Part shown: positions 1 to 64,000 of the stretch, in pieces
Position numbering within the stretch: the stretch's first letter is position 1
Layout of the letters: the number at the start of each line of letters is the position of its first letter
Origin: Methanothrix sp.
GTDB taxonomy: Archaea; Halobacteriota; Methanosarcinia; Methanotrichales; Methanotrichaceae
Assembly (NCBI GenBank): GCA_963682135.1
Contig: OY821645.1
Span: forward strand, 1,376,001-1,440,000
Length of the DNA: 64,000 nt
Reading direction: 5' to 3'
Notes under the pieces: model-generated
The model's input: the letters and a program-made list of their open reading frames with translations, nothing else
Told to the model about the DNA's origin: nothing
The model's database searches: none
Made by a program: the position numbers and the translations under genes

Positions 1-30
1 CCACGCCCGCATCAGCGTAGGTGAGTTTCC

Positions 31-1425
31 TCATGTCTCCCCACCCAGTCCAAACTCGCGGTGCAGCTCTCTTACAGCCTGTTCAGCGTCCTTGGAAGCA
101 ACCACGAAGGAGATGTTCAGCTGACCTGATGCCTGGCTTATCATGACCACATTGATCTTGGCCGCGCCCATGGCCTTGAAGACCCGGGCGGCTACACCGG
201 GAGTGCCCGCCATTCCCGCACCTACCACCGCCACGACACAAACATCGTGATCATGCGAGATCTCCTTGACCAGATCGCGGGGGAATTCTGCCCTCAGGGC
301 ATCTTCAGCCTTCTCCACCTGTCGCTCCTCAATGATCATGGAGATATTGGCTTCAGACGATCCCTGGCTGATCATGACGATATTTATGCCCGCCTTGGCC
401 AGAGCGGAAAAAGCGCGCGCTGCGACGCCAAGCGTCCCAATCATGCCTGCACCGGATATGTTGAGCAAGGCAGCATTTTTGTGCAGCGTTACTGCCTTTA
501 TCACATCTGCTTTGGGTACATCATCATGTACTATTAGTGTGCCCGGGATATCGGGATCGAAAGTGCATTTAACGCGCACGGGAATGCCCTTTCGGATGGC
601 GGGCTCAATGGAACGGGGATGCAGGACCTTGGCCCCGAAGTTGGACAGCTCCATGGCCTCCCTGTAGGATATGGTGGGAATAGACCTGGCCTCGGGCACT
701 ATCTTGGGGTCGGTAGTCATGATGCCATATGTCTCCTTCCAAAACCAGATTTCATCGGCATCAATGGCCGCTCCGATGAGTGAGGCGGACAGATCCGAGC
801 CGCCTCGCCCCAAGGTCGTAATTGTGCCTTTTTCGTCCTTGGCGATGAAGCCGGTGACCACGGGAACGCCCTTGAGCGGCAAGAGCCTTTGGGGAATCAA
901 TTTGTAGGTCTTTTCCAGGGGCCTGCAATCTCCATAGTTGCTGTCTGTGACAATTCCTGCCTCTGAGCCGGTATAGTGCATTGAAGATATGCCCATATCC
1001 CTCAGGACGCCGGCCAGAATGGGCGCCGCCAATTGCTCACCATAGCTGGATATGTAATCCAGAGAGCGCGGCGTAAGCTCACCAATGTAGCAAATGCCGA
1101 TGTAAGCCTTTTCCAGCTCAGACAGTTTATTGGATATCGTCTCTTCGACCTCTTTGGCGATTTGAGGGTCTCTTATGGCATCGGTTATGGCTTGATTGTG
1201 CCTATCCGTGAGCTTCTCCATAAAGTCGATCACTTCTGAGACCTTTCCCTCCTTTGCCGCCTTCGTGGCACAGGCCAACAAGTCGTCAGTGACGCCTTGC
1301 AGGGCAGAGGTAACCAAAACGATCTCATTGTCGCGGCTAAAATGTAAGACCAAATCTCCTACATGCCGCAGCCTGTTTCCGTCAGCAACGGAAACACCAC
1401 CAAACTTCATTACCAAGCGCGCCAT
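31..1425 (-). CDS. lysC: Aspartate kinase
   Basis: N-terminal VMKFGGVSV, TTLGRGGSD and MTTDPK motifs; two C-terminal ACT domains. Confidence 0.95.
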   Translation of the reverse strand: MARLVMKFGGVSVADGNRLRHVGDLVLHFSRDNEIVLVTSALQGVTDDLLACATKAAKEGKVSEVIDFMEKLTDRHNQAITDAIRDPQIAKEVEETISNKLSELEKAYIGICYIGELTPRSLDYISSYGEQLAAPILAGVLRDMGISSMHYTGSEAGIVTDSNYGDCRPLEKTYKLIPQRLLPLKGVPVVTGFIAKDEKGTITTLGRGGSDLSASLIGAAIDADEIWFWKETYGIMTTDPKIVPEARSIPTISYREAMELSNFGAKVLHPRSIEPAIRKGIPVRVKCTFDPDIPGTLIVHDDVPKADVIKAVTLHKNAALLNISGAGMIGTLGVAARAFSALAKAGINIVMISQGSSEANISMIIEERQVEKAEDALRAEFPRDLVKEISHDHDVCVVAVVGAGMAGTPGVAARVFKAMGAAKINVVMISQASGQLNISFVVASKDAEQAVRELHREFGLGGET

Positions 1426-1616
1426 CGTAAAAACCGTTCTTTGCTATCCTCACAGCGATTTAAGCTTTATCCATAATTATAATTTCAATCCAAATTCCTC
1501 CTGCAAATAGATTTGAAACCGCCCTGAGAAGGCCGAAGGCTTAAATAGATTGAGTCCCAGGATTCTGAAGTCCTAGTCTGGATTTAATCTTTATCTTAAA
1601 CTTCGCGAGGCGTATT

Positions 1617-3812
1617 ATGGGCAAGAGGAAGAAGATAGCAGAACGTGTAACGACTCTGATGGACAAGCCTGAGTTTATCCGGAACATCGGAATCGTGGCA
1701 CATATTGATCACGGTAAGACAACCCTTTCTGATAACCTTCTGGGAGGCGCTGGCATGATCTCCATGGAACTGGCAGGCAAGCAGCTCTTCATGGATTTCG
1801 ATCCCCTGGAGCAGGCGCGCGGAATTACTATCGATGCGGCCAATGTTTCCATGGTTCACGAGATAGACGGCAAGGAATATCTCATCAACATGATTGATAC
1901 TCCAGGCCACGTGGACTTTGGCGGCGACGTCACCCGTGCCATGAGGGCCGTGGATGGCGCTGTGGTTGTAGTGGATGCTGTTGAAGGCGCCATGCCCCAG
2001 ACGGAGACCGTGCTGCGGCAGGCTCTGAAAGAGGGTGTCAGGCCGGTCCTGTTCGTCAATAAAGTGGACCGCATGATCAATGAGCTGAAAGTTGAACCGA
2101 AAGATATGGCCATGCGCCTGGGCAAGGTCATTGACAATGTCAACAAGCTCATCCAAGGAATGGATGAAGTGAAATATAAGAATGGCTGGAAGCTGGATGC
2201 GGCAAAAGGAAATATCGCCTTTGGTTCTGCACTCTACAACTGGGCCATCAGCGTGCCCCAGATGAAGAAGACGGGCATCGGCTTTGAGCAGGTAGTCGAA
2301 TACTGCCGGGCCGGCAAGATGAAGGAGCTGGCCGAAAAGGTTCCCCTTTATATTGCCGTAAACGATATGGTCGTCAAATTCCTTCCCAGCCCCATCGATG
2401 CCCAAAAAGAGAGAGTCAAGGTCATCTGGCACGGCGATTGGAATAGCCCCGTGGGAAAAGCCATGGCTACCTGTGATCCCAAAGGCCCGATCGCTTTCAT
2501 GATCAACAAGATAAAGGTCGACCCGCATGCTGGCGAAGTGGCCACTGGCAGGCTATTCTCCGGAACTCTGCATCGCGGCATGGAGCTGTATGTATCCGGC
2601 GTAGTCAACACCAACCGTATCCAGCAGACCGGTATCGTCATGGGCGCAGAGAGGGTTGAAGTAGAGGAGATTCCTGCAGGAAACATCGCTGCAGTCACTG
2701 GTCTTCGGGATGCTATTGTGGGCTCCACCATCTCATCGGAACAGGACATGACGCCCTTCGAGCAGATTAAGCACGTCTCCGAGCCGGTCATGACCGTAGC
2801 CGTTGAGGCCAAAAACACCCGCGACCTACCCAAGGTAGTTGAGGTCTTAAGGCAGATCGCCAAAGAGGACCCAACCCTGCAGGTTACCATCAACGAAGAA
2901 ACCGGCGAGCACCTCCTGGCTGGCATGGGCGAACTACATCTGGATGTCACTGTAACAAGGATGCAACGCGATCGCGGTGTAGAGCTGAAGACCTCTCCAC
3001 CCATAGTAGTGTATCGTGAATCAGTCGGCGGCAAAGCCGGGCCTGTGGAAGGAAAGTCCCCCAACCACCACAACCGTTTCTATGTTGAGTTTGAGCCTCT
3101 GGAACAGGGCGTGATCGATGCCTTGAAAGATGGCAAGGTCAGCATGAAGATGGAAGAGGTCGAGCGCAGGAAGGTTCTCATCGAAAGCGGCATGGAAAAA
3201 GATGAAGCGAGGAGCATTGTCGGATATTTCGGCACCAACGTCCTGCTCAACATGACCAAAGGTATCCAGTACCTGAGGGAGACCATGGAGCTCATCTTAG
3301 AGGGCTTTGAGGAGGCGCTGAAGAACGGCCCCATCTGCAGGGAACCGGCGCAGGGCATTAAGGCCAAGATCGTGGATGTAAAGCTGCACGAGGACGCCGT
3401 GCACCGCGGCCCCGCCCAGGTCATTCCGGCGGTCAGGCAGGCAGTGCAGGCAGGAATTCTCATGGCGAATCCGGTTTTATTGGAGCCCTTCCAGAATGTC
3501 TTTATACAGGTGCCTCAGGATCAAATGGGTGGAGCCATGTCTGAGATCCAGGGACGCAGGGGCGTTATCTTGAACATGGACAGCCAGGGCGATATGATAA
3601 TCCTTAAATCCAAGATGCCTGTTGCTCAGATGTTTGGATTCTCTGGGGCAATAAGGTCGGCCACCGAAGGAAGAGCCCTCTGGTCATCTGAGTTTGCTGG
3701 CTTTGAGCCCTTGCCCGCCAACCTGCTACTGGATGTAGTCAAGCAGATCAGAACTAGAAAGGGCTTGAAACCGGAAATGCCCAAGCCATCCGATTACCTG
3801 AAGGTCGTTTGA
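1617..3812 (+). CDS. fusA: Translation elongation factor EF-2
   Basis: [26 protein letters not shown]; diphthamide loop [11 protein letters not shown]. Confidence 0.98.
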
Positions 3813-3890
3813 GTGCGACCTTCGAAAAGATTAAACGCAAAGGCAGAAATACTGAAAAATATGAGTAGTGCCTGTTGGAGGAGATAAATT

Positions 3891-5165
3891 ATGGCAGATA
3901 CAAAGCCACATCTCAATCTCGCATTCATTGGACACGTCGACCACGGCAAGTCGACGACCGTAGGCAGATTGATGTTCGAGACGGGAGCTGTAGACGCTCA
4001 CGTCATTGATGAGTACAAGAAAGAAGCCGCATCCAAGGGAAAGGCAACCTTCGAGTTTGCCTGGGTCATGGATAGCCTGAAGGAAGAGCGCGAGAGGGGC
4101 GTTACCATCGATATCGCCCATCACCGCTTCGATACCGCCAAGTTCTACTTCACCGTAGTGGACTGCCCCGGTCACAGAGACTTCGTAAAGAACATGATCA
4201 CCGGTGCCAGCCAGGCTGATGCCGCGGTGCTAATCGTAGCCGTCCCGGATGGTGTTATGGCTCAGACCAAAGAGCATGTCTTCCTTTCCAGGACTCTGGG
4301 TGTCAGCCAGCTTATCGTGGGCATGAACAAGATCGATGCCACCACCCCACCATTCGACGAGAAGAGATTCAACGAGGTCAAGGAAGAAGTTGGCAAGCTG
4401 CTCAAGATGGTTGGATTTAAGGTAGAGGAGATACCATTTGTGCCTATTTCCGGCCTGATGGGAGACAACCTCGCCAAACCCAGCGAGAATATGAAGTGGT
4501 ACAAGGGCCCAACCCTGCTGGAAGCCCTGAACAACCTCAAGGTGCCCCAGAAGCCGACCAACCTGCCTCTGCGCGTACCGGTACAGGATGTCTACACTAT
4601 CTCTGGTGTGGGCACAGTGCCAGTGGGCCGCGTCGAGACCGGCGTCATGAGAAAGAACGACAAGATCATCTTCGAGCCTGCCGGAGCTTCTGGCGAGGTC
4701 AAGTCCATCGAGATGCATCATGAGGAAGTTCCCGAGGCATTCCCCGGTGATAACATCGGATGGAACGTGCGCGGTGTTGCTAAGAACGACATTCGTCGCG
4801 GCGACGTCTGCGGATCGGTAGCCAAGCCCCCGACCGTGGCCAAGGAGTTCAAGGCCCAGATCGTAGTGTTGCAGCATCCCAGCGCCATATCGGCAGGATA
4901 TACTCCCGTATTCCACTGCCATACTGCGCAGATCGCATGCACTCTCACATCTATTCTGGCCAAGCTGGACCCAAGGTCAGGAGCTGTGAAGGAAGAGAAT
5001 CCTGCTTTCATCAAAGCTGGAGATGCGGCCATCATCATGGTTACACCATCCAAGCCAATGGTCATTGAACCGGTGAAAGAGATCCCTCAACTAGGAAGAT
5101 TCGCCATTCGAGATATGGGCACGACCGTCGCAGCCGGCATGTGCATCAGCGTGGTACCACGCTAA
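3891..5165 (+). CDS. tuf: Translation elongation factor EF-1 alpha
   Basis: [29 protein letters not shown]; C-terminal GRFAIRDMG. Confidence 0.98.
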
Positions 5166-5187
5166 ATTCAATTTTTTGGTGTAAAAC

Positions 5188-5496
5188 ATGCAGAAGGCAA
5201 GAATTCGACTTTCCGGCACTAATCCCTTGATGCTGGACGATATTTGCAGCCAGGTAAAGGGAATTGCTCAGAGAACAGGTGTCCACATGGCAGGCCCCAT
5301 TCCGCTGCCTACCAAGAGGATGGTGGTTCCCTGCAGGAAGAGTCCAGACGGCGAGGGAACGGCCACCTGGGATCACTGGGAAATGAGGGTGCACAAGAGA
5401 CTCATCGATCTGGATGCAGACGAGCGGGCGCTTCGCCAGCTCATGAGGATCCAGGTTCCAAAGAACGTAAATATTGAGATTGTGCTGGAAAGCTAA
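5188..5496 (+). CDS. rpsJ: 30S ribosomal protein S10 (uS10)
   Basis: GPIPLPT...RKSPDGEG...[11 protein letters not shown]; follows tuf. Confidence 0.97.
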
Positions 5497-5569
5497 ATCA
5501 TTAGTTAGGGGCTGCTTCCGAGGGCTGAAGAGCCCGCTAACCAATATGTTCTAAATTTTACACACTAAT

Positions 5570-5643
5570 GGACTCGTAGTATAGTCTGGATAGAATAGAG
5601 GCCTCCGGAGCCTCGGACCCGGGTTCGAATCCCGGCGGGTCCG
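5570..5643 (+). tRNA. tRNA-Arg(CCG), intronless, CCA not encoded
   Basis: Acceptor stem GGACTCG/CGGGTCC; anticodon arm GAGGC-CTCCGGA-GCCTC; T arm CCGGG-TTCGAAT-CCCGG. Confidence 0.93.
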
Positions 5644-5666
5644 CTGCGTTTACGTCACTGCATTTT

Positions 5667-5948
5667 TTATTTATTTGCATCAGAACGTGGCGGTACAACC
5701 ACCAGACCTTCATCATTGAGTGGATTAGCGGCCAGCTTTCCGGAAACGTTAATGAAATGGCCGACCGGCAGTTTTCCCCAGCTCCATAGCTCTGTCTCAT
5801 TGGTAGTGTTGGTCTCGTTGGTGCTATTGGTTAGATTAATTGTGCTGAGAATGGCCCTACCTGAGTCCCCGCTTAGCTGCAAAGATGTAGCAAAAGAACT
5901 GCAGCCCAATAAAATGAATATTAAGACGAATATTATTGACGTATTCAT
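5667..5948 (-). CDS. Small secreted hypothetical protein with N-x-T-rich linker
   Basis: Hydrophobic signal peptide MNTSIIFVLIFILLG; repeated NxT sequons; WSWG motif. Confidence 0.7.
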   Translation of the reverse strand: MNTSIIFVLIFILLGCSSFATSLQLSGDSGRAILSTINLTNSTNETNTTNETELWSWGKLPVGHFINVSGKLAANPLNDEGLVVVPPRSDANK

Positions 5949-6058
5949 ATCACACACCCAAAGTTCGCGTTCCTCTTACCAGTTAAAATTGGATGATTAT
6001 ATATTTTGCCATGGTCGGATTTAACATGATTTGGATGGCATTTATTAGGGTAGATGCA

Positions 6059-6259
6059 TCAGCTGTGTGCCGGCTGCATAATGCCGAACTTGGATACTTC
6101 CGCGACATCCAATGTTTCCCGTTCTTCGATCTTCTTCAGGATGATGGTTCCATCCCCCAACTGGTCCACAGCAATCTTATCTCCTGGCAGCAGATGCAGT
6201 CCGTATCTGATGGCAAGTGGAAGCTGAATCCTGCCGTTGGAATCAATATTAGTAATCAA
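6059..6259 (-). CDS. AbrB/MazE/SpoVT-family DNA-binding protein
   Basis: IDSNGRIQLP..IR..L.L.PGD.I.....G.I.LKK pattern; AGGTGA RBS upstream. Confidence 0.75.
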   Translation of the reverse strand: MITNIDSNGRIQLPLAIRYGLHLLPGDKIAVDQLGDGTIILKKIEERETLDVAEVSKFGIMQPAHS

Positions 6260-6334
6260 GATCGTTCACCTGATGCCCTGGTTCTTGCTCCAGGTTTATA
6301 AAAGACTTATTTTGAGATGAGGTTCATATGAGGT

Positions 6335-7051
6335 CTAGCAGTCTATGCTTTCGCAGCCAGACTGCTTCTTCTCCTCCACCGGACTCTCCCGGAACTTGAT
6401 CATCTTCTCTACATCGAACTTGCCGGTGAAGGACTCATGCACCTTAAGGTCCTTGCTGAACATTTTATGCATCCTGGCGTCCGTCTGCCAGGTTCCATTA
6501 AAGGAATTCTTGGTCTGGATTCCCACTGTGTGCACGGGGCTTGTCTTTAGTATCTCCTCAATCCTCCCAGGATCGGTTATGTAGGATGCAGGATTGGTTG
6601 AGGCGAAGTAGCTGCTGCCTTCCCTCTCCATCTCTGTGACAGAGAAGGACTCTGTGATCTCTGCACCGATGCCGCCCCAGAAAGCCTTGGAATGTATATA
6701 TTTCGTTCCAACCATAGGAGTCTTGCCGGAGTAGGTGAGTTTGTTGCCTTCCCAGAGATTTAGCGGCACAGCTGGGCCGTTATCCATGCCTGGAAGCTTG
6801 GCTGCCCTCTGTGCTTCGACGGTTCCAGAGTCCATTTCCAGATCACCGTCTCCATACATGAAATTGTAGTACTCGAGAGCAAGCTGCCTGTCCTTAACTG
6901 AAACGCCCACCTCAAAAGTGCCCGTTCCAGCTACCTTCAGCGTGTTGCAGAAATCACCATCCTGGACCGGCTCGGTGATCGCCGGTGTGGCAAAGGCCGG
7001 CACCAGAAATATGATTAACATTAGCAACAAAGCTACTGCAATACCCTTCGT
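6335..7051 (-). CDS. Secreted beta-rich hypothetical protein with Cys-rich C terminus; start probably ACG at 7051 (ORF track uses TTG 7030)
   Basis: Signal peptide; motifs shared with 56986..57921 and with the giant surface protein; ends GCESIDC. Confidence 0.75.
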   Translation of the reverse strand, partial: TKGIAVALLLMLIIFLVPAFATPAITEPVQDGDFCNTLKVAGTGTFEVGVSVKDRQLALEYYNFMYGDGDLEMDSGTVEAQRAAKLPGMDNGPAVPLNLWEGNKLTYSGKTPMVGTKYIHSKAFWGGIGAEITESFSVTEMEREGSSYFASTNPASYITDPGRIEEILKTSPVHTVGIQTKNSFNGTWQTDARMHKMFSKDLKVHESFTGKFDVEKMIKFRESPVEEKKQSGCESIDC

Positions 7052-7152
7052 TGTTCTACCCCGTTATTATGTAGATATTAGGCTCTTCTAGATAAAAAAG
7101 TTATTGTAGCCAAAAGTTTCATCTTACCCCTTGAACCATTCCTCGATTCAAG

Positions 7153-7950
7153 ATGTGCAAAGAACTCGCCGTGGTTATGGATGTGGCAGGAACCTTATTG
7201 AGGATGTATCGCGTAGCCAAGGATATCGAAAAGGGCGCTATTCTGGTGAATGTGGTTACCTGGGAGTTGATCATGGAGAAAAAAGGTCGAGTCCTGGTTG
7301 TACCACAGATGGACCCCAACCTCATGTTATCCTTTCGGCCCGATGATACCCTGGGGACCCTGATCGATGGTCGCGAGCAATTGCTGGAGATAAGCTGCGC
7401 CAGCAGTCCCATTTCTAAATTTGAAGTCGTGCGTATTCTTGCCCGCTCTCATGCCAAGATTGGTGATCTTGTGCAGGTGTATCAGGAAGTATCGACCAGG
7501 TGTCCCGGCAATTACATTACAGTTGGCATGATCGTCGATGCGCAATTACAGGAGGTTGCTTATGCACTCAGCACAGGGGGGTCCCCCTTCCCTGGATCAA
7601 AAGATGTCCTGGCAACTCTTAAAAATCAAGGCGCGGATATCTATGTGGCCTCCGGAGACAGCAAGAGAAGCCTTGCCTATCTCAAAGAATTAGGTATAGA
7701 CCTCTCGCGAGTTTATCCCGTCTCCGGCCCAATGCAAAAAAAAGAGATCGTAGTCAATTTGAAGAGCAAATACAGCCGAGTGGTAATGGTGGGCGACGGT
7801 CTAAACGATCTTTATGCTTTAAGGGCGGCAGACCTGGGTATCCTGACCGTACAGCAGGATACTCGTCCCACTTTGAAGCTGCGTCAGGCCGCGGATAAGA
7901 TAATAACGAATATAAAAGAACTGCCTAAAATACTGGAGGCCAACCATTAG
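7153..7950 (+). CDS. HAD-superfamily hydrolase (soluble P-type ATPase-like)
   Basis: VVMDVAGTL, ASGD, K and MVGDGLND motifs. Confidence 0.85.
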   Translation: MCKELAVVMDVAGTLLRMYRVAKDIEKGAILVNVVTWELIMEKKGRVLVVPQMDPNLMLSFRPDDTLGTLIDGREQLLEISCASSPISKFEVVRILARSHAKIGDLVQVYQEVSTRCPGNYITVGMIVDAQLQEVAYALSTGGSPFPGSKDVLATLKNQGADIYVASGDSKRSLAYLKELGIDLSRVYPVSGPMQKKEIVVNLKSKYSRVVMVGDGLNDLYALRAADLGILTVQQDTRPTLKLRQAADKIITNIKELPKILEANH

Positions 7951-8163
7951 ATTATTATCAATACAATTAGTGTCTGGAATTATCGTTCTCCCTTATCCAT
8001 CTAATTCGGGCGACGGATGAATTGTGTAGATGATTGGCAAATATTCGGGCAATCGAATAATTCTTAGAAAAGTATATATACTTGGATAGTTCATTTATAC
8101 TTGTTAACATTTTAAATTTGCTTCGAAATAAGATCGTACTAGAATACTAGGAGTAGCGCATAA

Positions 8164-8721
8164 ATGTTCGAAGAGCTTTTAGAGATATACAAAACAAAGG
8201 CAGAAGAGATTGAGAAAAGTAGAAGAGAAGCACAAGCCATGCTCTTACTGGTTTCTGCCATCGAGAAGATATCACGGGAGTCTGATTCCAAACAGAGCGA
8301 TGTGGAACTCTTAGGCAGGCTGATCGATCAGGTTGATCGCCTATCCAAAGAGGTATCCGATCTGAAGAGCCAGCTTCGCACCCGGCAGGGACGACCGATG
8401 CCCATTCAGGAAACGAGCTCGGGAGATGGAAAGGCCCTGGATAACCATGCTCAATCTTTGATTGAGATCATAGAAGAAAGGCCGGGCAGGTATACAACCA
8501 GTGAGCTGGTGGACATGCTGGGCTTGAATAAGACCACAGTAATAAGCGTGATGAAGCGCGCCCATGAACTCGATCCGAAGCATGTCAAGATGACTCAGGG
8601 AAAAAGGCGCAAGCTCTATCTGTCTTATGTGTCTGAAGGTGAGGTACAGACGACTGAAGAATCGTCGTCCGAATCGGGTGAATCTGACAGGCTGAAGCTA
8701 GAGCTTATGGCCATGACCTAA
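8164..8721 (+). CDS. Hypothetical protein with coiled coil and C-terminal winged HTH
   Basis: Heptad-like N terminus; YTTSELVDMLGLNKTTV HTH-like segment; TATA box (~8072) and GGAG RBS upstream. Confidence 0.7.
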   Translation: MFEELLEIYKTKAEEIEKSRREAQAMLLLVSAIEKISRESDSKQSDVELLGRLIDQVDRLSKEVSDLKSQLRTRQGRPMPIQETSSGDGKALDNHAQSLIEIIEERPGRYTTSELVDMLGLNKTTVISVMKRAHELDPKHVKMTQGKRRKLYLSYVSEGEVQTTEESSSESGESDRLKLELMAMT

Positions 8722-8996
8722 AAGATGGGATAAACTCTCAGACAATCCATAAATTACCAATCAGTTAAAGGTCGGGCTGCCCACAGTTTTTCGGCGGCTT
8801 TGGCCCTTAAGTGGGTTATTTTGACCAGGTGGAAAAAGCGACTGAGCTGATATCTACATATATTTTGTTTATAAGTACAGTTGAGTGATCCGTGCCGCGC
8901 ATCCGTCGATATGAGCTTTTGAAAATACTATGACAACATTGTAGACAATTTTGACGGGAATAAAAAGAAGCAAGAGCCAGGAGGCGATCCCCTGCT

Positions 8997-10055
8997 TCAA
9001 GTCTTCTTTTGCTTTCGTCGATACAAGTATCCACCGACAGCAACGATTATGATAAGAATGGCAATTGCCGGCATGAGCAGAGATGCAGAAGCAGCCTTGA
9101 CCACGACGGGTATCTTCATGCTCTCGGAGATTATCGAATCGCCGTTAATATCGATATATTTTATCTCGCTGTTTATGCCATATTCCTTGGGGGTAGCATC
9201 GGAATCAACGTCAAGCCGAAATACTACGGTCTTCTCTTCTCCCGGAGCCAGCGTTCCAATAAATGCCTGATCGTCGGTGGAAGAGAACGGCTTGAAGATG
9301 GAAAGCCTTGCGATCGCGTCTTTGACGGGATCCTCGCCAATATTTTTATATGTCGCTTCGATTTCTGCCTTCTTGGCGCCGGCTGAGAGCACGCCTGTTG
9401 AATTCCTGATCACAAAGTCAGCCTGCCTCTTGATTTTGATGATGAGAGGGACGGTCTGATTGGCCTTCTGGTAGATATATGACACCTGGTAATTCGCCAA
9501 GGTGGGCGTACTTCCGCTGGTAACTAGCTTGGAAGCCTGCACCCTGACATTATCCTGATAATCGTAGGATAGGTTCAGACTGAGCGGATAGGTTCCTGCT
9601 GGGGCATGCTCTCCTACCTTGACCGTAAATTTCAAAGGCGACTGGGTCTTATCGCCCGACTTAAGAGATTGAATAACCTGGTCACCAGATTTTATCTCTA
9701 TCTGAGGATTATCGGAGCGCAGGTACGCAGTGATGCCCAGTGCCGTCGGCTTTTTGTACTCTTCTTGCAGCTCTGCGCTGGCCAATGCGAACTCCTTAGA
9801 ATCTTCTGGTGTCAGATCCTCCTTGAAACCCAATATCCGCCCATAGTTGGTCAGATCAACATAGATAGAAACAGTATCTCCACGCTCAAACTCATCCGTC
9901 CCGGAAATGCTGGCAGAGATATCCGGGCTGCCATACATGGTGTAGTAATTATCTCCGCCCAGCTCATAGGGTATGTAGGTATTTTGAGCCGAGACTGCCG
10001 CTATTAGAGTCAACAGGCAAAAGCCAACCAGGGCCATCTTAATTCTCATAATCAT
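8997..10055 (-). CDS. COG1361-type S-layer domain protein
   Basis: Signal peptide; A.AGTYPL.L...Y.Y and G.L.PGE...V.F motifs; C-terminal TM helix plus RRKQKK; coupled to RND gene. Confidence 0.85.
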   Translation of the reverse strand: MIMRIKMALVGFCLLTLIAAVSAQNTYIPYELGGDNYYTMYGSPDISASISGTDEFERGDTVSIYVDLTNYGRILGFKEDLTPEDSKEFALASAELQEEYKKPTALGITAYLRSDNPQIEIKSGDQVIQSLKSGDKTQSPLKFTVKVGEHAPAGTYPLSLNLSYDYQDNVRVQASKLVTSGSTPTLANYQVSYIYQKANQTVPLIIKIKRQADFVIRNSTGVLSAGAKKAEIEATYKNIGEDPVKDAIARLSIFKPFSSTDDQAFIGTLAPGEEKTVVFRLDVDSDATPKEYGINSEIKYIDINGDSIISESMKIPVVVKAASASLLMPAIAILIIIVAVGGYLYRRKQKKT

Positions 10056-12376
10056 CCTCGTCTTGCCATCAGCTTGAGGGCTTTCGTTAGCTCATATTTC
10101 GCATTCTCAACCGCAGCACGCCGAATCTCCATGCGGTACATGAGCACTACGAAGACCGTGAAGGTCGTGAGCAATGCGAATACTATCGCTAAGACTGTAA
10201 CGGTTCCGAAATTGTTGGTAATTAGGAAGGGTGAAGAGATCAAGGCCGCAAATCCAAATATGGTGGTAAGACCTGATGCCATAAGTGCGGAACCAATACG
10301 CCGTGATGTAATCTTGAGCGCTTCTCGCGGCTCCCCGATTCTCGCCAGCTCCTCATAGAAGCGCTCCATCATCAATATTGCGTACTCCGATCCAACGCCC
10401 AGAATAAGTGCTCCCAGGCATGCCGTAAGAGGCGTGTATTTCATGTCGGCCAGATACATCACTCCCCCCATCCAGCCGATTACCACCAGCATGGGCAATA
10501 CCGGAAGAAGCGCCTTTATAAGATCTCTGTAGATCGCCAGCAGCACTATGAAGATCAGCACCAATCCAAGCAGTGTCATCTCCGTCCTGCCTTGAGTCAG
10601 AGCACCGATGACGGTAGTCATAACCACGGCATCGCCCGTCTCTCGCACGGACACCCCCGGAGGGGGCGGATGCCAGGCAATATCTTTATCGATCTCTTTT
10701 ATTAGCCGGTTAGTGCCTTCTGCACCCAGGTTGGTCAGAGCCTTGCCCACATTCAGCTTGATCAGGGCAGTGTCGTGACCATCCATGTGCCGAACCAGCA
10801 TCGCGACGGGCAGCGTCTCAATCAGCCTTCTGATCTCAGTAATGTCCCCCGGGATCACTCCGCCATTGGACTGCTTGACTAAAGAGGCAATGCTCTCGTA
10901 ACCAAATATTTGATCACGCGATTCCATTAGATAATCGGAAAAATCGTCCATCCAGCGCAGGGTATCGGGATTGGTAATGTCATCCGCCTGAACAATAAGG
11001 TCCAACGTATCCGTGCCTCCAAAGATATCGCTCATATGTCTAAAGTCGATGAGGGGTGGCAAATCCTGGGGCACGTAGTTCTTGAAATCGGTATCAACCT
11101 GGACCAGGGTATCTGCATAGATGCCCGCCAGAGAGAGGAATAGTGCAGCCGCAAGCACCAGATGCCATCTTTGAATGCAGATGTCCGAGACCTTTTCGAT
11201 GAGGTCTCCGATTATCGTATCTTTTGGTGCATTGGACGATGCACCTTCTTCTTGCATTGATATTCGGGACGAATTTCTCCTCTCCACTACGTAAAGGAGA
11301 GTAACCCCCACGAAAAGGGCAGACAGATAGCAAAGGAAGAGCCCGACAAGGCATAGCAGCCCAAAATCTCTGGTCATGGGCACGGATGATGTGAGGAGAG
11401 AGACAAAGCCCATGGCGGTTATGATCAGGGCGATCATGACCGGCATGGAGACATTGCCAACAGTCTCTACCACAGCCTGCCTTGGTGAGCCGCTCTTGAG
11501 GAATTCTTCATCGATCCTGTTATGAAATTGAATAGCATAGTCTATGCCGATGCCGATCAGCACAGGGAAGGCGGACATGGATACCATGGTAAAAGGTATG
11601 TGAAGAAATCCCATAGCTCCGAAGGTCCAGGTTACGCCCAGGAAGACAATCGGTATGGGAAGCAGCGACCATCTCACATGATTGAACGAAATCAAGAGTG
11701 CTACTATCATGAGAAGGCCGGCTAGAGCCAGGATGGGACCGTTGCTCGTGGCCATCTCCTCGGTTATTGATTGCATAAGCGCCGGCTTGCCGGTAACCGT
11801 AATGACTACGTCCGCCGGAAACTCAGCCATCTTCACCTGGCCGGATGTCTCGGCATAAATCTCTTTAAGTTGTGCCTCCTTTAACGATACCGGCAGATCG
11901 ATGGTGAGCATGGTGTGCTTTTTATCGGGCATCAAGGCATTTACTGCCGGAAGATTAGACGGATAAGCGAGAATTTCGTCTACCCTCTCCTGGGTTGGAA
12001 TTGATCGTATTCCGCTCTCGCTTTTCTCTGTATCCGCTACGATATCGGCAATGCTCGTCACAGCCAGCACATCCGGAGCCATGCGTATCTTTTGCGAAAA
12101 TTTATCCATCGATCTCAGGATATCCGGTTTTGTTACATCGTCCGCTTCAATGAGCACAGCTATGGACTCGGTGGCAAACTTTTCCACATAGAGGTGGTCG
12201 AAAAGCTGGTAAAGAGGGGAATCTTTGCCGACCATGCTCTCCGTTGTCATTCCTTGCATCTCAATTTGCTGGGCATAGTGCAGTGAGGCAACAGTTAGAA
12301 GCAGTGCAGCTGCCATGATTATGATAGGATTGTCTGCAATCCATTGGCCGAGCCTTTCTGTGCCTTTCATTCGCAT
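10052..12376 (-). CDS. RND superfamily (MMPL/HAE3-type) transporter
   Basis: Two repeats of TM clusters with GIGIDYAI and GVGSEYAI motifs; large extracellular loops. Confidence 0.92.
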   Translation of the reverse strand: MRMKGTERLGQWIADNPIIIMAAALLLTVASLHYAQQIEMQGMTTESMVGKDSPLYQLFDHLYVEKFATESIAVLIEADDVTKPDILRSMDKFSQKIRMAPDVLAVTSIADIVADTEKSESGIRSIPTQERVDEILAYPSNLPAVNALMPDKKHTMLTIDLPVSLKEAQLKEIYAETSGQVKMAEFPADVVITVTGKPALMQSITEEMATSNGPILALAGLLMIVALLISFNHVRWSLLPIPIVFLGVTWTFGAMGFLHIPFTMVSMSAFPVLIGIGIDYAIQFHNRIDEEFLKSGSPRQAVVETVGNVSMPVMIALIITAMGFVSLLTSSVPMTRDFGLLCLVGLFLCYLSALFVGVTLLYVVERRNSSRISMQEEGASSNAPKDTIIGDLIEKVSDICIQRWHLVLAAALFLSLAGIYADTLVQVDTDFKNYVPQDLPPLIDFRHMSDIFGGTDTLDLIVQADDITNPDTLRWMDDFSDYLMESRDQIFGYESIASLVKQSNGGVIPGDITEIRRLIETLPVAMLVRHMDGHDTALIKLNVGKALTNLGAEGTNRLIKEIDKDIAWHPPPPGVSVRETGDAVVMTTVIGALTQGRTEMTLLGLVLIFIVLLAIYRDLIKALLPVLPMLVVIGWMGGVMYLADMKYTPLTACLGALILGVGSEYAILMMERFYEELARIGEPREALKITSRRIGSALMASGLTTIFGFAALISSPFLITNNFGTVTVLAIVFALLTTFTVFVVLMYRMEIRRAAVENAKYELTKALKLMARRG

Positions 12377-12388
12377 TTACCTCAATTA

Positions 12389-12425
12389 TGTTCGGAAATT
12401 ACCAAACGTCCGGAACATGCGAAAA
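12389..12425. promoter_or_regulatory. Candidate operator between divergent RND and regulator genes
   Basis: Tandem imperfect palindromes GTTCGG-N6-CCAAAC and GTCCGG-N5-GCGAAA. Confidence 0.35.
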
Positions 12426-12456
12426 GTACTTAAAAGTTGTGGTCTTCAGAAAATGG

Positions 12457-12975
12457 ATGGAACGAGATGAGAAGGAAATCCTGAAGATATATATGGTCGA
12501 TGCCTTCGTCAAAGTTGCGAGTAGCTACGGCTGCTGTGATGCCGTGGGAGTCTTGCGCGGCACATTGTTTCTGGCGGACAGGCCCGTCTCCATGGATGAA
12601 CTTGTAGAGGAAACAGGGTACAGCAAGTCAACAGTCAGCGCCAATATGAGCACGCTGGAAAGACGGGGACTGGCAAAGAGAATAGTAATACCGGGCGACA
12701 AGAGATACCACTATATACCGGTTACCGAACCTGAATCTCTTAAGAAAGAAATGATAATCAATATGAGGAATGAGATGCAGGTCATAATCGCCGCTATGAA
12801 CAGGACGCAGGAGGAACTCAAAGCCGGCGGGTATGCGTCAGAAGCTGTATTGAAAAGGATTGACAAAGCAAGGCGTTTCTACATGCAGACTGACCGACTC
12901 TTGGACATGATATCCCGATACAACATGGAAGAATTGATCGCTCTGTTGCAGCGGGATCTTCAAGAGAAAAAATAG
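12457..12975 (+). CDS. GbsR/MarR-family transcriptional regulator
   Basis: P.SMDELVEETGYSKSTVS.NM..LE..GL winged HTH; divergent from RND operon. Confidence 0.88.
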   Translation: MERDEKEILKIYMVDAFVKVASSYGCCDAVGVLRGTLFLADRPVSMDELVEETGYSKSTVSANMSTLERRGLAKRIVIPGDKRYHYIPVTEPESLKKEMIINMRNEMQVIIAAMNRTQEELKAGGYASEAVLKRIDKARRFYMQTDRLLDMISRYNMEELIALLQRDLQEKK

Positions 12976-13127
12976 CCCTAAAATGGATTAAGAAAAGCAA
13001 TCGCAAAAAGACCATTCTCAACCATCACTGCATCCAGATGTATAATAAATATTAGCACTCTGATCGTCCAATATATTGATTAAGAATAACGATGTCTTTG
13101 CGTTGGAAGCATAGGCAGTGATAACCG

Positions 13128-16100
13128 TTGGGCGAAGAGAAGCTTGCAGGCTTCGATCCTGAAACAAAGATCGAGCAGATGTTGCGGGAGATTGCGAAGG
13201 TACAGGAGAGTGGCGGCAATGATGAGCAAATGCGGGTGTCGCTCTTAAACCTAAAGGAGGGCCTCGAAGATCTATTGTCATGCTTGCCGCAGCGCTGCAC
13301 ATCTCTTCAAGAGGAATGTGCTCCCCCCATTGGGAAGAACTCAGAGAATGAGATTCAGAAGATGACAAGAACGGTGGAGGCACTTCCTTCGGACATAGTA
13401 CTTACTGATCTTGACGGAAATATTGAGTATGTAAACGCCAGTCTCCTGAAAAATTCCGGTTTTAGCGACATATCCGATGTAAAAGGATTATCCGTATTCG
13501 ATTTTACGAATGTTGAAGGAAAAGCCAAGCTGAAAGAGGAGATCATACCCGCCCTTCACTCCGTCGGCCAATGGCAAGGAGAGCTTCTCTTAAAGAAAGC
13601 TGATGGCCAATCCTATATGGCAGAGATGATTTGCGCACTGGTCAAAGACGACTCCGGAAACCCCACCTACCTCTTGGCGAACTTTTTCAACATCACCGAC
13701 AGAAAGCGCGCGGAAGAAGCATTGCTTCTGGATGATTCCCGACTGGAGGCTCTGCAAAGGCTAAACCAGATGGATGAGGCATCGACTCAAGAGATCACCG
13801 ACTTCGCCCTGGAAGCCGGGGTCAAGCTTACCGGCTCCAAGCTCGGCTACCTGGCTTTCGTTGACGATAAAGAAGAGACGCTCTATATGCACTCTTGGTC
13901 CAAGAAGGCCATGCAGATGTGCGATATTGAAGTTAAAAATGTAGTCTATCATCTGCAGGAGACAGGGCTTTGGGGCGAGGCTATTCGGCAGAGAAAAGCG
14001 GTGATAACCAATGATTATGCCTCCTGTCCCCAGAAAAGAGGCACTCCCGTAGGTCACGTCGATATTGTGCGCCACATGAATGTGCCAGTAATGGACAAGG
14101 GCAAGATAGTAGTTGTGGCAGGTCTGGGCAACAAGAAGGTGGAGTACGATGACTCCGATGTGCGCCAGCTAACACTCCTCATGAGCGGCATGTGGAAGAT
14201 CATCCAGCGAAGAGAAGCAGAGGAGGCATTGCACCGGCGCGATTTATTGCTTCAAGAAGCAGCCAAGGCCACCAACTACATGCTCACTCCCGATCCCCAG
14301 GCCATAACCAGAGCATTAGGCATTCTGGGAGAAGCTGAAGATGTGGATCGGGTCCATATTCTGGAGAACCGGGAATTGCAGAGCGAAATGAGGCTGGAGA
14401 TCATTCCTCTGCAATGGTTTAGGGAGCCAGGAAAGCCATTTTCCGGGGATTTATCCTGGGTGGAGCATTTTCCAGACTGGAGGGAAATGCTCTCACGAAG
14501 CGATCCTATTCAGGGCATAACCAGGCAAATCTCACATCCTGGTACAAAGGTGCTGGAGGATTTAGAAGTTCGCTCTTTTCTGCTCCTGCCCGTCTTCATC
14601 GAGGATCGTTTTTTTGCAGTTATATGTTTTGAAGACTGTCATAATGAGCGGCAATGGATCGATAGCGAGATATCTGTACTTCAGGCCGCGGCGGGAAGTA
14701 TCGGAGAAGCCATTTTGCGAAGAAGGATGGAAGAAGCCCTGAGAAAGACGCAAGAAGGACTGGAAAAGAGTGTGTCGGAGAGAACGGCCTGGCTCCTCCG
14801 AGCAAATGAGGCGCTGCAAGAGGAGATGGTCAAACATAGGAAGACGGAAATGGAGCTTCGTTCTGCACAGCAGGCAGCAGATGCGGCTTGCCGGGCAAAG
14901 AGCGAGTTTTTGGCCAATATGAGCCACGAGATACGCACCCCTATGAATGCAGTGATTGGCCTTGCGGGGCTATTGCTGGAAACCAGACTAACGGAAGAGC
15001 AACGTGACTATGTGGAGACCATTCACAGCAGTGGTGATGCGTTGCTTGCTATTATCAACGATATCCTGGATTTTTCAAAGATTGATGAAGGCAAGATGAA
15101 GCTGGAGCATTTGCCATTCATTTTGCGCGAGAGCATTGAGTCCTCGCTGAATATGGTGGCAACAAAGGCTGCGGAGAAAGGACTGGATCTTACCTATGCT
15201 ATTGACGAGAGGATCGCCCCCACCATCCTGGGAGACTCGGTTAGACTGCGCCAGGTCCTGGCCAACCTGCTCAGCAATGCGGTAAAATTTACGGAAAAAG
15301 GTAGCATTGCCATTCAAGTCCAGCCGGGTGAAAATGAGGATGAAATTCAATTTTCAGTTAGCGATACGGGAATAGGCATCAGCCCTGATGACATGAAAAA
15401 GCTCTTCCACTCCTTCAGCCAGGTGGATGCCTCCACCTCCAGAAAATATGGCGGAACGGGTCTGGGCCTGGCCATAAGCAAGAGGTTGGTAGAGCTGATG
15501 GGTGGCAAGATATGGGTACATAGCAAGTTGGGCGAGGGCTCAACCTTTAGCTTCAATATTTTTGCCCCACCATTTTCAGGAGTGGCTGCGATGCAGCATC
15601 TGGCCGGCAAGAAGATAATGGCTTTGCTCAGCAGCGTGAGCTGCTTGAAGGTGCTGTTGGATTATGCCCGCTCCTGGGGGATGCAGATCTATCCTGTGGT
15701 ATCGTCCGTTGAAGCGGCAGAGCTGGTAGATAGCCGTTTCGATGCAGCTATCTTGGATCTAGATGTCCCGGGGGCTGAGGAGCTGGCCGAAGAGATAGGT
15801 GAAAGGCTTCCCATCATCAACCTCGCAACGCCAGGTGGGCTGAGAGCAGGCAAGAAGACTCTGATCAAGCCCTTTTCGCAAGCCAGCATTCTCTTCGCCC
15901 TGCAAGAGGCTTTAGCTCCCCCGCGCCATAAGAAGATGAGACAATGTAGCAGCGAAGCAATGCACCCCGACCTGGCCATATTGCTGGCGGAAGACAACCT
16001 CGTCAACCAGAAGGTCGCGCGTCTTATGCTAAAGAAGCTGGGCTACAGAGCAGACCTGGCCAGCAATGGCCGAGAGGTCTTGCAGGCGATTTCAAAAAAG

Positions 16101-16358
16101 AGCTACGATGTGATCCTCATGGATGTGCAGATGCCGGAGATGGACGGTCTTGAGGCCACCCGTGCCATTTTGGATCTCAATTTGGAAAAAAGGCCCAAAA
16201 TCCTGGCCATGACCGCTTATGCCTTGGAAGGGGATAAAGAGAGATGTTTGCTGGCCGGCATGGACGGCTATATATCCAAACCGGTGCAGCTGGATGAGTT
16301 GAGAAGGGCCCTGTCAAGCCTGCAAGACACCTCATGCGATGAGGATAAGACTGATTGA
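13128..16358 (+). CDS. Hybrid sensor histidine kinase (PAS-GAF-GAF-HisKA-HATPase-REC)
   Basis: [15 protein letters not shown]-box, [23 protein letters not shown]; receiver AEDN...[10 protein letters not shown]...KP. Confidence 0.95.
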
Positions 16359-16438
16359 GATGGCTTTTTTAGTCGGCGAACCGGCCGAACAAGGCAGCAG
16401 GACCCTGGCTCCCGCGAATTCTCGCTAATTATTGCCGA

Positions 16439-19400
16439 TTACTCGTATAATGGGCATCCGCAGCTCCCACCCTCCCCTGCGATCTCATCGTCACAGATCA
16501 TCTCCATTCTGTCCAGCCCCCACTCCGGAGGCCGCCAGCCATCCTCTGCGTAAGATGTTGCTTCGCCAACAGTCACCGTAGCGCTCGCCTGCACCGCACT
16601 CCCGCCCGAGCCGTCCAGGGCATGAACCTCTGCCAGGGCGGTGTTCACGAACCTGCCGTTTTGCGCAGCCTGGGTCCGGTACTCGATGAACCGGCTCTTG
16701 CCGGCAGGTATGGCTCCCGTCACCCAGACCAGATTCTCTCCCTGCACCTGGGGCTCTGCGGAAGCATTGAGAAGTTCCAGGCCCGCAGGCAGGCGATCTG
16801 TGACCTGGGCCGCCAGGCTCACATTGGCCCGGTTCTTCAGAAGGACGCGATACCAGATAGTCCTGCCGTCGACTGCGTCGATCCTGGCCTGCTTTTCCAG
16901 GAGCAGATCCGGCTGGCAGCATCCCAGCCATCCAAACTGCATGACGCTCATATTGCCGGCTGTTACCCACTCGTCATTATGCCCACCGGAGGCATAGACC
17001 AGATTGACCAACTCATCCTGCCGGTCGGTTACATTCAGCCTCAAGCTGATGGTCACAGACTGGCCGATGCCCAGATAGAGCAGCGACCAATTGGCATATC
17101 CGGGCTGCAGCCGGTTGGGCTTGAGCGAGGATGTGAGGTAATCGGTTCCGGCGGGGAAGATATCCCAGACGTAGACCGGCCCCAGTGCCGTGTTGCCGTC
17201 GTTCTGAACGGTGATGGTGTAGTCGGCGGCAGCCGTTCCGGGAACCAGCCGCCCGGTCTTGTTCAGGGTGAGGTGAGGCCGGTCAAAGCGGGAGACTCCA
17301 CCCAGGCGGATCTTGCGCTGGATTGTATACTCGCCCACGTACTCCTCGTCCAGGTCCAGAGCGCTTCTGTTGTCCGGCTCGGAGACCGTCCGGAAGCGAC
17401 CCTGACCGCGATAGCTGAGGTTGCTGGACAGGTCGTTCAGACCTGAGGCTCTTGTCTCCTCTTTGATGTAATCGGCACCTTTGACCTCCTGGCCCAGGTA
17501 GCTCTTGCCCGAGCTCTTCGACCAGATTCCGGACTGCCATTTGCCGTAGCCGTAAGCCGGATCTGAGCTGACGGACAGATCTTTGGCCATGTAGCTCTCT
17601 GCTGTGCTGGCCTGCTCTTCGCTCTCGTAGCTGCCGTTTCCGTGCTCGTAGCTTCTCTGGCTCTTCTTGAGCCGCTGGTCGCTCGTAACCTCGCCCTGGC
17701 CGGAGGCATTGCCGATCAGGCGCACATTGCTGCCGTAGTCCTCAAGGCTCTGGTTGAACCGGAATGATCCGGCGTATTCCTGGGAGGACTCGAAGACAGG
17801 CGTTGGCTTGACCGCCTCTCCATCTTTTTTCAGAGCGCCCAGGTGGACCTGGCCCTGCAGAGAGCCTTCGACTGAGATCAGGGTCTCGTTCTTGTCCACC
17901 AGGAGCTTCTGGTCCATCTCCAGGCTCTTAGCATACCGGATCTCATTGCTGGTCGAAGCCTGGGTTGCACGGTTGCGGGTTCTGGTCAGTGAGGAGATCT
18001 CGCTGCTGTAATTTATCGACCTGCCGCCGGGAAGAAGGAAGCTTGTGGGCCGGTAGGCGGCTTTGAGCGAGCCCGCGGTGCTTATGGAGCGGTTCTGCAT
18101 CTGCAGAGCTGCAACCTCTTCGCTGTGGTAGTCACCGCTGCCGTGCTCCGTCTTGAGCAGGCTGGTTCCATCGCGGTCCCGCAGCTTGACGAAGTAGGAC
18201 GTGGAGACCGGCGTGAACTCCTCGCAGGTCAGGGTAACGCTGTTTCTCAGGCCCTGGCTCTGCGTCTCGGTGGAGAGGCGGCGGTAGGTGCTTGCAAATC
18301 CGCTTCCGCTGACGGACGACTCGCTCCAAAAGCTCAGGTTGGAGGCATTCTTGACCTGGAAGAAGACGCTGATGGTGCCCTTCTGGCCGGGGGCAAGATC
18401 GCCAATGGTCCAGATGTTATCCGTGCCCTGGTCTGGAGCAGGCGAGGCGGATAGGAAGATGAGGTCAGGCGAGGCCTGCTCGGTGATCACTACATTGGTC
18501 AAAGCGGTTTTAGCTAGGAGGCTTTCGTAAGCGATGGTGTACCCGATGGTGGCCCCAGGCCAGACCTCCAACAGGTCGGAGGTCTTGTTCAAGTGGACTG
18601 GCTGACCAGTCAGCTTTTCCACATTCACTGAGACCGTGCCCCTGGCCTCGGCTATCGTCACCTCGCTGGAGGTGCCCGTTACCACGACTGCTCCGGTGAG
18701 GCTCTGAGGTGCGTCCGGCTGGACACCGGAGGTTACGGTTATGGTGGTCGAAGGAGCATTCGCATCTCCGGATTTATCCGACTCTGCCGTCTGGGCCGCC
18801 ATCTGTGGGCTGAAGGCAGCGAATGTCCAGGTGATTGTGGTGGTGCCGTCGGCGTTCTGAGTTACGCCCAGAGGACTGTAGTTTGAGCCAATGAAACTCA
18901 GGCCGCTGGGAAGAGTGTATTCAACGATCATGCTATTGAGACCGATACTGCTGTCGTGATTGATGGTGATGTAAAAGGTCAGCTCTTGGCCAGGCAGGAC
19001 ATTCAGTTTGTCGGCAGTAATTGCGACCTGCAAGGCTTGCACAAACCTGCGGTTGCCGAAATCCAGGTCAGTCGGTCCGGGGACTCCTGAGACCAGAGTT
19101 ACGGGATGTGTGCCTGGTGAGGCCGGATAGGATTGCGTCCAGCCGAGTTGGGCAACCTCCTCGATGGTGTAGCTGCCGGGCTCAACGCCGATGAAGGAAT
19201 AGGTACCGTCGGCAGCGGTAACTTTGCTGGCCACCTCGGTTCCCTCTTTTTTTAGCCGGATGGTCCAACCGGAGAGGCCAAGCTCGCCGCTGTCTTTGAG
19301 ACCGTTGCCGTTCTTGTCCTCAAACTTCATGCCGGACAGAACGGTTGACCAGTAGTTGCCGAAATCCAGGTCAGTCGGTCCGGGGACTCCTGAGAGCAGA

Positions 19401-22400
19401 GTTACGGGATGTGTGCCTGGTGAGGCCGGATAGGATTGCGTCCAGCCAGATTGCGCAACTTCCTCAACAGTGTAGCTGCCGGGCTCAATGCCGATAAAAG
19501 AATAGGTTCCGTCGGCGGCGGTAACTTTGCTGGCCACCTCGGTTCCCACTTTCATCAGCCGGATGGTCCAGCCGGCCAAACCGGGCTCGCCGCTGTCTTT
19601 GAGACCGTTGCCGTTCTTGTCCTCAAACTTCATGCCGGACAGAACGGTTGACCAGTAGTTGCCGAAATCCAGGTCAGTCGGTCCGGGGACTCCTGAGAGC
19701 AGAGTTACGGGATGTGTGCCTGGTGAGGCCGGATAGGATTGCGTCCAGCCAGATTGCGCAACTTCCTCAACAGTGTAGCTGCCGGGCACAACTCCCATAA
19801 ACGAGTATGAGCCATCGGCGGCAGTCACTGTGCTGTCGACCTCAGCACCCTCTTTCATGAGCCTGATGGTCCAACCGGCCAAACCGGGCTCGCCGCTGTC
19901 TTTGAGACCGTTGCGGTTCTTGTCCTCGAATTTTATTCCGGACAAACTGGTTGACCAGTAGTTGCCGAAATCCAGGTTGATCGGCCCAGGGACTCCTGAT
20001 ACCAGGTTTAGGGGATGCGTTCCTGAAGCCGGATAGGACTGAGTCCAGCCAGATTGCGGGGCTTCTTCAACCGTGTAGCTGCCGGGAGCAATGCCGGTGA
20101 AAGAATAGGTACCGTCGGCGGCGGTCACCTGGCTTTCAACCATTGTTCCTTCTTTTATCAGCCGGATGGTCCAACTGGCCAAACCGGGCTCGCCATTATC
20201 TTTGGCACCGTTTCCGTTAATATCTTCGAACTTCATTCCCGAAAAACCGGTGGTGCGGAAGTTGCCGAAATCCAGGTCAATCGGTCCTGGGACTCCTGAG
20301 ACCAGGTTTAAGGGATGCGTTCCTGAAGCCGGATACGACTGAGTCCAGCCTGCCTGGGCGGCCTCCTGCACGGTATAGCTGCCGGGCGCAATGCCGATAA
20401 AGGAATAGGTACCGTCGGCGGCGGTCACCTTGCTTTCGACCGTTGTTCCCTCTTTCATCAGCCTGATGGTCCAGCCGGAGAGGCCAGGCTCGCCTGCATC
20501 TTTGGCACCGTTTCCATTAAGATCTTCGAACTTCATGCCTGAAAAACCGGTGGTGCGGAAGTTGCCGAAATCCAGGTTGGTCGGTCCGGGGACTCCTGAG
20601 ACCAGAGTTACGGGATATGTGCCAGTTGTTGCAGGATAGGACTGAGTCCAGCCTGCTTGCGCAGCCTCTTCAACCGTGTAGCTGCCGGGCGCAATGTCGG
20701 CAAAAGAATAGGCTCCGTCGGCGGCGGTCACCTGACTGTCGACAATTGTTCCTTCTTTCATTAGCCGAATGGTCCAGCCTGAGAGTCCCGGCTCGCCGCT
20801 GTCTTTTGCGCCGTTTGCATTCAGATCTTCGAACTTCATGCCGGAGAGACCGCTGGCAATCACATTGCCGAAGAGATTTTCCCGCGATGGCATGTTGGTC
20901 AGGGTTACGGAGTGGTACTCCTCTGCGGGATAGGTCCGGACCCAGCCAGCCTTAGAAACCTCGTAGACCCGGTAGGTGTCCGGCTGCAGGTTCAGAAACT
21001 CGTATGTCCCCTCTTTGCCAGGCTCCCCGCTGGTGGTAGTGGTCTGCAGGAGGTTGTCGCTCTCATCCTTGAGCTGTATATCCCAGCCGGAGAGGGGCGG
21101 CTCGTCGGTATCCATTTTGCCGTCGCCATTCCTGTCGTGGAACTTCTTGCCGGAGATGGCAAGCTGATTGTTGCCGAACATTTTTCCCTGGGCAGGCAGG
21201 TTGGTCAGGGTTACGGTGAAGTACTCCTCAGCGGGAGCGGTCTTGACCCAGCCGGGCTTCTGGACCTCATAGACCCGGTAGGTGCCCGGCTGCAGGTCCA
21301 CAAACTCGTATGTCCCCTCTTTGCCAGGCTCCCCGCTGGTGGTAGTGGTCCGCAGGAGGCTGCCGCTGCTGTCCTTAAGCTGTATCTCCCAGCCGGGGAT
21401 GGGCGGCTCATCTGGGCCCTTTTCCCCGTTGGCGTCCTTGTCATGGAACTTCATGCCGGAGATGGAGACCGGTTGATAGAGACCGGCATCCCAGGACAAG
21501 TCCATGCTGCCCGACACCACATTAACCTTCCTTGTCCGATGAGTAACAGGATCGGCATCGCTGTCAAGTCCGTTATCAGCGCCTTGATCCTGGACTGTGA
21601 TGCTGTAGCCAGCCGGAGGCAGAAATTCCAGATAGTAGGCTCCTGCGGCAGGGCTCTCAAAGAGGTACTTTCCATCGGCGTCGGTGGTCTGGCTCGCGAC
21701 AATGTTATCTGCCGCGTCCATCAAGTACACAGTAACCCCTTCCAGGCCCTTCTCGCCTGCATCCTGGATGCCGTCGACGTCTTCATCCACCCAGACGTAG
21801 TCGCCCAGTCCATACTTGATCTCCACCCGGTAGTCCTCCACCTCGCCGTCAGATGCCGGGCCGTAGGAAGCAAGACCGGGCGAGCTGCTGAATCGAAGGC
21901 GGGCAAATGTGTACCCATCATTGGCATCGGCAGGCACAGAGAAGCTCACTGTCTGAGCGCCGGCGGAGAGCGCCTGATCGATGGCAATCTGCTCTCCTGC
22001 ATCGGAAAAGTCGCCGTCGCCATCGAAATCCATCCAGGCCTGGAGAATTCCCGGTGCCGAGGCGGTCACACTGAATGAGGACTGCTGGCCAATGATAATA
22101 TGATCCGAGAAGGTCGCCCCGTCCTCGTCGGCTCCGTCGCCATCGGCATTGGCCGTGGGCTGGCCGTCCGGCTCATAGTCCACGCTGGAGCCGAGATGGG
22201 GACCGGTCATCAGGTGGCGCGGCCCGTCGCTGGACCGGATGGTCTTGAATGTGTTAGGGGCATCGCCATAGTCCTCAGTGAGCATGTTTGGCGCGCCTGG
22301 AAGGGGGTCGGAAGAGAGAGAGCCGCCGAAAGTGGGCACGCCCCAGAAGCCCCAGTTGTCGGAAGCATCCGGGATGCAGGAGTAGCTCAGGCCCTCTTTG

Positions 22401-24016
22401 CTGCTGGAAGCAGGGCAGGCGACACGATCCATCTCCACTCCGCCAGAGTTGCAGAGGATCACAGGATCGCCATTGCTATTGCTGATGCCACCCCCAGAGG
22501 AGCCACGGAGATGAACTACCAGATAGCCTCCTGATGGGATAACTGTGCCGTCAGGAATGGTGGCCAATATGTAAGGGTTGTCATCATCCTTTATCGTCCA
22601 CTGCCCCACATTGAAGTCTGCGGTGCCCACGTTCTTCAGCTCCAACCGCTCCCAGGAAACAGTGCCGTCATTGTTGTCGTTCCCTTCCGGGTTGGGATAG
22701 ATCTCGTTTATTATTATCTTGTTTTCATACAGTCCGGCATCGACGCTCTTGCTCTGGCCGGGATCAAGCGTGATTTTGTCGCTTTTGCCCTGGTAGTCCA
22801 CATCGCTGTCTATGCTATCGTCGTTGCCCTGGTCTTTGGGGCTGAAGGTCTCTCCTGCGGGCGGGATGAACTGCACATAATAATCGCCCGGAACCAGGTC
22901 GATGAAGGAGTGGCTGCCATCGCCACTGGTTTGCGTATAGAAGCAGCCGACCTTGGAATTACAGTAATCTATTCTAACATTCGGTTCGCCTGGCTCGCCC
23001 GCATCCTGCAGGCCGTTGCCGTTCAAATCGCGCCAGGCTCTGCCCGACAAGGTTGCTCCTTCTGCGATGATCTGCAGGCCCGACGTATCGTCTGCCACAT
23101 AGGCATAGCTGCCGGAGACGGCCACGCCCCAGGCATGGCCTGGGGTGCTGCAATAGCCCACAGGACTTGGGCTGGTTGGGTTGATGATATCGATGATCTG
23201 CAGGCCAAACATCCCGTCGGCCACATAGGCATAGCTGCCGGAGACGACCACGTCATGGGCTATGCCTGGAGTGTCGAAATGGCCCACAAGATTTGGGCTG
23301 AAGGGATTGCTAACATCGATGATCTGCAGGCCCGACATTTCATCCGCCACATAGGCATAGCTGCCGGAGACGGCCACGCCCCAGGCAGAGCCTGGAGTGT
23401 CGCAATAACCCACAAGATTTGGGCTGGAGGGGTTGCTGACATCGATGATCTGCAGGCCCGACGCATCATCCGCCACATAGGCGTAGCTGCCGGAGACGGC
23501 CACGCCATAAGCAGAGCCTGGAGTGTCGCAATAACCCACAAGATTTGGGCTGGAGGGGTTGCTGACATCGATGATCTGCAGGCCCGACGCATCATCCGCC
23601 ACATAGGCGTAGCTGCCGGAGACGGCCACGCCAAAAGCAGAGCCTGGGGTGTCGCAATGGCCCACAAGATTTGGGCTGGTTGGGTTGCTGATATCGATGA
23701 TCTGCAGGCCATAAAACCAGTCGGCCACATAGGCGTAGCTGCCGGAGACGGCCACACAAAGGGCAAAGCCTGGGGTGTCGTAATAGCCCACACGACTTGG
23801 GCTGGTTGGGTTAATGATATCGATAATCTGCAGGCCCGACATTTCATCCGCCACATAGGCGTAGCTGCCGGAGACGGCCACGCCATTGGCACGGTCTGGG
23901 GTGTCGTAATAGCCCACTTTCAACCAGGCCCCCTGGGCGGTGGCGAGAAGCAGCATAGCCAGCAGCGCCAATTGTAGCAGCAGTCTGCTGCATTCCATCC
24001 ACGGCTTAATCATCAT
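16439..24016 (-). CDS. Giant modular surface protein: LVIVD repeats, SdrD-B/CnaB repeats, lamin-tail domain, GEVED domain, DUF11-like domains; start at 24016 or 23998
   Basis: Signal peptide; VAVSGSYAYVAD...GLQIID repeats; IINEIYPNP; DGEVEDY; SGMKFED.N.NG..D.GEPGL.GW repeats. Confidence 0.92.
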   Translation of the reverse strand: MMIKPWMECSRLLLQLALLAMLLLATAQGAWLKVGYYDTPDRANGVAVSGSYAYVADEMSGLQIIDIINPTSPSRVGYYDTPGFALCVAVSGSYAYVADWFYGLQIIDISNPTSPNLVGHCDTPGSAFGVAVSGSYAYVADDASGLQIIDVSNPSSPNLVGYCDTPGSAYGVAVSGSYAYVADDASGLQIIDVSNPSSPNLVGYCDTPGSAWGVAVSGSYAYVADEMSGLQIIDVSNPFSPNLVGHFDTPGIAHDVVVSGSYAYVADGMFGLQIIDIINPTSPSPVGYCSTPGHAWGVAVSGSYAYVADDTSGLQIIAEGATLSGRAWRDLNGNGLQDAGEPGEPNVRIDYCNSKVGCFYTQTSGDGSHSFIDLVPGDYYVQFIPPAGETFSPKDQGNDDSIDSDVDYQGKSDKITLDPGQSKSVDAGLYENKIIINEIYPNPEGNDNNDGTVSWERLELKNVGTADFNVGQWTIKDDDNPYILATIPDGTVIPSGGYLVVHLRGSSGGGISNSNGDPVILCNSGGVEMDRVACPASSSKEGLSYSCIPDASDNWGFWGVPTFGGSLSSDPLPGAPNMLTEDYGDAPNTFKTIRSSDGPRHLMTGPHLGSSVDYEPDGQPTANADGDGADEDGATFSDHIIIGQQSSFSVTASAPGILQAWMDFDGDGDFSDAGEQIAIDQALSAGAQTVSFSVPADANDGYTFARLRFSSSPGLASYGPASDGEVEDYRVEIKYGLGDYVWVDEDVDGIQDAGEKGLEGVTVYLMDAADNIVASQTTDADGKYLFESPAAGAYYLEFLPPAGYSITVQDQGADNGLDSDADPVTHRTRKVNVVSGSMDLSWDAGLYQPVSISGMKFHDKDANGEKGPDEPPIPGWEIQLKDSSGSLLRTTTTSGEPGKEGTYEFVDLQPGTYRVYEVQKPGWVKTAPAEEYFTVTLTNLPAQGKMFGNNQLAISGKKFHDRNGDGKMDTDEPPLSGWDIQLKDESDNLLQTTTTSGEPGKEGTYEFLNLQPDTYRVYEVSKAGWVRTYPAEEYHSVTLTNMPSRENLFGNVIASGLSGMKFEDLNANGAKDSGEPGLSGWTIRLMKEGTIVDSQVTAADGAYSFADIAPGSYTVEEAAQAGWTQSYPATTGTYPVTLVSGVPGPTNLDFGNFRTTGFSGMKFEDLNGNGAKDAGEPGLSGWTIRLMKEGTTVESKVTAADGTYSFIGIAPGSYTVQEAAQAGWTQSYPASGTHPLNLVSGVPGPIDLDFGNFRTTGFSGMKFEDINGNGAKDNGEPGLASWTIRLIKEGTMVESQVTAADGTYSFTGIAPGSYTVEEAPQSGWTQSYPASGTHPLNLVSGVPGPINLDFGNYWSTSLSGIKFEDKNRNGLKDSGEPGLAGWTIRLMKEGAEVDSTVTAADGSYSFMGVVPGSYTVEEVAQSGWTQSYPASPGTHPVTLLSGVPGPTDLDFGNYWSTVLSGMKFEDKNGNGLKDSGEPGLAGWTIRLMKVGTEVASKVTAADGTYSFIGIEPGSYTVEEVAQSGWTQSYPASPGTHPVTLLSGVPGPTDLDFGNYWSTVLSGMKFEDKNGNGLKDSGELGLSGWTIRLKKEGTEVASKVTAADGTYSFIGVEPGSYTIEEVAQLGWTQSYPASPGTHPVTLVSGVPGPTDLDFGNRRFVQALQVAITADKLNVLPGQELTFYITINHDSSIGLNSMIVEYTLPSGLSFIGSNYSPLGVTQNADGTTTITWTFAAFSPQMAAQTAESDKSGDANAPSTTITVTSGVQPDAPQSLTGAVVVTGTSSEVTIAEARGTVSVNVEKLTGQPVHLNKTSDLLEVWPGATIGYTIAYESLLAKTALTNVVITEQASPDLIFLSASPAPDQGTDNIWTIGDLAPGQKGTISVFFQVKNASNLSFWSESSVSGSGFASTYRRLSTETQSQGLRNSVTLTCEEFTPVSTSYFVKLRDRDGTSLLKTEHGSGDYHSEEVAALQMQNRSISTAGSLKAAYRPTSFLLPGGRSINYSSEISSLTRTRNRATQASTSNEIRYAKSLEMDQKLLVDKNETLISVEGSLQGQVHLGALKKDGEAVKPTPVFESSQEYAGSFRFNQSLEDYGSNVRLIGNASGQGEVTSDQRLKKSQRSYEHGNGSYESEEQASTAESYMAKDLSVSSDPAYGYGKWQSGIWSKSSGKSYLGQEVKGADYIKEETRASGLNDLSSNLSYRGQGRFRTVSEPDNRSALDLDEEYVGEYTIQRKIRLGGVSRFDRPHLTLNKTGRLVPGTAAADYTITVQNDGNTALGPVYVWDIFPAGTDYLTSSLKPNRLQPGYANWSLLYLGIGQSVTISLRLNVTDRQDELVNLVYASGGHNDEWVTAGNMSVMQFGWLGCCQPDLLLEKQARIDAVDGRTIWYRVLLKNRANVSLAAQVTDRLPAGLELLNASAEPQVQGENLVWVTGAIPAGKSRFIEYRTQAAQNGRFVNTALAEVHALDGSGGSAVQASATVTVGEATSYAEDGWRPPEWGLDRMEMICDDEIAGEGGSCGCPLYE
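19052..21470 (-). repeat. Intragenic tandem SdrD-B/CnaB repeats: six of 300-303 bp plus two of ~306 bp
   Basis: GTTGCCGAAATCCAGG recurs at 19052, 19355, 19658, 19961, 20261, 20561; a second subtype pair spans ~20865-21470. Confidence 0.9.
23065..23920 (-). repeat. Intragenic 126-bp LVIVD tandem repeats (~7)
   Basis: TAGCTGCCGGAGACG recurs every 126 bp. Confidence 0.9.
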
Positions 24017-24280
24017 GAGACCATGTCGACAATGCCTGCGGCTGCACACGGCCTGCGCGCGCCCTCTCGGGCGGACCGAAATCCCTGCCATTGCTCCCTT
24101 TCCCTCCCCTGACCGAAGAAAGCTGATTTGCGACAGCCTCCCCTGCACTGGGAGGTGCCCGCATAACTGATACAAAACTATGCCAATTTATGCTGAAGAA
24201 TAATTCAGGTATAAAATCTTTACCATTGTTGGCAATCATTGCAGAAAATGGCAAAAAAATGTTATTAAGATATCTGAATC

Positions 24281-25051
24281 TCACTGAGCTTTCGCAAACT
24301 CGATGGTCTTCTCAGGCACTGCCCCTGCATTTGTCTGCACTTTTTCCAGGTTGCTTTGAAACTCGCTGTTGCTTGGCTCCAGCGCCAGAGCCTTCTCAAA
24401 GCTGCTACGTGCATCCTCTGCAAGACCTAACTGTAATTGGACCAATCCTTTGGTATTCCAGGCATTGGCATTCTTGGAATTGAGCTCAATCGCCCTGTCC
24501 AGGAGGGGAAGAGACTCATTGAAACTACCCTGCGATACCAGCAACCACCCTTGCCGATACCAGGCCAGATCAAGTGACGGGTTCAAAGCAGCAGCCTGAC
24601 CATAGGCCTGCAATGCCTCATCGTATCTTTGCATCTCCTCCAGGATCATCCCTTTATTGAAATAATAGTTGGCATTCCTGGGGTTGAGACTCAAGGCCGT
24701 CTCAATGGATTCGAGGGCCTCCTCATGCTGCCTCATGCCACCGGATAGAATCAGCCCCCGATCATTGTAAGCCTGGGCATTGGAGCGGTCCAGCTTGATC
24801 AGCTCATCAAAGCTATCCACAGCTTCGCTGTATCTCTTCATAACCCTGAGCAGATTGGCTTTGAAGCTCCAGGCCCAGGTATCGGTGGAGTTCAGATCGA
24901 GGTATTCATCGATGTCCTGCAATGCCAGAGAGTACGAACCATTGTTGTAGTCGCTTTGCGTCTGCATGAGCCAATAATTGGCATCCTGGCCGACTGCGGC
25001 GGAAATAGTTACCAGGAAAAAGGCCAGGAGAAAGAAGACTATGGACTTCAT
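24281..25051 (-). CDS. Secreted TPR-repeat protein
   Basis: Signal peptide; repeated AWN.KG/A..LNP TPR motifs. Confidence 0.88.
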   Translation of the reverse strand: MKSIVFFLLAFFLVTISAAVGQDANYWLMQTQSDYNNGSYSLALQDIDEYLDLNSTDTWAWSFKANLLRVMKRYSEAVDSFDELIKLDRSNAQAYNDRGLILSGGMRQHEEALESIETALSLNPRNANYYFNKGMILEEMQRYDEALQAYGQAAALNPSLDLAWYRQGWLLVSQGSFNESLPLLDRAIELNSKNANAWNTKGLVQLQLGLAEDARSSFEKALALEPSNSEFQSNLEKVQTNAGAVPEKTIEFAKAQ

Positions 25052-25161
25052 GCTCCCTAATGTATTCGAGGAAGTGGATATAGCTTGCGGTCGGTTGCTT
25101 ATGGCTACCGCTATACCAAGTTTCAGTTCAAATCTGAATTAAAATAAGTGCGAAGATCGAC

Positions 25162-25959
25162 CTAAAGGACGACCTTCTCCGCTTCCTCTGCGGTGTATCC
25201 CTTATGAACCACGGTGCATAGCTTCTTGACCAGAAGCGTGGGATTTTTCGCCTGGAAGATGTTTCTGCCGAAGGCAACGCCTGCCCCGCCGACCGCTATT
25301 GCGTCATAGACCATCTGCAAGAGGTCCTTTTCCGTGTCCATCTTGGGTCCACCGGCGATGACTACCGGCACGCTGCAACCCTGCACAACCTCCTTGAAGG
25401 TATCGGGTGACCCGGTATAGTTGGTCTTGACAATATCCGCCCCCAGCTCGGAACCGATTCGGGCGGCAAGCTTTACATACTCCACATTGTGCTCGGACTT
25501 GACCTTTGGCCCGCGAGGATACATCATGGCAATGAGCGGCATGCCCCACAGATCGCAGGTTCTGGCTACTCGGCCCAGATCGTGCAGCATCTCCGCTTCG
25601 TCCTCTGCGCCCACGTTGACATGAATGCTTACCGCATCAGCCCCTATCCTTATGGCATCCTCCACCTCAGTCACAAGAACCTTGTGATTGGGATCAGGAC
25701 CCAGAGAACTGGATGCCGAGAGATGGATGATCAATCCGATATCACGTCCATAGCCTCTGTGGCCGTGAAGAGGCAGGCCCATGTGCCCCAAAACAGCATT
25801 TGCTCCGCCTTCGGCCACTTTGTCCACCGTGGCAGGCATGTTCGTCAGGCCGGCGATGGGGCCTACGGAGATGCCGTGATCCATGGGTACAATGACTGTT
25901 CTGCGAGTCTTGCGATCCAGAATGCGCTCCAGTCTTATCGCCTTTCCGATCTTGCTCAT
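25162..25959 (-). CDS. aroA': 2-amino-3,7-dideoxy-D-threo-hept-6-ulosonate synthase (class I aldolase family)
   Basis: [20 protein letters not shown] (Schiff-base Lys), IAGGPK, GRNIFQ. Confidence 0.85.
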
Positions 25960-26041
25960 GATTGGTAGTTCATGCGAACACTCAAATTAAAGATGATGGT
26001 CGAAGAAGGGCAAGTGCCCTACTGGCCCGATTCTCGCTTTA

Positions 26042-26842
26042 TCAGGATACCTCCGCCGCGGTCTTCGGCACTTTCTGAAAATCCTCTTGCACCTCTTTGC
26101 CATCCAGATAGAGCAACGTGGCCAGGCCGTAGACGTAGGGCAGGGAGAGCACACTAATTATGGCACCGATGAAAGGAATGTTGGGAAGCACTGCGCTTAT
26201 GCCAAGAGAGACCAAGAATACGACCAGAGAATCGGATAGATTTGCCTCGACAAAACGGTAGCTTGCTTTCAGGGCCTCTGTGCCGGACTTGCCGTCGATC
26301 ATCACCGTTTGGATGACGAAGTAGAAGGCAAAGCTCAAGATTACGCCAGGGATGAAAAAGAGCAGATATCCCAGGGCTACAATTATGCCGGCCAGGAGAG
26401 AAGTGATGACCAACGGCTCCATTTTAGCCATAGTGGCCTTCCAGGCATTGGATAGGTTTGCCTTATTGCCTGTAGACGCCACTTTAATCATTTCTATTGT
26501 CATCCCTTCCGCCAGGAAGAAGAGTACTATCATAAGTATTATGAACAGGAAAATGCCTTCCAGGGCCGAGAACACACTGGATCCTTCATCTCCAAAGACT
26601 GCGATCAGCCCTATGTAGCCCGCGAAGATCAAAAAAACCACAATGAGCACTGCTATGGGAATAAGTGACGGCAAAATCATGAGGGGATTATCCCGGTAGA
26701 TCTTATAGGCACGCGAGAAGATCTCGCCCAGCGCCCTTTTTCCCGGACTTTTTTCCTTTTTCGTTTCATTTTCTACAATCGGGGCGAGCGCATCGGACTT
26801 TGCATCGGATTGAGGATCAAGTTGGTCTGAATCGGAATTCAT
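26042..26842 (-). CDS. Membrane protein, hypothetical
   Basis: Several TM helices; IPG and ALKAS motifs. Confidence 0.75.
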   Translation of the reverse strand: MNSDSDQLDPQSDAKSDALAPIVENETKKEKSPGKRALGEIFSRAYKIYRDNPLMILPSLIPIAVLIVVFLIFAGYIGLIAVFGDEGSSVFSALEGIFLFIILMIVLFFLAEGMTIEMIKVASTGNKANLSNAWKATMAKMEPLVITSLLAGIIVALGYLLFFIPGVILSFAFYFVIQTVMIDGKSGTEALKASYRFVEANLSDSLVVFLVSLGISAVLPNIPFIGAIISVLSLPYVYGLATLLYLDGKEVQEDFQKVPKTAAEVS

Positions 26843-26975
26843 GGTAAGTCATTTCTCTGTTTATGATTCGAATCTATATAAAATTTTGCGAAATCGACTG
26901 CATTGCTATTTAGACTTGCGTCCGTCAAGCGAGCTTTTTATACCTTTGGACGACATTCCTAAAGGGGGGAATTAC

Positions 26976-27674
26976 ATGAAGTGGTTAGTAATAATATTAG
27001 GCATTATGATCACTGCCTCTCTCTCATCCATAGCAGGGGGCATGAATCCATCATTGACCGTTGTGGGCGAAGGGACCGTAAGTGTGCCTGCAGATATTGC
27101 GACCATCTCCGTCTCCGTGCAGAGCGGCAACGAAAATATGACGCAAGCTTCGGCATCCGTCCAGGAGATGATGGCTCAGGTAATCGATGCTCTGAAAGCA
27201 GCGGGCGTCAAAGATGAAGAGATTATTCCAGGACAGTCAAATGGAGTAACCAGCTATCAGTCCACCAGCAAGGTCTGCAAGAGAGTAAACAACAGCACAA
27301 TATGCGAGAATGACTCGACCTCTCTCTCTTCCTTGGAGCGATCGACCATCATACGCCTTAAGAGCACCGATGAAACCAGAATAAACCATGTGCTGGATGC
27401 AGCCCGCTCTGCCGGAGCCAAGGCTTATGTGGCTGGATACGGCCTGAGCGATTCCAGCAAGGCTGCGACGCAGGCTCGCCAGAAAGCAGTAGCCAATGCC
27501 AAAGAGAATGCAGCCGCAATGGCAGCCGCAGAAGGATTGCGTTTGGGAAAGGTGCTGGACATTTCCGATTATGGATATCCACTTGCGCTTAACGATTTCT
27601 CAGGCGGCTCGGCACAACTGGGCATGGTAGATGTTACCTCCTACGTGGTAGTCACCTATGAGTTTGAAATTTGA
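26976..27674 (+). CDS. SIMPL (DUF541) domain secreted protein
   Basis: TVVGEGTVSVPAD.A, AV.NA...A..MA...G..LGKV..I. Confidence 0.85.
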   Translation: MKWLVIILGIMITASLSSIAGGMNPSLTVVGEGTVSVPADIATISVSVQSGNENMTQASASVQEMMAQVIDALKAAGVKDEEIIPGQSNGVTSYQSTSKVCKRVNNSTICENDSTSLSSLERSTIIRLKSTDETRINHVLDAARSAGAKAYVAGYGLSDSSKAATQARQKAVANAKENAAAMAAAEGLRLGKVLDISDYGYPLALNDFSGGSAQLGMVDVTSYVVVTYEFEI

Positions 27675-27713
27675 GGAGGTCACAGCCAGCGTGACCATGA
27701 CCTACGAGATATC

Positions 27714-28223
27714 TTAGCTGTACATCGGTTCGGGCGGGCCTGCGATCCTGTTCGTCGGCCCTTCCCCAAAGATCTCCTGGAACTTCCAGACCACATAAAG
27801 CTCGCACTTGAAGTTGCTGCGAATGGCCTGCATCAACTCGTTCTTGGTGAGACCGTCATAATAGATCTCTCGCGTAAAACGAATGCTCTGCAGATCGCCT
27901 CCTCCCGGCTCGATCTCGAAACTGGAATCCTGGAAGAGCAGGTCATAGCGCATCTGCCAGAGCAATCGCTCTTTCTCCTTAGGAGGCATAGCGGCCAGAG
28001 CTTTTTGATGCGCGTCGGCCAGCCTTATGCGGCTGAAGACGACGACCACGTCCTCATGGCCTTTGGGCTGAATGACGGATAAATGCCGGCCGGACTTGGC
28101 AGGAAACTCTGCTGCTATCTGAAAGTAAAGATGCTCCTGCGGGATCTCTTCCTTGAACAGCCCTTCCTGAACCAGCCAGTTCTTGATCTTTTCCTGGGTT
28201 TCAATGATCTCTTGAGATGTCAT
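27714..28223 (-). CDS. DUF2299-like protein
   Basis: IKNWL.QEG and IYYDGLTK motifs; last gene of por-purO-ftr run. Confidence 0.75.
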   Translation of the reverse strand: MTSQEIIETQEKIKNWLVQEGLFKEEIPQEHLYFQIAAEFPAKSGRHLSVIQPKGHEDVVVVFSRIRLADAHQKALAAMPPKEKERLLWQMRYDLLFQDSSFEIEPGGGDLQSIRFTREIYYDGLTKNELMQAIRSNFKCELYVVWKFQEIFGEGPTNRIAGPPEPMYS

Positions 28224-28235
28224 CGCTTATCTCAT

Positions 28236-29126
28236 CTACTCCAGCACGGCGCGCAGCGGGAACTGATGAGTGCCAAGCTTTCCTTCGTAGTTGGCGGCAC
28301 TGATCTTCAGGACGCCGGGCACACGACAGGCGGCATTGATTCCTGCCTTCATGGCTGCGGAAATAGCTTCCCTGCTCACGCCGTTTATTACTATCTCAAA
28401 GACGGCTGAGACATCTTCGGCCAGAGTGCAGACCCCGTCCTCACGCAGCGACGTGCAGAAGGCTGTGTTGGTGGAGGCTTTCAGGAATTTATATTTTGAG
28501 CCCACCTTTGAGCCGCTGGCCACGACGCCACCCGGGAAGGGAGTTATGGTACCATTGATTTTGCCAATGGCGTTTACTGCCGATTCGGCTGCCATCAAGC
28601 CTGCCGCCTGATTCTGGGCGAAGATGAGGAAATTGCCGCCGGCTATCCCATCGATGGCCCCAAAATTCTGCTCGACGATGAAGTCCCCGGACATGAGTGG
28701 GATCTTCCAAACGTTTCTCCCGCATACCTCGGCTTGCTTTTGGTAGCCGTCGCCAAAGAAGCTGAGCTTTTTGCCGGTATCAAATTGCTTTTCTGCATCC
28801 TGCATGCCGGAAAAAGCCGCCGCGGTGGGTGCCGTCAGAATGCACTGGCCAATGCGAAAGAGTAGCGAGTTTTCCAGGTTCTTGTAGCCCATATTGCAGA
28901 TAAGGATATTGACTCCCGGCCTTCCGTCCGGCGTCTCATCTCCCCCTACAATGCCTTCGATGCCTGCCTCTGCCGAGCATCCTATCACCGACGTGCCGAA
29001 TCCCGTGGCTTCACGCGCCGCCTCCAGAGCCCAGCGCTCCGTCACTGCTGTGACTACCACCCTTGCCATCTTTATGGGAAAGCCTTCGGCAAAGGTATCT
29101 TCGATCTGAACACCATTGATCTCCAT
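28236..29126 (-). CDS. ftr: Formylmethanofuran:tetrahydromethanopterin formyltransferase
   Basis: MEINGVQIEDTFAE, TPDGRPG, RIGQCILTAPT, GGVVASGSKVGSKY. Confidence 0.96.
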   Translation of the reverse strand: MEINGVQIEDTFAEGFPIKMARVVVTAVTERWALEAAREATGFGTSVIGCSAEAGIEGIVGGDETPDGRPGVNILICNMGYKNLENSLLFRIGQCILTAPTAAAFSGMQDAEKQFDTGKKLSFFGDGYQKQAEVCGRNVWKIPLMSGDFIVEQNFGAIDGIAGGNFLIFAQNQAAGLMAAESAVNAIGKINGTITPFPGGVVASGSKVGSKYKFLKASTNTAFCTSLREDGVCTLAEDVSAVFEIVINGVSREAISAAMKAGINAACRVPGVLKISAANYEGKLGTHQFPLRAVLE

Positions 29127-29154
29127 AACATCCCTCCTCATCTATGTTTCTTTT

Positions 29155-29778
29155 CTATCTCGGATTGAAGACAGCCAGATCAAATCCGCTGCCCGATCTA
29201 TCCGATTGTGCATACGCTGCAGCCGCACAGACCGGTCTCTCCAGAGGCAAATCAAACGCCACTCTGGCAATATCTCCGGCAGATTCTTCGGCCAGAGCTA
29301 CTACCTCAAAGTCGGTCTTCTCATAAGTCGCAACCAGAAAAGCCTGATCCGTCGTCAGATCAAACTGCTTAACCCGCAGCTCATCCTTCTTGGCTATGCC
29401 CAGCCAGCATCGATCTTTGCGCACCGCCCCAGCTATTCGCGGGGTATCAAGCTCATCCCTCTCATAGCCGTAAGCCGCCAAACTGAGGACGATGGCGTCC
29501 ATAGGCTGCTGACCATCCTGAATTCTCTCGAATATCATGTCGGTATGAGTGCCATTGCTAACAACCGCAAAGCCGTCGGCGACGCTGCCTGATGCCCGGA
29601 TGCAGTTGTAGGCGATGTAAGGATTTCGGGTCAGGTCAGCACTGTCCAGGGGCGAAACCATGATGCCCTGACCGCGCACCTCTGCCCTGCGATTGGGAAA
29701 AGAGCGGGAGGAGACTCTGTAGGCGACAAAGCTCCTTCCTCTGCTGCGGCCTACTAGAACAATTCGGCCTACATACAT
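29155..29778 (-). CDS. purO: Archaeal IMP cyclohydrolase
   Basis: MYVGR, YRVSSRSFPNR, NPYIAYNC, SNGTHTD, YE.D..TPRIAG. Confidence 0.93.
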   Translation of the reverse strand: MYVGRIVLVGRSRGRSFVAYRVSSRSFPNRRAEVRGQGIMVSPLDSADLTRNPYIAYNCIRASGSVADGFAVVSNGTHTDMIFERIQDGQQPMDAIVLSLAAYGYERDELDTPRIAGAVRKDRCWLGIAKKDELRVKQFDLTTDQAFLVATYEKTDFEVVALAEESAGDIARVAFDLPLERPVCAAAAYAQSDRSGSGFDLAVFNPR

Positions 29779-29780
29779 AT

Positions 29781-30656
29781 TCAGTCAACCAGCTTGTACT
29801 TGGCGATATTAGCATCCGCCAGTGCCTGAATCTGTCCCAGACTATCTGCACATTCTGCTTTCTTGAAGAGGTGCTTGTAGCGGCCCTGCAATTTGAGGTA
29901 CTCTGCTACCGGCTTGGGCCGGCGCACCTTTTTGACGCCCGTCAGCTCTCCTTTTTCGTATTCCGTGAGCGGCCACAGGCCACTTTCCACAGCCAGGCGC
30001 GCGAGCTGTATCATGGTGCCTGCCTCAAAGGTCCAGCCGGTGATGCAGGGCGCATTGACCTGGATATAGGACGGCCCGTTCACCTGCAGAGCCTTCTTGA
30101 CCTTTCGTCTCAGGTCCACAGGATAGGCGACCGATGCGGTAGCTACGTAGGGAACCTTGTGGGCCAGAGCGATGGCCGGCATATCCTTCTTAGGACGCGC
30201 ATTTCCCTGGCTCTGGCTGCCGGAAGGCGTGGTGGTGGTATGTGCACAAAACGGCGTAGATCCGCTTCTCTGCACTCCCGTGTTCATGTAGGCCTCATTG
30301 TCATAACAGACATAGAGGATCTTATGGCCGCGCTCGAACATGCCGGAATTAGAGCCCATACCGATATCAAAAGTGCTCCCATCTCCACCGATGACGATCA
30401 GATTGGTGTCCTTACCACGTCGCTTCAGCATAACCTCCACACCGGAGGCCACTGCGGAAGCATTCTCGAACAGGGAGTGAAGCCAGGGAACACACCAGGC
30501 GCTCTCCGGGAAAGGAGTGGTTGTAACCTCCAGGCAGCCCGTGGGCGAGACCACGATGGTATTGGGTCCCGCGGCATCTAATACCAGCCTGATGGTGGTA
30601 GGCATGGCGCATCCTGCACAGGCCCTATGCCCTGGTGCCAGCAAAGATTTTTCCAT
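29781..30656 (-). CDS. porB: Pyruvate:ferredoxin oxidoreductase beta subunit
   Basis: GHRACAGC, TGCLEV, GGDG..DIG, DNEAYMNTG.QRS. Confidence 0.93.
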   Translation of the reverse strand: MEKSLLAPGHRACAGCAMPTTIRLVLDAAGPNTIVVSPTGCLEVTTTPFPESAWCVPWLHSLFENASAVASGVEVMLKRRGKDTNLIVIGGDGSTFDIGMGSNSGMFERGHKILYVCYDNEAYMNTGVQRSGSTPFCAHTTTTPSGSQSQGNARPKKDMPAIALAHKVPYVATASVAYPVDLRRKVKKALQVNGPSYIQVNAPCITGWTFEAGTMIQLARLAVESGLWPLTEYEKGELTGVKKVRRPKPVAEYLKLQGRYKHLFKKAECADSLGQIQALADANIAKYKLVD

Positions 30657-30669
30657 TTTTTCTCAGCTC

Positions 30670-31863
30670 CTAAAGGATCTCCGTCCTCAGATTCAGGAAT
30701 TCAAACTCGGACTGAATTCCCTTGCGGGCAACTTCTGCCTTGGCTACAATATTTCTGATGTCCTTGATGGTAATATCGCGACCACCTAAACCAGCCGTAA
30801 AGCCGATGATGGGCGTTCTAATACTGCTATTGTAGAATGCTGCCTTCAAGTCAGTCACCAGGCCCGCTTCGCCCCCGATGGCGACGTCTTTCTCAATAAC
30901 GGCAATTACGCCTGCATCTTTCAGGGCCTTTCGCAAAGCTTGCACTGGGAAGGGCCGGTAGCTTCGCACTTTAAGCAATCCGACCTTCTTTCCTTCCGAG
31001 CGCATGGCGTCTATGGCATCCTTGATGGTGCCGATGACCGAGCCCAATGTGACTATTACGATCTCCGCGTCATCCAGGAAGTAGCCGTCCAGAAGCCCGC
31101 CGTAGTACCTTCCAAAGGTCTCCTCAAACTCACGAGCAACCTTTTCAATCTTGATAAGCGCCTTTTGCTGGGCATCAAACTGCTGGTAGCGAAACTCTGT
31201 GAAGGCGGAGGGATCTGCGAAGGCTCCGAAGGTCTTGGGATGGGCCGGGTCCAGGACATCAGCCGGCTGGTAGTCAGGCAGAAACTCCCTGGCCTTTTCC
31301 TTGTCCAAAAGCTCTACCGGCTCGTAGACATGGGTCAAAACGAATCCATCCATGCAGACCATGATGGGAGTTCTGATCTGTGCATCCTCAGCGATCTTGT
31401 AGGCCTGCAGCGTGGCATCCACTGCTTCCTGCACATCCTCCACATAGATTTGCAGCCATCCGACATCGCGAGCGCCAATGGAATCCTGTTGATCGTTCCA
31501 GATATTGAGAGGCGCGCCAATAGCCCGGTTGGCCACGTTCATAACAACAGGTAGCCTCATGCCGGAGACGTTGTATAAAACCTCATACATCAGGGCCAGG
31601 CCTTGGCTTGTGGTTGAGGAATAGCATCTAGCACCGCACGCACTGGAACCGACTAAAACGGACAGGGCTGAGAACTCAGAATCCACGGTCAAGAATTCGC
31701 TGTCAAGCTCGCCATCCGCCACCATCTGAGAGAGGTTCTCCACAATGTGAGTCTGAGGTGTAATCGGATAGGCCGAAATCACATCCGGTCGGCAGCACAT
31801 GACGGCGTGGGCCACCGCATATGAGCCCTCTACCACTTTCATATTAGCAGTCTTCTCGCTCAT
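30670..31863 (-). CDS. porA: Pyruvate:ferredoxin oxidoreductase alpha subunit
   Basis: AYPITPQT, SEFSA, TTSQGL..M.E, NRA; TGATG overlap with porD. Confidence 0.93.
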   Translation of the reverse strand: MSEKTANMKVVEGSYAVAHAVMCCRPDVISAYPITPQTHIVENLSQMVADGELDSEFLTVDSEFSALSVLVGSSACGARCYSSTTSQGLALMYEVLYNVSGMRLPVVMNVANRAIGAPLNIWNDQQDSIGARDVGWLQIYVEDVQEAVDATLQAYKIAEDAQIRTPIMVCMDGFVLTHVYEPVELLDKEKAREFLPDYQPADVLDPAHPKTFGAFADPSAFTEFRYQQFDAQQKALIKIEKVAREFEETFGRYYGGLLDGYFLDDAEIVIVTLGSVIGTIKDAIDAMRSEGKKVGLLKVRSYRPFPVQALRKALKDAGVIAVIEKDVAIGGEAGLVTDLKAAFYNSSIRTPIIGFTAGLGGRDITIKDIRNIVAKAEVARKGIQSEFEFLNLRTEIL

Positions 31864-32120
31864 CACTTCTCCTCCAAGACCATTTGTACCGCCATGCGCG
31901 GGCACTCATTAGCGCAAACGCTGCAACCTTTGCAGTAGTCCAGGTCGGGGATAAATAGTCCTTCTTCCTGGTGGATGCAGCCCTCGGGGCAGTAAATCTC
32001 ACAGAGGCTGCATTTTATGCATTTCACATGATCGAATACAGGTACGAACGTACGCCAGGCACCAGTCTTTGTTATGCGGGTGCTGCAGGCATCAACCAAA
32101 CTCCCGGCTTTTGTTGCCAT
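31863..32120 (-). CDS. porD: Pyruvate:ferredoxin oxidoreductase delta subunit
   Basis: TGAWRT; CIKCSLCEIYCP and YCKGCSVCANECP 4Fe-4S motifs. Confidence 0.92.
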   Translation of the reverse strand: MATKAGSLVDACSTRITKTGAWRTFVPVFDHVKCIKCSLCEIYCPEGCIHQEEGLFIPDLDYCKGCSVCANECPRMAVQMVLEEK

Positions 32121-32656
32121 TAAGATACCCTCTCGAAGGCGGCTTTGATGGCGAGCAGGTTCTTCTTGCCCAGCTCCCCTTTGAAGCGTTCTGAAATGGC
32201 TTTGTTCATGCTCTCCAGACCCACCTCTTTGCTCGCTCCGCAAAATGCTCCCAGCATGGTGGTGTTGACAATAGGCCGCTTTAGAATCTCCATGGCGATC
32301 TTGGTAGCGTCGATAGTGATGACCTCTGCATCCGTCTTGAGATTGAGCGCCTTACCAGTCCGATCGGTATTTATTATTATCTTCCCGGTCGATTTAAGTC
32401 CTGCCGCCACATCTACCACATCGAGCAAGGTTACATCCTGCACAATGACATAATCCGGCTCATAGATCTGACTTCTGACCCTGATGGGCTTGTCGGCAAT
32501 TCTGGCAAAGGCCATTACCGGCGCACCTCTGCGTTCCACTCCAAAGGCCGGAAATGCCTGTGAGAACCTTTTGTCCTCAAAAGCAGCAACGGCAATCATT
32601 TCGGCTGCAGTGACCGATCCCTGACCACCACGACCATGTAAGCGTATTTCTTTCAA
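32120..32656 (-). CDS. porG: Pyruvate:ferredoxin oxidoreductase gamma subunit (TTG start)
   Basis: EIRLHGRGGQG, FGVERRGAPV; GGAGG RBS. Confidence 0.92.
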   Translation of the reverse strand: MKEIRLHGRGGQGSVTAAEMIAVAAFEDKRFSQAFPAFGVERRGAPVMAFARIADKPIRVRSQIYEPDYVIVQDVTLLDVVDVAAGLKSTGKIIINTDRTGKALNLKTDAEVITIDATKIAMEILKRPIVNTTMLGAFCGASKEVGLESMNKAISERFKGELGKKNLLAIKAAFERVS

Positions 32657-32825
32657 GGGCTGACCTCCAAATAGTTCGCGCTTTCTGTCTACTCTTCTCC
32701 GCGAAAAAGTGATGAGTAAATATATCTCTTTCGGAGCCACGGCAAGTTCTTATGTAAGATGCTCTTCTTACACACCAGTTCAAGCCGCCCGGGCACCAGG
32801 CTCTTTGGCGTATGAAGGATAGTCT

Positions 32826-33509
32826 ATGGATAACAGGAATGAAATACTCTTTGCGGTCCGAGAAGCCAAGAGGAACCTAGGGGAAGCAGCAGACTTTCGC
32901 GTCGCAGATGCTCTGACCATCTTGGAGGGCATCGCGCCGTTCCTGGATAAGGAAGTTGTCATTGGGATGAAGTGCAAGAGTTGCGATAATTATGCAACTG
33001 CCACATTTCCTCTGAGCCGGGATTTCTGGGCAGTAGATGAAAGCGAATACTGCCATGCCAAAGATGCGTCCCTAAAGAACCTCACTGCTTCCAAGCTGGC
33101 TGGATGCCCCCAATACTCCAGCCAGGCTTCCCGGGATCTGATCGCATTGGGTACAGCCATAATGGAGGAAGATCTGCGGCCTGCTTTTCAGGAGAGAAAG
33201 CTCTATGATCGAAGCAAATTTGCCAGCTATAGTGTGGCCTTTAGGCTGCAATCTTCCCCAGGAAATGTCCGCATTGAACTGGGGCATAGAACCAATGATG
33301 GCTTTGCCTGCAGTGACATAAAGCTCTACATATTAAGAAGGCTGGATCCCGGGTTTGGGGCAGTGGCCTCTCAGAAGATAGCCGAGGCTACAAAGAGCAG
33401 TCCGATCATAGTAGTACAGTCCAGTCTGCAGACAAGAAGACAACTGGACATAGACTACGTGCTGGAATGGATAGCTGAAAAGCGAAAGATGGATATAGTC
33501 TATCTCTAG
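32826..33509 (+). CDS. Hypothetical protein with CxxC motif
   Basis: 227-aa ORF filling the gap; CKSC plus further Cys residues. Confidence 0.65.
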   Translation: MDNRNEILFAVREAKRNLGEAADFRVADALTILEGIAPFLDKEVVIGMKCKSCDNYATATFPLSRDFWAVDESEYCHAKDASLKNLTASKLAGCPQYSSQASRDLIALGTAIMEEDLRPAFQERKLYDRSKFASYSVAFRLQSSPGNVRIELGHRTNDGFACSDIKLYILRRLDPGFGAVASQKIAEATKSSPIIVVQSSLQTRRQLDIDYVLEWIAEKRKMDIVYL

Positions 33510-33553
33510 CGTTATTCTAGATGATAAATGATGATTAAAGGATGTTTTAGACA

Positions 33554-35368
33554 ATGGCGCAACCGTTAGTGCCAGATACCAGCGTGGTAATTGATGGCAG
33601 AGTCTCTGCCAAGATCAAAGCAGGGGAGCTGCAGGGTCGCAGGATCGTGGTACCTGAAGCAGTGGTAGCCGAGCTGGAAGCTCAGGCCAATCATGGACGA
33701 GATATCGGTCTTAGAGGATTGGAAGAACTAAGGAAGCTCTCTGAACTTGCCAAGACAGGCAAGATCGAGCTGGAATACGTGGGCATCAGGCCCAATTTGG
33801 ACCAAATCAAGCTCGCCGGTGGAGGAGAAATCGACGCCATGATTCGGGATGTAGCCCTGGAACTTGGCGCCTCCTTCCTTACCAGCGATCAGGTTCAGTT
33901 CCGAGTGGCAGAAGCTATGGGCCTGGATGTGGAATACGTCCGCCCGCAACGAGAGGCTATCAAGCCCTTAAGCCTGGAGAAATACTTCACAGAGGATACT
34001 CTTTCCGTGCATCTCAAAGAAGGTGCCATGCCCATGGCCAAACGCGGCCGGGTGGGAGACTTTTCCCTGGTTCGTATAGGAGAGAGGCCGCTATCGGAAA
34101 GAGAGCTAAGAGACCTCTCTCGAGAGATCTACGAGAGGACCAAGGCGGATCCGGAAGGCTATGTGGAGATGGAAAAGATTGGTGCGGCTGTAATTCAACT
34201 AGGGCCCATGAGAATCGCGATAGCCAAACCCCCGTTCTCTGACGGCCTGGAGATAACAGCCGTTCGGCCTGTAGCTAAGGTGAGCTTTGACTCTTACCGC
34301 CATAGCGGCATGCTAAAGGAGAGGCTGAAGGAGAGTCAGAGGGGCATCCTCATCGCCGGCCCGCCGGGATCAGGAAAATCCACCTTCGCCGCAGGAGTTG
34401 CCGAGTATCTCTTAAGCTGCAACTATGTGGTCAAGACCCTGGAATCGCCTCGCGATCTGCAAGTTCCCGACGAGATCACCCAGTACGGGCCGCTGGAAGG
34501 CAGCATGGAAGCCTCGGCAGATATCTTGCTCCTGGTCAGGCCGGACTACACCATCTACGATGAGGTCCGAAAGACGCGCGATTTCCAGGTCTTTGCAGAT
34601 ATGCGATTGGCAGGCGTGGGCATGATAGGTGTGGTGCATGCCAACAAGCCCATCGATGCCTTGCAGCGTCTTCTCGGTCGCGTGGACATGGGCATGATTC
34701 CCCAGGTGGTGGATACGGTGGTCTTCATCGAGAAAGGCGAGGTCACCCATGTCCTGGATGTGGAGTTCGTGGTCAAGGTTCCCGCCGGCATGGTAGAAGC
34801 GGACTTGGCCCGGCCGGTGATTGTGGTCAAGGACTTTGAGACGGGCCAGGCGGAGTATGAGCTATACTCCTATGGCGAGCAGATCGTGGTCATGCCTGTA
34901 TCCAAAGAGAGCCGGAAGCCCGCACCATCCTGGAAGCTGGCCAGTCGGGAGATAGAGAAGGAGATATCGCATCATGTGCGAGGACCCTTCCAGGTGGAGA
35001 TGCTCACCGACTCATCCGCAGTTATCCACGTTCCCCAGGACGAAGCTGCGAGAGTGATTGGCAAGGCCGGCAAGAACATCGATCAGATCGAGAAGAACCT
35101 GGGACTGCACATTGACGTGCGCACTCAAGATGCGCCGGTCCTGGCAACGCCCAAGGTGGAAGAGACGGCCAAGCATCTCATCATCTGGTTAGAGGGCATG
35201 GCAGGAGAGTCTGTAGAGGTCTTCGTAGGCGAGGAGCCAGTCTTCACTGCCACCGTGGGCCGAAGAGGTGATATCCGGGTGGCCAAGTCCTCGGAGATGG
35301 CCAAACGCATCATCAAGCGCATGAAGGTCGGAGAGAAGATCGTGGTGCAAAAGGCAAGCTCGGATTGA
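33554..35368 (+). CDS. PIN-domain ATPase with KH domain (PINA-like)
   Basis: VPDTSVVIDG PIN; GPPGSGKST; YDEVR; C-terminal VIGKAGKNI KH motif. Confidence 0.92.
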   Translation: MAQPLVPDTSVVIDGRVSAKIKAGELQGRRIVVPEAVVAELEAQANHGRDIGLRGLEELRKLSELAKTGKIELEYVGIRPNLDQIKLAGGGEIDAMIRDVALELGASFLTSDQVQFRVAEAMGLDVEYVRPQREAIKPLSLEKYFTEDTLSVHLKEGAMPMAKRGRVGDFSLVRIGERPLSERELRDLSREIYERTKADPEGYVEMEKIGAAVIQLGPMRIAIAKPPFSDGLEITAVRPVAKVSFDSYRHSGMLKERLKESQRGILIAGPPGSGKSTFAAGVAEYLLSCNYVVKTLESPRDLQVPDEITQYGPLEGSMEASADILLLVRPDYTIYDEVRKTRDFQVFADMRLAGVGMIGVVHANKPIDALQRLLGRVDMGMIPQVVDTVVFIEKGEVTHVLDVEFVVKVPAGMVEADLARPVIVVKDFETGQAEYELYSYGEQIVVMPVSKESRKPAPSWKLASREIEKEISHHVRGPFQVEMLTDSSAVIHVPQDEAARVIGKAGKNIDQIEKNLGLHIDVRTQDAPVLATPKVEETAKHLIIWLEGMAGESVEVFVGEEPVFTATVGRRGDIRVAKSSEMAKRIIKRMKVGEKIVVQKASSD

Positions 35369-35529
35369 GCCTGCCTTTTGATCCGAGGATCTTTTTTGCG
35401 CTCATTTTTTCCCTTTCCGCTAAATGCATTTTGCCGGACAAAGCGCCATATTTATGTCCCTTCGTTCGATAACTCTGATTGATTACTACGATTATTATAG
35501 GACTTGAGAAACTTAAGGGGAGGTTAAAG

Positions 35530-36096
35530 ATGATGAAAAAGACAAATATTAATTCTCTGGCAGGCATTATGATGCTCATCTTCCTGGCAACCACTGTGGT
35601 GGCAGTGGATGATCCGCTGAATCCCACGAGCGATGGTGCCCTGCAGGACATAAAAAATACCATGGGGGACGACATCTTCAGCAAGAGTCAGCAGGACCAG
35701 TTAGGCAATGCCACACCAGTGATAACAGGAAAGAATCTTCCCGGCTCTATTGCCAGCTCGCAGTCTTCCCTGCCCAAGGCGAGGCTAATCAGCCCCACCA
35801 GCACCTGGAGCCTGAAGCTGCTGGACAGCCAGGAGCGATCTGTCGCTTTGCAGATGTACCAGTCAAATGACATCGTATTCGGCAAAGGCACAATTGCAGT
35901 AGGAATTAACACTCAAAATGCCATGGCAACCGGGACCGTCACCGGGAATAAGCTGAATCTGGACGTTTTATCCGACGACTTAACGCTCTTTCGTCTTTCT
36001 CTAACCATGAACGGAAAATCACTATCAGGCGACTATCATGGTTACAGCGTCAGCTATGTGCCCTGGAAAGGAATCGCCATGGGAAAGATCAATTAA
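35530..36096 (+). CDS. Secreted hypothetical protein (paralog of next gene)
   Basis: Signal peptide; C-terminal W...L.DS.ER...L...Q....VFG.G domain. Confidence 0.75.
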   Translation: MMKKTNINSLAGIMMLIFLATTVVAVDDPLNPTSDGALQDIKNTMGDDIFSKSQQDQLGNATPVITGKNLPGSIASSQSSLPKARLISPTSTWSLKLLDSQERSVALQMYQSNDIVFGKGTIAVGINTQNAMATGTVTGNKLNLDVLSDDLTLFRLSLTMNGKSLSGDYHGYSVSYVPWKGIAMGKIN

Positions 36097-36108
36097 AACT
36101 AGCAAGTA

Positions 36109-36118
36109 TTTTTTTTTT
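36109..36118 (+). terminator. Oligo-T tract, probable archaeal terminator
   Basis: T10 run 13 bp after the stop codon. Confidence 0.5.
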
Positions 36119-36209
36119 GATAAATTTTATTAATATATCGTTGTTTGTCGTATAACCATCAAGCTTATCAACTAATAATTTGATTTCATTCATAAAAGGT
36201 CGATGTATC

Positions 36210-36908
36210 ATGAAATTTAAATTGCTAGTAGTATCATCAATGTTTCTCATTGCCTTCCAGGTTATGATGGCTCTTTGTGCTGATTGGTCCAATCAACAAA
36301 GTCTCAGCGCTGACGAATTGCTAAGCGGAGGAGAAGTTACCGTATATAAGAATCCGACTGGCTTTGCAGCGACACCCCAGGCGCAAAGAGAGCTTGACAA
36401 GAATAAGAGCTCATTGGACTGGACCATGCCCAGCACCCTTACTGGCGGCGGCAACAGCGCTAAGGATTCCAGGACTCAAGCAGAGACGGCCAGTGAAGAA
36501 ACTGCAGCCAGCACAGCCACAGAAGAGACAGCAACATCCGCGAACACATCCGCAGCCACAGATACGGAGCTGCCCCCTGCCCAGCCACAGGTCACCACCG
36601 TGGGTGGAAGCTGGTATTTTACGCTCAATGACAGTCTGGAGAGAGATCTGGCCATGGTCCTCTTCCAGAATGGAAATGATGTCTTTGGAGCCGGCAAGAT
36701 CAAAGAGGGCAACAGCACACTGGATGTAACGGTATCAGGCAGCGTTGCAGATTCAGCCTTAGATCTAAATGTAGTCTCCCTGGGAACCATCAGCCTCTAC
36801 AAGCTCAAGCTCGATCTGAGCGAAGATTGGGCCAGCGGAGAGTACCAGGCATTTTCCTCGGGCAGCGACTCCTGGACAGGAAGCGCCGAGGGCGAGAAGA
36901 CGGCTTAG
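36210..36908 (+). CDS. Secreted hypothetical protein with Ala/Thr/Ser/Glu linker
   Basis: Signal peptide; same C-terminal beta domain as 35530..36096. Confidence 0.75.
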   Translation: MKFKLLVVSSMFLIAFQVMMALCADWSNQQSLSADELLSGGEVTVYKNPTGFAATPQAQRELDKNKSSLDWTMPSTLTGGGNSAKDSRTQAETASEETAASTATEETATSANTSAATDTELPPAQPQVTTVGGSWYFTLNDSLERDLAMVLFQNGNDVFGAGKIKEGNSTLDVTVSGSVADSALDLNVVSLGTISLYKLKLDLSEDWASGEYQAFSSGSDSWTGSAEGEKTA

Positions 36909-37006
36909 TTGAGATGCGAATCAAGTGCCGGGATACCGGCACCTGTTTATCTATTTTATGAGCACCGAAAGCGATATGAGAAGAGAAGCACGAGCATAAA
37001 CGGATT

Positions 37007-39652
37007 ATGTCCAAGCTCTCTCCTCTCATGGAGCAGTATTACCGGGAAAAAAAGCTGTACCCGGATGCATTGCTGCTATTTCGGGTGGGCGACTTTTACG
37101 AGACCTTTGCCGAGGATGCCGTTGTCGTCGCCCGCGATCTGAACATCACTCTCACCTCCCGCCAAAAGGACGACGAAGGGAACAAAATCCCGCTGGCAGG
37201 CGTTCCCTACCATGCTCTGGAGGTCTACCTGGCCAAGCTCATCCGGGCAGGGCACAAGGTAGCCATCTGCGATCAGGTGGAGGACCCCAAGCTGGCCAAA
37301 GGGCTGGTAAAGAGGGAGATCACTCGCGTGGTGACACCAGGCACAATAATTGAGCCAGCCATGCTCGACGAAGCCAGCAACAATTTTCTCGCCTCAGTAG
37401 TACAGGACGGGGACAAGATAGGGCTGGCTTTTGTGGACGTCTCCACGGGAGAGTTTCTGACCACAGAGATTGCTGCCGAGCGGCTATCTTCCGAGATGGC
37501 CAAGTTTCGGCCTGCGGAATTGGTCGCATCTTTTCCTGTGGATTGGCAGGGAAGCAGTCTGCAGATTCTGGACGAGGCTGCATTCTCAAAGGAAAGCACA
37601 TCCTCCGCCCTGGTGAGCCGCTTTGGTCCCGACTGGAAAGAGCGGCTGCAGCTCTCGGACCGGCCCCTTGCCGCCCGCGCCTCTGGCGCCATTCTCACCT
37701 ACCTGCACTCCGCTCATTTCGATGCTCTGGGGCACCTGCATGACATTCGCTTCTACAGCGCCGCCGAGTTCATGGTCCTGGACGAAGTCACCTTGCGCAA
37801 TTTAGAGATCGTCCGCAACATCCGGGACCGCTCTCGGAGAGGAACGCTGCTGGAGTTCCTGGCCCGGACAAAGACCCCCATGGGGGCACGCACCCTGGCC
37901 CGCTGGATCCAGATGCCTCTGCTTTCCCTGGAAGCAATCGACCGAAGGCATCAGGCAGTAGAAGAGCTCTGCAATAATCCCGTGCTGCGGGAAAGCCTGA
38001 CAGAGGAGCTGAAGGGCGTATGTGATTTGGAGAGGCTGATGAGCAGGGTTACCTGCCGCTCTGCCGGTCCCAAAGAGCTGGTGGTGCTGAAGAGCACACT
38101 GGCAAGGCTGCCCAGGCTGCAAGAGATCCTGGAGGACGGCGCATCACCCTACCTGGTCGAGCAACACGGTCGGCTCAGCCCCTGTGGAGATATCGTCTCT
38201 CTCCTGGAAAGATCGATAGTTGAAGACCCGCCCACCCATCTGCGAGACGGCGGCGTGATCAAAGACGGCTACGACGGCAGGATCGACGAGCTTCATACTC
38301 TCTTGCGGGACGGAAGGGGCTGGATTGCCCGCCTGGAGGCTTCCGAGAAAGAGAAGACAGGCATCAAATCTCTCAAGATCTCCTACAACAACGTCTTCGG
38401 CTATTATCTGGAGGTCACCCGAACAAACCTGCATCTTGTGCCGCAGGAGTATATCCGCAAGCAGACCCTGGCAAATGTGGAGCGTTTCATCACCCCGGAG
38501 CTGAAAGAGATGGAAGCAAAGGTCCTATCCGCCCAGGAGATGTCCATATCTCTCGAGCAGGAGATCTTTGCCGACCTGTGCAGCCAAATAGCAGCCGCGG
38601 CCCGCACCATCCAAGAGAAGGCCACAGCGCTGGCCGAGCTGGACGTAGTTGTGGCTCTGGCCAATGTGGCCTCTGAGAGTGGTCTCGTGAGGCCCCAGTT
38701 CAACAATGAGGGCAAGCTGTTCCTGCGAAGCCTCAAGCATCCTGTTCTGGATAGAAGCATGCGAGGCGGCTTTGTGCCCAACGATGTGCTCCTGGATAGT
38801 GATCATAACCGTTTTATAATTCTCACCGGCCCCAACATGGCAGGAAAATCCACCTTCATGCGCCAGATAGCCCTGGCGGTAATCCTGGCCCAGGCAGGCT
38901 CCTTTGTGCCCGCCGCTTTCGCCTCCCTGTGCCTCGTCGACCGCATCTTCACCCGTGTGGGAGCTTACGACGATCTATCTGCCGGGCAGAGCACCTTCAT
39001 GGTAGAGATGACGGAGCTGGCCACCATCCTCGCCGCAGCGAGCAGGGACAGCCTGGTGCTGCTCGACGAGGTGGGGAGAGGCACCAGCACCTTTGACGGC
39101 CTATCCTTAGCCTGGGCGATATCCGAGTATCTGCACAGCACTATCAAATGCAAATCGGTCTTTGCCACTCACTACCATCAACTCACGCAGCTGGAAGGCA
39201 TCCTGCCGGGGGTGAAGAACTACAGCATCGCCGTAAAGGAGGAGAAAGGGAGCATCACCTTCCTGCGCACTGTGGTGCCCGGAGCCACAGACAAGAGCTA
39301 CGGCGTGCATGTGGCCCGCCTGGCCGGAGTGCCGGAGGCCGTGACAAAGAGGGCGGACCAGATTCTAAAGGAGATAGAGAAAGAAGCGGTGATTGAGCCA
39401 CTGTCAGGGAATAAAAAAAGCAGGAAGTCATCCCAGTACACCCAGCTCATATTCTTCGATGCGCCTACACCGGAAGGAAAGGCAGAATGCGAAGTGGGAA
39501 AGATACTTCAGCCCCAAAAGGATGATGTAATTCTGCAAGAGATACGGGCTCTGGAGATTGATTCCATGACGCCTCTACAGGCGCTAAACCGTCTTGTCGA
39601 ATACCAGAGGCGTCTGGGAGAGAAAAGAGGTGAAAGCCATGGCCCGGATTAG
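37007..39652 (+). CDS. mutS: DNA mismatch repair protein MutS
   Basis: FRVGDFYETF, TGPNMAGKST, STFMVEM, DEVGRGTST, FATHY, SYG..VA.LAG. Confidence 0.97.
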   Translation: MSKLSPLMEQYYREKKLYPDALLLFRVGDFYETFAEDAVVVARDLNITLTSRQKDDEGNKIPLAGVPYHALEVYLAKLIRAGHKVAICDQVEDPKLAKGLVKREITRVVTPGTIIEPAMLDEASNNFLASVVQDGDKIGLAFVDVSTGEFLTTEIAAERLSSEMAKFRPAELVASFPVDWQGSSLQILDEAAFSKESTSSALVSRFGPDWKERLQLSDRPLAARASGAILTYLHSAHFDALGHLHDIRFYSAAEFMVLDEVTLRNLEIVRNIRDRSRRGTLLEFLARTKTPMGARTLARWIQMPLLSLEAIDRRHQAVEELCNNPVLRESLTEELKGVCDLERLMSRVTCRSAGPKELVVLKSTLARLPRLQEILEDGASPYLVEQHGRLSPCGDIVSLLERSIVEDPPTHLRDGGVIKDGYDGRIDELHTLLRDGRGWIARLEASEKEKTGIKSLKISYNNVFGYYLEVTRTNLHLVPQEYIRKQTLANVERFITPELKEMEAKVLSAQEMSISLEQEIFADLCSQIAAAARTIQEKATALAELDVVVALANVASESGLVRPQFNNEGKLFLRSLKHPVLDRSMRGGFVPNDVLLDSDHNRFIILTGPNMAGKSTFMRQIALAVILAQAGSFVPAAFASLCLVDRIFTRVGAYDDLSAGQSTFMVEMTELATILAAASRDSLVLLDEVGRGTSTFDGLSLAWAISEYLHSTIKCKSVFATHYHQLTQLEGILPGVKNYSIAVKEEKGSITFLRTVVPGATDKSYGVHVARLAGVPEAVTKRADQILKEIEKEAVIEPLSGNKKSRKSSQYTQLIFFDAPTPEGKAECEVGKILQPQKDDVILQEIRALEIDSMTPLQALNRLVEYQRRLGEKRGESHGPD

Positions 39653-41366
39653 ACTTCTAGATGCAGATACTATCAATAAGATCGCCGCCGGAGAGGTCAT
39701 CGAGCGGCCCGCTTCCGTGGTCAAGGAGCTGGTGGAAAACTCCATCGACGCCGGAGCCGGCAAGGTGCTCATTGAGCTTGGCGACGGGGGAAAGAGCTTC
39801 ATCAAGATAACCGATGACGGCTGCGGCATAGATGCCCAGGATCTGCCCTTGGCCTTTCAAAAGCATGCCACCTCCAAGATCAGCGGGGCCAAAGATCTGG
39901 ACAATATCGCCACCCTGGGATTTCGGGGTGAGGCCCTGGCCAGCATTGCCAGCGTCTCTCGGAGCGTCGAGGTAAAAACCAAGACGCGAGGGTCGCTCTC
40001 CGGCACTTACCTGCGCATGGAGGGCGGCAAGATTGCCGAGGTCAAGGAGATCGGCTCTCCGGTGGGCACCACCATCACCGTCTGGGATCTCTTCTACAAT
40101 GTTCCCGCCAGAAAAAAGCACCTCAAAGGGGTGGAGGCGGAGATCGTCCACATCACAGATACAGTTACGGAGCTGGCCCTCATCCACTACGGCATCTCCT
40201 TCGAGCTATTCTCAGGCAAAAAAACCATCTTCAAGTCCGCAAAATCATCCAGCTGGGATGATGTGCTCTTCCGGCTCTTCGGCCTGAAGACCTTGAAAGG
40301 CATGGCCCGGCTGGAGGGGACAGGGCAAGGCTGGAGCCTCTCCGGCGTCGTCGGAGATCCCCTGGCGGTGCGAAGCAGCCCGGACAGGATATTCATCTTT
40401 GTTAACGAAAGAGCGGTCTACTCTCGGGCCCTCTCTGCTGCGGTGCGGGAAGCCTATCGAAATATCATTCCCCAGGGAAAAAGCCCGGTTGCCGTCATCT
40501 CCCTGCAGATAAGGCCGGAGCTGGTGGACGTGAATGTTCACCCGGCCAAGAGAGAGATCCGCCTCTTGCATGAGGAGGAGATCGCCAGCGAGCTTACGCG
40601 GGCCGCGGCCAGGGCGCTGGAGGAGCATGCCCGCTCTGCACCGGCAGGTATACCGGAAGGGGTATCGGATGAAATGTCGAGCGAAGGTGAAGCCATAGCG
40701 CCGCTGCGCCAATCCACCATCGCACAAAGTTTTGATCAGAGTACTCTTCCTCTCGACCCGGTGGAAGAGGAGCCTGCCCCGCAGCAGCCCGGTCCCAGTC
40801 TGCGTATCCTTGGCCAGATCAAGAAGCTATACATCGTCGCCGAGGGCCAGGAGGGACTGGTGCTCATCGACCAGCATGCCGCAGCAGAGCGCATTCGTTT
40901 TGAGATGCTGCAAGAACGCTACCAGAACAAAAAGATCCGTCAGGAACTGGCCGAGCCCATCTCCCTGGAGCTATCCCCAAGCGAGATAATCATGATGACC
41001 TCCTGGCGGGAGACGCTGCAGGAGATTGGCTTTGATGTCGCGCCCTTTGGGGGAAACACCTACACCATCCGGGCCGTTCCCGCCCTGGGCCGAAGGCTGG
41101 AGAGCGCAGATGCGGTGCATGACATCCTCAGAGACCTTTTCTCCCAGGGAAAGGCAAGCCCTAACTCGTCCAATAAAGATGAGATCCTCAGGCTTCTGGC
41201 CTGCCGGGGCTCTATCAAATCTGGAAAAGAGCTGAGCTTTGCTGAGATGAAAAAGCTTGTCGATGACCTGCACCACTGCAATAATCCCCTCACCTGCCCG
41301 CACGGCAGGCCGGTGATGGTGACGATGGGCCAGAACCAGCTGGAGCGGCTCTTTGGAAGGAGATAG
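39639..41366 (+). CDS. mutL: DNA mismatch repair endonuclease MutL
   Basis: IAAGEVIERPASVVKELVENSIDA, GFRGEAL, DQHAAAERI.FE, CPHGRP. Confidence 0.97.
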   Translation: MARIRLLDADTINKIAAGEVIERPASVVKELVENSIDAGAGKVLIELGDGGKSFIKITDDGCGIDAQDLPLAFQKHATSKISGAKDLDNIATLGFRGEALASIASVSRSVEVKTKTRGSLSGTYLRMEGGKIAEVKEIGSPVGTTITVWDLFYNVPARKKHLKGVEAEIVHITDTVTELALIHYGISFELFSGKKTIFKSAKSSSWDDVLFRLFGLKTLKGMARLEGTGQGWSLSGVVGDPLAVRSSPDRIFIFVNERAVYSRALSAAVREAYRNIIPQGKSPVAVISLQIRPELVDVNVHPAKREIRLLHEEEIASELTRAAARALEEHARSAPAGIPEGVSDEMSSEGEAIAPLRQSTIAQSFDQSTLPLDPVEEEPAPQQPGPSLRILGQIKKLYIVAEGQEGLVLIDQHAAAERIRFEMLQERYQNKKIRQELAEPISLELSPSEIIMMTSWRETLQEIGFDVAPFGGNTYTIRAVPALGRRLESADAVHDILRDLFSQGKASPNSSNKDEILRLLACRGSIKSGKELSFAEMKKLVDDLHHCNNPLTCPHGRPVMVTMGQNQLERLFGRR

Positions 41367-41430
41367 AAGTGCCGGTGGGACTCATTTGCGGTCCTCCGGA
41401 TCTTTGGTAACTCCCGCAGGCGCTCTCTAG

Positions 41431-41745
41431 CTAGCAGCGGAACTTAACGCCCCGGTTACTGCGCATGCAGTAGCCAATGGCCAGAATCATCTCCAGGCTG
41501 TAGAAGTCCACCAGCCGCTCAACCTGGCGGATGCCCTCGGTTTGAACTAACCGGAATTTCCGGATAGTTGCCTCTGGGATCTGCTCATGGTCGCTGTAGA
41601 TGTTGATGATATGCTCGCGGATGGTGCGCGTCGATACCTGGTAAAGCTCAGCCAAGAGCCTCGGCTGAGCCAGACGGTACCGTCCTGCAGCCGAACCTGA
41701 ATTCTGGATTTGCCATACTCGGTCTGGTAGAAGATGATCCCATAC
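41431..41745 (-). pseudogene. Frameshifted, truncated RhuM-family (virulence/Fic-associated) gene fragment
   Basis: IIFYQTEYG..RIQVRLQDGTVWLS in one frame; MAELYQ...I.EH..NIY...ATIRKFRLVQTEG.RQV.R....Y.LEMILAIGY in another; then stop. Confidence 0.8.
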
Positions 41746-41953
41746 AGGCGCAACTGCGCCCTAGTTCGAACTAATCGGAATTTCCGAATAGTTGCCCCTT
41801 GAGATAATTTTTGAAAGCTGTAGATGAGGCAGCGGGCTTCGTTGATGGTCGGCACTAACATTAGATAAAAATCAGCCAGAGGCTCAGCCTGCAATTGCCA
41901 GAAAAGAAAGCCTCGCCAAATACTTTACTACAAGTGAGAAACAACTCCGCCCC

Positions 41954-43264
41954 ATGGATCTGGAAGGATTTACCAAGAGGGGCCTGCTGCGTGAGGATCC
42001 CGAGATAAAGTCCAAGCTCATATCACTGATCAGAGAGGTCAAGCGAATACCCGAGGACAAAGCCCTCATCCTGGCGCAGGCGGTCCTGGAGGAAGCAAAG
42101 GCGACGCTGCATCCGAGAGGCGAAGTCTTCCGGCTGGAAGAGGTGGGCGTCACCATGGGCGACTATGGGGTCGGCTCGCGAGGATCAGGCGATTTTTATA
42201 CGCATACCAAGATTGCCGAGGTCATAGGTCGTACCAATGCCGAGGTGGACTCCCGCCAGCTGGACGACTCGGGCGTGGTTAGAGCCAGCGGGGAATTCAT
42301 CACCGTCACGGTAGACGGCATGCACTCCCGCCTCAGCGACTATCCATTCCTGGCTGGATTTCATGTAACTCGCGCCGCTCTTCGCGATGTCTACGTCATG
42401 GGCGCCCGGCCCGTCGCACTTCTCTCCGACGTTCACCTGGCCGATGATGGGGACGTATCCAAGCTCTTCGACCACATCGCCGGCATTGCTACCGTCTCTG
42501 AGCTGATCGGCGTTCCCCTCATCACCGGCAGCACGCTGCGCATCGGCGGAGATATGGTCATCGGCGACCGGCTGACAGGTTGTGTGGGCGCGGTGGGCGT
42601 CTCAAATAAGCTCACGGCCAGAAAAAGCGCCCGTCCAGGAGACGTGATCATGATGAGCGAGGGGGCTGGCGGTGGCACAGTCTGCTCGGCTGCGCTCTAT
42701 TATGATCGGCATGAGGTGGTGGATGAGACGTTGAATATCAAATTCCTGGAGGCCTGCGAGGCTCTGCTCAAGGAGGACCTCACTATTCACGCCATGACCG
42801 ACGTGACCAATGGCGGCATTCGCGGCGACGCCAAGGAGATCTCCTACACGGCGGGAGTGAAGCTGCACTTCGAGGAAGAGAGGATGCGCCGCCTGGTAAA
42901 TCCGCGAGTTCTGGAGATGCTCGACGACTTGCAGATCGACTATCTGGGCGTCTCCATCGATGCCCTGCTCATAATAGCTCCCGAGGAAGAGGCAAAAGAG
43001 ATCGCCAAGACCATTGGCAAAGCCGGCGTGGCGGTGGATGAGATCGGCACAGTTGAAGCAGGAGAGGGCGCATTGCTCCACATGGACGGCAAGGTTACTG
43101 ACTTTTCCCCGCGCTTTAGGGAAGCTGCTTACACGCCCATAAAGAAGGCGATAGGCCAGGACGCGAAAAGAGATGTGGCCGAGATGACTGCAAAAGTCGA
43201 TCGGGCAGCTAGGAATGCTGTGGAGAAAAAGATGAAATTTATTGAGAAGATAAAAAGAAGCTAA
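41954..43264 (+). CDS. AIR synthase-related (PurM/HypE-like) protein
   Basis: DDSG, VDG.HSRL, RDVYVMGARP, HAMTDVTNGG. Confidence 0.85.
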   Translation: MDLEGFTKRGLLREDPEIKSKLISLIREVKRIPEDKALILAQAVLEEAKATLHPRGEVFRLEEVGVTMGDYGVGSRGSGDFYTHTKIAEVIGRTNAEVDSRQLDDSGVVRASGEFITVTVDGMHSRLSDYPFLAGFHVTRAALRDVYVMGARPVALLSDVHLADDGDVSKLFDHIAGIATVSELIGVPLITGSTLRIGGDMVIGDRLTGCVGAVGVSNKLTARKSARPGDVIMMSEGAGGGTVCSAALYYDRHEVVDETLNIKFLEACEALLKEDLTIHAMTDVTNGGIRGDAKEISYTAGVKLHFEEERMRRLVNPRVLEMLDDLQIDYLGVSIDALLIIAPEEEAKEIAKTIGKAGVAVDEIGTVEAGEGALLHMDGKVTDFSPRFREAAYTPIKKAIGQDAKRDVAEMTAKVDRAARNAVEKKMKFIEKIKRS

Positions 43265-43409
43265 TTCAAATTTTTACAAAGTTATTTATTTTTGATACGT
43301 TTACCGAATGTAATAATAATAGTAAAAATTTTTTTTACATAAATAAACTATTTATATCATAACGTACTTCATTTATTGCAAGGGAGCAAAAATAAGGGAG
43401 AAGATAACA

Positions 43410-43799
43410 ATGAAGGAATCGTTCGTAATGAGATTTGACGAAAAAGATATTGAAGTTGTAGAGACTCTGAAAAGCCTGGGAGTGCCAAGAAAAGTCTCCA
43501 ATATGATCGCCTACCTGGCCAGCGGCACAGAGGCCACCTCCCGCGAGATTGAGAGAGGCTCCGATCTGCGCCAGCCGGAGGTGAGCATCGCTCTTCGCAC
43601 GCTTAGAAAGAACAACTGGGTAGAGGAGAAGATGAGCAGGAGCGATGGCACCGGCCGGCCTATGAAGGTCTACCGCCTCAAAGCACCAATTGAAGACATT
43701 CTTCAGCACTATGAGCAGGAAAAGCTCAACGAGGCTAACCAGGCTCTTCAGTCGATACAAAGGCTCAAAGCACTCTTGGGGGAGGCGGGGTCTAGCTAA
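43410..43799 (+). CDS. Winged-HTH transcriptional regulator (COG4738-like)
   Basis: SREIERGSDLRQPEVSIA...GRP.KVYRL. Confidence 0.85.
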   Translation: MKESFVMRFDEKDIEVVETLKSLGVPRKVSNMIAYLASGTEATSREIERGSDLRQPEVSIALRTLRKNNWVEEKMSRSDGTGRPMKVYRLKAPIEDILQHYEQEKLNEANQALQSIQRLKALLGEAGSS

Positions 43800-44226
43800 G
43801 GCTATAAAAATGAGCCAACCTTAAAACATTTTTCTAAAAAAATATATTTTTTATTTCTGAGTGTTTTTGCAAACATATAGACATGTTGCAGCATTATTAT
43901 TAATTGGAATATAAAAATAACTAAGATATGATAATTTGTTATAGATTATTTATTTAGTGTGCATCTCAGGACAGAGGTATTGAGAGTATATAGCTTCAAT
44001 GATAAACAGCGGCAGGCGAATACTTAATCCAAAATAGTTTTAAGTTGAGCGACTGAAAAATAATGCAGAGCCGCTTTCAATTACCAAAAAAATCTTCACG
44101 ATGGTGATATATAGAAGAAAAACCTAATATAAATCTAAAGCAAACTCCGGGCATTGTGTGACATTGCTCCAGATGAAGCAGCAAGCAAATCGGATATTAG
44201 CTAGCTTATATGTAGGTAGTGATTCA

Positions 44227-44724
44227 TTGACGGTCATAGAAGAGTCTATTCATCGAGCATATCTAAACAAGCTTGTAGGGGAAGACGGCTTAAGAATTGT
44301 GGAATGCATACCAGGCGAAGAGATCACTGACGAGAAGCTGGCAGAGCTTACCGGCATCAGCCTGAATACAGTTAGACGCACCCTTTACCTGCTTTACGAA
44401 CACAGGCTGGCCATATATCGACGCAAGCGCGATCCTGATTCCGGCTGGCTCACCTATTTGTGGCAATTATGTCCCGAAAATTTTGAGAAGGCACTGGAAT
44501 CGGAAGCTAAAAGGCTACTGCGCAAATTAGACGAAAGGCTGGCCTATGAGAAGGAAAACATATTTTATGCCTGCACAGAAGGCTGCGCCCGGTTCATCTT
44601 CGACGAAGCGAGCGAGGCTAATTTCATCTGTCCCTTCTGTCAGGGGAGCCTCGAATTTATGGAGAATGCCAAAGTAGTGGAGACCATAGAAAAACAGATG
44701 ATTGAATTAAAAGCTTGCTTATAG
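44227..44724 (+). CDS. tfe: Transcription factor E (probable TTG start at 44227)
   Basis: TDE.LAE.TGI.LN.VRR.LY.L, GWLTYLW; Zn ribbon C...C..CPFC. Confidence 0.9.
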   Translation: MTVIEESIHRAYLNKLVGEDGLRIVECIPGEEITDEKLAELTGISLNTVRRTLYLLYEHRLAIYRRKRDPDSGWLTYLWQLCPENFEKALESEAKRLLRKLDERLAYEKENIFYACTEGCARFIFDEASEANFICPFCQGSLEFMENAKVVETIEKQMIELKACL

Positions 44725-45120
44725 GTTTTCCAGGTTGTTGCCAAGAATCGCCGTCCACCACCAACGAGCCATGTCCATAAGATCGCGGCTGAACACCCCG
44801 GAGAGCCGGTACTCTCCGCCCTTGTTTGTTATCAGGCCCGCACCTAGTAGCTTGTTTCTCATGGCATAGAAAGCAGATCGACTAACATCGAGATCAATCA
44901 GAAGCTGCTCCCACTCCTCCGTCTTTAATGGATCGCCACCCTTCTGGCGATCCTCCACAATTGACAGGAATTTCCGTCCGCGAAGTGCCGTGGTTTCTTC
45001 CTGAAAAAGGCGAAGCATTAGCTCATGATACGGATCACGAGAGCGGCTTATTGCGTATTCTGATTTAGAGCGGACCTTGAGTGTTGTGGCAGTCCGGGGA
45101 GCGGTCTTAACATTGGTCAT
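44719..45120 (-). CDS. Conserved hypothetical protein (wHTH-like)
   Basis: 133-aa ORF coupled to upstream gene (ATGA overlap); FY.MRNKL.GAGLI. Confidence 0.75.
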   Translation of the reverse strand: MTNVKTAPRTATTLKVRSKSEYAISRSRDPYHELMLRLFQEETTALRGRKFLSIVEDRQKGGDPLKTEEWEQLLIDLDVSRSAFYAMRNKLLGAGLITNKGGEYRLSGVFSRDLMDMARWWWTAILGNNLENL

Positions 45121-45449
45121 AGGCTGGCCAGAACTGCTCGGGCTATATCTGCATATTCATCCCTTAAAACATAGCTCATGGGAGCACGATATGACTTTTT
45201 ATTGACATGTAATATTCCCAGACGTGAACAAATGTAGCCGATCATGGAGGCTACCACCTTCTTGGAAACATCAATCTTCTTGCATACGCTTTCATGAATA
45301 GAGGCTACCGTAAACTCCTTAGCATCAACTATCGACTCAAGAACAACACGCCTCAGGCCATCTGTGTCCAGATTGAGGAACTGGATCATCCGGCCCAATA
45401 TCTCGGACCTCTGCGGTTTCATTGTACCCCTCCAAGACTTATCCCCCAT
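45117..45449 (-). CDS. DUF2551-like protein
   Basis: D..GLRR.VL, VASMIG....RLGIL. Confidence 0.75.
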   Translation of the reverse strand: MGDKSWRGTMKPQRSEILGRMIQFLNLDTDGLRRVVLESIVDAKEFTVASIHESVCKKIDVSKKVVASMIGYICSRLGILHVNKKSYRAPMSYVLRDEYADIARAVLASL

Positions 45450-45605
45450 ACATTCGGCATTACTTTAGTAATACGTATAATATATACTTTACTATATGAT
45501 CCAACGCTTTAATTCCGGTTCATCGGAAACCTTAATTGCATCGCCATGAGCTTAAGCTGGCTGACGATTATTTACGAGGATAAACAGCTTGCGGTCTGGA
45601 ATAAT

Positions 45606-46328
45606 ATGATTGAAGATGAAAATGCAAAGGCAGAAGCATACTATGCCCTGGGAAATTACGAGGAGGCACTCTCCATCTGGGAGAAGGCGGATGGAGCCGT
45701 CCCATGTAGCTTCGCCTTGTGCTTTCAAAAAGCAGCGGCCCTGCGAAAGCTTGGCAGGTACGATGAGGCGGCAGCAGTCCTGGAGAAGGCTCTGCAGCTC
45801 GAACCTGAAAATGCTGATGCCAGGAGGGCTTATGCCTGGGTCTGCTGCCAGCTGGAGAGAAATGCGGATGCAGTGGCATCCTGTGAAAAAGCCATAGCCC
45901 TCGATCCGCACAATGCCAGAACCTGGATAGTAAGAGGCTTTGCCCTGCACCGATTGGGAAAATATGAGAAAGCGGTGGAAAGCTATGCCCGAGCCATTCT
46001 GTGCAATCCGTTCGGTCCGGATGGCAGAAGGGCCTGGAACAACCGGGGCGCAGCTCTGGACAATCTCAATAGACATGAAGAGGCGATTGACAGCTATGAT
46101 GAGGCTCTGCTGATCGATCCTTTCGACATCTATGCCTGGAACAACAAAGGTGTGGCCTTAGGTGTTTTGGCCAGGCACGAAGAGGCCATAAGCTGCTTCC
46201 TAAAGGCCATACAGATCGAGCCGGAATATGCAACTGCCTGGAAGAATCTGGGGGTAGCCTACCAATCACTGCATCGTAACGATGAGGCAGAAGAAGCTTT
46301 TAGGCGAGCTGGGGAATTGGGGCTCTGA
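45606..46328 (+). CDS. TPR-repeat protein (start 45606 or 45546)
   Basis: AWNNRG, AWNNKG and AWKNLG TPR motifs. Confidence 0.88.
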   Translation: MIEDENAKAEAYYALGNYEEALSIWEKADGAVPCSFALCFQKAAALRKLGRYDEAAAVLEKALQLEPENADARRAYAWVCCQLERNADAVASCEKAIALDPHNARTWIVRGFALHRLGKYEKAVESYARAILCNPFGPDGRRAWNNRGAALDNLNRHEEAIDSYDEALLIDPFDIYAWNNKGVALGVLARHEEAISCFLKAIQIEPEYATAWKNLGVAYQSLHRNDEAEEAFRRAGELGL

Positions 46329-46340
46329 TTGGCGATGGAC

Positions 46341-46856
46341 CTATCTCTTGCCAGACAGGGCGAGAGCAATCTCGTCGACGAGAGAGTCTCGATTCTCTCG
46401 GGTTACGGTTATCACCTCAAATGTACTGCGAATTTTCTTGGCCAGGCGGTGATTGGACCACTCGTGCAGCACAACAAGCATGGGCCGGGATGAGGCAATG
46501 GCATTCTCCACGGCTGAGACAAACCTGTGACTGGTAAGCTCCATTGGACCCACCTCGTCCACCACGATCAGCTCGCACTTCAGGGCGTTTTCTATGGCCT
46601 TTGCACCGAGGCCATCCAGGTCTTCCGGGTGGACACGGTACTTGCCAAGTTGCGGCCCGCTGCCCGTCTCATCGGCTAGCATGCCCACCGCGCCCGAGGC
46701 AAGATCGAGCAGCTCAAAGCCTATGCGCCGATCCTTGTAACGCTTATCCCGCGCCAGCACTCCTCCCACCCGCATACCTGTGCGGGTGGTCACTTTCCCA
46801 ACCAATGTGGATTTGCCAATGCCGGGCGATCCGGTAACTGCTATCCTAGACACCAT
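46341..46856 (-). CDS. THEP1-type nucleoside triphosphatase
   Basis: VTGSPGIGKST, R.GF, GKY.V, VDEVGPME. Confidence 0.9.
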   Translation of the reverse strand: MVSRIAVTGSPGIGKSTLVGKVTTRTGMRVGGVLARDKRYKDRRIGFELLDLASGAVGMLADETGSGPQLGKYRVHPEDLDGLGAKAIENALKCELIVVDEVGPMELTSHRFVSAVENAIASSRPMLVVLHEWSNHRLAKKIRSTFEVITVTRENRDSLVDEIALALSGKR

Positions 46857-47292
46857 ATTGCTCCCTCATCTTTTCCGCGTAACGACTAAGGCTCTCTACG
46901 TCCTTTATCTCTTTCTTGACCAGTTTTCCAAGCCGGCATCGAATCTCTTTGTCCGGTCGCGAGCCAACGGAGCGTAGATGCAACTCGATTGCCTTGCACA
47001 TCTCATCACCTTTCCGATCCCAATCGGTAAGGAGTATGATCTGAGAATAACTGCGAGCTGCCTCCTCTGCCAGCTCAAGCGCCGGTCGGCGGGATGCCAA
47101 GATCACGGGCCCAGGCAGACCCAGAGCACGCAAGGCCTGCAAGTCGCGCCTTCCTTCCACAATGACGGCGGCACCCTGGTAGGAAGCATCAATAAGTGAA
47201 GCGATCAGCTCCTCCAGTGCCTCCAGATCATAAGTCCTCTTGGGACGTATCTCCTGCAGAGCTCTACCCCAAGCCATATCTCTCCCAATCAT
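46846..47292 (-). CDS. Small TOPRIM-domain protein
   Basis: IVEGRRD..AL..LG, LTDWDRKG. Confidence 0.85.
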   Translation of the reverse strand: MIGRDMAWGRALQEIRPKRTYDLEALEELIASLIDASYQGAAVIVEGRRDLQALRALGLPGPVILASRRPALELAEEAARSYSQIILLTDWDRKGDEMCKAIELHLRSVGSRPDKEIRCRLGKLVKKEIKDVESLSRYAEKMREQYGV

Positions 47293-47603
47293 CTCATTTT
47301 CTGCATTAATACCGAGACGGCTTCACCCGCGGCCATTCCTTTTACCAGGAGAAGCTTTCTGGCGCTCTTCTGGCCGCTCAAGACCGCAATCCTTGCTTCA
47401 CAAATGCCAAGCGTTCGGGCCAGCTCCTCGGCAAGCTGCCGATTGGCCCGCCCTCGCGACGGCTCCTCTGTCAGATGAGCTTCGACGGATCTTCGCCAGG
47501 GATTGTAGCCGGAGGGCACAGCCAGCCGGGAGGAACCGGGCACCACCTCAAAGCTTATGGTGCAGCCCAGTGGATGAGATTTAACCGCCTCACAAATGTT
47601 CAT
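47289..47603 (-). CDS. DUF167 (YggU) family protein
   Basis: V.PG, P..GRAN..L, I..G.KS..K. Confidence 0.85.
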   Translation of the reverse strand: MNICEAVKSHPLGCTISFEVVPGSSRLAVPSGYNPWRRSVEAHLTEEPSRGRANRQLAEELARTLGICEARIAVLSGQKSARKLLLVKGMAAGEAVSVLMQKMR

Positions 47604-47692
47604 CGCTGCTAAAAAGTGGTGTCCTGGAGCTTAAAGCTTATGTTTTTGGCAAAAAGTTAAAATAGCGTCAGCGACGAAATGAAAGAGGTTCG

Positions 47693-49039
47693 ATGGAGAT
47701 CAAGAAAGTCGTCGTCCCAGCAGGTTATTCTCTGCTGGCAGGATCCATTCTTCCCGGCTTGGAGCAGCTTGGCCTGCAAATCTGCGACCAATTGCCAAAC
47801 CCAGGAAAGGATTGCCTTTTAATATGCGACCCAGGATATGTTACAATACCTGAAGGCTCACTGTTTATTCGCCTGGCTTTGGCGAATGGAAGTGCCGTTT
47901 TATTGGACAATGCCAACTGCTCATCCACATTGGAAGAGATCACGCAAACGAAGGCTCTTTCTCAAGAGACCAGAAATAACCTGGAAGCAGCCGTCCTTTT
48001 CAGATGTCTGCAAAGCGACTCAGAGCGACTTTCCGCCCTTCAGGCTGGCACGAACGCCATGCCTCGCTATGCCGCCACAGCCTATGAGAAAGTACAGGAC
48101 CTTCGTTATGGCGAGAACTGGCATCAAAAGGCTGCACTCTACAGCAAGCAAAATGGCCTGGGCCTGCAGGCCGCCAGGAAGCTGAATGGACGGGAGATGT
48201 CCTATAACAACATGGTCGATGCAGAAACGGTACTTGAGATGCTCATCGACCTATCGGAGTACGACGGCGTCACGGCTGGAACGCCACTCTCCGTAATTGT
48301 AAAGCATGCCAATCCCTGCGGCGTGGCCTATGGCAATAGTCTTGCTGATGCCTATCGTCTCTCTTTTGCCACCGACCCCAAATCCGCTTTTGGGGGCGTT
48401 ATAGGATTTAATCGGCCGGTGGACGCAGACACCGCTCGCGCCATCGGCGACAGCTTCGTAGAGGTGCTGCTGGCCCCAGGATACGAGCCTGAGGCCCTGA
48501 AGCTGCTCATGGAAAAAAAGCCCAATCGCAGAATATTAGATATTGGAGATCTGCTGGCCCGAAAGGACGAACTTTATCAAGGATTTTATCAAAGGAACAT
48601 CTTTGGAGGCATGATGCTCCAGAATTATGATACCGGAGATCTTCAGGAATGGAAAGTTGTAACCAAGAGGGCCCCCACTGAATGGGAGAGCAAAGCCCTC
48701 CGATTTGCCTGGAAAGTCTCCAAATATGTCAAATCCAATGCCCTGGTTTATACCACCGACTGCCAGACCATCGGCATAGGATCGGGCCAGGTGAGCCGGG
48801 TGGATTCGGCGCGTTTCGGTGCGGAAAAGGCAGAAGAGCACGGGCTTAACACCAGAGGGACGGTCGCAGCCACTGATTCATTCTTCCCCTTCAGAGACGG
48901 CCTGGATCAAACCTTCCAGGCAGGAGCCGTTGCCGTAATTCATCCCGGCGGGTCCATACGGGATGCAGAGGTAATTGATGCCGCCAATGAGCACAACATG
49001 GCCATGGTCTTTACCGGCATGCGCCATTTCAGACATTAA
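47693..49039 (+). CDS. purH: PurH-like AICAR transformylase with degenerate IMP-cyclohydrolase domain
   Basis: LRYGEN.HQ.A, SYNN..D, KHANPCG, SAFGG, KSNA, G.GQ.SR, FFPF.D, RHFRH; N-terminal IMPCH motifs absent. Confidence 0.88.
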   Translation: MEIKKVVVPAGYSLLAGSILPGLEQLGLQICDQLPNPGKDCLLICDPGYVTIPEGSLFIRLALANGSAVLLDNANCSSTLEEITQTKALSQETRNNLEAAVLFRCLQSDSERLSALQAGTNAMPRYAATAYEKVQDLRYGENWHQKAALYSKQNGLGLQAARKLNGREMSYNNMVDAETVLEMLIDLSEYDGVTAGTPLSVIVKHANPCGVAYGNSLADAYRLSFATDPKSAFGGVIGFNRPVDADTARAIGDSFVEVLLAPGYEPEALKLLMEKKPNRRILDIGDLLARKDELYQGFYQRNIFGGMMLQNYDTGDLQEWKVVTKRAPTEWESKALRFAWKVSKYVKSNALVYTTDCQTIGIGSGQVSRVDSARFGAEKAEEHGLNTRGTVAATDSFFPFRDGLDQTFQAGAVAVIHPGGSIRDAEVIDAANEHNMAMVFTGMRHFRH

Positions 49040-50510
49040 ATCTCCCAGCAAAAAAACTCCCAGCATTATTTTCACGCTTCTAGCTATTGCCATTTTCATT
49101 TTCATACCATTTTATCCCGCCAGTGCAAGCATTATCCAGGCAGGTGCCGATATCCAGACGGCCATAAACTCAGCCAAAGCAGGAGACACGATAATAGTAG
49201 GTCCCGGAGAAGTAAGCCGTTTCCAGGTGGACCGGCCGCTAACCATTGAGGGACGGGGCCTTCCAATCGTCAATGCCGCTCTACAAAAACCGGCTATAAA
49301 AGTGCTCAGCGACGACGTCACCATCACGGGATTTCGCATCATCGGCATAGGCAAGGACACCACTGCTAAGTTCAATTACTACATGCAAAATCCGACTGAG
49401 GCAGCGGGGAGTAGCTTCGATGAGCCCAATTCGGCCGTAGTTGTAATGGGCAACGGCTTTTCTCTGAAAAATTGCAGCATATTTGGAGCGCAGCTGGCAG
49501 TTTCTGCGGAAAATGTACGGGACCTGGCCATTCAGAACACAACCATAGAAGGCTGCGATACGGGAGCTTCCATCCTGCAAAGTGCCCAGGTAAGAGTTAC
49601 TGCCTGCCGCATTACCAACTGCAGGAAATACGGGCTTGATATTGAAAAGTCAAGCGATGTGATGCTTGACAATAACAGCATTGTGAACAACACCAACATA
49701 GGAATACTGCTCAAGGAGACGGACGAAGACATTGTAGTGGATAATATCTTCTCCATGAACACCTTTGGACTCTCCCTCTGGAATGCTTCATATAATCAGA
49801 TAAGAAGAAATCGGGCTGATCATAATTATTACGGAATACTGGTGACTGCCTCATCCAACTACAACAACCTGACCGATAATCTGGCAGAAGATAACAGTAG
49901 AAGCGAAATCGTGAGCGGATTTGGCATAGGCATCAGCTTGCAGGAGAATAGCAGCCACAACATGCTGATTCGAAACACAGCTAAAGGCAACTACAATGGT
50001 CTGGAGATATCAAAAGGCTGCAAGTATAATGCCGTCTATGATAACAATGCCTCGGACAATAAACACGGCATAAGGCTCAACGAGAACCGCAATAACCTTA
50101 TCTTCGCAAACAACTTCTATAGAAACGATATCAATGCCTATGAGAATACCAGCCTCAATATATGGAATACCACTATAGGCAACTACTACAACGATTATCA
50201 GGGCAAAGATGGAAATAATGATGGCATAGGCGATCAGCCCTATTCTCTTCCCGGACCCGAGTCGCATTCCTTTGACTATAGGCCCTTCATCCGTCCTTAC
50301 CGGGAAGCAGTACTTAACAGCACGCAGATAAGAGATGAAGTTAAGAAATATGCCGTGTATGGGCCTGCTGATTATGAATATCCCACTATTAGCAAACAAA
50401 ATGGTGTCATGGTGATATCTCGTAAAACACCCAGCACCCCGCCCAAATGGACGGACTCGCGGGCCTTTGATGCCAGCGCACCGCCCTTTCAAAAAGAGAA
50501 TAGTTTCTAG
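48975..50510 (+). CDS. Secreted NosD/parallel beta-helix protein (start uncertain; overlaps purH)
   Basis: IQ.AINSA..GDTI.V.PG; Asn-rich GI.L..S..N repeats; GNY..DY.G.D.N.DGIGD.PY. Confidence 0.85.
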   Translation: MMPPMSTTWPWSLPACAISDIKSPSKKTPSIIFTLLAIAIFIFIPFYPASASIIQAGADIQTAINSAKAGDTIIVGPGEVSRFQVDRPLTIEGRGLPIVNAALQKPAIKVLSDDVTITGFRIIGIGKDTTAKFNYYMQNPTEAAGSSFDEPNSAVVVMGNGFSLKNCSIFGAQLAVSAENVRDLAIQNTTIEGCDTGASILQSAQVRVTACRITNCRKYGLDIEKSSDVMLDNNSIVNNTNIGILLKETDEDIVVDNIFSMNTFGLSLWNASYNQIRRNRADHNYYGILVTASSNYNNLTDNLAEDNSRSEIVSGFGIGISLQENSSHNMLIRNTAKGNYNGLEISKGCKYNAVYDNNASDNKHGIRLNENRNNLIFANNFYRNDINAYENTSLNIWNTTIGNYYNDYQGKDGNNDGIGDQPYSLPGPESHSFDYRPFIRPYREAVLNSTQIRDEVKKYAVYGPADYEYPTISKQNGVMVISRKTPSTPPKWTDSRAFDASAPPFQKENSF

Positions 50511-50707
50511 CTGATGCTGCAATGATTTTAGATTAGGTTATCATAGCGACAGTCGCTCACGCGTACCCCCGCATTTGCGAGGGACGTGCAAGCGTTCTCA
50601 CCCACAATCCACGCTGCGCATTAACGTGAGCGGTGCGAAAATAATTCCATTCTGCAAAAGATTGATCTTCCAGAACCGCCACCTCCCCACAAGAATAGGT
50701 GCGAAGC

Positions 50708-51907
50708 ATGATTCATACCGAGGCCATAGAAAAGGCGAAGGACCACTTCGCCAGGCTGCTGGAGGAGCAGCTCCTACGCGTTGATCAGATTAAGGCGGGA
50801 GATACTTGGGTTGACTACAGCAAACTGCACCCCCTCATCATCGGCGTGGTGGGCGGCGACGGCATCGGCCCCTACATCACAGAGCAAGCGGTTCGCGTCC
50901 TGAAGTATGTTCTGGCAAAGGAAATCGCGGAAGGAAAGGTAGAGCTGCGTGACATTCCCGGCCTGGATATCGAGTCGCGGGTCAAAGTGATGAAGGCCCT
51001 GCCGCAGTCCGTCCTGGCGGCGCTAAAAGAGTGCCACGTCATCCTCAAGGGCCCCCTCACCACGCCCAAAAAGGGTGACAAGTGGCCCAACCTGGAGAGC
51101 GCCAATGTCTCCATGCGCCGTGAGCTGGACCTCTTCGCCAACGTCCGTCCCGTCAAGGTTCCCGAGAAGGGCATCGACTGGATCTTCTACAGGGAGAACA
51201 CCGAGGGCGAGTATGTCCTGGGAAGCAAAGGCTACAATGTCACCGACGATCTGGCGGTGGACTTCAAGGTAATAACCACTCCCGGCGCAGAGAGGATTGT
51301 GCGCCTGGCTTTTGAGTATGCCAAGAAGAACGGCATCAAAAGGGTCTCGGCGGTCACCAAGGCCAACGTTATCAAGGCCACGGACGGCAAATTCCTGGAG
51401 ACGGCCCGGCGTGTCGCCCGGGAATACCCGGACATTGCCTTTGATGACTGGTTTGTGGACATAATGGCAGCCAAGCTGGTGGATGAGAAGCGCAGGAAGG
51501 ATTTCAAGGTCATAGTGCTGCCCAATCTCTACGGCGACATCCTTACCGACGAGGCAGCCGAGTTTCAGGGCGGCGTGGGCACAGCAGGAAGCGCCAACAT
51601 CGGCAAGCGTTATGCCATGTTTGAGGCCATCCACGGTTCCGCTCCGCGCATGGTAGAGGAAGGCAGAGCAATCTATGCCGATCCGGCCAGCATGATGCGA
51701 GCCAGCGTCATGCTGCTGCGCCATATCGGCTTTGTGAGCCATGCGGCCAGAATGGAGAATGCACTCGATATCTGCGGCCAGTTGGAGAGAAAGGTTGTCC
51801 TCACCGGCAGATCCGATGGGGCAACTGGAGCACAGTATGCTGATTATGTCATGCAGACCCTTCAGGACCCCAATCTGGAGAGCCGCGCCGGGGAGGGCAA
51901 GCTTTAG
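50708..51907 (+). CDS. Isocitrate/isopropylmalate dehydrogenase family protein
   Basis: GGDGIGP, LKGPLTTP, R..LDLFANVRP, RENTEG, PNLYGDILTD, FEAIHGSAP. Confidence 0.9.
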   Translation: MIHTEAIEKAKDHFARLLEEQLLRVDQIKAGDTWVDYSKLHPLIIGVVGGDGIGPYITEQAVRVLKYVLAKEIAEGKVELRDIPGLDIESRVKVMKALPQSVLAALKECHVILKGPLTTPKKGDKWPNLESANVSMRRELDLFANVRPVKVPEKGIDWIFYRENTEGEYVLGSKGYNVTDDLAVDFKVITTPGAERIVRLAFEYAKKNGIKRVSAVTKANVIKATDGKFLETARRVAREYPDIAFDDWFVDIMAAKLVDEKRRKDFKVIVLPNLYGDILTDEAAEFQGGVGTAGSANIGKRYAMFEAIHGSAPRMVEEGRAIYADPASMMRASVMLLRHIGFVSHAARMENALDICGQLERKVVLTGRSDGATGAQYADYVMQTLQDPNLESRAGEGKL

Positions 51908-51932
51908 CTAAAATAATAGCATAATAGCATCT

Positions 51933-52799
51933 GTGGAAAATCTGGCTGAAGCATTATCGGGCCTGAGCAAGGACGACCGCTCCCTGCTCAGTGCTATTGA
52001 AACCGGGATGAAGACTCACGAATGGGTTCCACCCTTTGTTATCTCAGAGCTATCCGGCCTGCCGGTCCGCAAGGTGGAGTTTCGGCTAGGCCAGCTTTTC
52101 GAAAAGAAGCTGGTAGAGCGGGAGAGCATGCATTACCTCGGCTACCGCATAGATTTTGACGCCTATGATCTTCTGGCGCTATCCGATTTTGTGAAACGGG
52201 GGAAATTATCGGCCTTTGGCGAGAGAATTGGAGTCGGCAAAGAGTCGGTGGTCTACGAAGCCCTCGGAGAAATGCACCTGGCAGTCAAATTTCACCGCCA
52301 GGGAAGAACCAGCTTCAAACATATTCGCCGCCTGCGCGATCACCTCACCGATAAACCTAAGGTCCCATGGCTTTATGCCGCCGCTCTGGCCGCTCGCCAC
52401 GAGTTTGCCATCATGGAGAAGCTCTACCCAAAGGTATCCATTCCCAGGCCGGTCGCATGCAGTCGTCATGCTCTGGTCATGGAATTTGTAAGCGGCCCCG
52501 CCCTCAACCATATCACTCTTTCCGATCCCGAGAACGGATTGAACATGATCTTGGGAGAGGTGGCAGCCGCCCGCAGGCTGGGCATTATTCACGCCGACCT
52601 GAGCGAGTTTAACATAATGGTCGATGAATCCGGCCCCAAGATCATCGACTGGCCTCAGGCGGTAGAGGTCACCCACCCCCATGCTCAGGAGCTATTGGAG
52701 AGGGACCTGGTCAACGTCTTGCGCTTCTTCGAGCGAAAATACAGGATAGAAATGCCACTGGATAGAGCGCTCATGATTGTAGCACAGCCGGGAGGCTAA
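51933..52799 (+). CDS. rio2: Rio2-type serine/threonine kinase
   Basis: N-terminal wHTH (HEWVP, YD.LAL); GVGKES.V, HADLSEFNI, IIDWPQ. Confidence 0.9.
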   Translation: MENLAEALSGLSKDDRSLLSAIETGMKTHEWVPPFVISELSGLPVRKVEFRLGQLFEKKLVERESMHYLGYRIDFDAYDLLALSDFVKRGKLSAFGERIGVGKESVVYEALGEMHLAVKFHRQGRTSFKHIRRLRDHLTDKPKVPWLYAAALAARHEFAIMEKLYPKVSIPRPVACSRHALVMEFVSGPALNHITLSDPENGLNMILGEVAAARRLGIIHADLSEFNIMVDESGPKIIDWPQAVEVTHPHAQELLERDLVNVLRFFERKYRIEMPLDRALMIVAQPGG

Positions 52800-52805
52800 G
52801 GGCAG

Positions 52806-54818
52806 TTGAGCATATTCGGTGTGGATATTGCCAGTGGCTCGCCATCCGCTAGACGGATGCCCAGCTACTCTTTGGTGATCCTGGACGAGGGAAACGTGGC
52901 TGGTTTTCACATGATCAGCCGGCATAAGCTCATTCGGCTCATCAGGGAGCGCCAGCCTGAGATCGTGGCCATGGACAATCTGCACGAGCTGGCTGCAGAT
53001 CGAAGGGAGCTGATCGATATCTTGCGCCGGATGCCTCCCACTACAAAAATGGTGCAGGTAACGGGCTCAGAGAGGCCGCAGTCCCTCATCAAGCTGGCCC
53101 GCTATCACGGCATCACCTTCGATCGCACCAACCCCTTGCAAGAGGCGGAGGTCTGCGCTCGGCTGGCGGCCAAAGGTGTGGGCGTTGTTCTCTCTGCCTT
53201 CCAGGAGAGGACATGGATCAAGGTCAGCCGGAGGCGCTCTTTAGGCCGGGGCGGCTGGAGCCAGAACCGCTATACCCGCAAGATCCACGGCGCTGTGATG
53301 GGTCTGGCGCGAGAGGTGGAAAAGCAGCTACGTGAGGCCGGACTGCAGTACACCACGCGGGCCGTGGAGGGCCTGGGCGGATATACTCGGGCCGAGTTTG
53401 TGGTGGAAGCGCCCCGCGAGATGGTGCGCATCAATCCCGGCTACTACAGCGATGCTCAGCTCTTGGTGCAGAGCATGGAGCGGCCCGAGCTGCAGTACCA
53501 ACCGCTCATGCAAAGGCGCGGTTACATCATCGTGGGGCTGGACCCGGGAACGACGACGGGCATCGCCGCGCTGAACCTATCCGGCGAGCTGGTGGACCTG
53601 ACCAGCTCCAGGGGCCTGTCCTCCTCAGATGTGATTGAATGGATCGCTGCGCGGGGCAGATCGCTGCTGGTCGCCACAGATGTATTCCCTACGCCAGGCG
53701 GAGTGGAGAAGGTCAAGCGCGCTTTTAATGCCGTTCTCTACTCTCCGGGTGGAGACATTCCGGCGGAAGAGAAGATCGCTTTGGGAAAGGAATTTAGCTA
53801 CAAGAACGATCACGAACGCGATGCTCTGGCGGCAGCCATCAGCGCATTTAAAAAATATAAAAATAAGTTTTTGCTGGTGGAAAAAAAGTCGCCTCCCGAG
53901 GTCGATCCCGATGAGGTGAAAGCGTTGGTGGTGCGAGGCTACTCCATCGAAAACGCCATCGCCGAATTTGTGCCCTCTTCGGTTACTTCAGTTCAAAAGG
54001 GAGCGCCGCGGGATATGGCGGAGGAAATTCTTGATCATCCCCTCGATGCCTCTCCTGATGTCGCAGCCCTGCGCCAGCATAGCCAGCAGCTTGCCGAGCA
54101 GGTCAGAACGTTACGCTCTTATGTGGATGAGCTTCGCTCCCGTTTAGCGGAAAAAGAGGCAGCTCTCAATATCGCGAATGGCAAACTGGATCGAATGAGG
54201 GACAAGACGGCGCGAGAGATTAAACGGCAGCATGAGATCAAGATCCGGGACAAAGAGATCGAACGCCTCCGGGCGGTTCTGCGTTCGGAGAGAAAATATA
54301 TCAAGAAACTGAAAAAAATATTGGAGCGTCAGAAGAAGGCGGAGGTCATCGAGGAGACACGCGGCCTGCAAAGGCTCAAGCCGCTGGCGGCCTTTACCCG
54401 CGAGTCTATTCAGCAATCTATCGAGCAGCATCGTTTGGGAAAGGGTGATTGGGTCTTTCTGGAAGATGCCAGCGGCGGCGGCAGGAGCACGGTTGAGCTT
54501 CTGCGAGAGCTGGAAATTTCCGGTTTGGTGGCCGGGGGCGATCCCGGTCCTGCCATGCGTGAGCACTTCTTGCAGATGGGCATTCCCATTTTCACCCGCA
54601 TGAATCTGCCTGTGCAGATGGTCAATAACATGCCATTTGTGCGCAAGGAAGATGTAGCTGCCGCCAGCGCTGCCTGGGAGGAGGAGATGAAGGATCGCCA
54701 GGCCAGGCTGCAGGCGGAGCGGCTGGAGAGCCTTTTCCAGGAGTACCGGGTGGAGAGACAGAAAGAGGAGAAGCGAAAGCAAAAGCTTGCCCGAGGCCCC
54801 CCTGGCTCTGAGAATTGA
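52806..54818 (+). CDS. DUF460 RNase H-fold/coiled-coil protein
   Basis: GVDI; GGWSQNRY.R; IVGLDPGTT; NDHERDALAAA; long coiled coil. Confidence 0.88.
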   Translation: MSIFGVDIASGSPSARRMPSYSLVILDEGNVAGFHMISRHKLIRLIRERQPEIVAMDNLHELAADRRELIDILRRMPPTTKMVQVTGSERPQSLIKLARYHGITFDRTNPLQEAEVCARLAAKGVGVVLSAFQERTWIKVSRRRSLGRGGWSQNRYTRKIHGAVMGLAREVEKQLREAGLQYTTRAVEGLGGYTRAEFVVEAPREMVRINPGYYSDAQLLVQSMERPELQYQPLMQRRGYIIVGLDPGTTTGIAALNLSGELVDLTSSRGLSSSDVIEWIAARGRSLLVATDVFPTPGGVEKVKRAFNAVLYSPGGDIPAEEKIALGKEFSYKNDHERDALAAAISAFKKYKNKFLLVEKKSPPEVDPDEVKALVVRGYSIENAIAEFVPSSVTSVQKGAPRDMAEEILDHPLDASPDVAALRQHSQQLAEQVRTLRSYVDELRSRLAEKEAALNIANGKLDRMRDKTAREIKRQHEIKIRDKEIERLRAVLRSERKYIKKLKKILERQKKAEVIEETRGLQRLKPLAAFTRESIQQSIEQHRLGKGDWVFLEDASGGGRSTVELLRELEISGLVAGGDPGPAMREHFLQMGIPIFTRMNLPVQMVNNMPFVRKEDVAAASAAWEEEMKDRQARLQAERLESLFQEYRVERQKEEKRKQKLARGPPGSEN

Positions 54819-54829
54819 GAACGAATCAT

Positions 54830-54891
54830 TTAAGATCTTTTCATACATCTTATGAATCCTGACTTAAGATCTTTTCATACACCTTGTGAAT
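54830..54891. promoter_or_regulatory. Tandem palindromic operator TTCATA-N5-TRTGAA (two copies, 34-bp period) upstream of amt1
   Basis: TTCATAcatctTATGAA 54840-54856 and TTCATAcacctTGTGAA 54874-54890, each within a ~28-bp direct repeat. Confidence 0.65.
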
Positions 54892-54931
54892 TATACATAA
54901 TTCGTCCTAAATATGCTTATTAGATAGGATT

Positions 54932-56233
54932 ATGTCTTACTTATTGGTGGTCATGTTGCTTTCCGTCCGTTCGCTACTATTATTATGTTTACTAATATCA
55001 ACACTGCTGGCCGGCGCAGCTTCGGCTGAAGAATCTGCTATCAATGGCGCTGATAATGCCTGGGTGCTCATCAGTGCTGCTCTCGTCCTGATCATGATTC
55101 CCGGCGTGGGCCTCTTCTACGGAGGCATGGTTAGAAAGAAGAATGCCATTTCAACGATCATCTTCAGCTTTGCCGTTATGGGCATCATAAGCCTGCAGTG
55201 GATCTTGTACGGCTATACCCTGGTCTTCGGAAAAGACATAGGCGGCCTCATCGGTGGCCTGGACTTCCTGGGACTGGCGGGTGTTGGCATGGGCGTGAAA
55301 GAGGGGCTGACTATTCCCTCGCTCACCTTTATGATCTTTCAGGCCATGTTCGCCATCATCACCGTCTCTCTTATCACGGGTTCCTACGTGGAGCGGATCA
55401 AGTTCAGCTCATTTCTCGTCTTCTCCTTAGCCTGGGCTACTCTGGTCTACGATCCTGTGGCTCACTGGGTTTGGGGCGGGGGCTGGCTGCAGCAGATGGG
55501 CGCCCTGGACTTTGCCGGCGGCATAGTGGTGCACATCACGGCAGGCGTCTCTGCCATGGCCGTAGCTATGGTTATCGGTGTGCGTAAGGGCTTTGGCACG
55601 GACCCGATGGAGCCGCATAACATTCCCACCACTGTGATTGGCGCGGCTCTGCTCTGGTTTGGATGGTTTGGTTTTAACGCGGGCTCCGCTCTGGCGGCAA
55701 ACGGCATCGCCGCCAATGCTTTTGTCACCACCAACACCTCCGCCGCGGCTGCAGCCACCACCTGGATGCTCCTCTCCTGGCGGCAGAGAGCGCCTTCTGC
55801 CTTGGGCATGGTGACGGGCGCAGTGGCAGGCCTCGCGGCAATAACGCCCGCCGCAGGCTATGTGACGCCCCTGGCGGCCATTCCCATTGGCATCGTAGCT
55901 GCCATTGTTGGCTACTATGCCATCGTCCTCATCCGAGGAAGCGCCAGGGTGGACGATTCACTGGACGTTTTAGCCTGTCATGGCATTGGCAGCACCTGGG
56001 GGGTACTGGCTACGGGCATCTTTGCCACCATCGGAGCTACGGGTCTGCTCTCCGGAAATTCTCATCAATTAATGGTGCAGGCCGCATCTGTGGCGGTAAC
56101 CTGGGGCTACTCATTTATTGTCACCTATGGCCTGGCCAGGATCATCGATGCGGTCATGGGGTTGCGGGTGCGGGATGATGAAGAATCGGTGGGCCTGGAC
56201 ATCAGCCAGCATGGCGAAGGCGCTTACATGTAA
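54932..56233 (+). CDS. amt: Ammonium transporter (AmtB-like)
   Basis: LFYGG, FQAMFA, DFAGG.VVH, LWFGWFGFN.GS, DD.LD...H. Confidence 0.96.
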   Translation: MSYLLVVMLLSVRSLLLLCLLISTLLAGAASAEESAINGADNAWVLISAALVLIMIPGVGLFYGGMVRKKNAISTIIFSFAVMGIISLQWILYGYTLVFGKDIGGLIGGLDFLGLAGVGMGVKEGLTIPSLTFMIFQAMFAIITVSLITGSYVERIKFSSFLVFSLAWATLVYDPVAHWVWGGGWLQQMGALDFAGGIVVHITAGVSAMAVAMVIGVRKGFGTDPMEPHNIPTTVIGAALLWFGWFGFNAGSALAANGIAANAFVTTNTSAAAAATTWMLLSWRQRAPSALGMVTGAVAGLAAITPAAGYVTPLAAIPIGIVAAIVGYYAIVLIRGSARVDDSLDVLACHGIGSTWGVLATGIFATIGATGLLSGNSHQLMVQAASVAVTWGYSFIVTYGLARIIDAVMGLRVRDDEESVGLDISQHGEGAYM

Positions 56234-56244
56234 AGTGGGGGAAT

Positions 56245-56583
56245 ATGAAGAAGATTGAAGCCATAATTCGGCCTGAAAAGCTGCACCTTTTGCGTGGCAA
56301 GCTGGACAGTAAGGGCTTTTCGGGAATGACTGTGAGCGAGGTCAAGGGCCGGGGCCGGCAGAAGGGTGTCACCTTGCAGTGGCGGGCCGGTGATTACCGG
56401 GTGGAGTTCTTGCCCAAGATGAAGCTGGAGATGGTAGTGGATGACAAGGATGCGGAAGCTGTCATCGACCTCATCTGCGAGCATGCCCAAACGGGCGAAG
56501 CAGGGGACGGCAAGATCTTCATCTATCCGGTGGATGATGTGGTGCGTGTGCGCACGAAGGAGCGGGGGTGCGGGGCGGTATAG
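56245..56583 (+). CDS. glnK: PII nitrogen regulatory protein
   Basis: MKKIEAIIRP, GRGRQKG, LPK, TG..GDGKIF. Confidence 0.95.
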   Translation: MKKIEAIIRPEKLHLLRGKLDSKGFSGMTVSEVKGRGRQKGVTLQWRAGDYRVEFLPKMKLEMVVDDKDAEAVIDLICEHAQTGEAGDGKIFIYPVDDVVRVRTKERGCGAV

Positions 56584-56638
56584 CCGCGCGCCCTCTTTTA
56601 GCGATCTATTTTCCTTAATGCGCCTCCCGCTATTATCC

Positions 56639-56686
56639 TTGTCATTCTCTCATCGGGATTTCGCGTCTTTATGCCTTCGCCTGAAA
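56639..56686 (-). repeat. Solo copy of the conserved core of the 60-63.7 kb repeat
   Basis: Reverse complement TTTCAGGCGAAGGCATAAAGACGCGAAATCCCGATGAGAGAATGACAA aligns without gaps to array core TTTCACGCGAAGGCGCGAAGCCGCGAAGTTCCGATGAGAGATGGACAA. Confidence 0.75.
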
Positions 56687-56985
56687 ACTTTTTGCGTCTG
56701 ACGCGAAGGGCGCGAAGAAGACAACCATTGATCGCCGATCCTCACGTTCTTTCTTCATAGTAATATTTGTACGGAATAGATGATGGAAGGGCGATGTCCA
56801 TCCTTCAGCCAGGATGCTGATGCAGTCCAAGGATGGACGGACCCGGTCTGCGCTGCCCCTGTGGGCAAGGCTCATCGGAGACGAGCGCATTCGTTCTCCC
56901 AGAGGCCGAGCCGAGAGGCATTGCAGAAGATCACACTTCCTCGGGATTACTGTCTTGCCGTAAAAAAGTGACCAGGGTATTCTTC

Positions 56986-57921
56986 TTACCTTGGAAACTC
57001 GGCCCCTTTTGGAGCCTTGAAGCAGGTGCAATCAAAGACGCCAGTCACATCTGAGCCGAATCCGTTGATGCCCTTCTGGTATGTTTCGGGCATGCTCAGA
57101 TATCCGCCGGAGCAGCAGGGCAGCCAATCGTCGTCTTCCTCTATCTCTTCTACCGATGCCGTGAGGTTCATCAGCTTCTCAATGTGGTAGGTTCCCCAGT
57201 AGTCTTCATCCACATCCACCAGCGGCTTCTTCCAGGCTGTGTTTACGATGAACTCATTTTCGTCGTCGTCTTCTTGGGATACGATATCAGGATCTCCCTG
57301 CAATAGCCCGATGTGCGCACGGCCTTCTGTCATATCCTCAGAGATGTTCATCATGCTCACGCTGGGGTCCTCCTCAGAGATGAAGTCCTTGGCCAGGACT
57401 TCCAGTTCCTTGTCCAGGGCATGGGCATATTCCACTTCGTGGTGCATTAGCGTGAAAGATCCGCGATTCTTAAGCCAGGTCTTCTCCTTGAGCAGGGAGT
57501 TGAACTGCAGCGGACTGGCAGCGTAAAATCCCGTACCTATGCTGAGGGCTATTGGACTATATGTCATGGTGTTATCTTCTTTAAGTTGAATGCAGCTTAG
57601 CGCCTCCGTATAGTCCGGTTCATAGTTGTCGCTCTGATCGACTCCATAATTGGTATAATCGGAACTTTCTGTGGACAGCATCGATTCTGTATCGATCGTG
57701 CCGCTGCCGTGGCTGTAGTCCAGAACTTCAACTCCATTGTTGCCCGTTCCGTTGAGTCCCAGGGTATTGGGCATCTTCGCGTACTTGTAGTTCATGAAGT
57801 AGCCCGAGCCGGTCACGCTCTGTTGTATATCCAGAGTGAGGTTGTTCTTAAGGGTATATTCCGCTGATGCAATACTGGTCAAGAAGGCCACTAATAATAG
57901 TATCATCCCTAGCTTCTTCGT
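56986..57921 (-). CDS. Secreted beta-rich hypothetical protein with Cys-rich tail; start probably ACG at 57921 (first ATG at 57906)
   Basis: GGAGG RBS then ACG-KKLGMILLLVAF signal peptide; SVTGSG, HGSG, DEDYWGTYHIEK, WLPCC. Confidence 0.8.
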   Translation of the reverse strand, partial: TKKLGMILLLVAFLTSIASAEYTLKNNLTLDIQQSVTGSGYFMNYKYAKMPNTLGLNGTGNNGVEVLDYSHGSGTIDTESMLSTESSDYTNYGVDQSDNYEPDYTEALSCIQLKEDNTMTYSPIALSIGTGFYAASPLQFNSLLKEKTWLKNRGSFTLMHHEVEYAHALDKELEVLAKDFISEEDPSVSMMNISEDMTEGRAHIGLLQGDPDIVSQEDDDENEFIVNTAWKKPLVDVDEDYWGTYHIEKLMNLTASVEEIEEDDDWLPCCSGGYLSMPETYQKGINGFGSDVTGVFDCTCFKAPKGAEFPR

Positions 57922-58144
57922 ATCTATCCCTCCTGTGAATTGCGCCTGACCTTCACCAGAATTGCCTTCTAAGAAGGTCAAGTAATCTTACTTACTGATC
58001 ACGTATATGATATTATTGGATGAAAAATCATAACGATTACAGTAATTATCACAACAGTTATGAATTAGCATCTAATACATTGAGATAAAAATAAAAATTT
58101 CTGCTCATAGGAAGCTCCGAGGCAGTAAGAAAAATCACGGCAGG

Positions 58145-59934
<1,790 letters not shown>

Positions 59935-60001
59935 GCTCTATCACGTTCCTCGATGGAAGACCAACGAGCTGCAGATGATATAAAAACTTTGTTAAAATAT
60001 T

Positions 60002-60018
60002 TTCATACTTGTTATGAA
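60002..60018. promoter_or_regulatory. Palindromic operator TTCATA-N5-TATGAA upstream of amt2
   Basis: TTCATActtgtTATGAA, ~16 bp upstream of minus-strand TATA-like TTTTATAT (~59978-59985). Confidence 0.65.
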
Positions 60019-60083
60019 GAGCGCATAACTACATCACATTCTAAAAAGTGCCGATTATCTCTCTATAATATGCTGTGTCGCAG

Positions 60084-60475
60084 GATTATTATAACCAAGC
60101 AGCTGCGGCCAACCACAAAGGCACGAAGGCACAAAGGACGCACAAAGAGATTCGCAGCGGCCCTCCAGCTTTGCGATTTTTGCAGATATGTAAGCCAGTC
60201 GAGCCTGATAGCCAGTCGACCTGTACCGGACCGTCCGGGCCTGCTGCTATTTCGTCAGGGTGAGATGGATTACCTAACAAGCGCTCGTATTCAGGGTAGT
60301 AGGCCGTTCGAGCTGAGATCAGGAATTTCATGTGAAGGTGGAAAGCCGCGAAGTTCCGATGAGAGAAGGACAATTTTTCCCAGATCCCTCAGGTCGCGCC
60401 GTTGGAGACGTTTCTCGACAAAGCCATTCGGGACGACTTCTGCCATCCGCCAGGCGGGCCGGGCTGCCTGGCGAG
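60084..60475 (+). repeat. Array repeat copy 1 (subtype X, diverged middle)
   Basis: TTATAACC 60089, AACCACAAAGGCACGAAGG 60111, TTTCTCGACAAAG 60411. Confidence 0.85.
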
Positions 60476-60544
60476 TTTGCAGCTGTTCTTGCTGGGGCCC
60501 GCGGTCTGCGGAGCCGGGTTTGCTGTGATGCGGTCCGAGTGGGC

Positions 60545-61035
60545 AGGTTTTTGGAAATGATGGCAGTCTACGTTTATTATTAACAGATAAATATAACTAA
60601 ACAACTATGGTCAAACCACAAAGCACACAAAGATCACAAAGGACGCACAAAGACGTTTCAAGGACAATTATCGGCAGTATCCGGCTGGCCGATCTTTGCG
60701 TGACTGTGAGCCAGCCGCGCTCGGCACGCTCGACCGTGGGCCGGGCCGTCCGGGCTCGCTTCACTCGTCTCCGGACGGGCGCTCGGGCGGGCTCTCGCAT
60801 GGGCGCGCGGGCCTGCGTGGGCTTGTGGCCTGGGGGGCCGGTCGGGCCGAGATCACGGATTTCACGCGAAGGCGCGAAGCCGCGAAGTTCCGATGAGAGA
60901 TGGACAATTTTTCCCAGAGCCCCCGGGCCGCGCCGTTGGAGACGTTTCTCGACAAAGGCCATTCGGGGCGACTGCCGTCGTCTGCCAGGCGGGCCAAGCT
61001 GCCGGGCAAGCGCTCGTGCCAGGTGGGCCAGGAGG
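60545..61035 (+). repeat. Array repeat copy 2 (subtype Y)
   Basis: TTTTGGAAATGATGG leader, ATATAACT 60591, AACCACAAAG 60614, TTTCTCGACAAAG 60945. Confidence 0.9.
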
Positions 61036-61068
61036 AAGGATGGCGGAAAGCATGCTGAGGCATGAGCC

Positions 61069-61545
61069 TCAATCTAACTTGCCCTTAAGCGTATTGAGAT
61101 CATTACCTCTTATCAAAATTGAGTTGACATCGACCTCTTTGGCATGTTGATGCATTCCGGAGTCATCTGTGAATAATATGGCATCTTCTCTCTTGGCCAA
61201 AGCTATAAAATACGAGTCAAACCCGGAACAACCGGTCTCTAATGCCACATCCCACGCGACATTGAAAATAGCCTCTTCATCTGCTACGTTATATGATTTT
61301 AGGATTCCTTTTGATGCTCTTGCGGCCAGAGTTCTGCCAGCGAGCCGCTTGGCTACCGCAGCGGTTTCCACTACACAGACCTTAGGAACATGAACTTCTA
61401 CATCTCGCTCTTCTATAAGCTTGATGAGAGCTTTGCATTTTTCGTGGGTTTCCTGCTCTCTGGAATAGGCCTCTTGGGAGAGTGACCGGAGTGGTTTGAA
61501 GATGCTCTTAACTATAACGGATGTATCTAAAACGGCCCTAATCAT
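61069..61545 (-). CDS. vapC: VapC-family PIN-domain toxin
   Basis: VLDTSV, VVETAAV, GFDSYFIA and TDD acidic residues; overlaps antitoxin gene by 8 bp. Confidence 0.9.
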   Translation of the reverse strand: MIRAVLDTSVIVKSIFKPLRSLSQEAYSREQETHEKCKALIKLIEERDVEVHVPKVCVVETAAVAKRLAGRTLAARASKGILKSYNVADEEAIFNVAWDVALETGCSGFDSYFIALAKREDAILFTDDSGMHQHAKEVDVNSILIRGNDLNTLKGKLD

Positions 61546-61732
61546 AGTATATTCTTGTCCGCGTCTCTTTCAGGACTGCGTCAATATCTTCCCTGGCTTC
61601 AGGCTCGCCCAGATCGTCCAGAAGATCGCTGAAGCTCTCATGAATGGTGATGCTCACCCGAGAATTATTGGGGAGATTCAGGCCCCCGAGAGGCTTGAGC
61701 ACATTATTTTCATAAATAGCTTTTATTTTCAT
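61538..61732 (-). CDS. vapB: AF2212/DUF104-like antitoxin
   Basis: IKAIYENNVLKPL..L.LP....V.ITI; directly upstream of vapC. Confidence 0.85.
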   Translation of the reverse strand: MKIKAIYENNVLKPLGGLNLPNNSRVSITIHESFSDLLDDLGEPEAREDIDAVLKETRTRIYYD

Positions 61733-61841
61733 ATCGGCACCTGATATTTAGGCGAAATGTAAACTGATATATGGACATGATCAATATTTAGAGCTGCCGA
61801 TGATGTCTTTTTTTCTTCATAACTCGGAAATTTGCTGCTAC

Positions 61842-62340
61842 GTGGGACCGGGAGGCCGGTCGGGCCAGGTGTGCCAGCTTCTGGCAAGGGAGGTTTCCGG
61901 GCGCCGGATTTTGAGAAACGATGTCAGTTTTTAATACTATTAGCTGATAATTATAACCTGGCAACCACGGCCAACCACAAAGGCACGAAGGCACAAAGGA
62001 TGCAAAAAGAGATGCGCGGCGGCCCTCCAGCTTTGCGATCCTTGCGGGCCACCGCCTGTGGGCCGGGCCGTCCGGGCTCGCGTCGCTCGTCTGCGGACGG
62101 GCGCTCGGGCGGGCTCCCGCATGGGCGTGCGTGCCTGCGTGGGCTTGCTGCCTGGGGGCTGGTCGGGCTGAAATCACGGAATTCACGCGAAGGCGCGAAG
62201 ATTCGATGAGAGATGGACAATTTTTCGCCATGGCCCTCGGGCCGCGCCGATGGAGTCGTTTCTCGACAAAGGCCCATCCGGGGCGACAGCCGTCGTCCGC
62301 CAGGCGGGCCAGGCTGCCAGGCAAGCGCTCGTGTCAGGAG
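61842..62340 (+). repeat. Array repeat copy 3 (subtype X)
   Basis: CCAGCTTCTGG leader, TTATAACC 61951, AACCACAAAGG 61973, TTTCTCGACAAAG 62259. Confidence 0.9.
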
Positions 62341-62345
62341 ACTTG

Positions 62346-62510
62346 GAGGCCGGTCGGGCCCGATGGCCAGGTGTGCCAGCTTCTGGTAAAGGGAGTTTTC
62401 CGGGCGCAGGATTTTGGGGGCAGCCTCATTTCACCATTATTATTAGATAATAATTATAACCGAGCAGCTACGGCCAACCACAAAGGCACTAAGGCACAAA
62501 GGACGCACAC
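62346..62510 (+). repeat. Array repeat copy 4 (subtype X, 3'-truncated before hicA)
   Basis: CCAGCTTCTGG leader, TTATAACC 62454, AACCACAAAGGCACTAAGG 62476. Confidence 0.85.
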
Positions 62511-62540
62511 GATGATATATGTTACTAACAAAAATTATGG

Positions 62541-62762
62541 CTAATCATCCGAGAGCCACTCTTCACGAGAGATTCTTCCTTCTCGAAGAATCTCTGAGAT
62601 GAGATTTGCGCCGATCTCTCGTTTATGGTAGTTCGGTATGCGCACGAAGTTGTCTCCGCGGACCATGTAATCGTGATCCGAACCTGGAAATGGTCCTTCG
62701 AACCCTATTTTTTTCAATCGCCTAATGAGCTTGGCTCTTGAAACCGGTCCTAGTTTACTCAA
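62541..62762 (-). CDS. hicA: HicA-family toxin
   Basis: LIRRLKKIGF....GSDH..M......V.IP.H..EI...L...IL.E. Confidence 0.88.
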   Translation of the reverse strand: MSKLGPVSRAKLIRRLKKIGFEGPFPGSDHDYMVRGDNFVRIPNYHKREIGANLISEILREGRISREEWLSDD

Positions 62763-63012
62763 TTGCAGTCACCGGTTCTATTGATGCGGTTATCACATGC
62801 CCGCCTATTGGTGGAATGGACCGTCCCATGCGGAGCCTGAGTGCTATCCAGCCTTCGATAACCGAGATGAGCTCTTTGCGCGTCTCCTCGATAGTCTTGC
62901 CTGTGGCCCAAGCGCCCTGAAGCTCGGGTACTGAGGCGAAGATTGGTTCCTCATCATCGATAATCTTGTAAACAGCCAGTTCTAGAGCAGCCTCGATATA
63001 TTCAGAGAACAT
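62755..63012 (-). CDS. hicB: Short HicB-family antitoxin
   Basis: A.VPELQG..ATG.TIEE....L...IE.W.......G..IP; no C-terminal DNA-binding domain. Confidence 0.88.
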   Translation of the reverse strand: MFSEYIEAALELAVYKIIDDEEPIFASVPELQGAWATGKTIEETRKELISVIEGWIALRLRMGRSIPPIGGHVITASIEPVTAIE

Positions 63013-63097
63013 GTTATGCTTCTATTGAGAGATGATGGAAAATATAACTTGCGCCAATGCTAATTCACCGGTGCTGGCTGAGATGTGGATTGCAGGA

Positions 63098-63581
63098 GCT
63101 GGATTTTTGGAAATGATGGTGGTTCGCCATTAATATTGGCTGAGAATTATAACCGAGCTGCTACTGGCACCACAAAGACACAAAGCGCACAAAGACGTTC
63201 AAAGAGCAATTCTCGGCAGTCTCCGGCTGGCCGATCTTTGCGTGTCTGTGGTCCAGCCGCGCTCGGCACGCTCGACCGTGGGCCGGGCCGTCCGGGCTCG
63301 CGTCACTCGTCTGCGGATGGGCGCGCGGGCGGGTTCCCGCATGGGCGCGCGGGCCTGCGTGGGCTTGCGGCCTGGGGGGCTGGTCGGGCCTAGATCACGG
63401 ATTTCACGCGAAAGCGCGAAGCTGCGAAGTTCCGATTAGAGAAGGACAATTTTTCGCCATAGCCCTCGGGCCGCGCCGTTGGAGGCGTTTCTCGACAAAG
63501 GCCATCCGGGGCGACAGCCATCGTCCGCCAGGCGGGCCAGGTGTGCCAGGCAAGCGCTCGTGCAGGGTGGGCCGGTATGGG
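63098..63581 (+). repeat. Array repeat copy 5 (subtype Y)
   Basis: TTTTGGAAATGATGG leader, TTATAACC 63147, ACCACAAAG 63169, TTTCTCGACAAAG 63488. Confidence 0.9.
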
Positions 63582-63600
63582 CTTCATTGCGGGCTTTGGG

Positions 63601-63714
63601 CCAGCCGTTCTCGGCTGCTCCTCGACTGTGAACCAGGCCGTCCGGGCTCGCGTCACTCGTCTGCGGATGGGCGCGCGGGCCTGCGTGGGCTTGTGGCCTG
63701 GGGGGCCGTATGGG
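63601..63714 (+). repeat. Array repeat copy 6 (internal fragment of subtype Y)
   Basis: GGCCGTCCGGGCTCGCGTCACTCGTCTGCGGATGGGCGCGCGGGC matches copy 5. Confidence 0.85.
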
Positions 63715-64000
63715 TTTGGAAAAGATAGATGCAGAAGAGATCTATGGATAGACAAACCTGTCAGGAGTCGTGGCAAGCTATGGATCAATTTTAATATGAA
63801 TCAGATCATTTAGATTTTTGTTTTGCCGGTTGTGCTAACATGCATCTACCCAAAGGAGGAGTTCCCTCATTCCCGAAGAGATACAAGCGCAGTACTACGA
63901 TCTAAATGATAATCAGATGCCCTATGGCGGAGCCACTGACATTCACGGCTAGATCCTCAGGAAAGTCTCCAAAGAAGAGCAAGACAAGATGATGGCTCGC

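Follow-up and report, generated by a model that had tools for sequence, protein, structure and literature searches.

The window analysed here, a 64,000-nt stretch of DNA from a Methanothrix-like archaeon, contains one end of a co-oriented cassette array, in which GC-rich repeats are interleaved with two predicted toxin-antitoxin (TA) operons (Table 1). The original prediction had placed six copies of an approximately 500-bp element here in a common orientation, and a blastn comparison of the window with itself, coupled with alignment of the copies, confirms this observation at the same positions and with every sequence block that had been listed. The strongest self-match in the window (E down to 1e-157) pairs copy 2 (60545-61040) with copy 4 (63104-63573) over 484 nt at 85% identity, and copy 2 also matches copy 3 (62058-62338) over 290 nt at 88%. 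Two further stretches hold only the 5' part (62345-62509) or the middle part (63584-63708) of the unit. Copy 1, which is partial, is more diverged than the others, as had been claimed, and no two copies in the window are alike. A 26-nt core pattern matches the window five times, compared with 0.01 matches expected from shuffled sequence, and a seventh, short copy lies apart on the opposite strand. The array extends past 63714 and past the window end: similarity to other loci runs up to position 64000, and in one of them (L016) further cassette DNA follows. The only inverted pair reported in 58000-64000 lies at 63805-63910, outside the units.

Table 1. Features of the repeat array and its cassettes (window coordinates; L-numbers denote loci in other sequences).
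Feature	Position	Strand	Remarks
Short-form relative: C core after inverted CTTCGCG-type arms, downstream of P-II gene	56625..56720	-	Same form in 20+ loci
Copy 1, module A (AT island and tandem 8-mers, CACAAAGG type)	60084..60183	+	88% to copy 3 over 100 nt
Copy 1, modules C-D, diverged; B module and joint degenerate	60302..60475	+	80-85% to copies 2/4 (blastn); 73-75% in C-D alignment
Copy 2, modules E'(3' end)-A-B	60545..60832	+	B 93% to copy 4
16-nt joint	60833..60848	+	1 mismatch
Copy 2, modules C-D	60849..61035	+	Last bases are first 5 nt of joint (..GGAGG)
TA1 cassette with own AT-rich upstream region	61036 to about 61850-61855	-	
TA1 PIN toxin (predicted)	61069..61545	-	Pfam PIN 1.9e-10
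TA1 AF2212-like antitoxin (predicted)	61538..61732	-	Pfam 4.6e-10
16-nt joint	61851..61866	+	Exact
Copy 3, modules E-A-B	61867..62153	+	303 nt joint to joint
16-nt joint	62154..62169	+	3 mismatches
Copy 3, modules C-D	62170..62344	+	191 nt joint to joint
16-nt joint	62345..62360	+	Exact; uninterrupted D-joint-E junction, 'empty' counterpart of TA1 site
Partial copy, modules E-A only	62361..62509	+	Stops after 8-mers
TA2 cassette	62510..63085	-	
TA2 HicA (predicted)	62541..62762	-	Pfam HicA_toxin 1.8e-5, 25.2 bits, below cut-off 27
TA2 UPF0150/HicB (predicted)	62755..63012	-	Pfam UPF0150 2.9e-26
Copy 4, modules E'(3' end)-A-B	63098..63374	+	
Region with counterpart in L025	63343..64000		L025 1066-1726, 81%; another C-D copy follows in L025
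16-nt joint	63375..63390	+	2 mismatches
Copy 4, modules C-D, then degenerate joint	63391..63580	+	
Partial copy, module B fragment with degenerate joint	63584..63708	+	84-97% to B of copy 4
Start of further cassette DNA	63774..64000	.	92.5% to L016 2643-2868, just 5' of 169-aa ORF of no known family

The unit of approximately 500 bp is a real repeat, but it resolves into two separable modules joined by a 16-nt motif, and to this extent its original description needs amending. Module E-A-B is non-coding, spans 303 nt and comprises T-runs, an AT island, three to four tandem 8-mers and a GC-rich tail, and module C-D is a non-coding segment of 191-194 nt. Both terminate at the 16-nt joint GGAGGCCGGTCGGGCC, which is near-palindromic over most of its length and reads as a near-palindrome of about 15 bp with a 1-nt centre. 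Joint-to-joint spacing is 191-194 nt in six cases for C-D, and 303 nt for E-A-B both in the window and in L038, one of the loci carrying the core pattern, each of which was taken with 2 kb on either side only, many lying at contig ends. The segments between joints are C-D, E-A-B or a gene cassette, the last either replacing the interior of an E-A-B shell or trailed by a GC-rich tail and joint of its own. Across the window array and 12 loci we count 38 joints (three mismatches or fewer), 17 of them exact; their identity of 93% is inflated by construction, because instances were chosen by similarity. Column identity in the 30 nt on each side falls to just 49-50%, because several unrelated sequences meet at the joint: a D-end, a B-end or a Z tail upstream, and downstream C in 13 instances, E in 17 and other DNA in 8, of which four or more are unique cassette DNA. 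All joints lie on one strand in each of the nine sources that have two or more, and 110 of 111 module hits across 16 sources are co-oriented; genes within the arrays occupy either strand.

Both cassettes of the window consist of adjacent small genes of known families, recognized by Pfam as PIN/AF2212-like (TA1) and HicA/HicB (TA2), and so bear out the claim that two TA operons, predicted to be of type II, sit between the copies. Over the remaining 60 kb, a scan of 49 ORFs revealed no such pair. TA1 is placed after the first 5 nt of a joint, and its right end duplicates 13-14 nt found just left of the insert; excising it in silico yields a D-joint-E junction such as the one intact at 62320-62380. 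Orthologous cassettes with different neighbours occur in L017 (93%, with the PIN gene internally deleted) and L037 (85%). TA2 is bordered by a truncated A on one side and a truncated E on the other, with a joint at neither.

The 26-nt core pattern occurs at 41 loci, 40 of which lie in 12 Methanotrichaceae genomes, often many per genome, so that the proposal of a multicopy non-coding repeat family holds well beyond this locus. Purely local duplication is not the case: besides the spread over 12 genomes, the C-D copies of the window form no clade and are 84-86% identical to L009, from another genome, versus 84-89% to each other. The association with TA genes recurs elsewhere, with TA or defence genes within 2 kb of 10 of the 14 loci that carry the long form or several module pieces. 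Neighbouring cassettes vary beside conserved flanks, and inter-repeat content is thus not identical everywhere; left of the conserved copy 4 region, for example, lies HicAB in the window versus a GNAT pair in L025. Among 24 cassette ORFs, NCBIfam models pick out an MqsA-like zinc finger (L003) and some weak GNAT hits but nothing else, and 11 cassette ORFs without a family return nothing usable from Pfam at E<=1. The ORF on the right flank in L016 shows no similarity to the PIN protein of L020, and plasmid and phage collections contain no match to 60040-64000 (blastn, distant mode). A contig end lies no more than 2 kb from 19 of the 41 loci. These repeats thus break assemblies, and metagenome-assembled genomes probably under-represent the TA/defence islands of Methanothrix as a result. 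We found no description of repeats of this kind in full-text literature available outside subscription.

Comparisons between loci place many changes of content at the joint. As far as the last base of the joint, L031 matches L035 at 96% identity; beyond it the two are unrelated. A DUF4258/MqsA-like cassette (L003, L040), flanked by direct repeats of the B-end of about 50 nt, breaks at the same position within the joint as TA1. Overall, 59 of 444 between-locus alignment ends fall within 5 nt of a joint, as against 6.7 +/- 2.5 at random positions drawn also from outside the repeats, a statistic that is partly circular because module copies themselves start at the joint. Cassette borders are heterogeneous, some following a full joint and others lying inside it. 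At their left junctions, both TA1 and the DUF4258 cassette lack the 3' half of the joint; this counts against a simple reciprocal exchange, in which two full sites would leave that half in place. For the short form, setting L015 beside window 54700-54990 gave no pair of empty and filled versions of an orthologous site, since the genes upstream differ.

The array resembles a gene-cassette platform, one that would be of an undescribed type. We propose, with slightly less than even confidence, that it is reshuffled by recombination at the joint through a putative enzyme, in a layout that is integron-like without being an integron. Breakage and joining at or within the joint would add, remove and rearrange segments, and the candidate enzyme is a sequence-specific recombinase or transposase whose gene would lie elsewhere. 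The GC-rich tail and joint may be the positional counterpart of an integron attC, the non-coding modules could be cargo-less cassettes that spread the site, and the TA cassettes, with their own upstream regions, may stabilise the array. The idea of cassette capture in the original prediction gains from the co-orientation, the single joint and the variable cassettes beside conserved flanks; these patterns may reflect movement. Against the idea, no integrase, transposase or reverse transcriptase is among the 49 ORFs scanned left of the array (window 1-58000), and no integrase among the 92 ORFs of the 14 long-form or multi-module loci (+/-2 kb), where only L021 (a DDE transposase) and L001 (an rve fragment) carry anything of this type. 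A more ambitious version, which we hold to be unlikely, envisages a capture system of the Methanotrichaceae's own, in which a putative enzyme acting at the 16-nt joint exchanges TA/defence operons and two selfish 'empty' cassettes within and between species. If true, this would give archaea a functional counterpart of the integron whose site and enzyme are both unrelated to the integron's own.

The main rival to recombination at the joint, which we consider somewhat unlikely, is a passive scaffold: dispersed, lineage-specific, MITE-like repeats gather in permissive TA 'junkyard' islands, and arrays grow through tandem duplication, unequal crossing-over and exchange over long or short homology, with no dedicated enzyme or site. 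The recombinase searches and the uneven cassette borders both fit such a scaffold, as does the behaviour of the short form. Characterized by inverted CTTCGCG/CGCGAAG arms, this form is found in ordinary intergenic DNA next to RFC, DnaJ, cas1/cas2 and amt genes; short/long hybrids exist in L020 and L021, and TA genes are common near short forms as well (5 of 24 loci, with 61 of 111 listed ORFs scanned). Tandem duplication alone can give co-orientation, although 110 of 111 would be unexpected for randomly inserting MITEs. Homologous exchange, however, is not expected to bring unrelated flanks together at one 16-nt sequence, with both sides varying independently, nor to leave the joint conserved far above its surroundings, and two unrelated cassettes (TA1 and DUF4258) break at the same point within it.

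An RNA-based account appears improbable. Here the copies would be multicopy functional RNAs or regulatory units, with the AT island as an archaeal promoter, the 8-mers as a 5' leader or operator array and the T5 run in C as a terminator, predicting a transcript of about 290 nt or antisense control of convergent TA operons. The AT island is kept about 25 nt 5' of the 8-mers in 21 copies, the T5 run is invariant across 18 long-form C copies, the 8-mers vary in concert between genomes, and the two operons of the window are convergent with the repeats; the AT island and T-runs may have a promoter or terminator role. Gene orientation downstream of module A is nevertheless mixed (about five sense and five antisense, read from maps), and a structured non-coding RNA, the other identity put forward originally, is not supported. 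Rfam gives no match even at E<=1 in 59900-64000, the only gathering-score hit of Rfam 15 in the window being a tRNA at 5570-5643. RNA folds of A-B-C on both strands do no better than shuffles (z-scores -1.2, +0.3 and -1.2), and two copies fold into different structures. RNAalifold predicts -22.9 kcal/mol for 18 C-D copies with a covariation term of +0.12, near zero, and 2 of 35 pairs compensatory; for 23 short forms it gives just four pairs, with a term of +0.02.

Two further explanations carry little weight. Decay of a protein-coding gene family is very improbable: long ORFs (120-190 aa) cross the GC-rich units on both strands and one of them (178 aa) is matched by six database proteins, but these are unnamed or 'hypothetical', each known from one to three contigs, none longer than 4.4 kb; five repeat ORFs have no Pfam family; the ORFs are Arg/Pro/Gly-rich, as any GC-rich frame would give; and, as originally noted, frame-breaking indels (1-nt and other non-triplet) separate copies otherwise 85-90% identical. 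An assembly artefact of collapsed or chimeric repeats is scarcely credible: the frequency of contig ends near these loci would suit it, but comparable arrays with the same module order and spacing appear in independent assemblies (L012, L017, L031, L038), and the window copies all differ.

The array is not a CRISPR, as had been recognized, since identical repeats of 23-50 nt with unique spacers of similar size are absent; its units are 190-300 nt long at 73-89% identity, with genes between some and nothing between others. Nor is it an insertion sequence: unit ends lack terminal inverted repeats, and neither the array nor the DNA beside it showed a transposase. On the features seen, type III toxin-antitoxin RNA repeats were ruled out as well, a TnpB/IscB guide-RNA scaffold by the lack of a fold signal and a C/D-box sRNA by the lack of a D box.

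Methanothrix species are among the main acetate-consuming methane producers, and to our knowledge little is known about the movement of their accessory genes. A repeat array built on a single joint would offer a concrete, testable handle on gene flux in this group of archaea, and raises the question of whether a logic like that of integrons has a separate evolutionary origin beyond IntI and attC.

Among known systems, REP and BIME elements are short GC-rich near-palindromes in intergenic DNA, often clustered and linked to RAYT transposases. The joint is likewise a GC-rich near-palindrome, intergenic and clustered, but the modules are 190-300 nt with non-palindromic interiors and are tied to cassettes rather than operon ends, and no HUH gene was seen. 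Mobile insertion cassettes carry cargo between IS-like ends and are mobilised in trans. Like these and MITEs, the array presents empty (E-A-B, 303 nt) and cargo versions with the same two ends, in a dispersed, multicopy, non-autonomous family; it differs in lacking terminal inverted repeats and regular target-site duplications, and in its strictly head-to-tail copies, which are nested at the sequence of their own ends. The pdif sites of Acinetobacter plasmids are 28-bp, two-armed Xer sites in alternating orientation, and Xer/dif-type sites in general span about 28 bp, two 11-bp arms flanking a spacer of 6-8 bp. Like the pdif modules, those of the array are discrete, often TA pairs, and lie between short sites in differing contexts, whereas the joints here are 16 nt, all co-oriented and with no evident Xer-type dyad around a 6-8 bp spacer.

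Integrons and clusters of attC sites lacking an integron-integrase (CALINs) have a similar layout. An attC is an imperfect hairpin of 57-141 nt ending in a conserved 7-nt core. The 16-mer is the sole sequence common to the joints and does not contain the attC core consensus, and the array tails are without a fold signal, single-stranded folds of nine GC-rich tails or joints (z -1.6 to +1.9) being no better than shuffles; at 192 and 303 nt the two non-coding modules are long, their conservation extends over several species, and borders are heterogeneous. Sedentary chromosomal attC arrays of archaea have been described by Ghaly et al. 2022 (PMC9668308), the running text of which, as distinct from its data tables, does not name Methanothrix, Methanosaeta or Methanosarcinales. 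IntI was not seen next to our array in the ORFs scanned, and its right side lies beyond the window, so a CALIN-like state is possible. The array has in common with integrons and CALINs co-oriented sites, a repeat with a conserved 3'-edge core after each cassette, content that varies between genomes, many non-coding cassettes, and TA cassettes in either orientation, each with an upstream region of its own.

We propose, as the best-supported reading, that the array is a set of co-oriented cassettes in which coding and non-coding segments have been exchanged at, or within, a conserved 16-nt joint, GGAGGCCGGTCGGGCC. All six repeat copies of the original prediction were located where it placed them, in a single orientation. 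The repeats themselves are real, whereas the single unit of about 500 bp is not; it is a compound of two non-coding modules, E-A-B and C-D, with the joint between them. The joint occurs five times in the window, always within the array (0-3 mismatches; 0.79 expected), and is mostly a near-palindrome on direct reading, its outline being a pair of 4-nt GC palindromes with five bases between them, as in the SfiI recognition pattern. Measured from joint to joint, C-D spans 191-194 nt in six cases and E-A-B 303 nt, both in the window and at L038, one of the loci (L001-L041, each with 2 kb on either side) matched by a 26-nt core pattern; this pattern matches five times in the window, where shuffled sequence would give 0.01 matches. 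Module E contains T-runs, A has an AT island and, about 25 nt further on, three to four tandem 8-mers, and B is rich in GC, reaching 73%, while C carries a second tandem 8-mer set, of the CGCGAAGG type, and a near-invariant core, CGATGAGAGA..GACAA, with an invariant T5 run.

Unrelated sequences meet at the joint. Among 38 instances compared, its upstream neighbor is a D-end, a B-end or Z, our name for a shorter tail rich in GC, and its downstream neighbor is C in 13, E in 17 and other DNA in 8, at least four of these being unique cassette DNA. Column identity is 93% across the joint, a value inflated by the selection of instances, and 49-50% over the 30 nt flanking it. L031 and L035 agree at 96% as far as the final base of a joint, beyond which they are unrelated. 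Of 444 ends of alignments between loci, 59 fall no more than 5 nt from a joint, where random positions give 6.7 ± 2.5, a statistic that is partly circular because module copies begin at the joint. The insert carrying TA1, the PIN/AF2212-like cassette, begins after the first 5 nt of the joint, and its end repeats the 13-14 nt that precede it; its removal would restore an intact D-joint-E junction, as found elsewhere in the array. A DUF4258 cassette (L003, L040) breaks at TA1's position within the joint, with ~50-nt direct B-end repeats on both sides. TA2, the HicA/HicB cassette, has no joint at either border. Joints are co-oriented in all nine sources with two or more of them, as are 110 of 111 module hits across 16 sources; genes in the arrays lie on either strand.

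Segments, coding and non-coding alike, would be swapped by breakage and joining at or inside the joint, through a recombination enzyme presumably encoded elsewhere. Of the cassette-capture platform originally predicted, the layout is directly visible; recombination at the joint is what we infer, its weak points being that no enzyme was found, that borders are heterogeneous, and that no true empty/filled pair was obtained for one chromosomal site. No integrase, transposase or reverse transcriptase was found among the 49 other window ORFs scanned. In the main rival reading, dispersed repeats in a toxin-antitoxin island underwent duplication and homologous exchange, and the array grew passively. 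This would account for the co-orientation and for the short forms of the repeat, but leaves unexplained both the unrelated flanks at one highly conserved 16-mer and the same-base break of two unrelated cassettes inside it.

Copy 2 is 85% identical to copy 4 across 484 nt (E 1e-157) and 88% to copy 3 across 290 nt; copy 1 is diverged and partial. Among themselves the window C-D copies share 84-89% identity (copy 1 at 73-75%), and with the L009 copy 84-86%. A maximum-likelihood tree does not group them in a clade and has sub-families common to several genomes. The array is therefore not a simple local duplication, by these identities and this tree, although the tree has poor resolution, with support for 3 of its 15 inner branches, and a single origin of the window copies may hold. 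The array continues past the window end: the last 227 nt match, at 92.5% identity, DNA that in L016 precedes a 169-aa ORF without a known family, so that it probably goes on with a further cassette.

As predicted, the genes between copies are two toxin-antitoxin operons. TA1 is kept at L017 (93%, PIN with an internal deletion, antitoxin gene region retained) and L037 (85%), with different neighbors; left of the conserved region of copy 4 lies HicAB in the window and a GNAT pair in L025. In a cargo survey of 92 ORFs at 14 loci with the long form or several module pieces, toxin-antitoxin or defense families adjoin repeats at 10 of the 14; no such family was among the surveyed ORFs of L001, L013, L018 and L031, the last holding small ORF pairs of unknown family. 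Small adjacent ORFs of 83-155 aa, paired at cassette positions and lacking Pfam and NCBIfam matches, are candidates for new toxin-antitoxin systems. In several segments the genes have an E-A head on one side and a B/Z tail on the other, so E-A-B looks like a cargo-less form of the same segment.

Coordinates of features in the window and at related loci
Feature	Source	Coordinates	Strand	Remark
PIN + AF2212-like	window	61069-61732	-	Pfam; between copies
HicA + UPF0150/HicB	window	62541-63012	-	Pfam; between copies
TA1 insert	window	61036-61855
D-joint-E junction	window	62320-62380
Copy 2	window	60545-61040
Partial copy	window	62345-62509		5' part of unit alone
Partial copy	window	63584-63708		middle fragment alone
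Module A 8-mers	window	60114-60148, 61976-62010, 62479-62509, 63171-63197
Matching right-end DNA	window; L016; L025	63774-64000; 2107-2868; 1501-1858
PIN orthologue	L017	2713-3103		lacks segment matching window 61397-61509
Candidate toxin-antitoxin pairs	L031; L009; L012; L017; L034	598-1440; 3375-3743; 2293-3092; 3088-3749; 1476-2092
DUF4258	L003, L040			L003 also MqsA-like zinc-finger partner
MntA/HepT	L009, L035
MntA	L034
Two HicA/HicB pairs	L012
Additional HicA/HicB pair	L040			from blastn
DUF2281/PIN	L017
ParE	L038
MazE-like	L021
GNAT pair and AAA_21/DUF4435	L025
Shedu	L009
Short form	window	56625-56720	-
Short form	L002, L004-L008, L010, L011, L014-L016, L019, L020, L022-L024, L026-L030, L032, L036, L037, L039, L041
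Ammonium transporter/P-II pair	window	54932-56583	+
Ammonium transporter/P-II pair	window	58145-59934	-	left neighbor of array
331-aa ORF	window	56986-57981	-	no Pfam or NCBIfam match
2578-aa ORF	window	16439-24175	-	ten SdrD B-like domains, seven LVIVD repeats, DUF11
604-aa protein	window	33554-35368	+	PIN, secretion-type ATPase and KH domains

Across 185,579 species-representative genomes, the core pattern matched at 41 loci, 40 of them in 12 Methanothrix/Methanotrichaceae genomes (at most 10 per genome); the single Chthoniobacterales locus is taken as a chance match because it has no other similarity. Loci were examined as ±2 kb pieces of MAG contigs, and a contig end falls within 2 kb in 19 of 41. 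Long C-D copies number 14, in ten loci. The remaining loci mostly hold a short form: the C core, in many cases with inverted CTTCGCG-type arms ahead of it. The short form looks like a candidate MITE-like dispersed element; its near-invariant core of ~48 nt comprises tandem CGCGAAG 8-mers and CGATGAGAGAAGGACAATTCTTGCCACAC. It sits between ordinary genes, including RFC, DnaJ, cas1/cas2 (between the two in L007 and L023) and amt orthologous to the window's (upstream of it in L015). Toxin-antitoxin families lie near short forms at 5 of 24 loci, with 61 of 111 ORFs scanned; left out were ORFs that overlap the repeat or lie antisense within longer ones.

Outside the array, the 49 ORFs scanned are core archaeal genes (EF-2, EF-1alpha, formylmethanofuran transferase, pyruvate:ferredoxin oxidoreductase, MutS/MutL) and include no toxin-antitoxin or defense pair. 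The second amt gene has the start of the array ~150 nt upstream of it, and the two ammonium transporter/P-II pairs face each other across 1.5 kb with the 331-aa ORF between them. From its domains, the 2578-aa ORF probably encodes a giant protein, at the surface or associated with the sheath.

The AT island, 8-mers and T5 run may have a regulatory or RNA role, which would be compatible with either model. Consistent with it, module A 8-mers vary in concert between genomes, which suggests a bound factor or slippage-driven homogenization; one variant fills all three to four 8-mers of any copy, CACAAAGG in the window and CACAGAGG or CGCAGAGG in other genomes (L001, L003, L017, L021, L031, L034 and L038 compared). 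The structured ncRNA first suggested gains no support: the array has no Rfam match, the repeat copies show neither consensus structure nor covariation, and they fold no better than shuffles as DNA or RNA on both strands. Nor do the copies share a reading frame; non-triplet indels separate them, ORFs through the repeats lack Pfam matches, and database matches are limited to six unnamed or 'hypothetical' proteins. An insertion sequence is dismissed, as originally, since a search for terminal inverted repeats found none.

Plasmid and phage collections held nothing similar to the array, and we found no account of these repeats in the freely available literature; the text of an archaeal-integron paper (PMC9668308) mentions neither Methanothrix, Methanosaeta nor Methanosarcinales. 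An integron was considered and rejected, no IntI having been found among the ORFs scanned in the window and at the 14 surveyed loci. Compared with integron attC sites, the array has a shared core of different sequence and tails that lack a hairpin signal.
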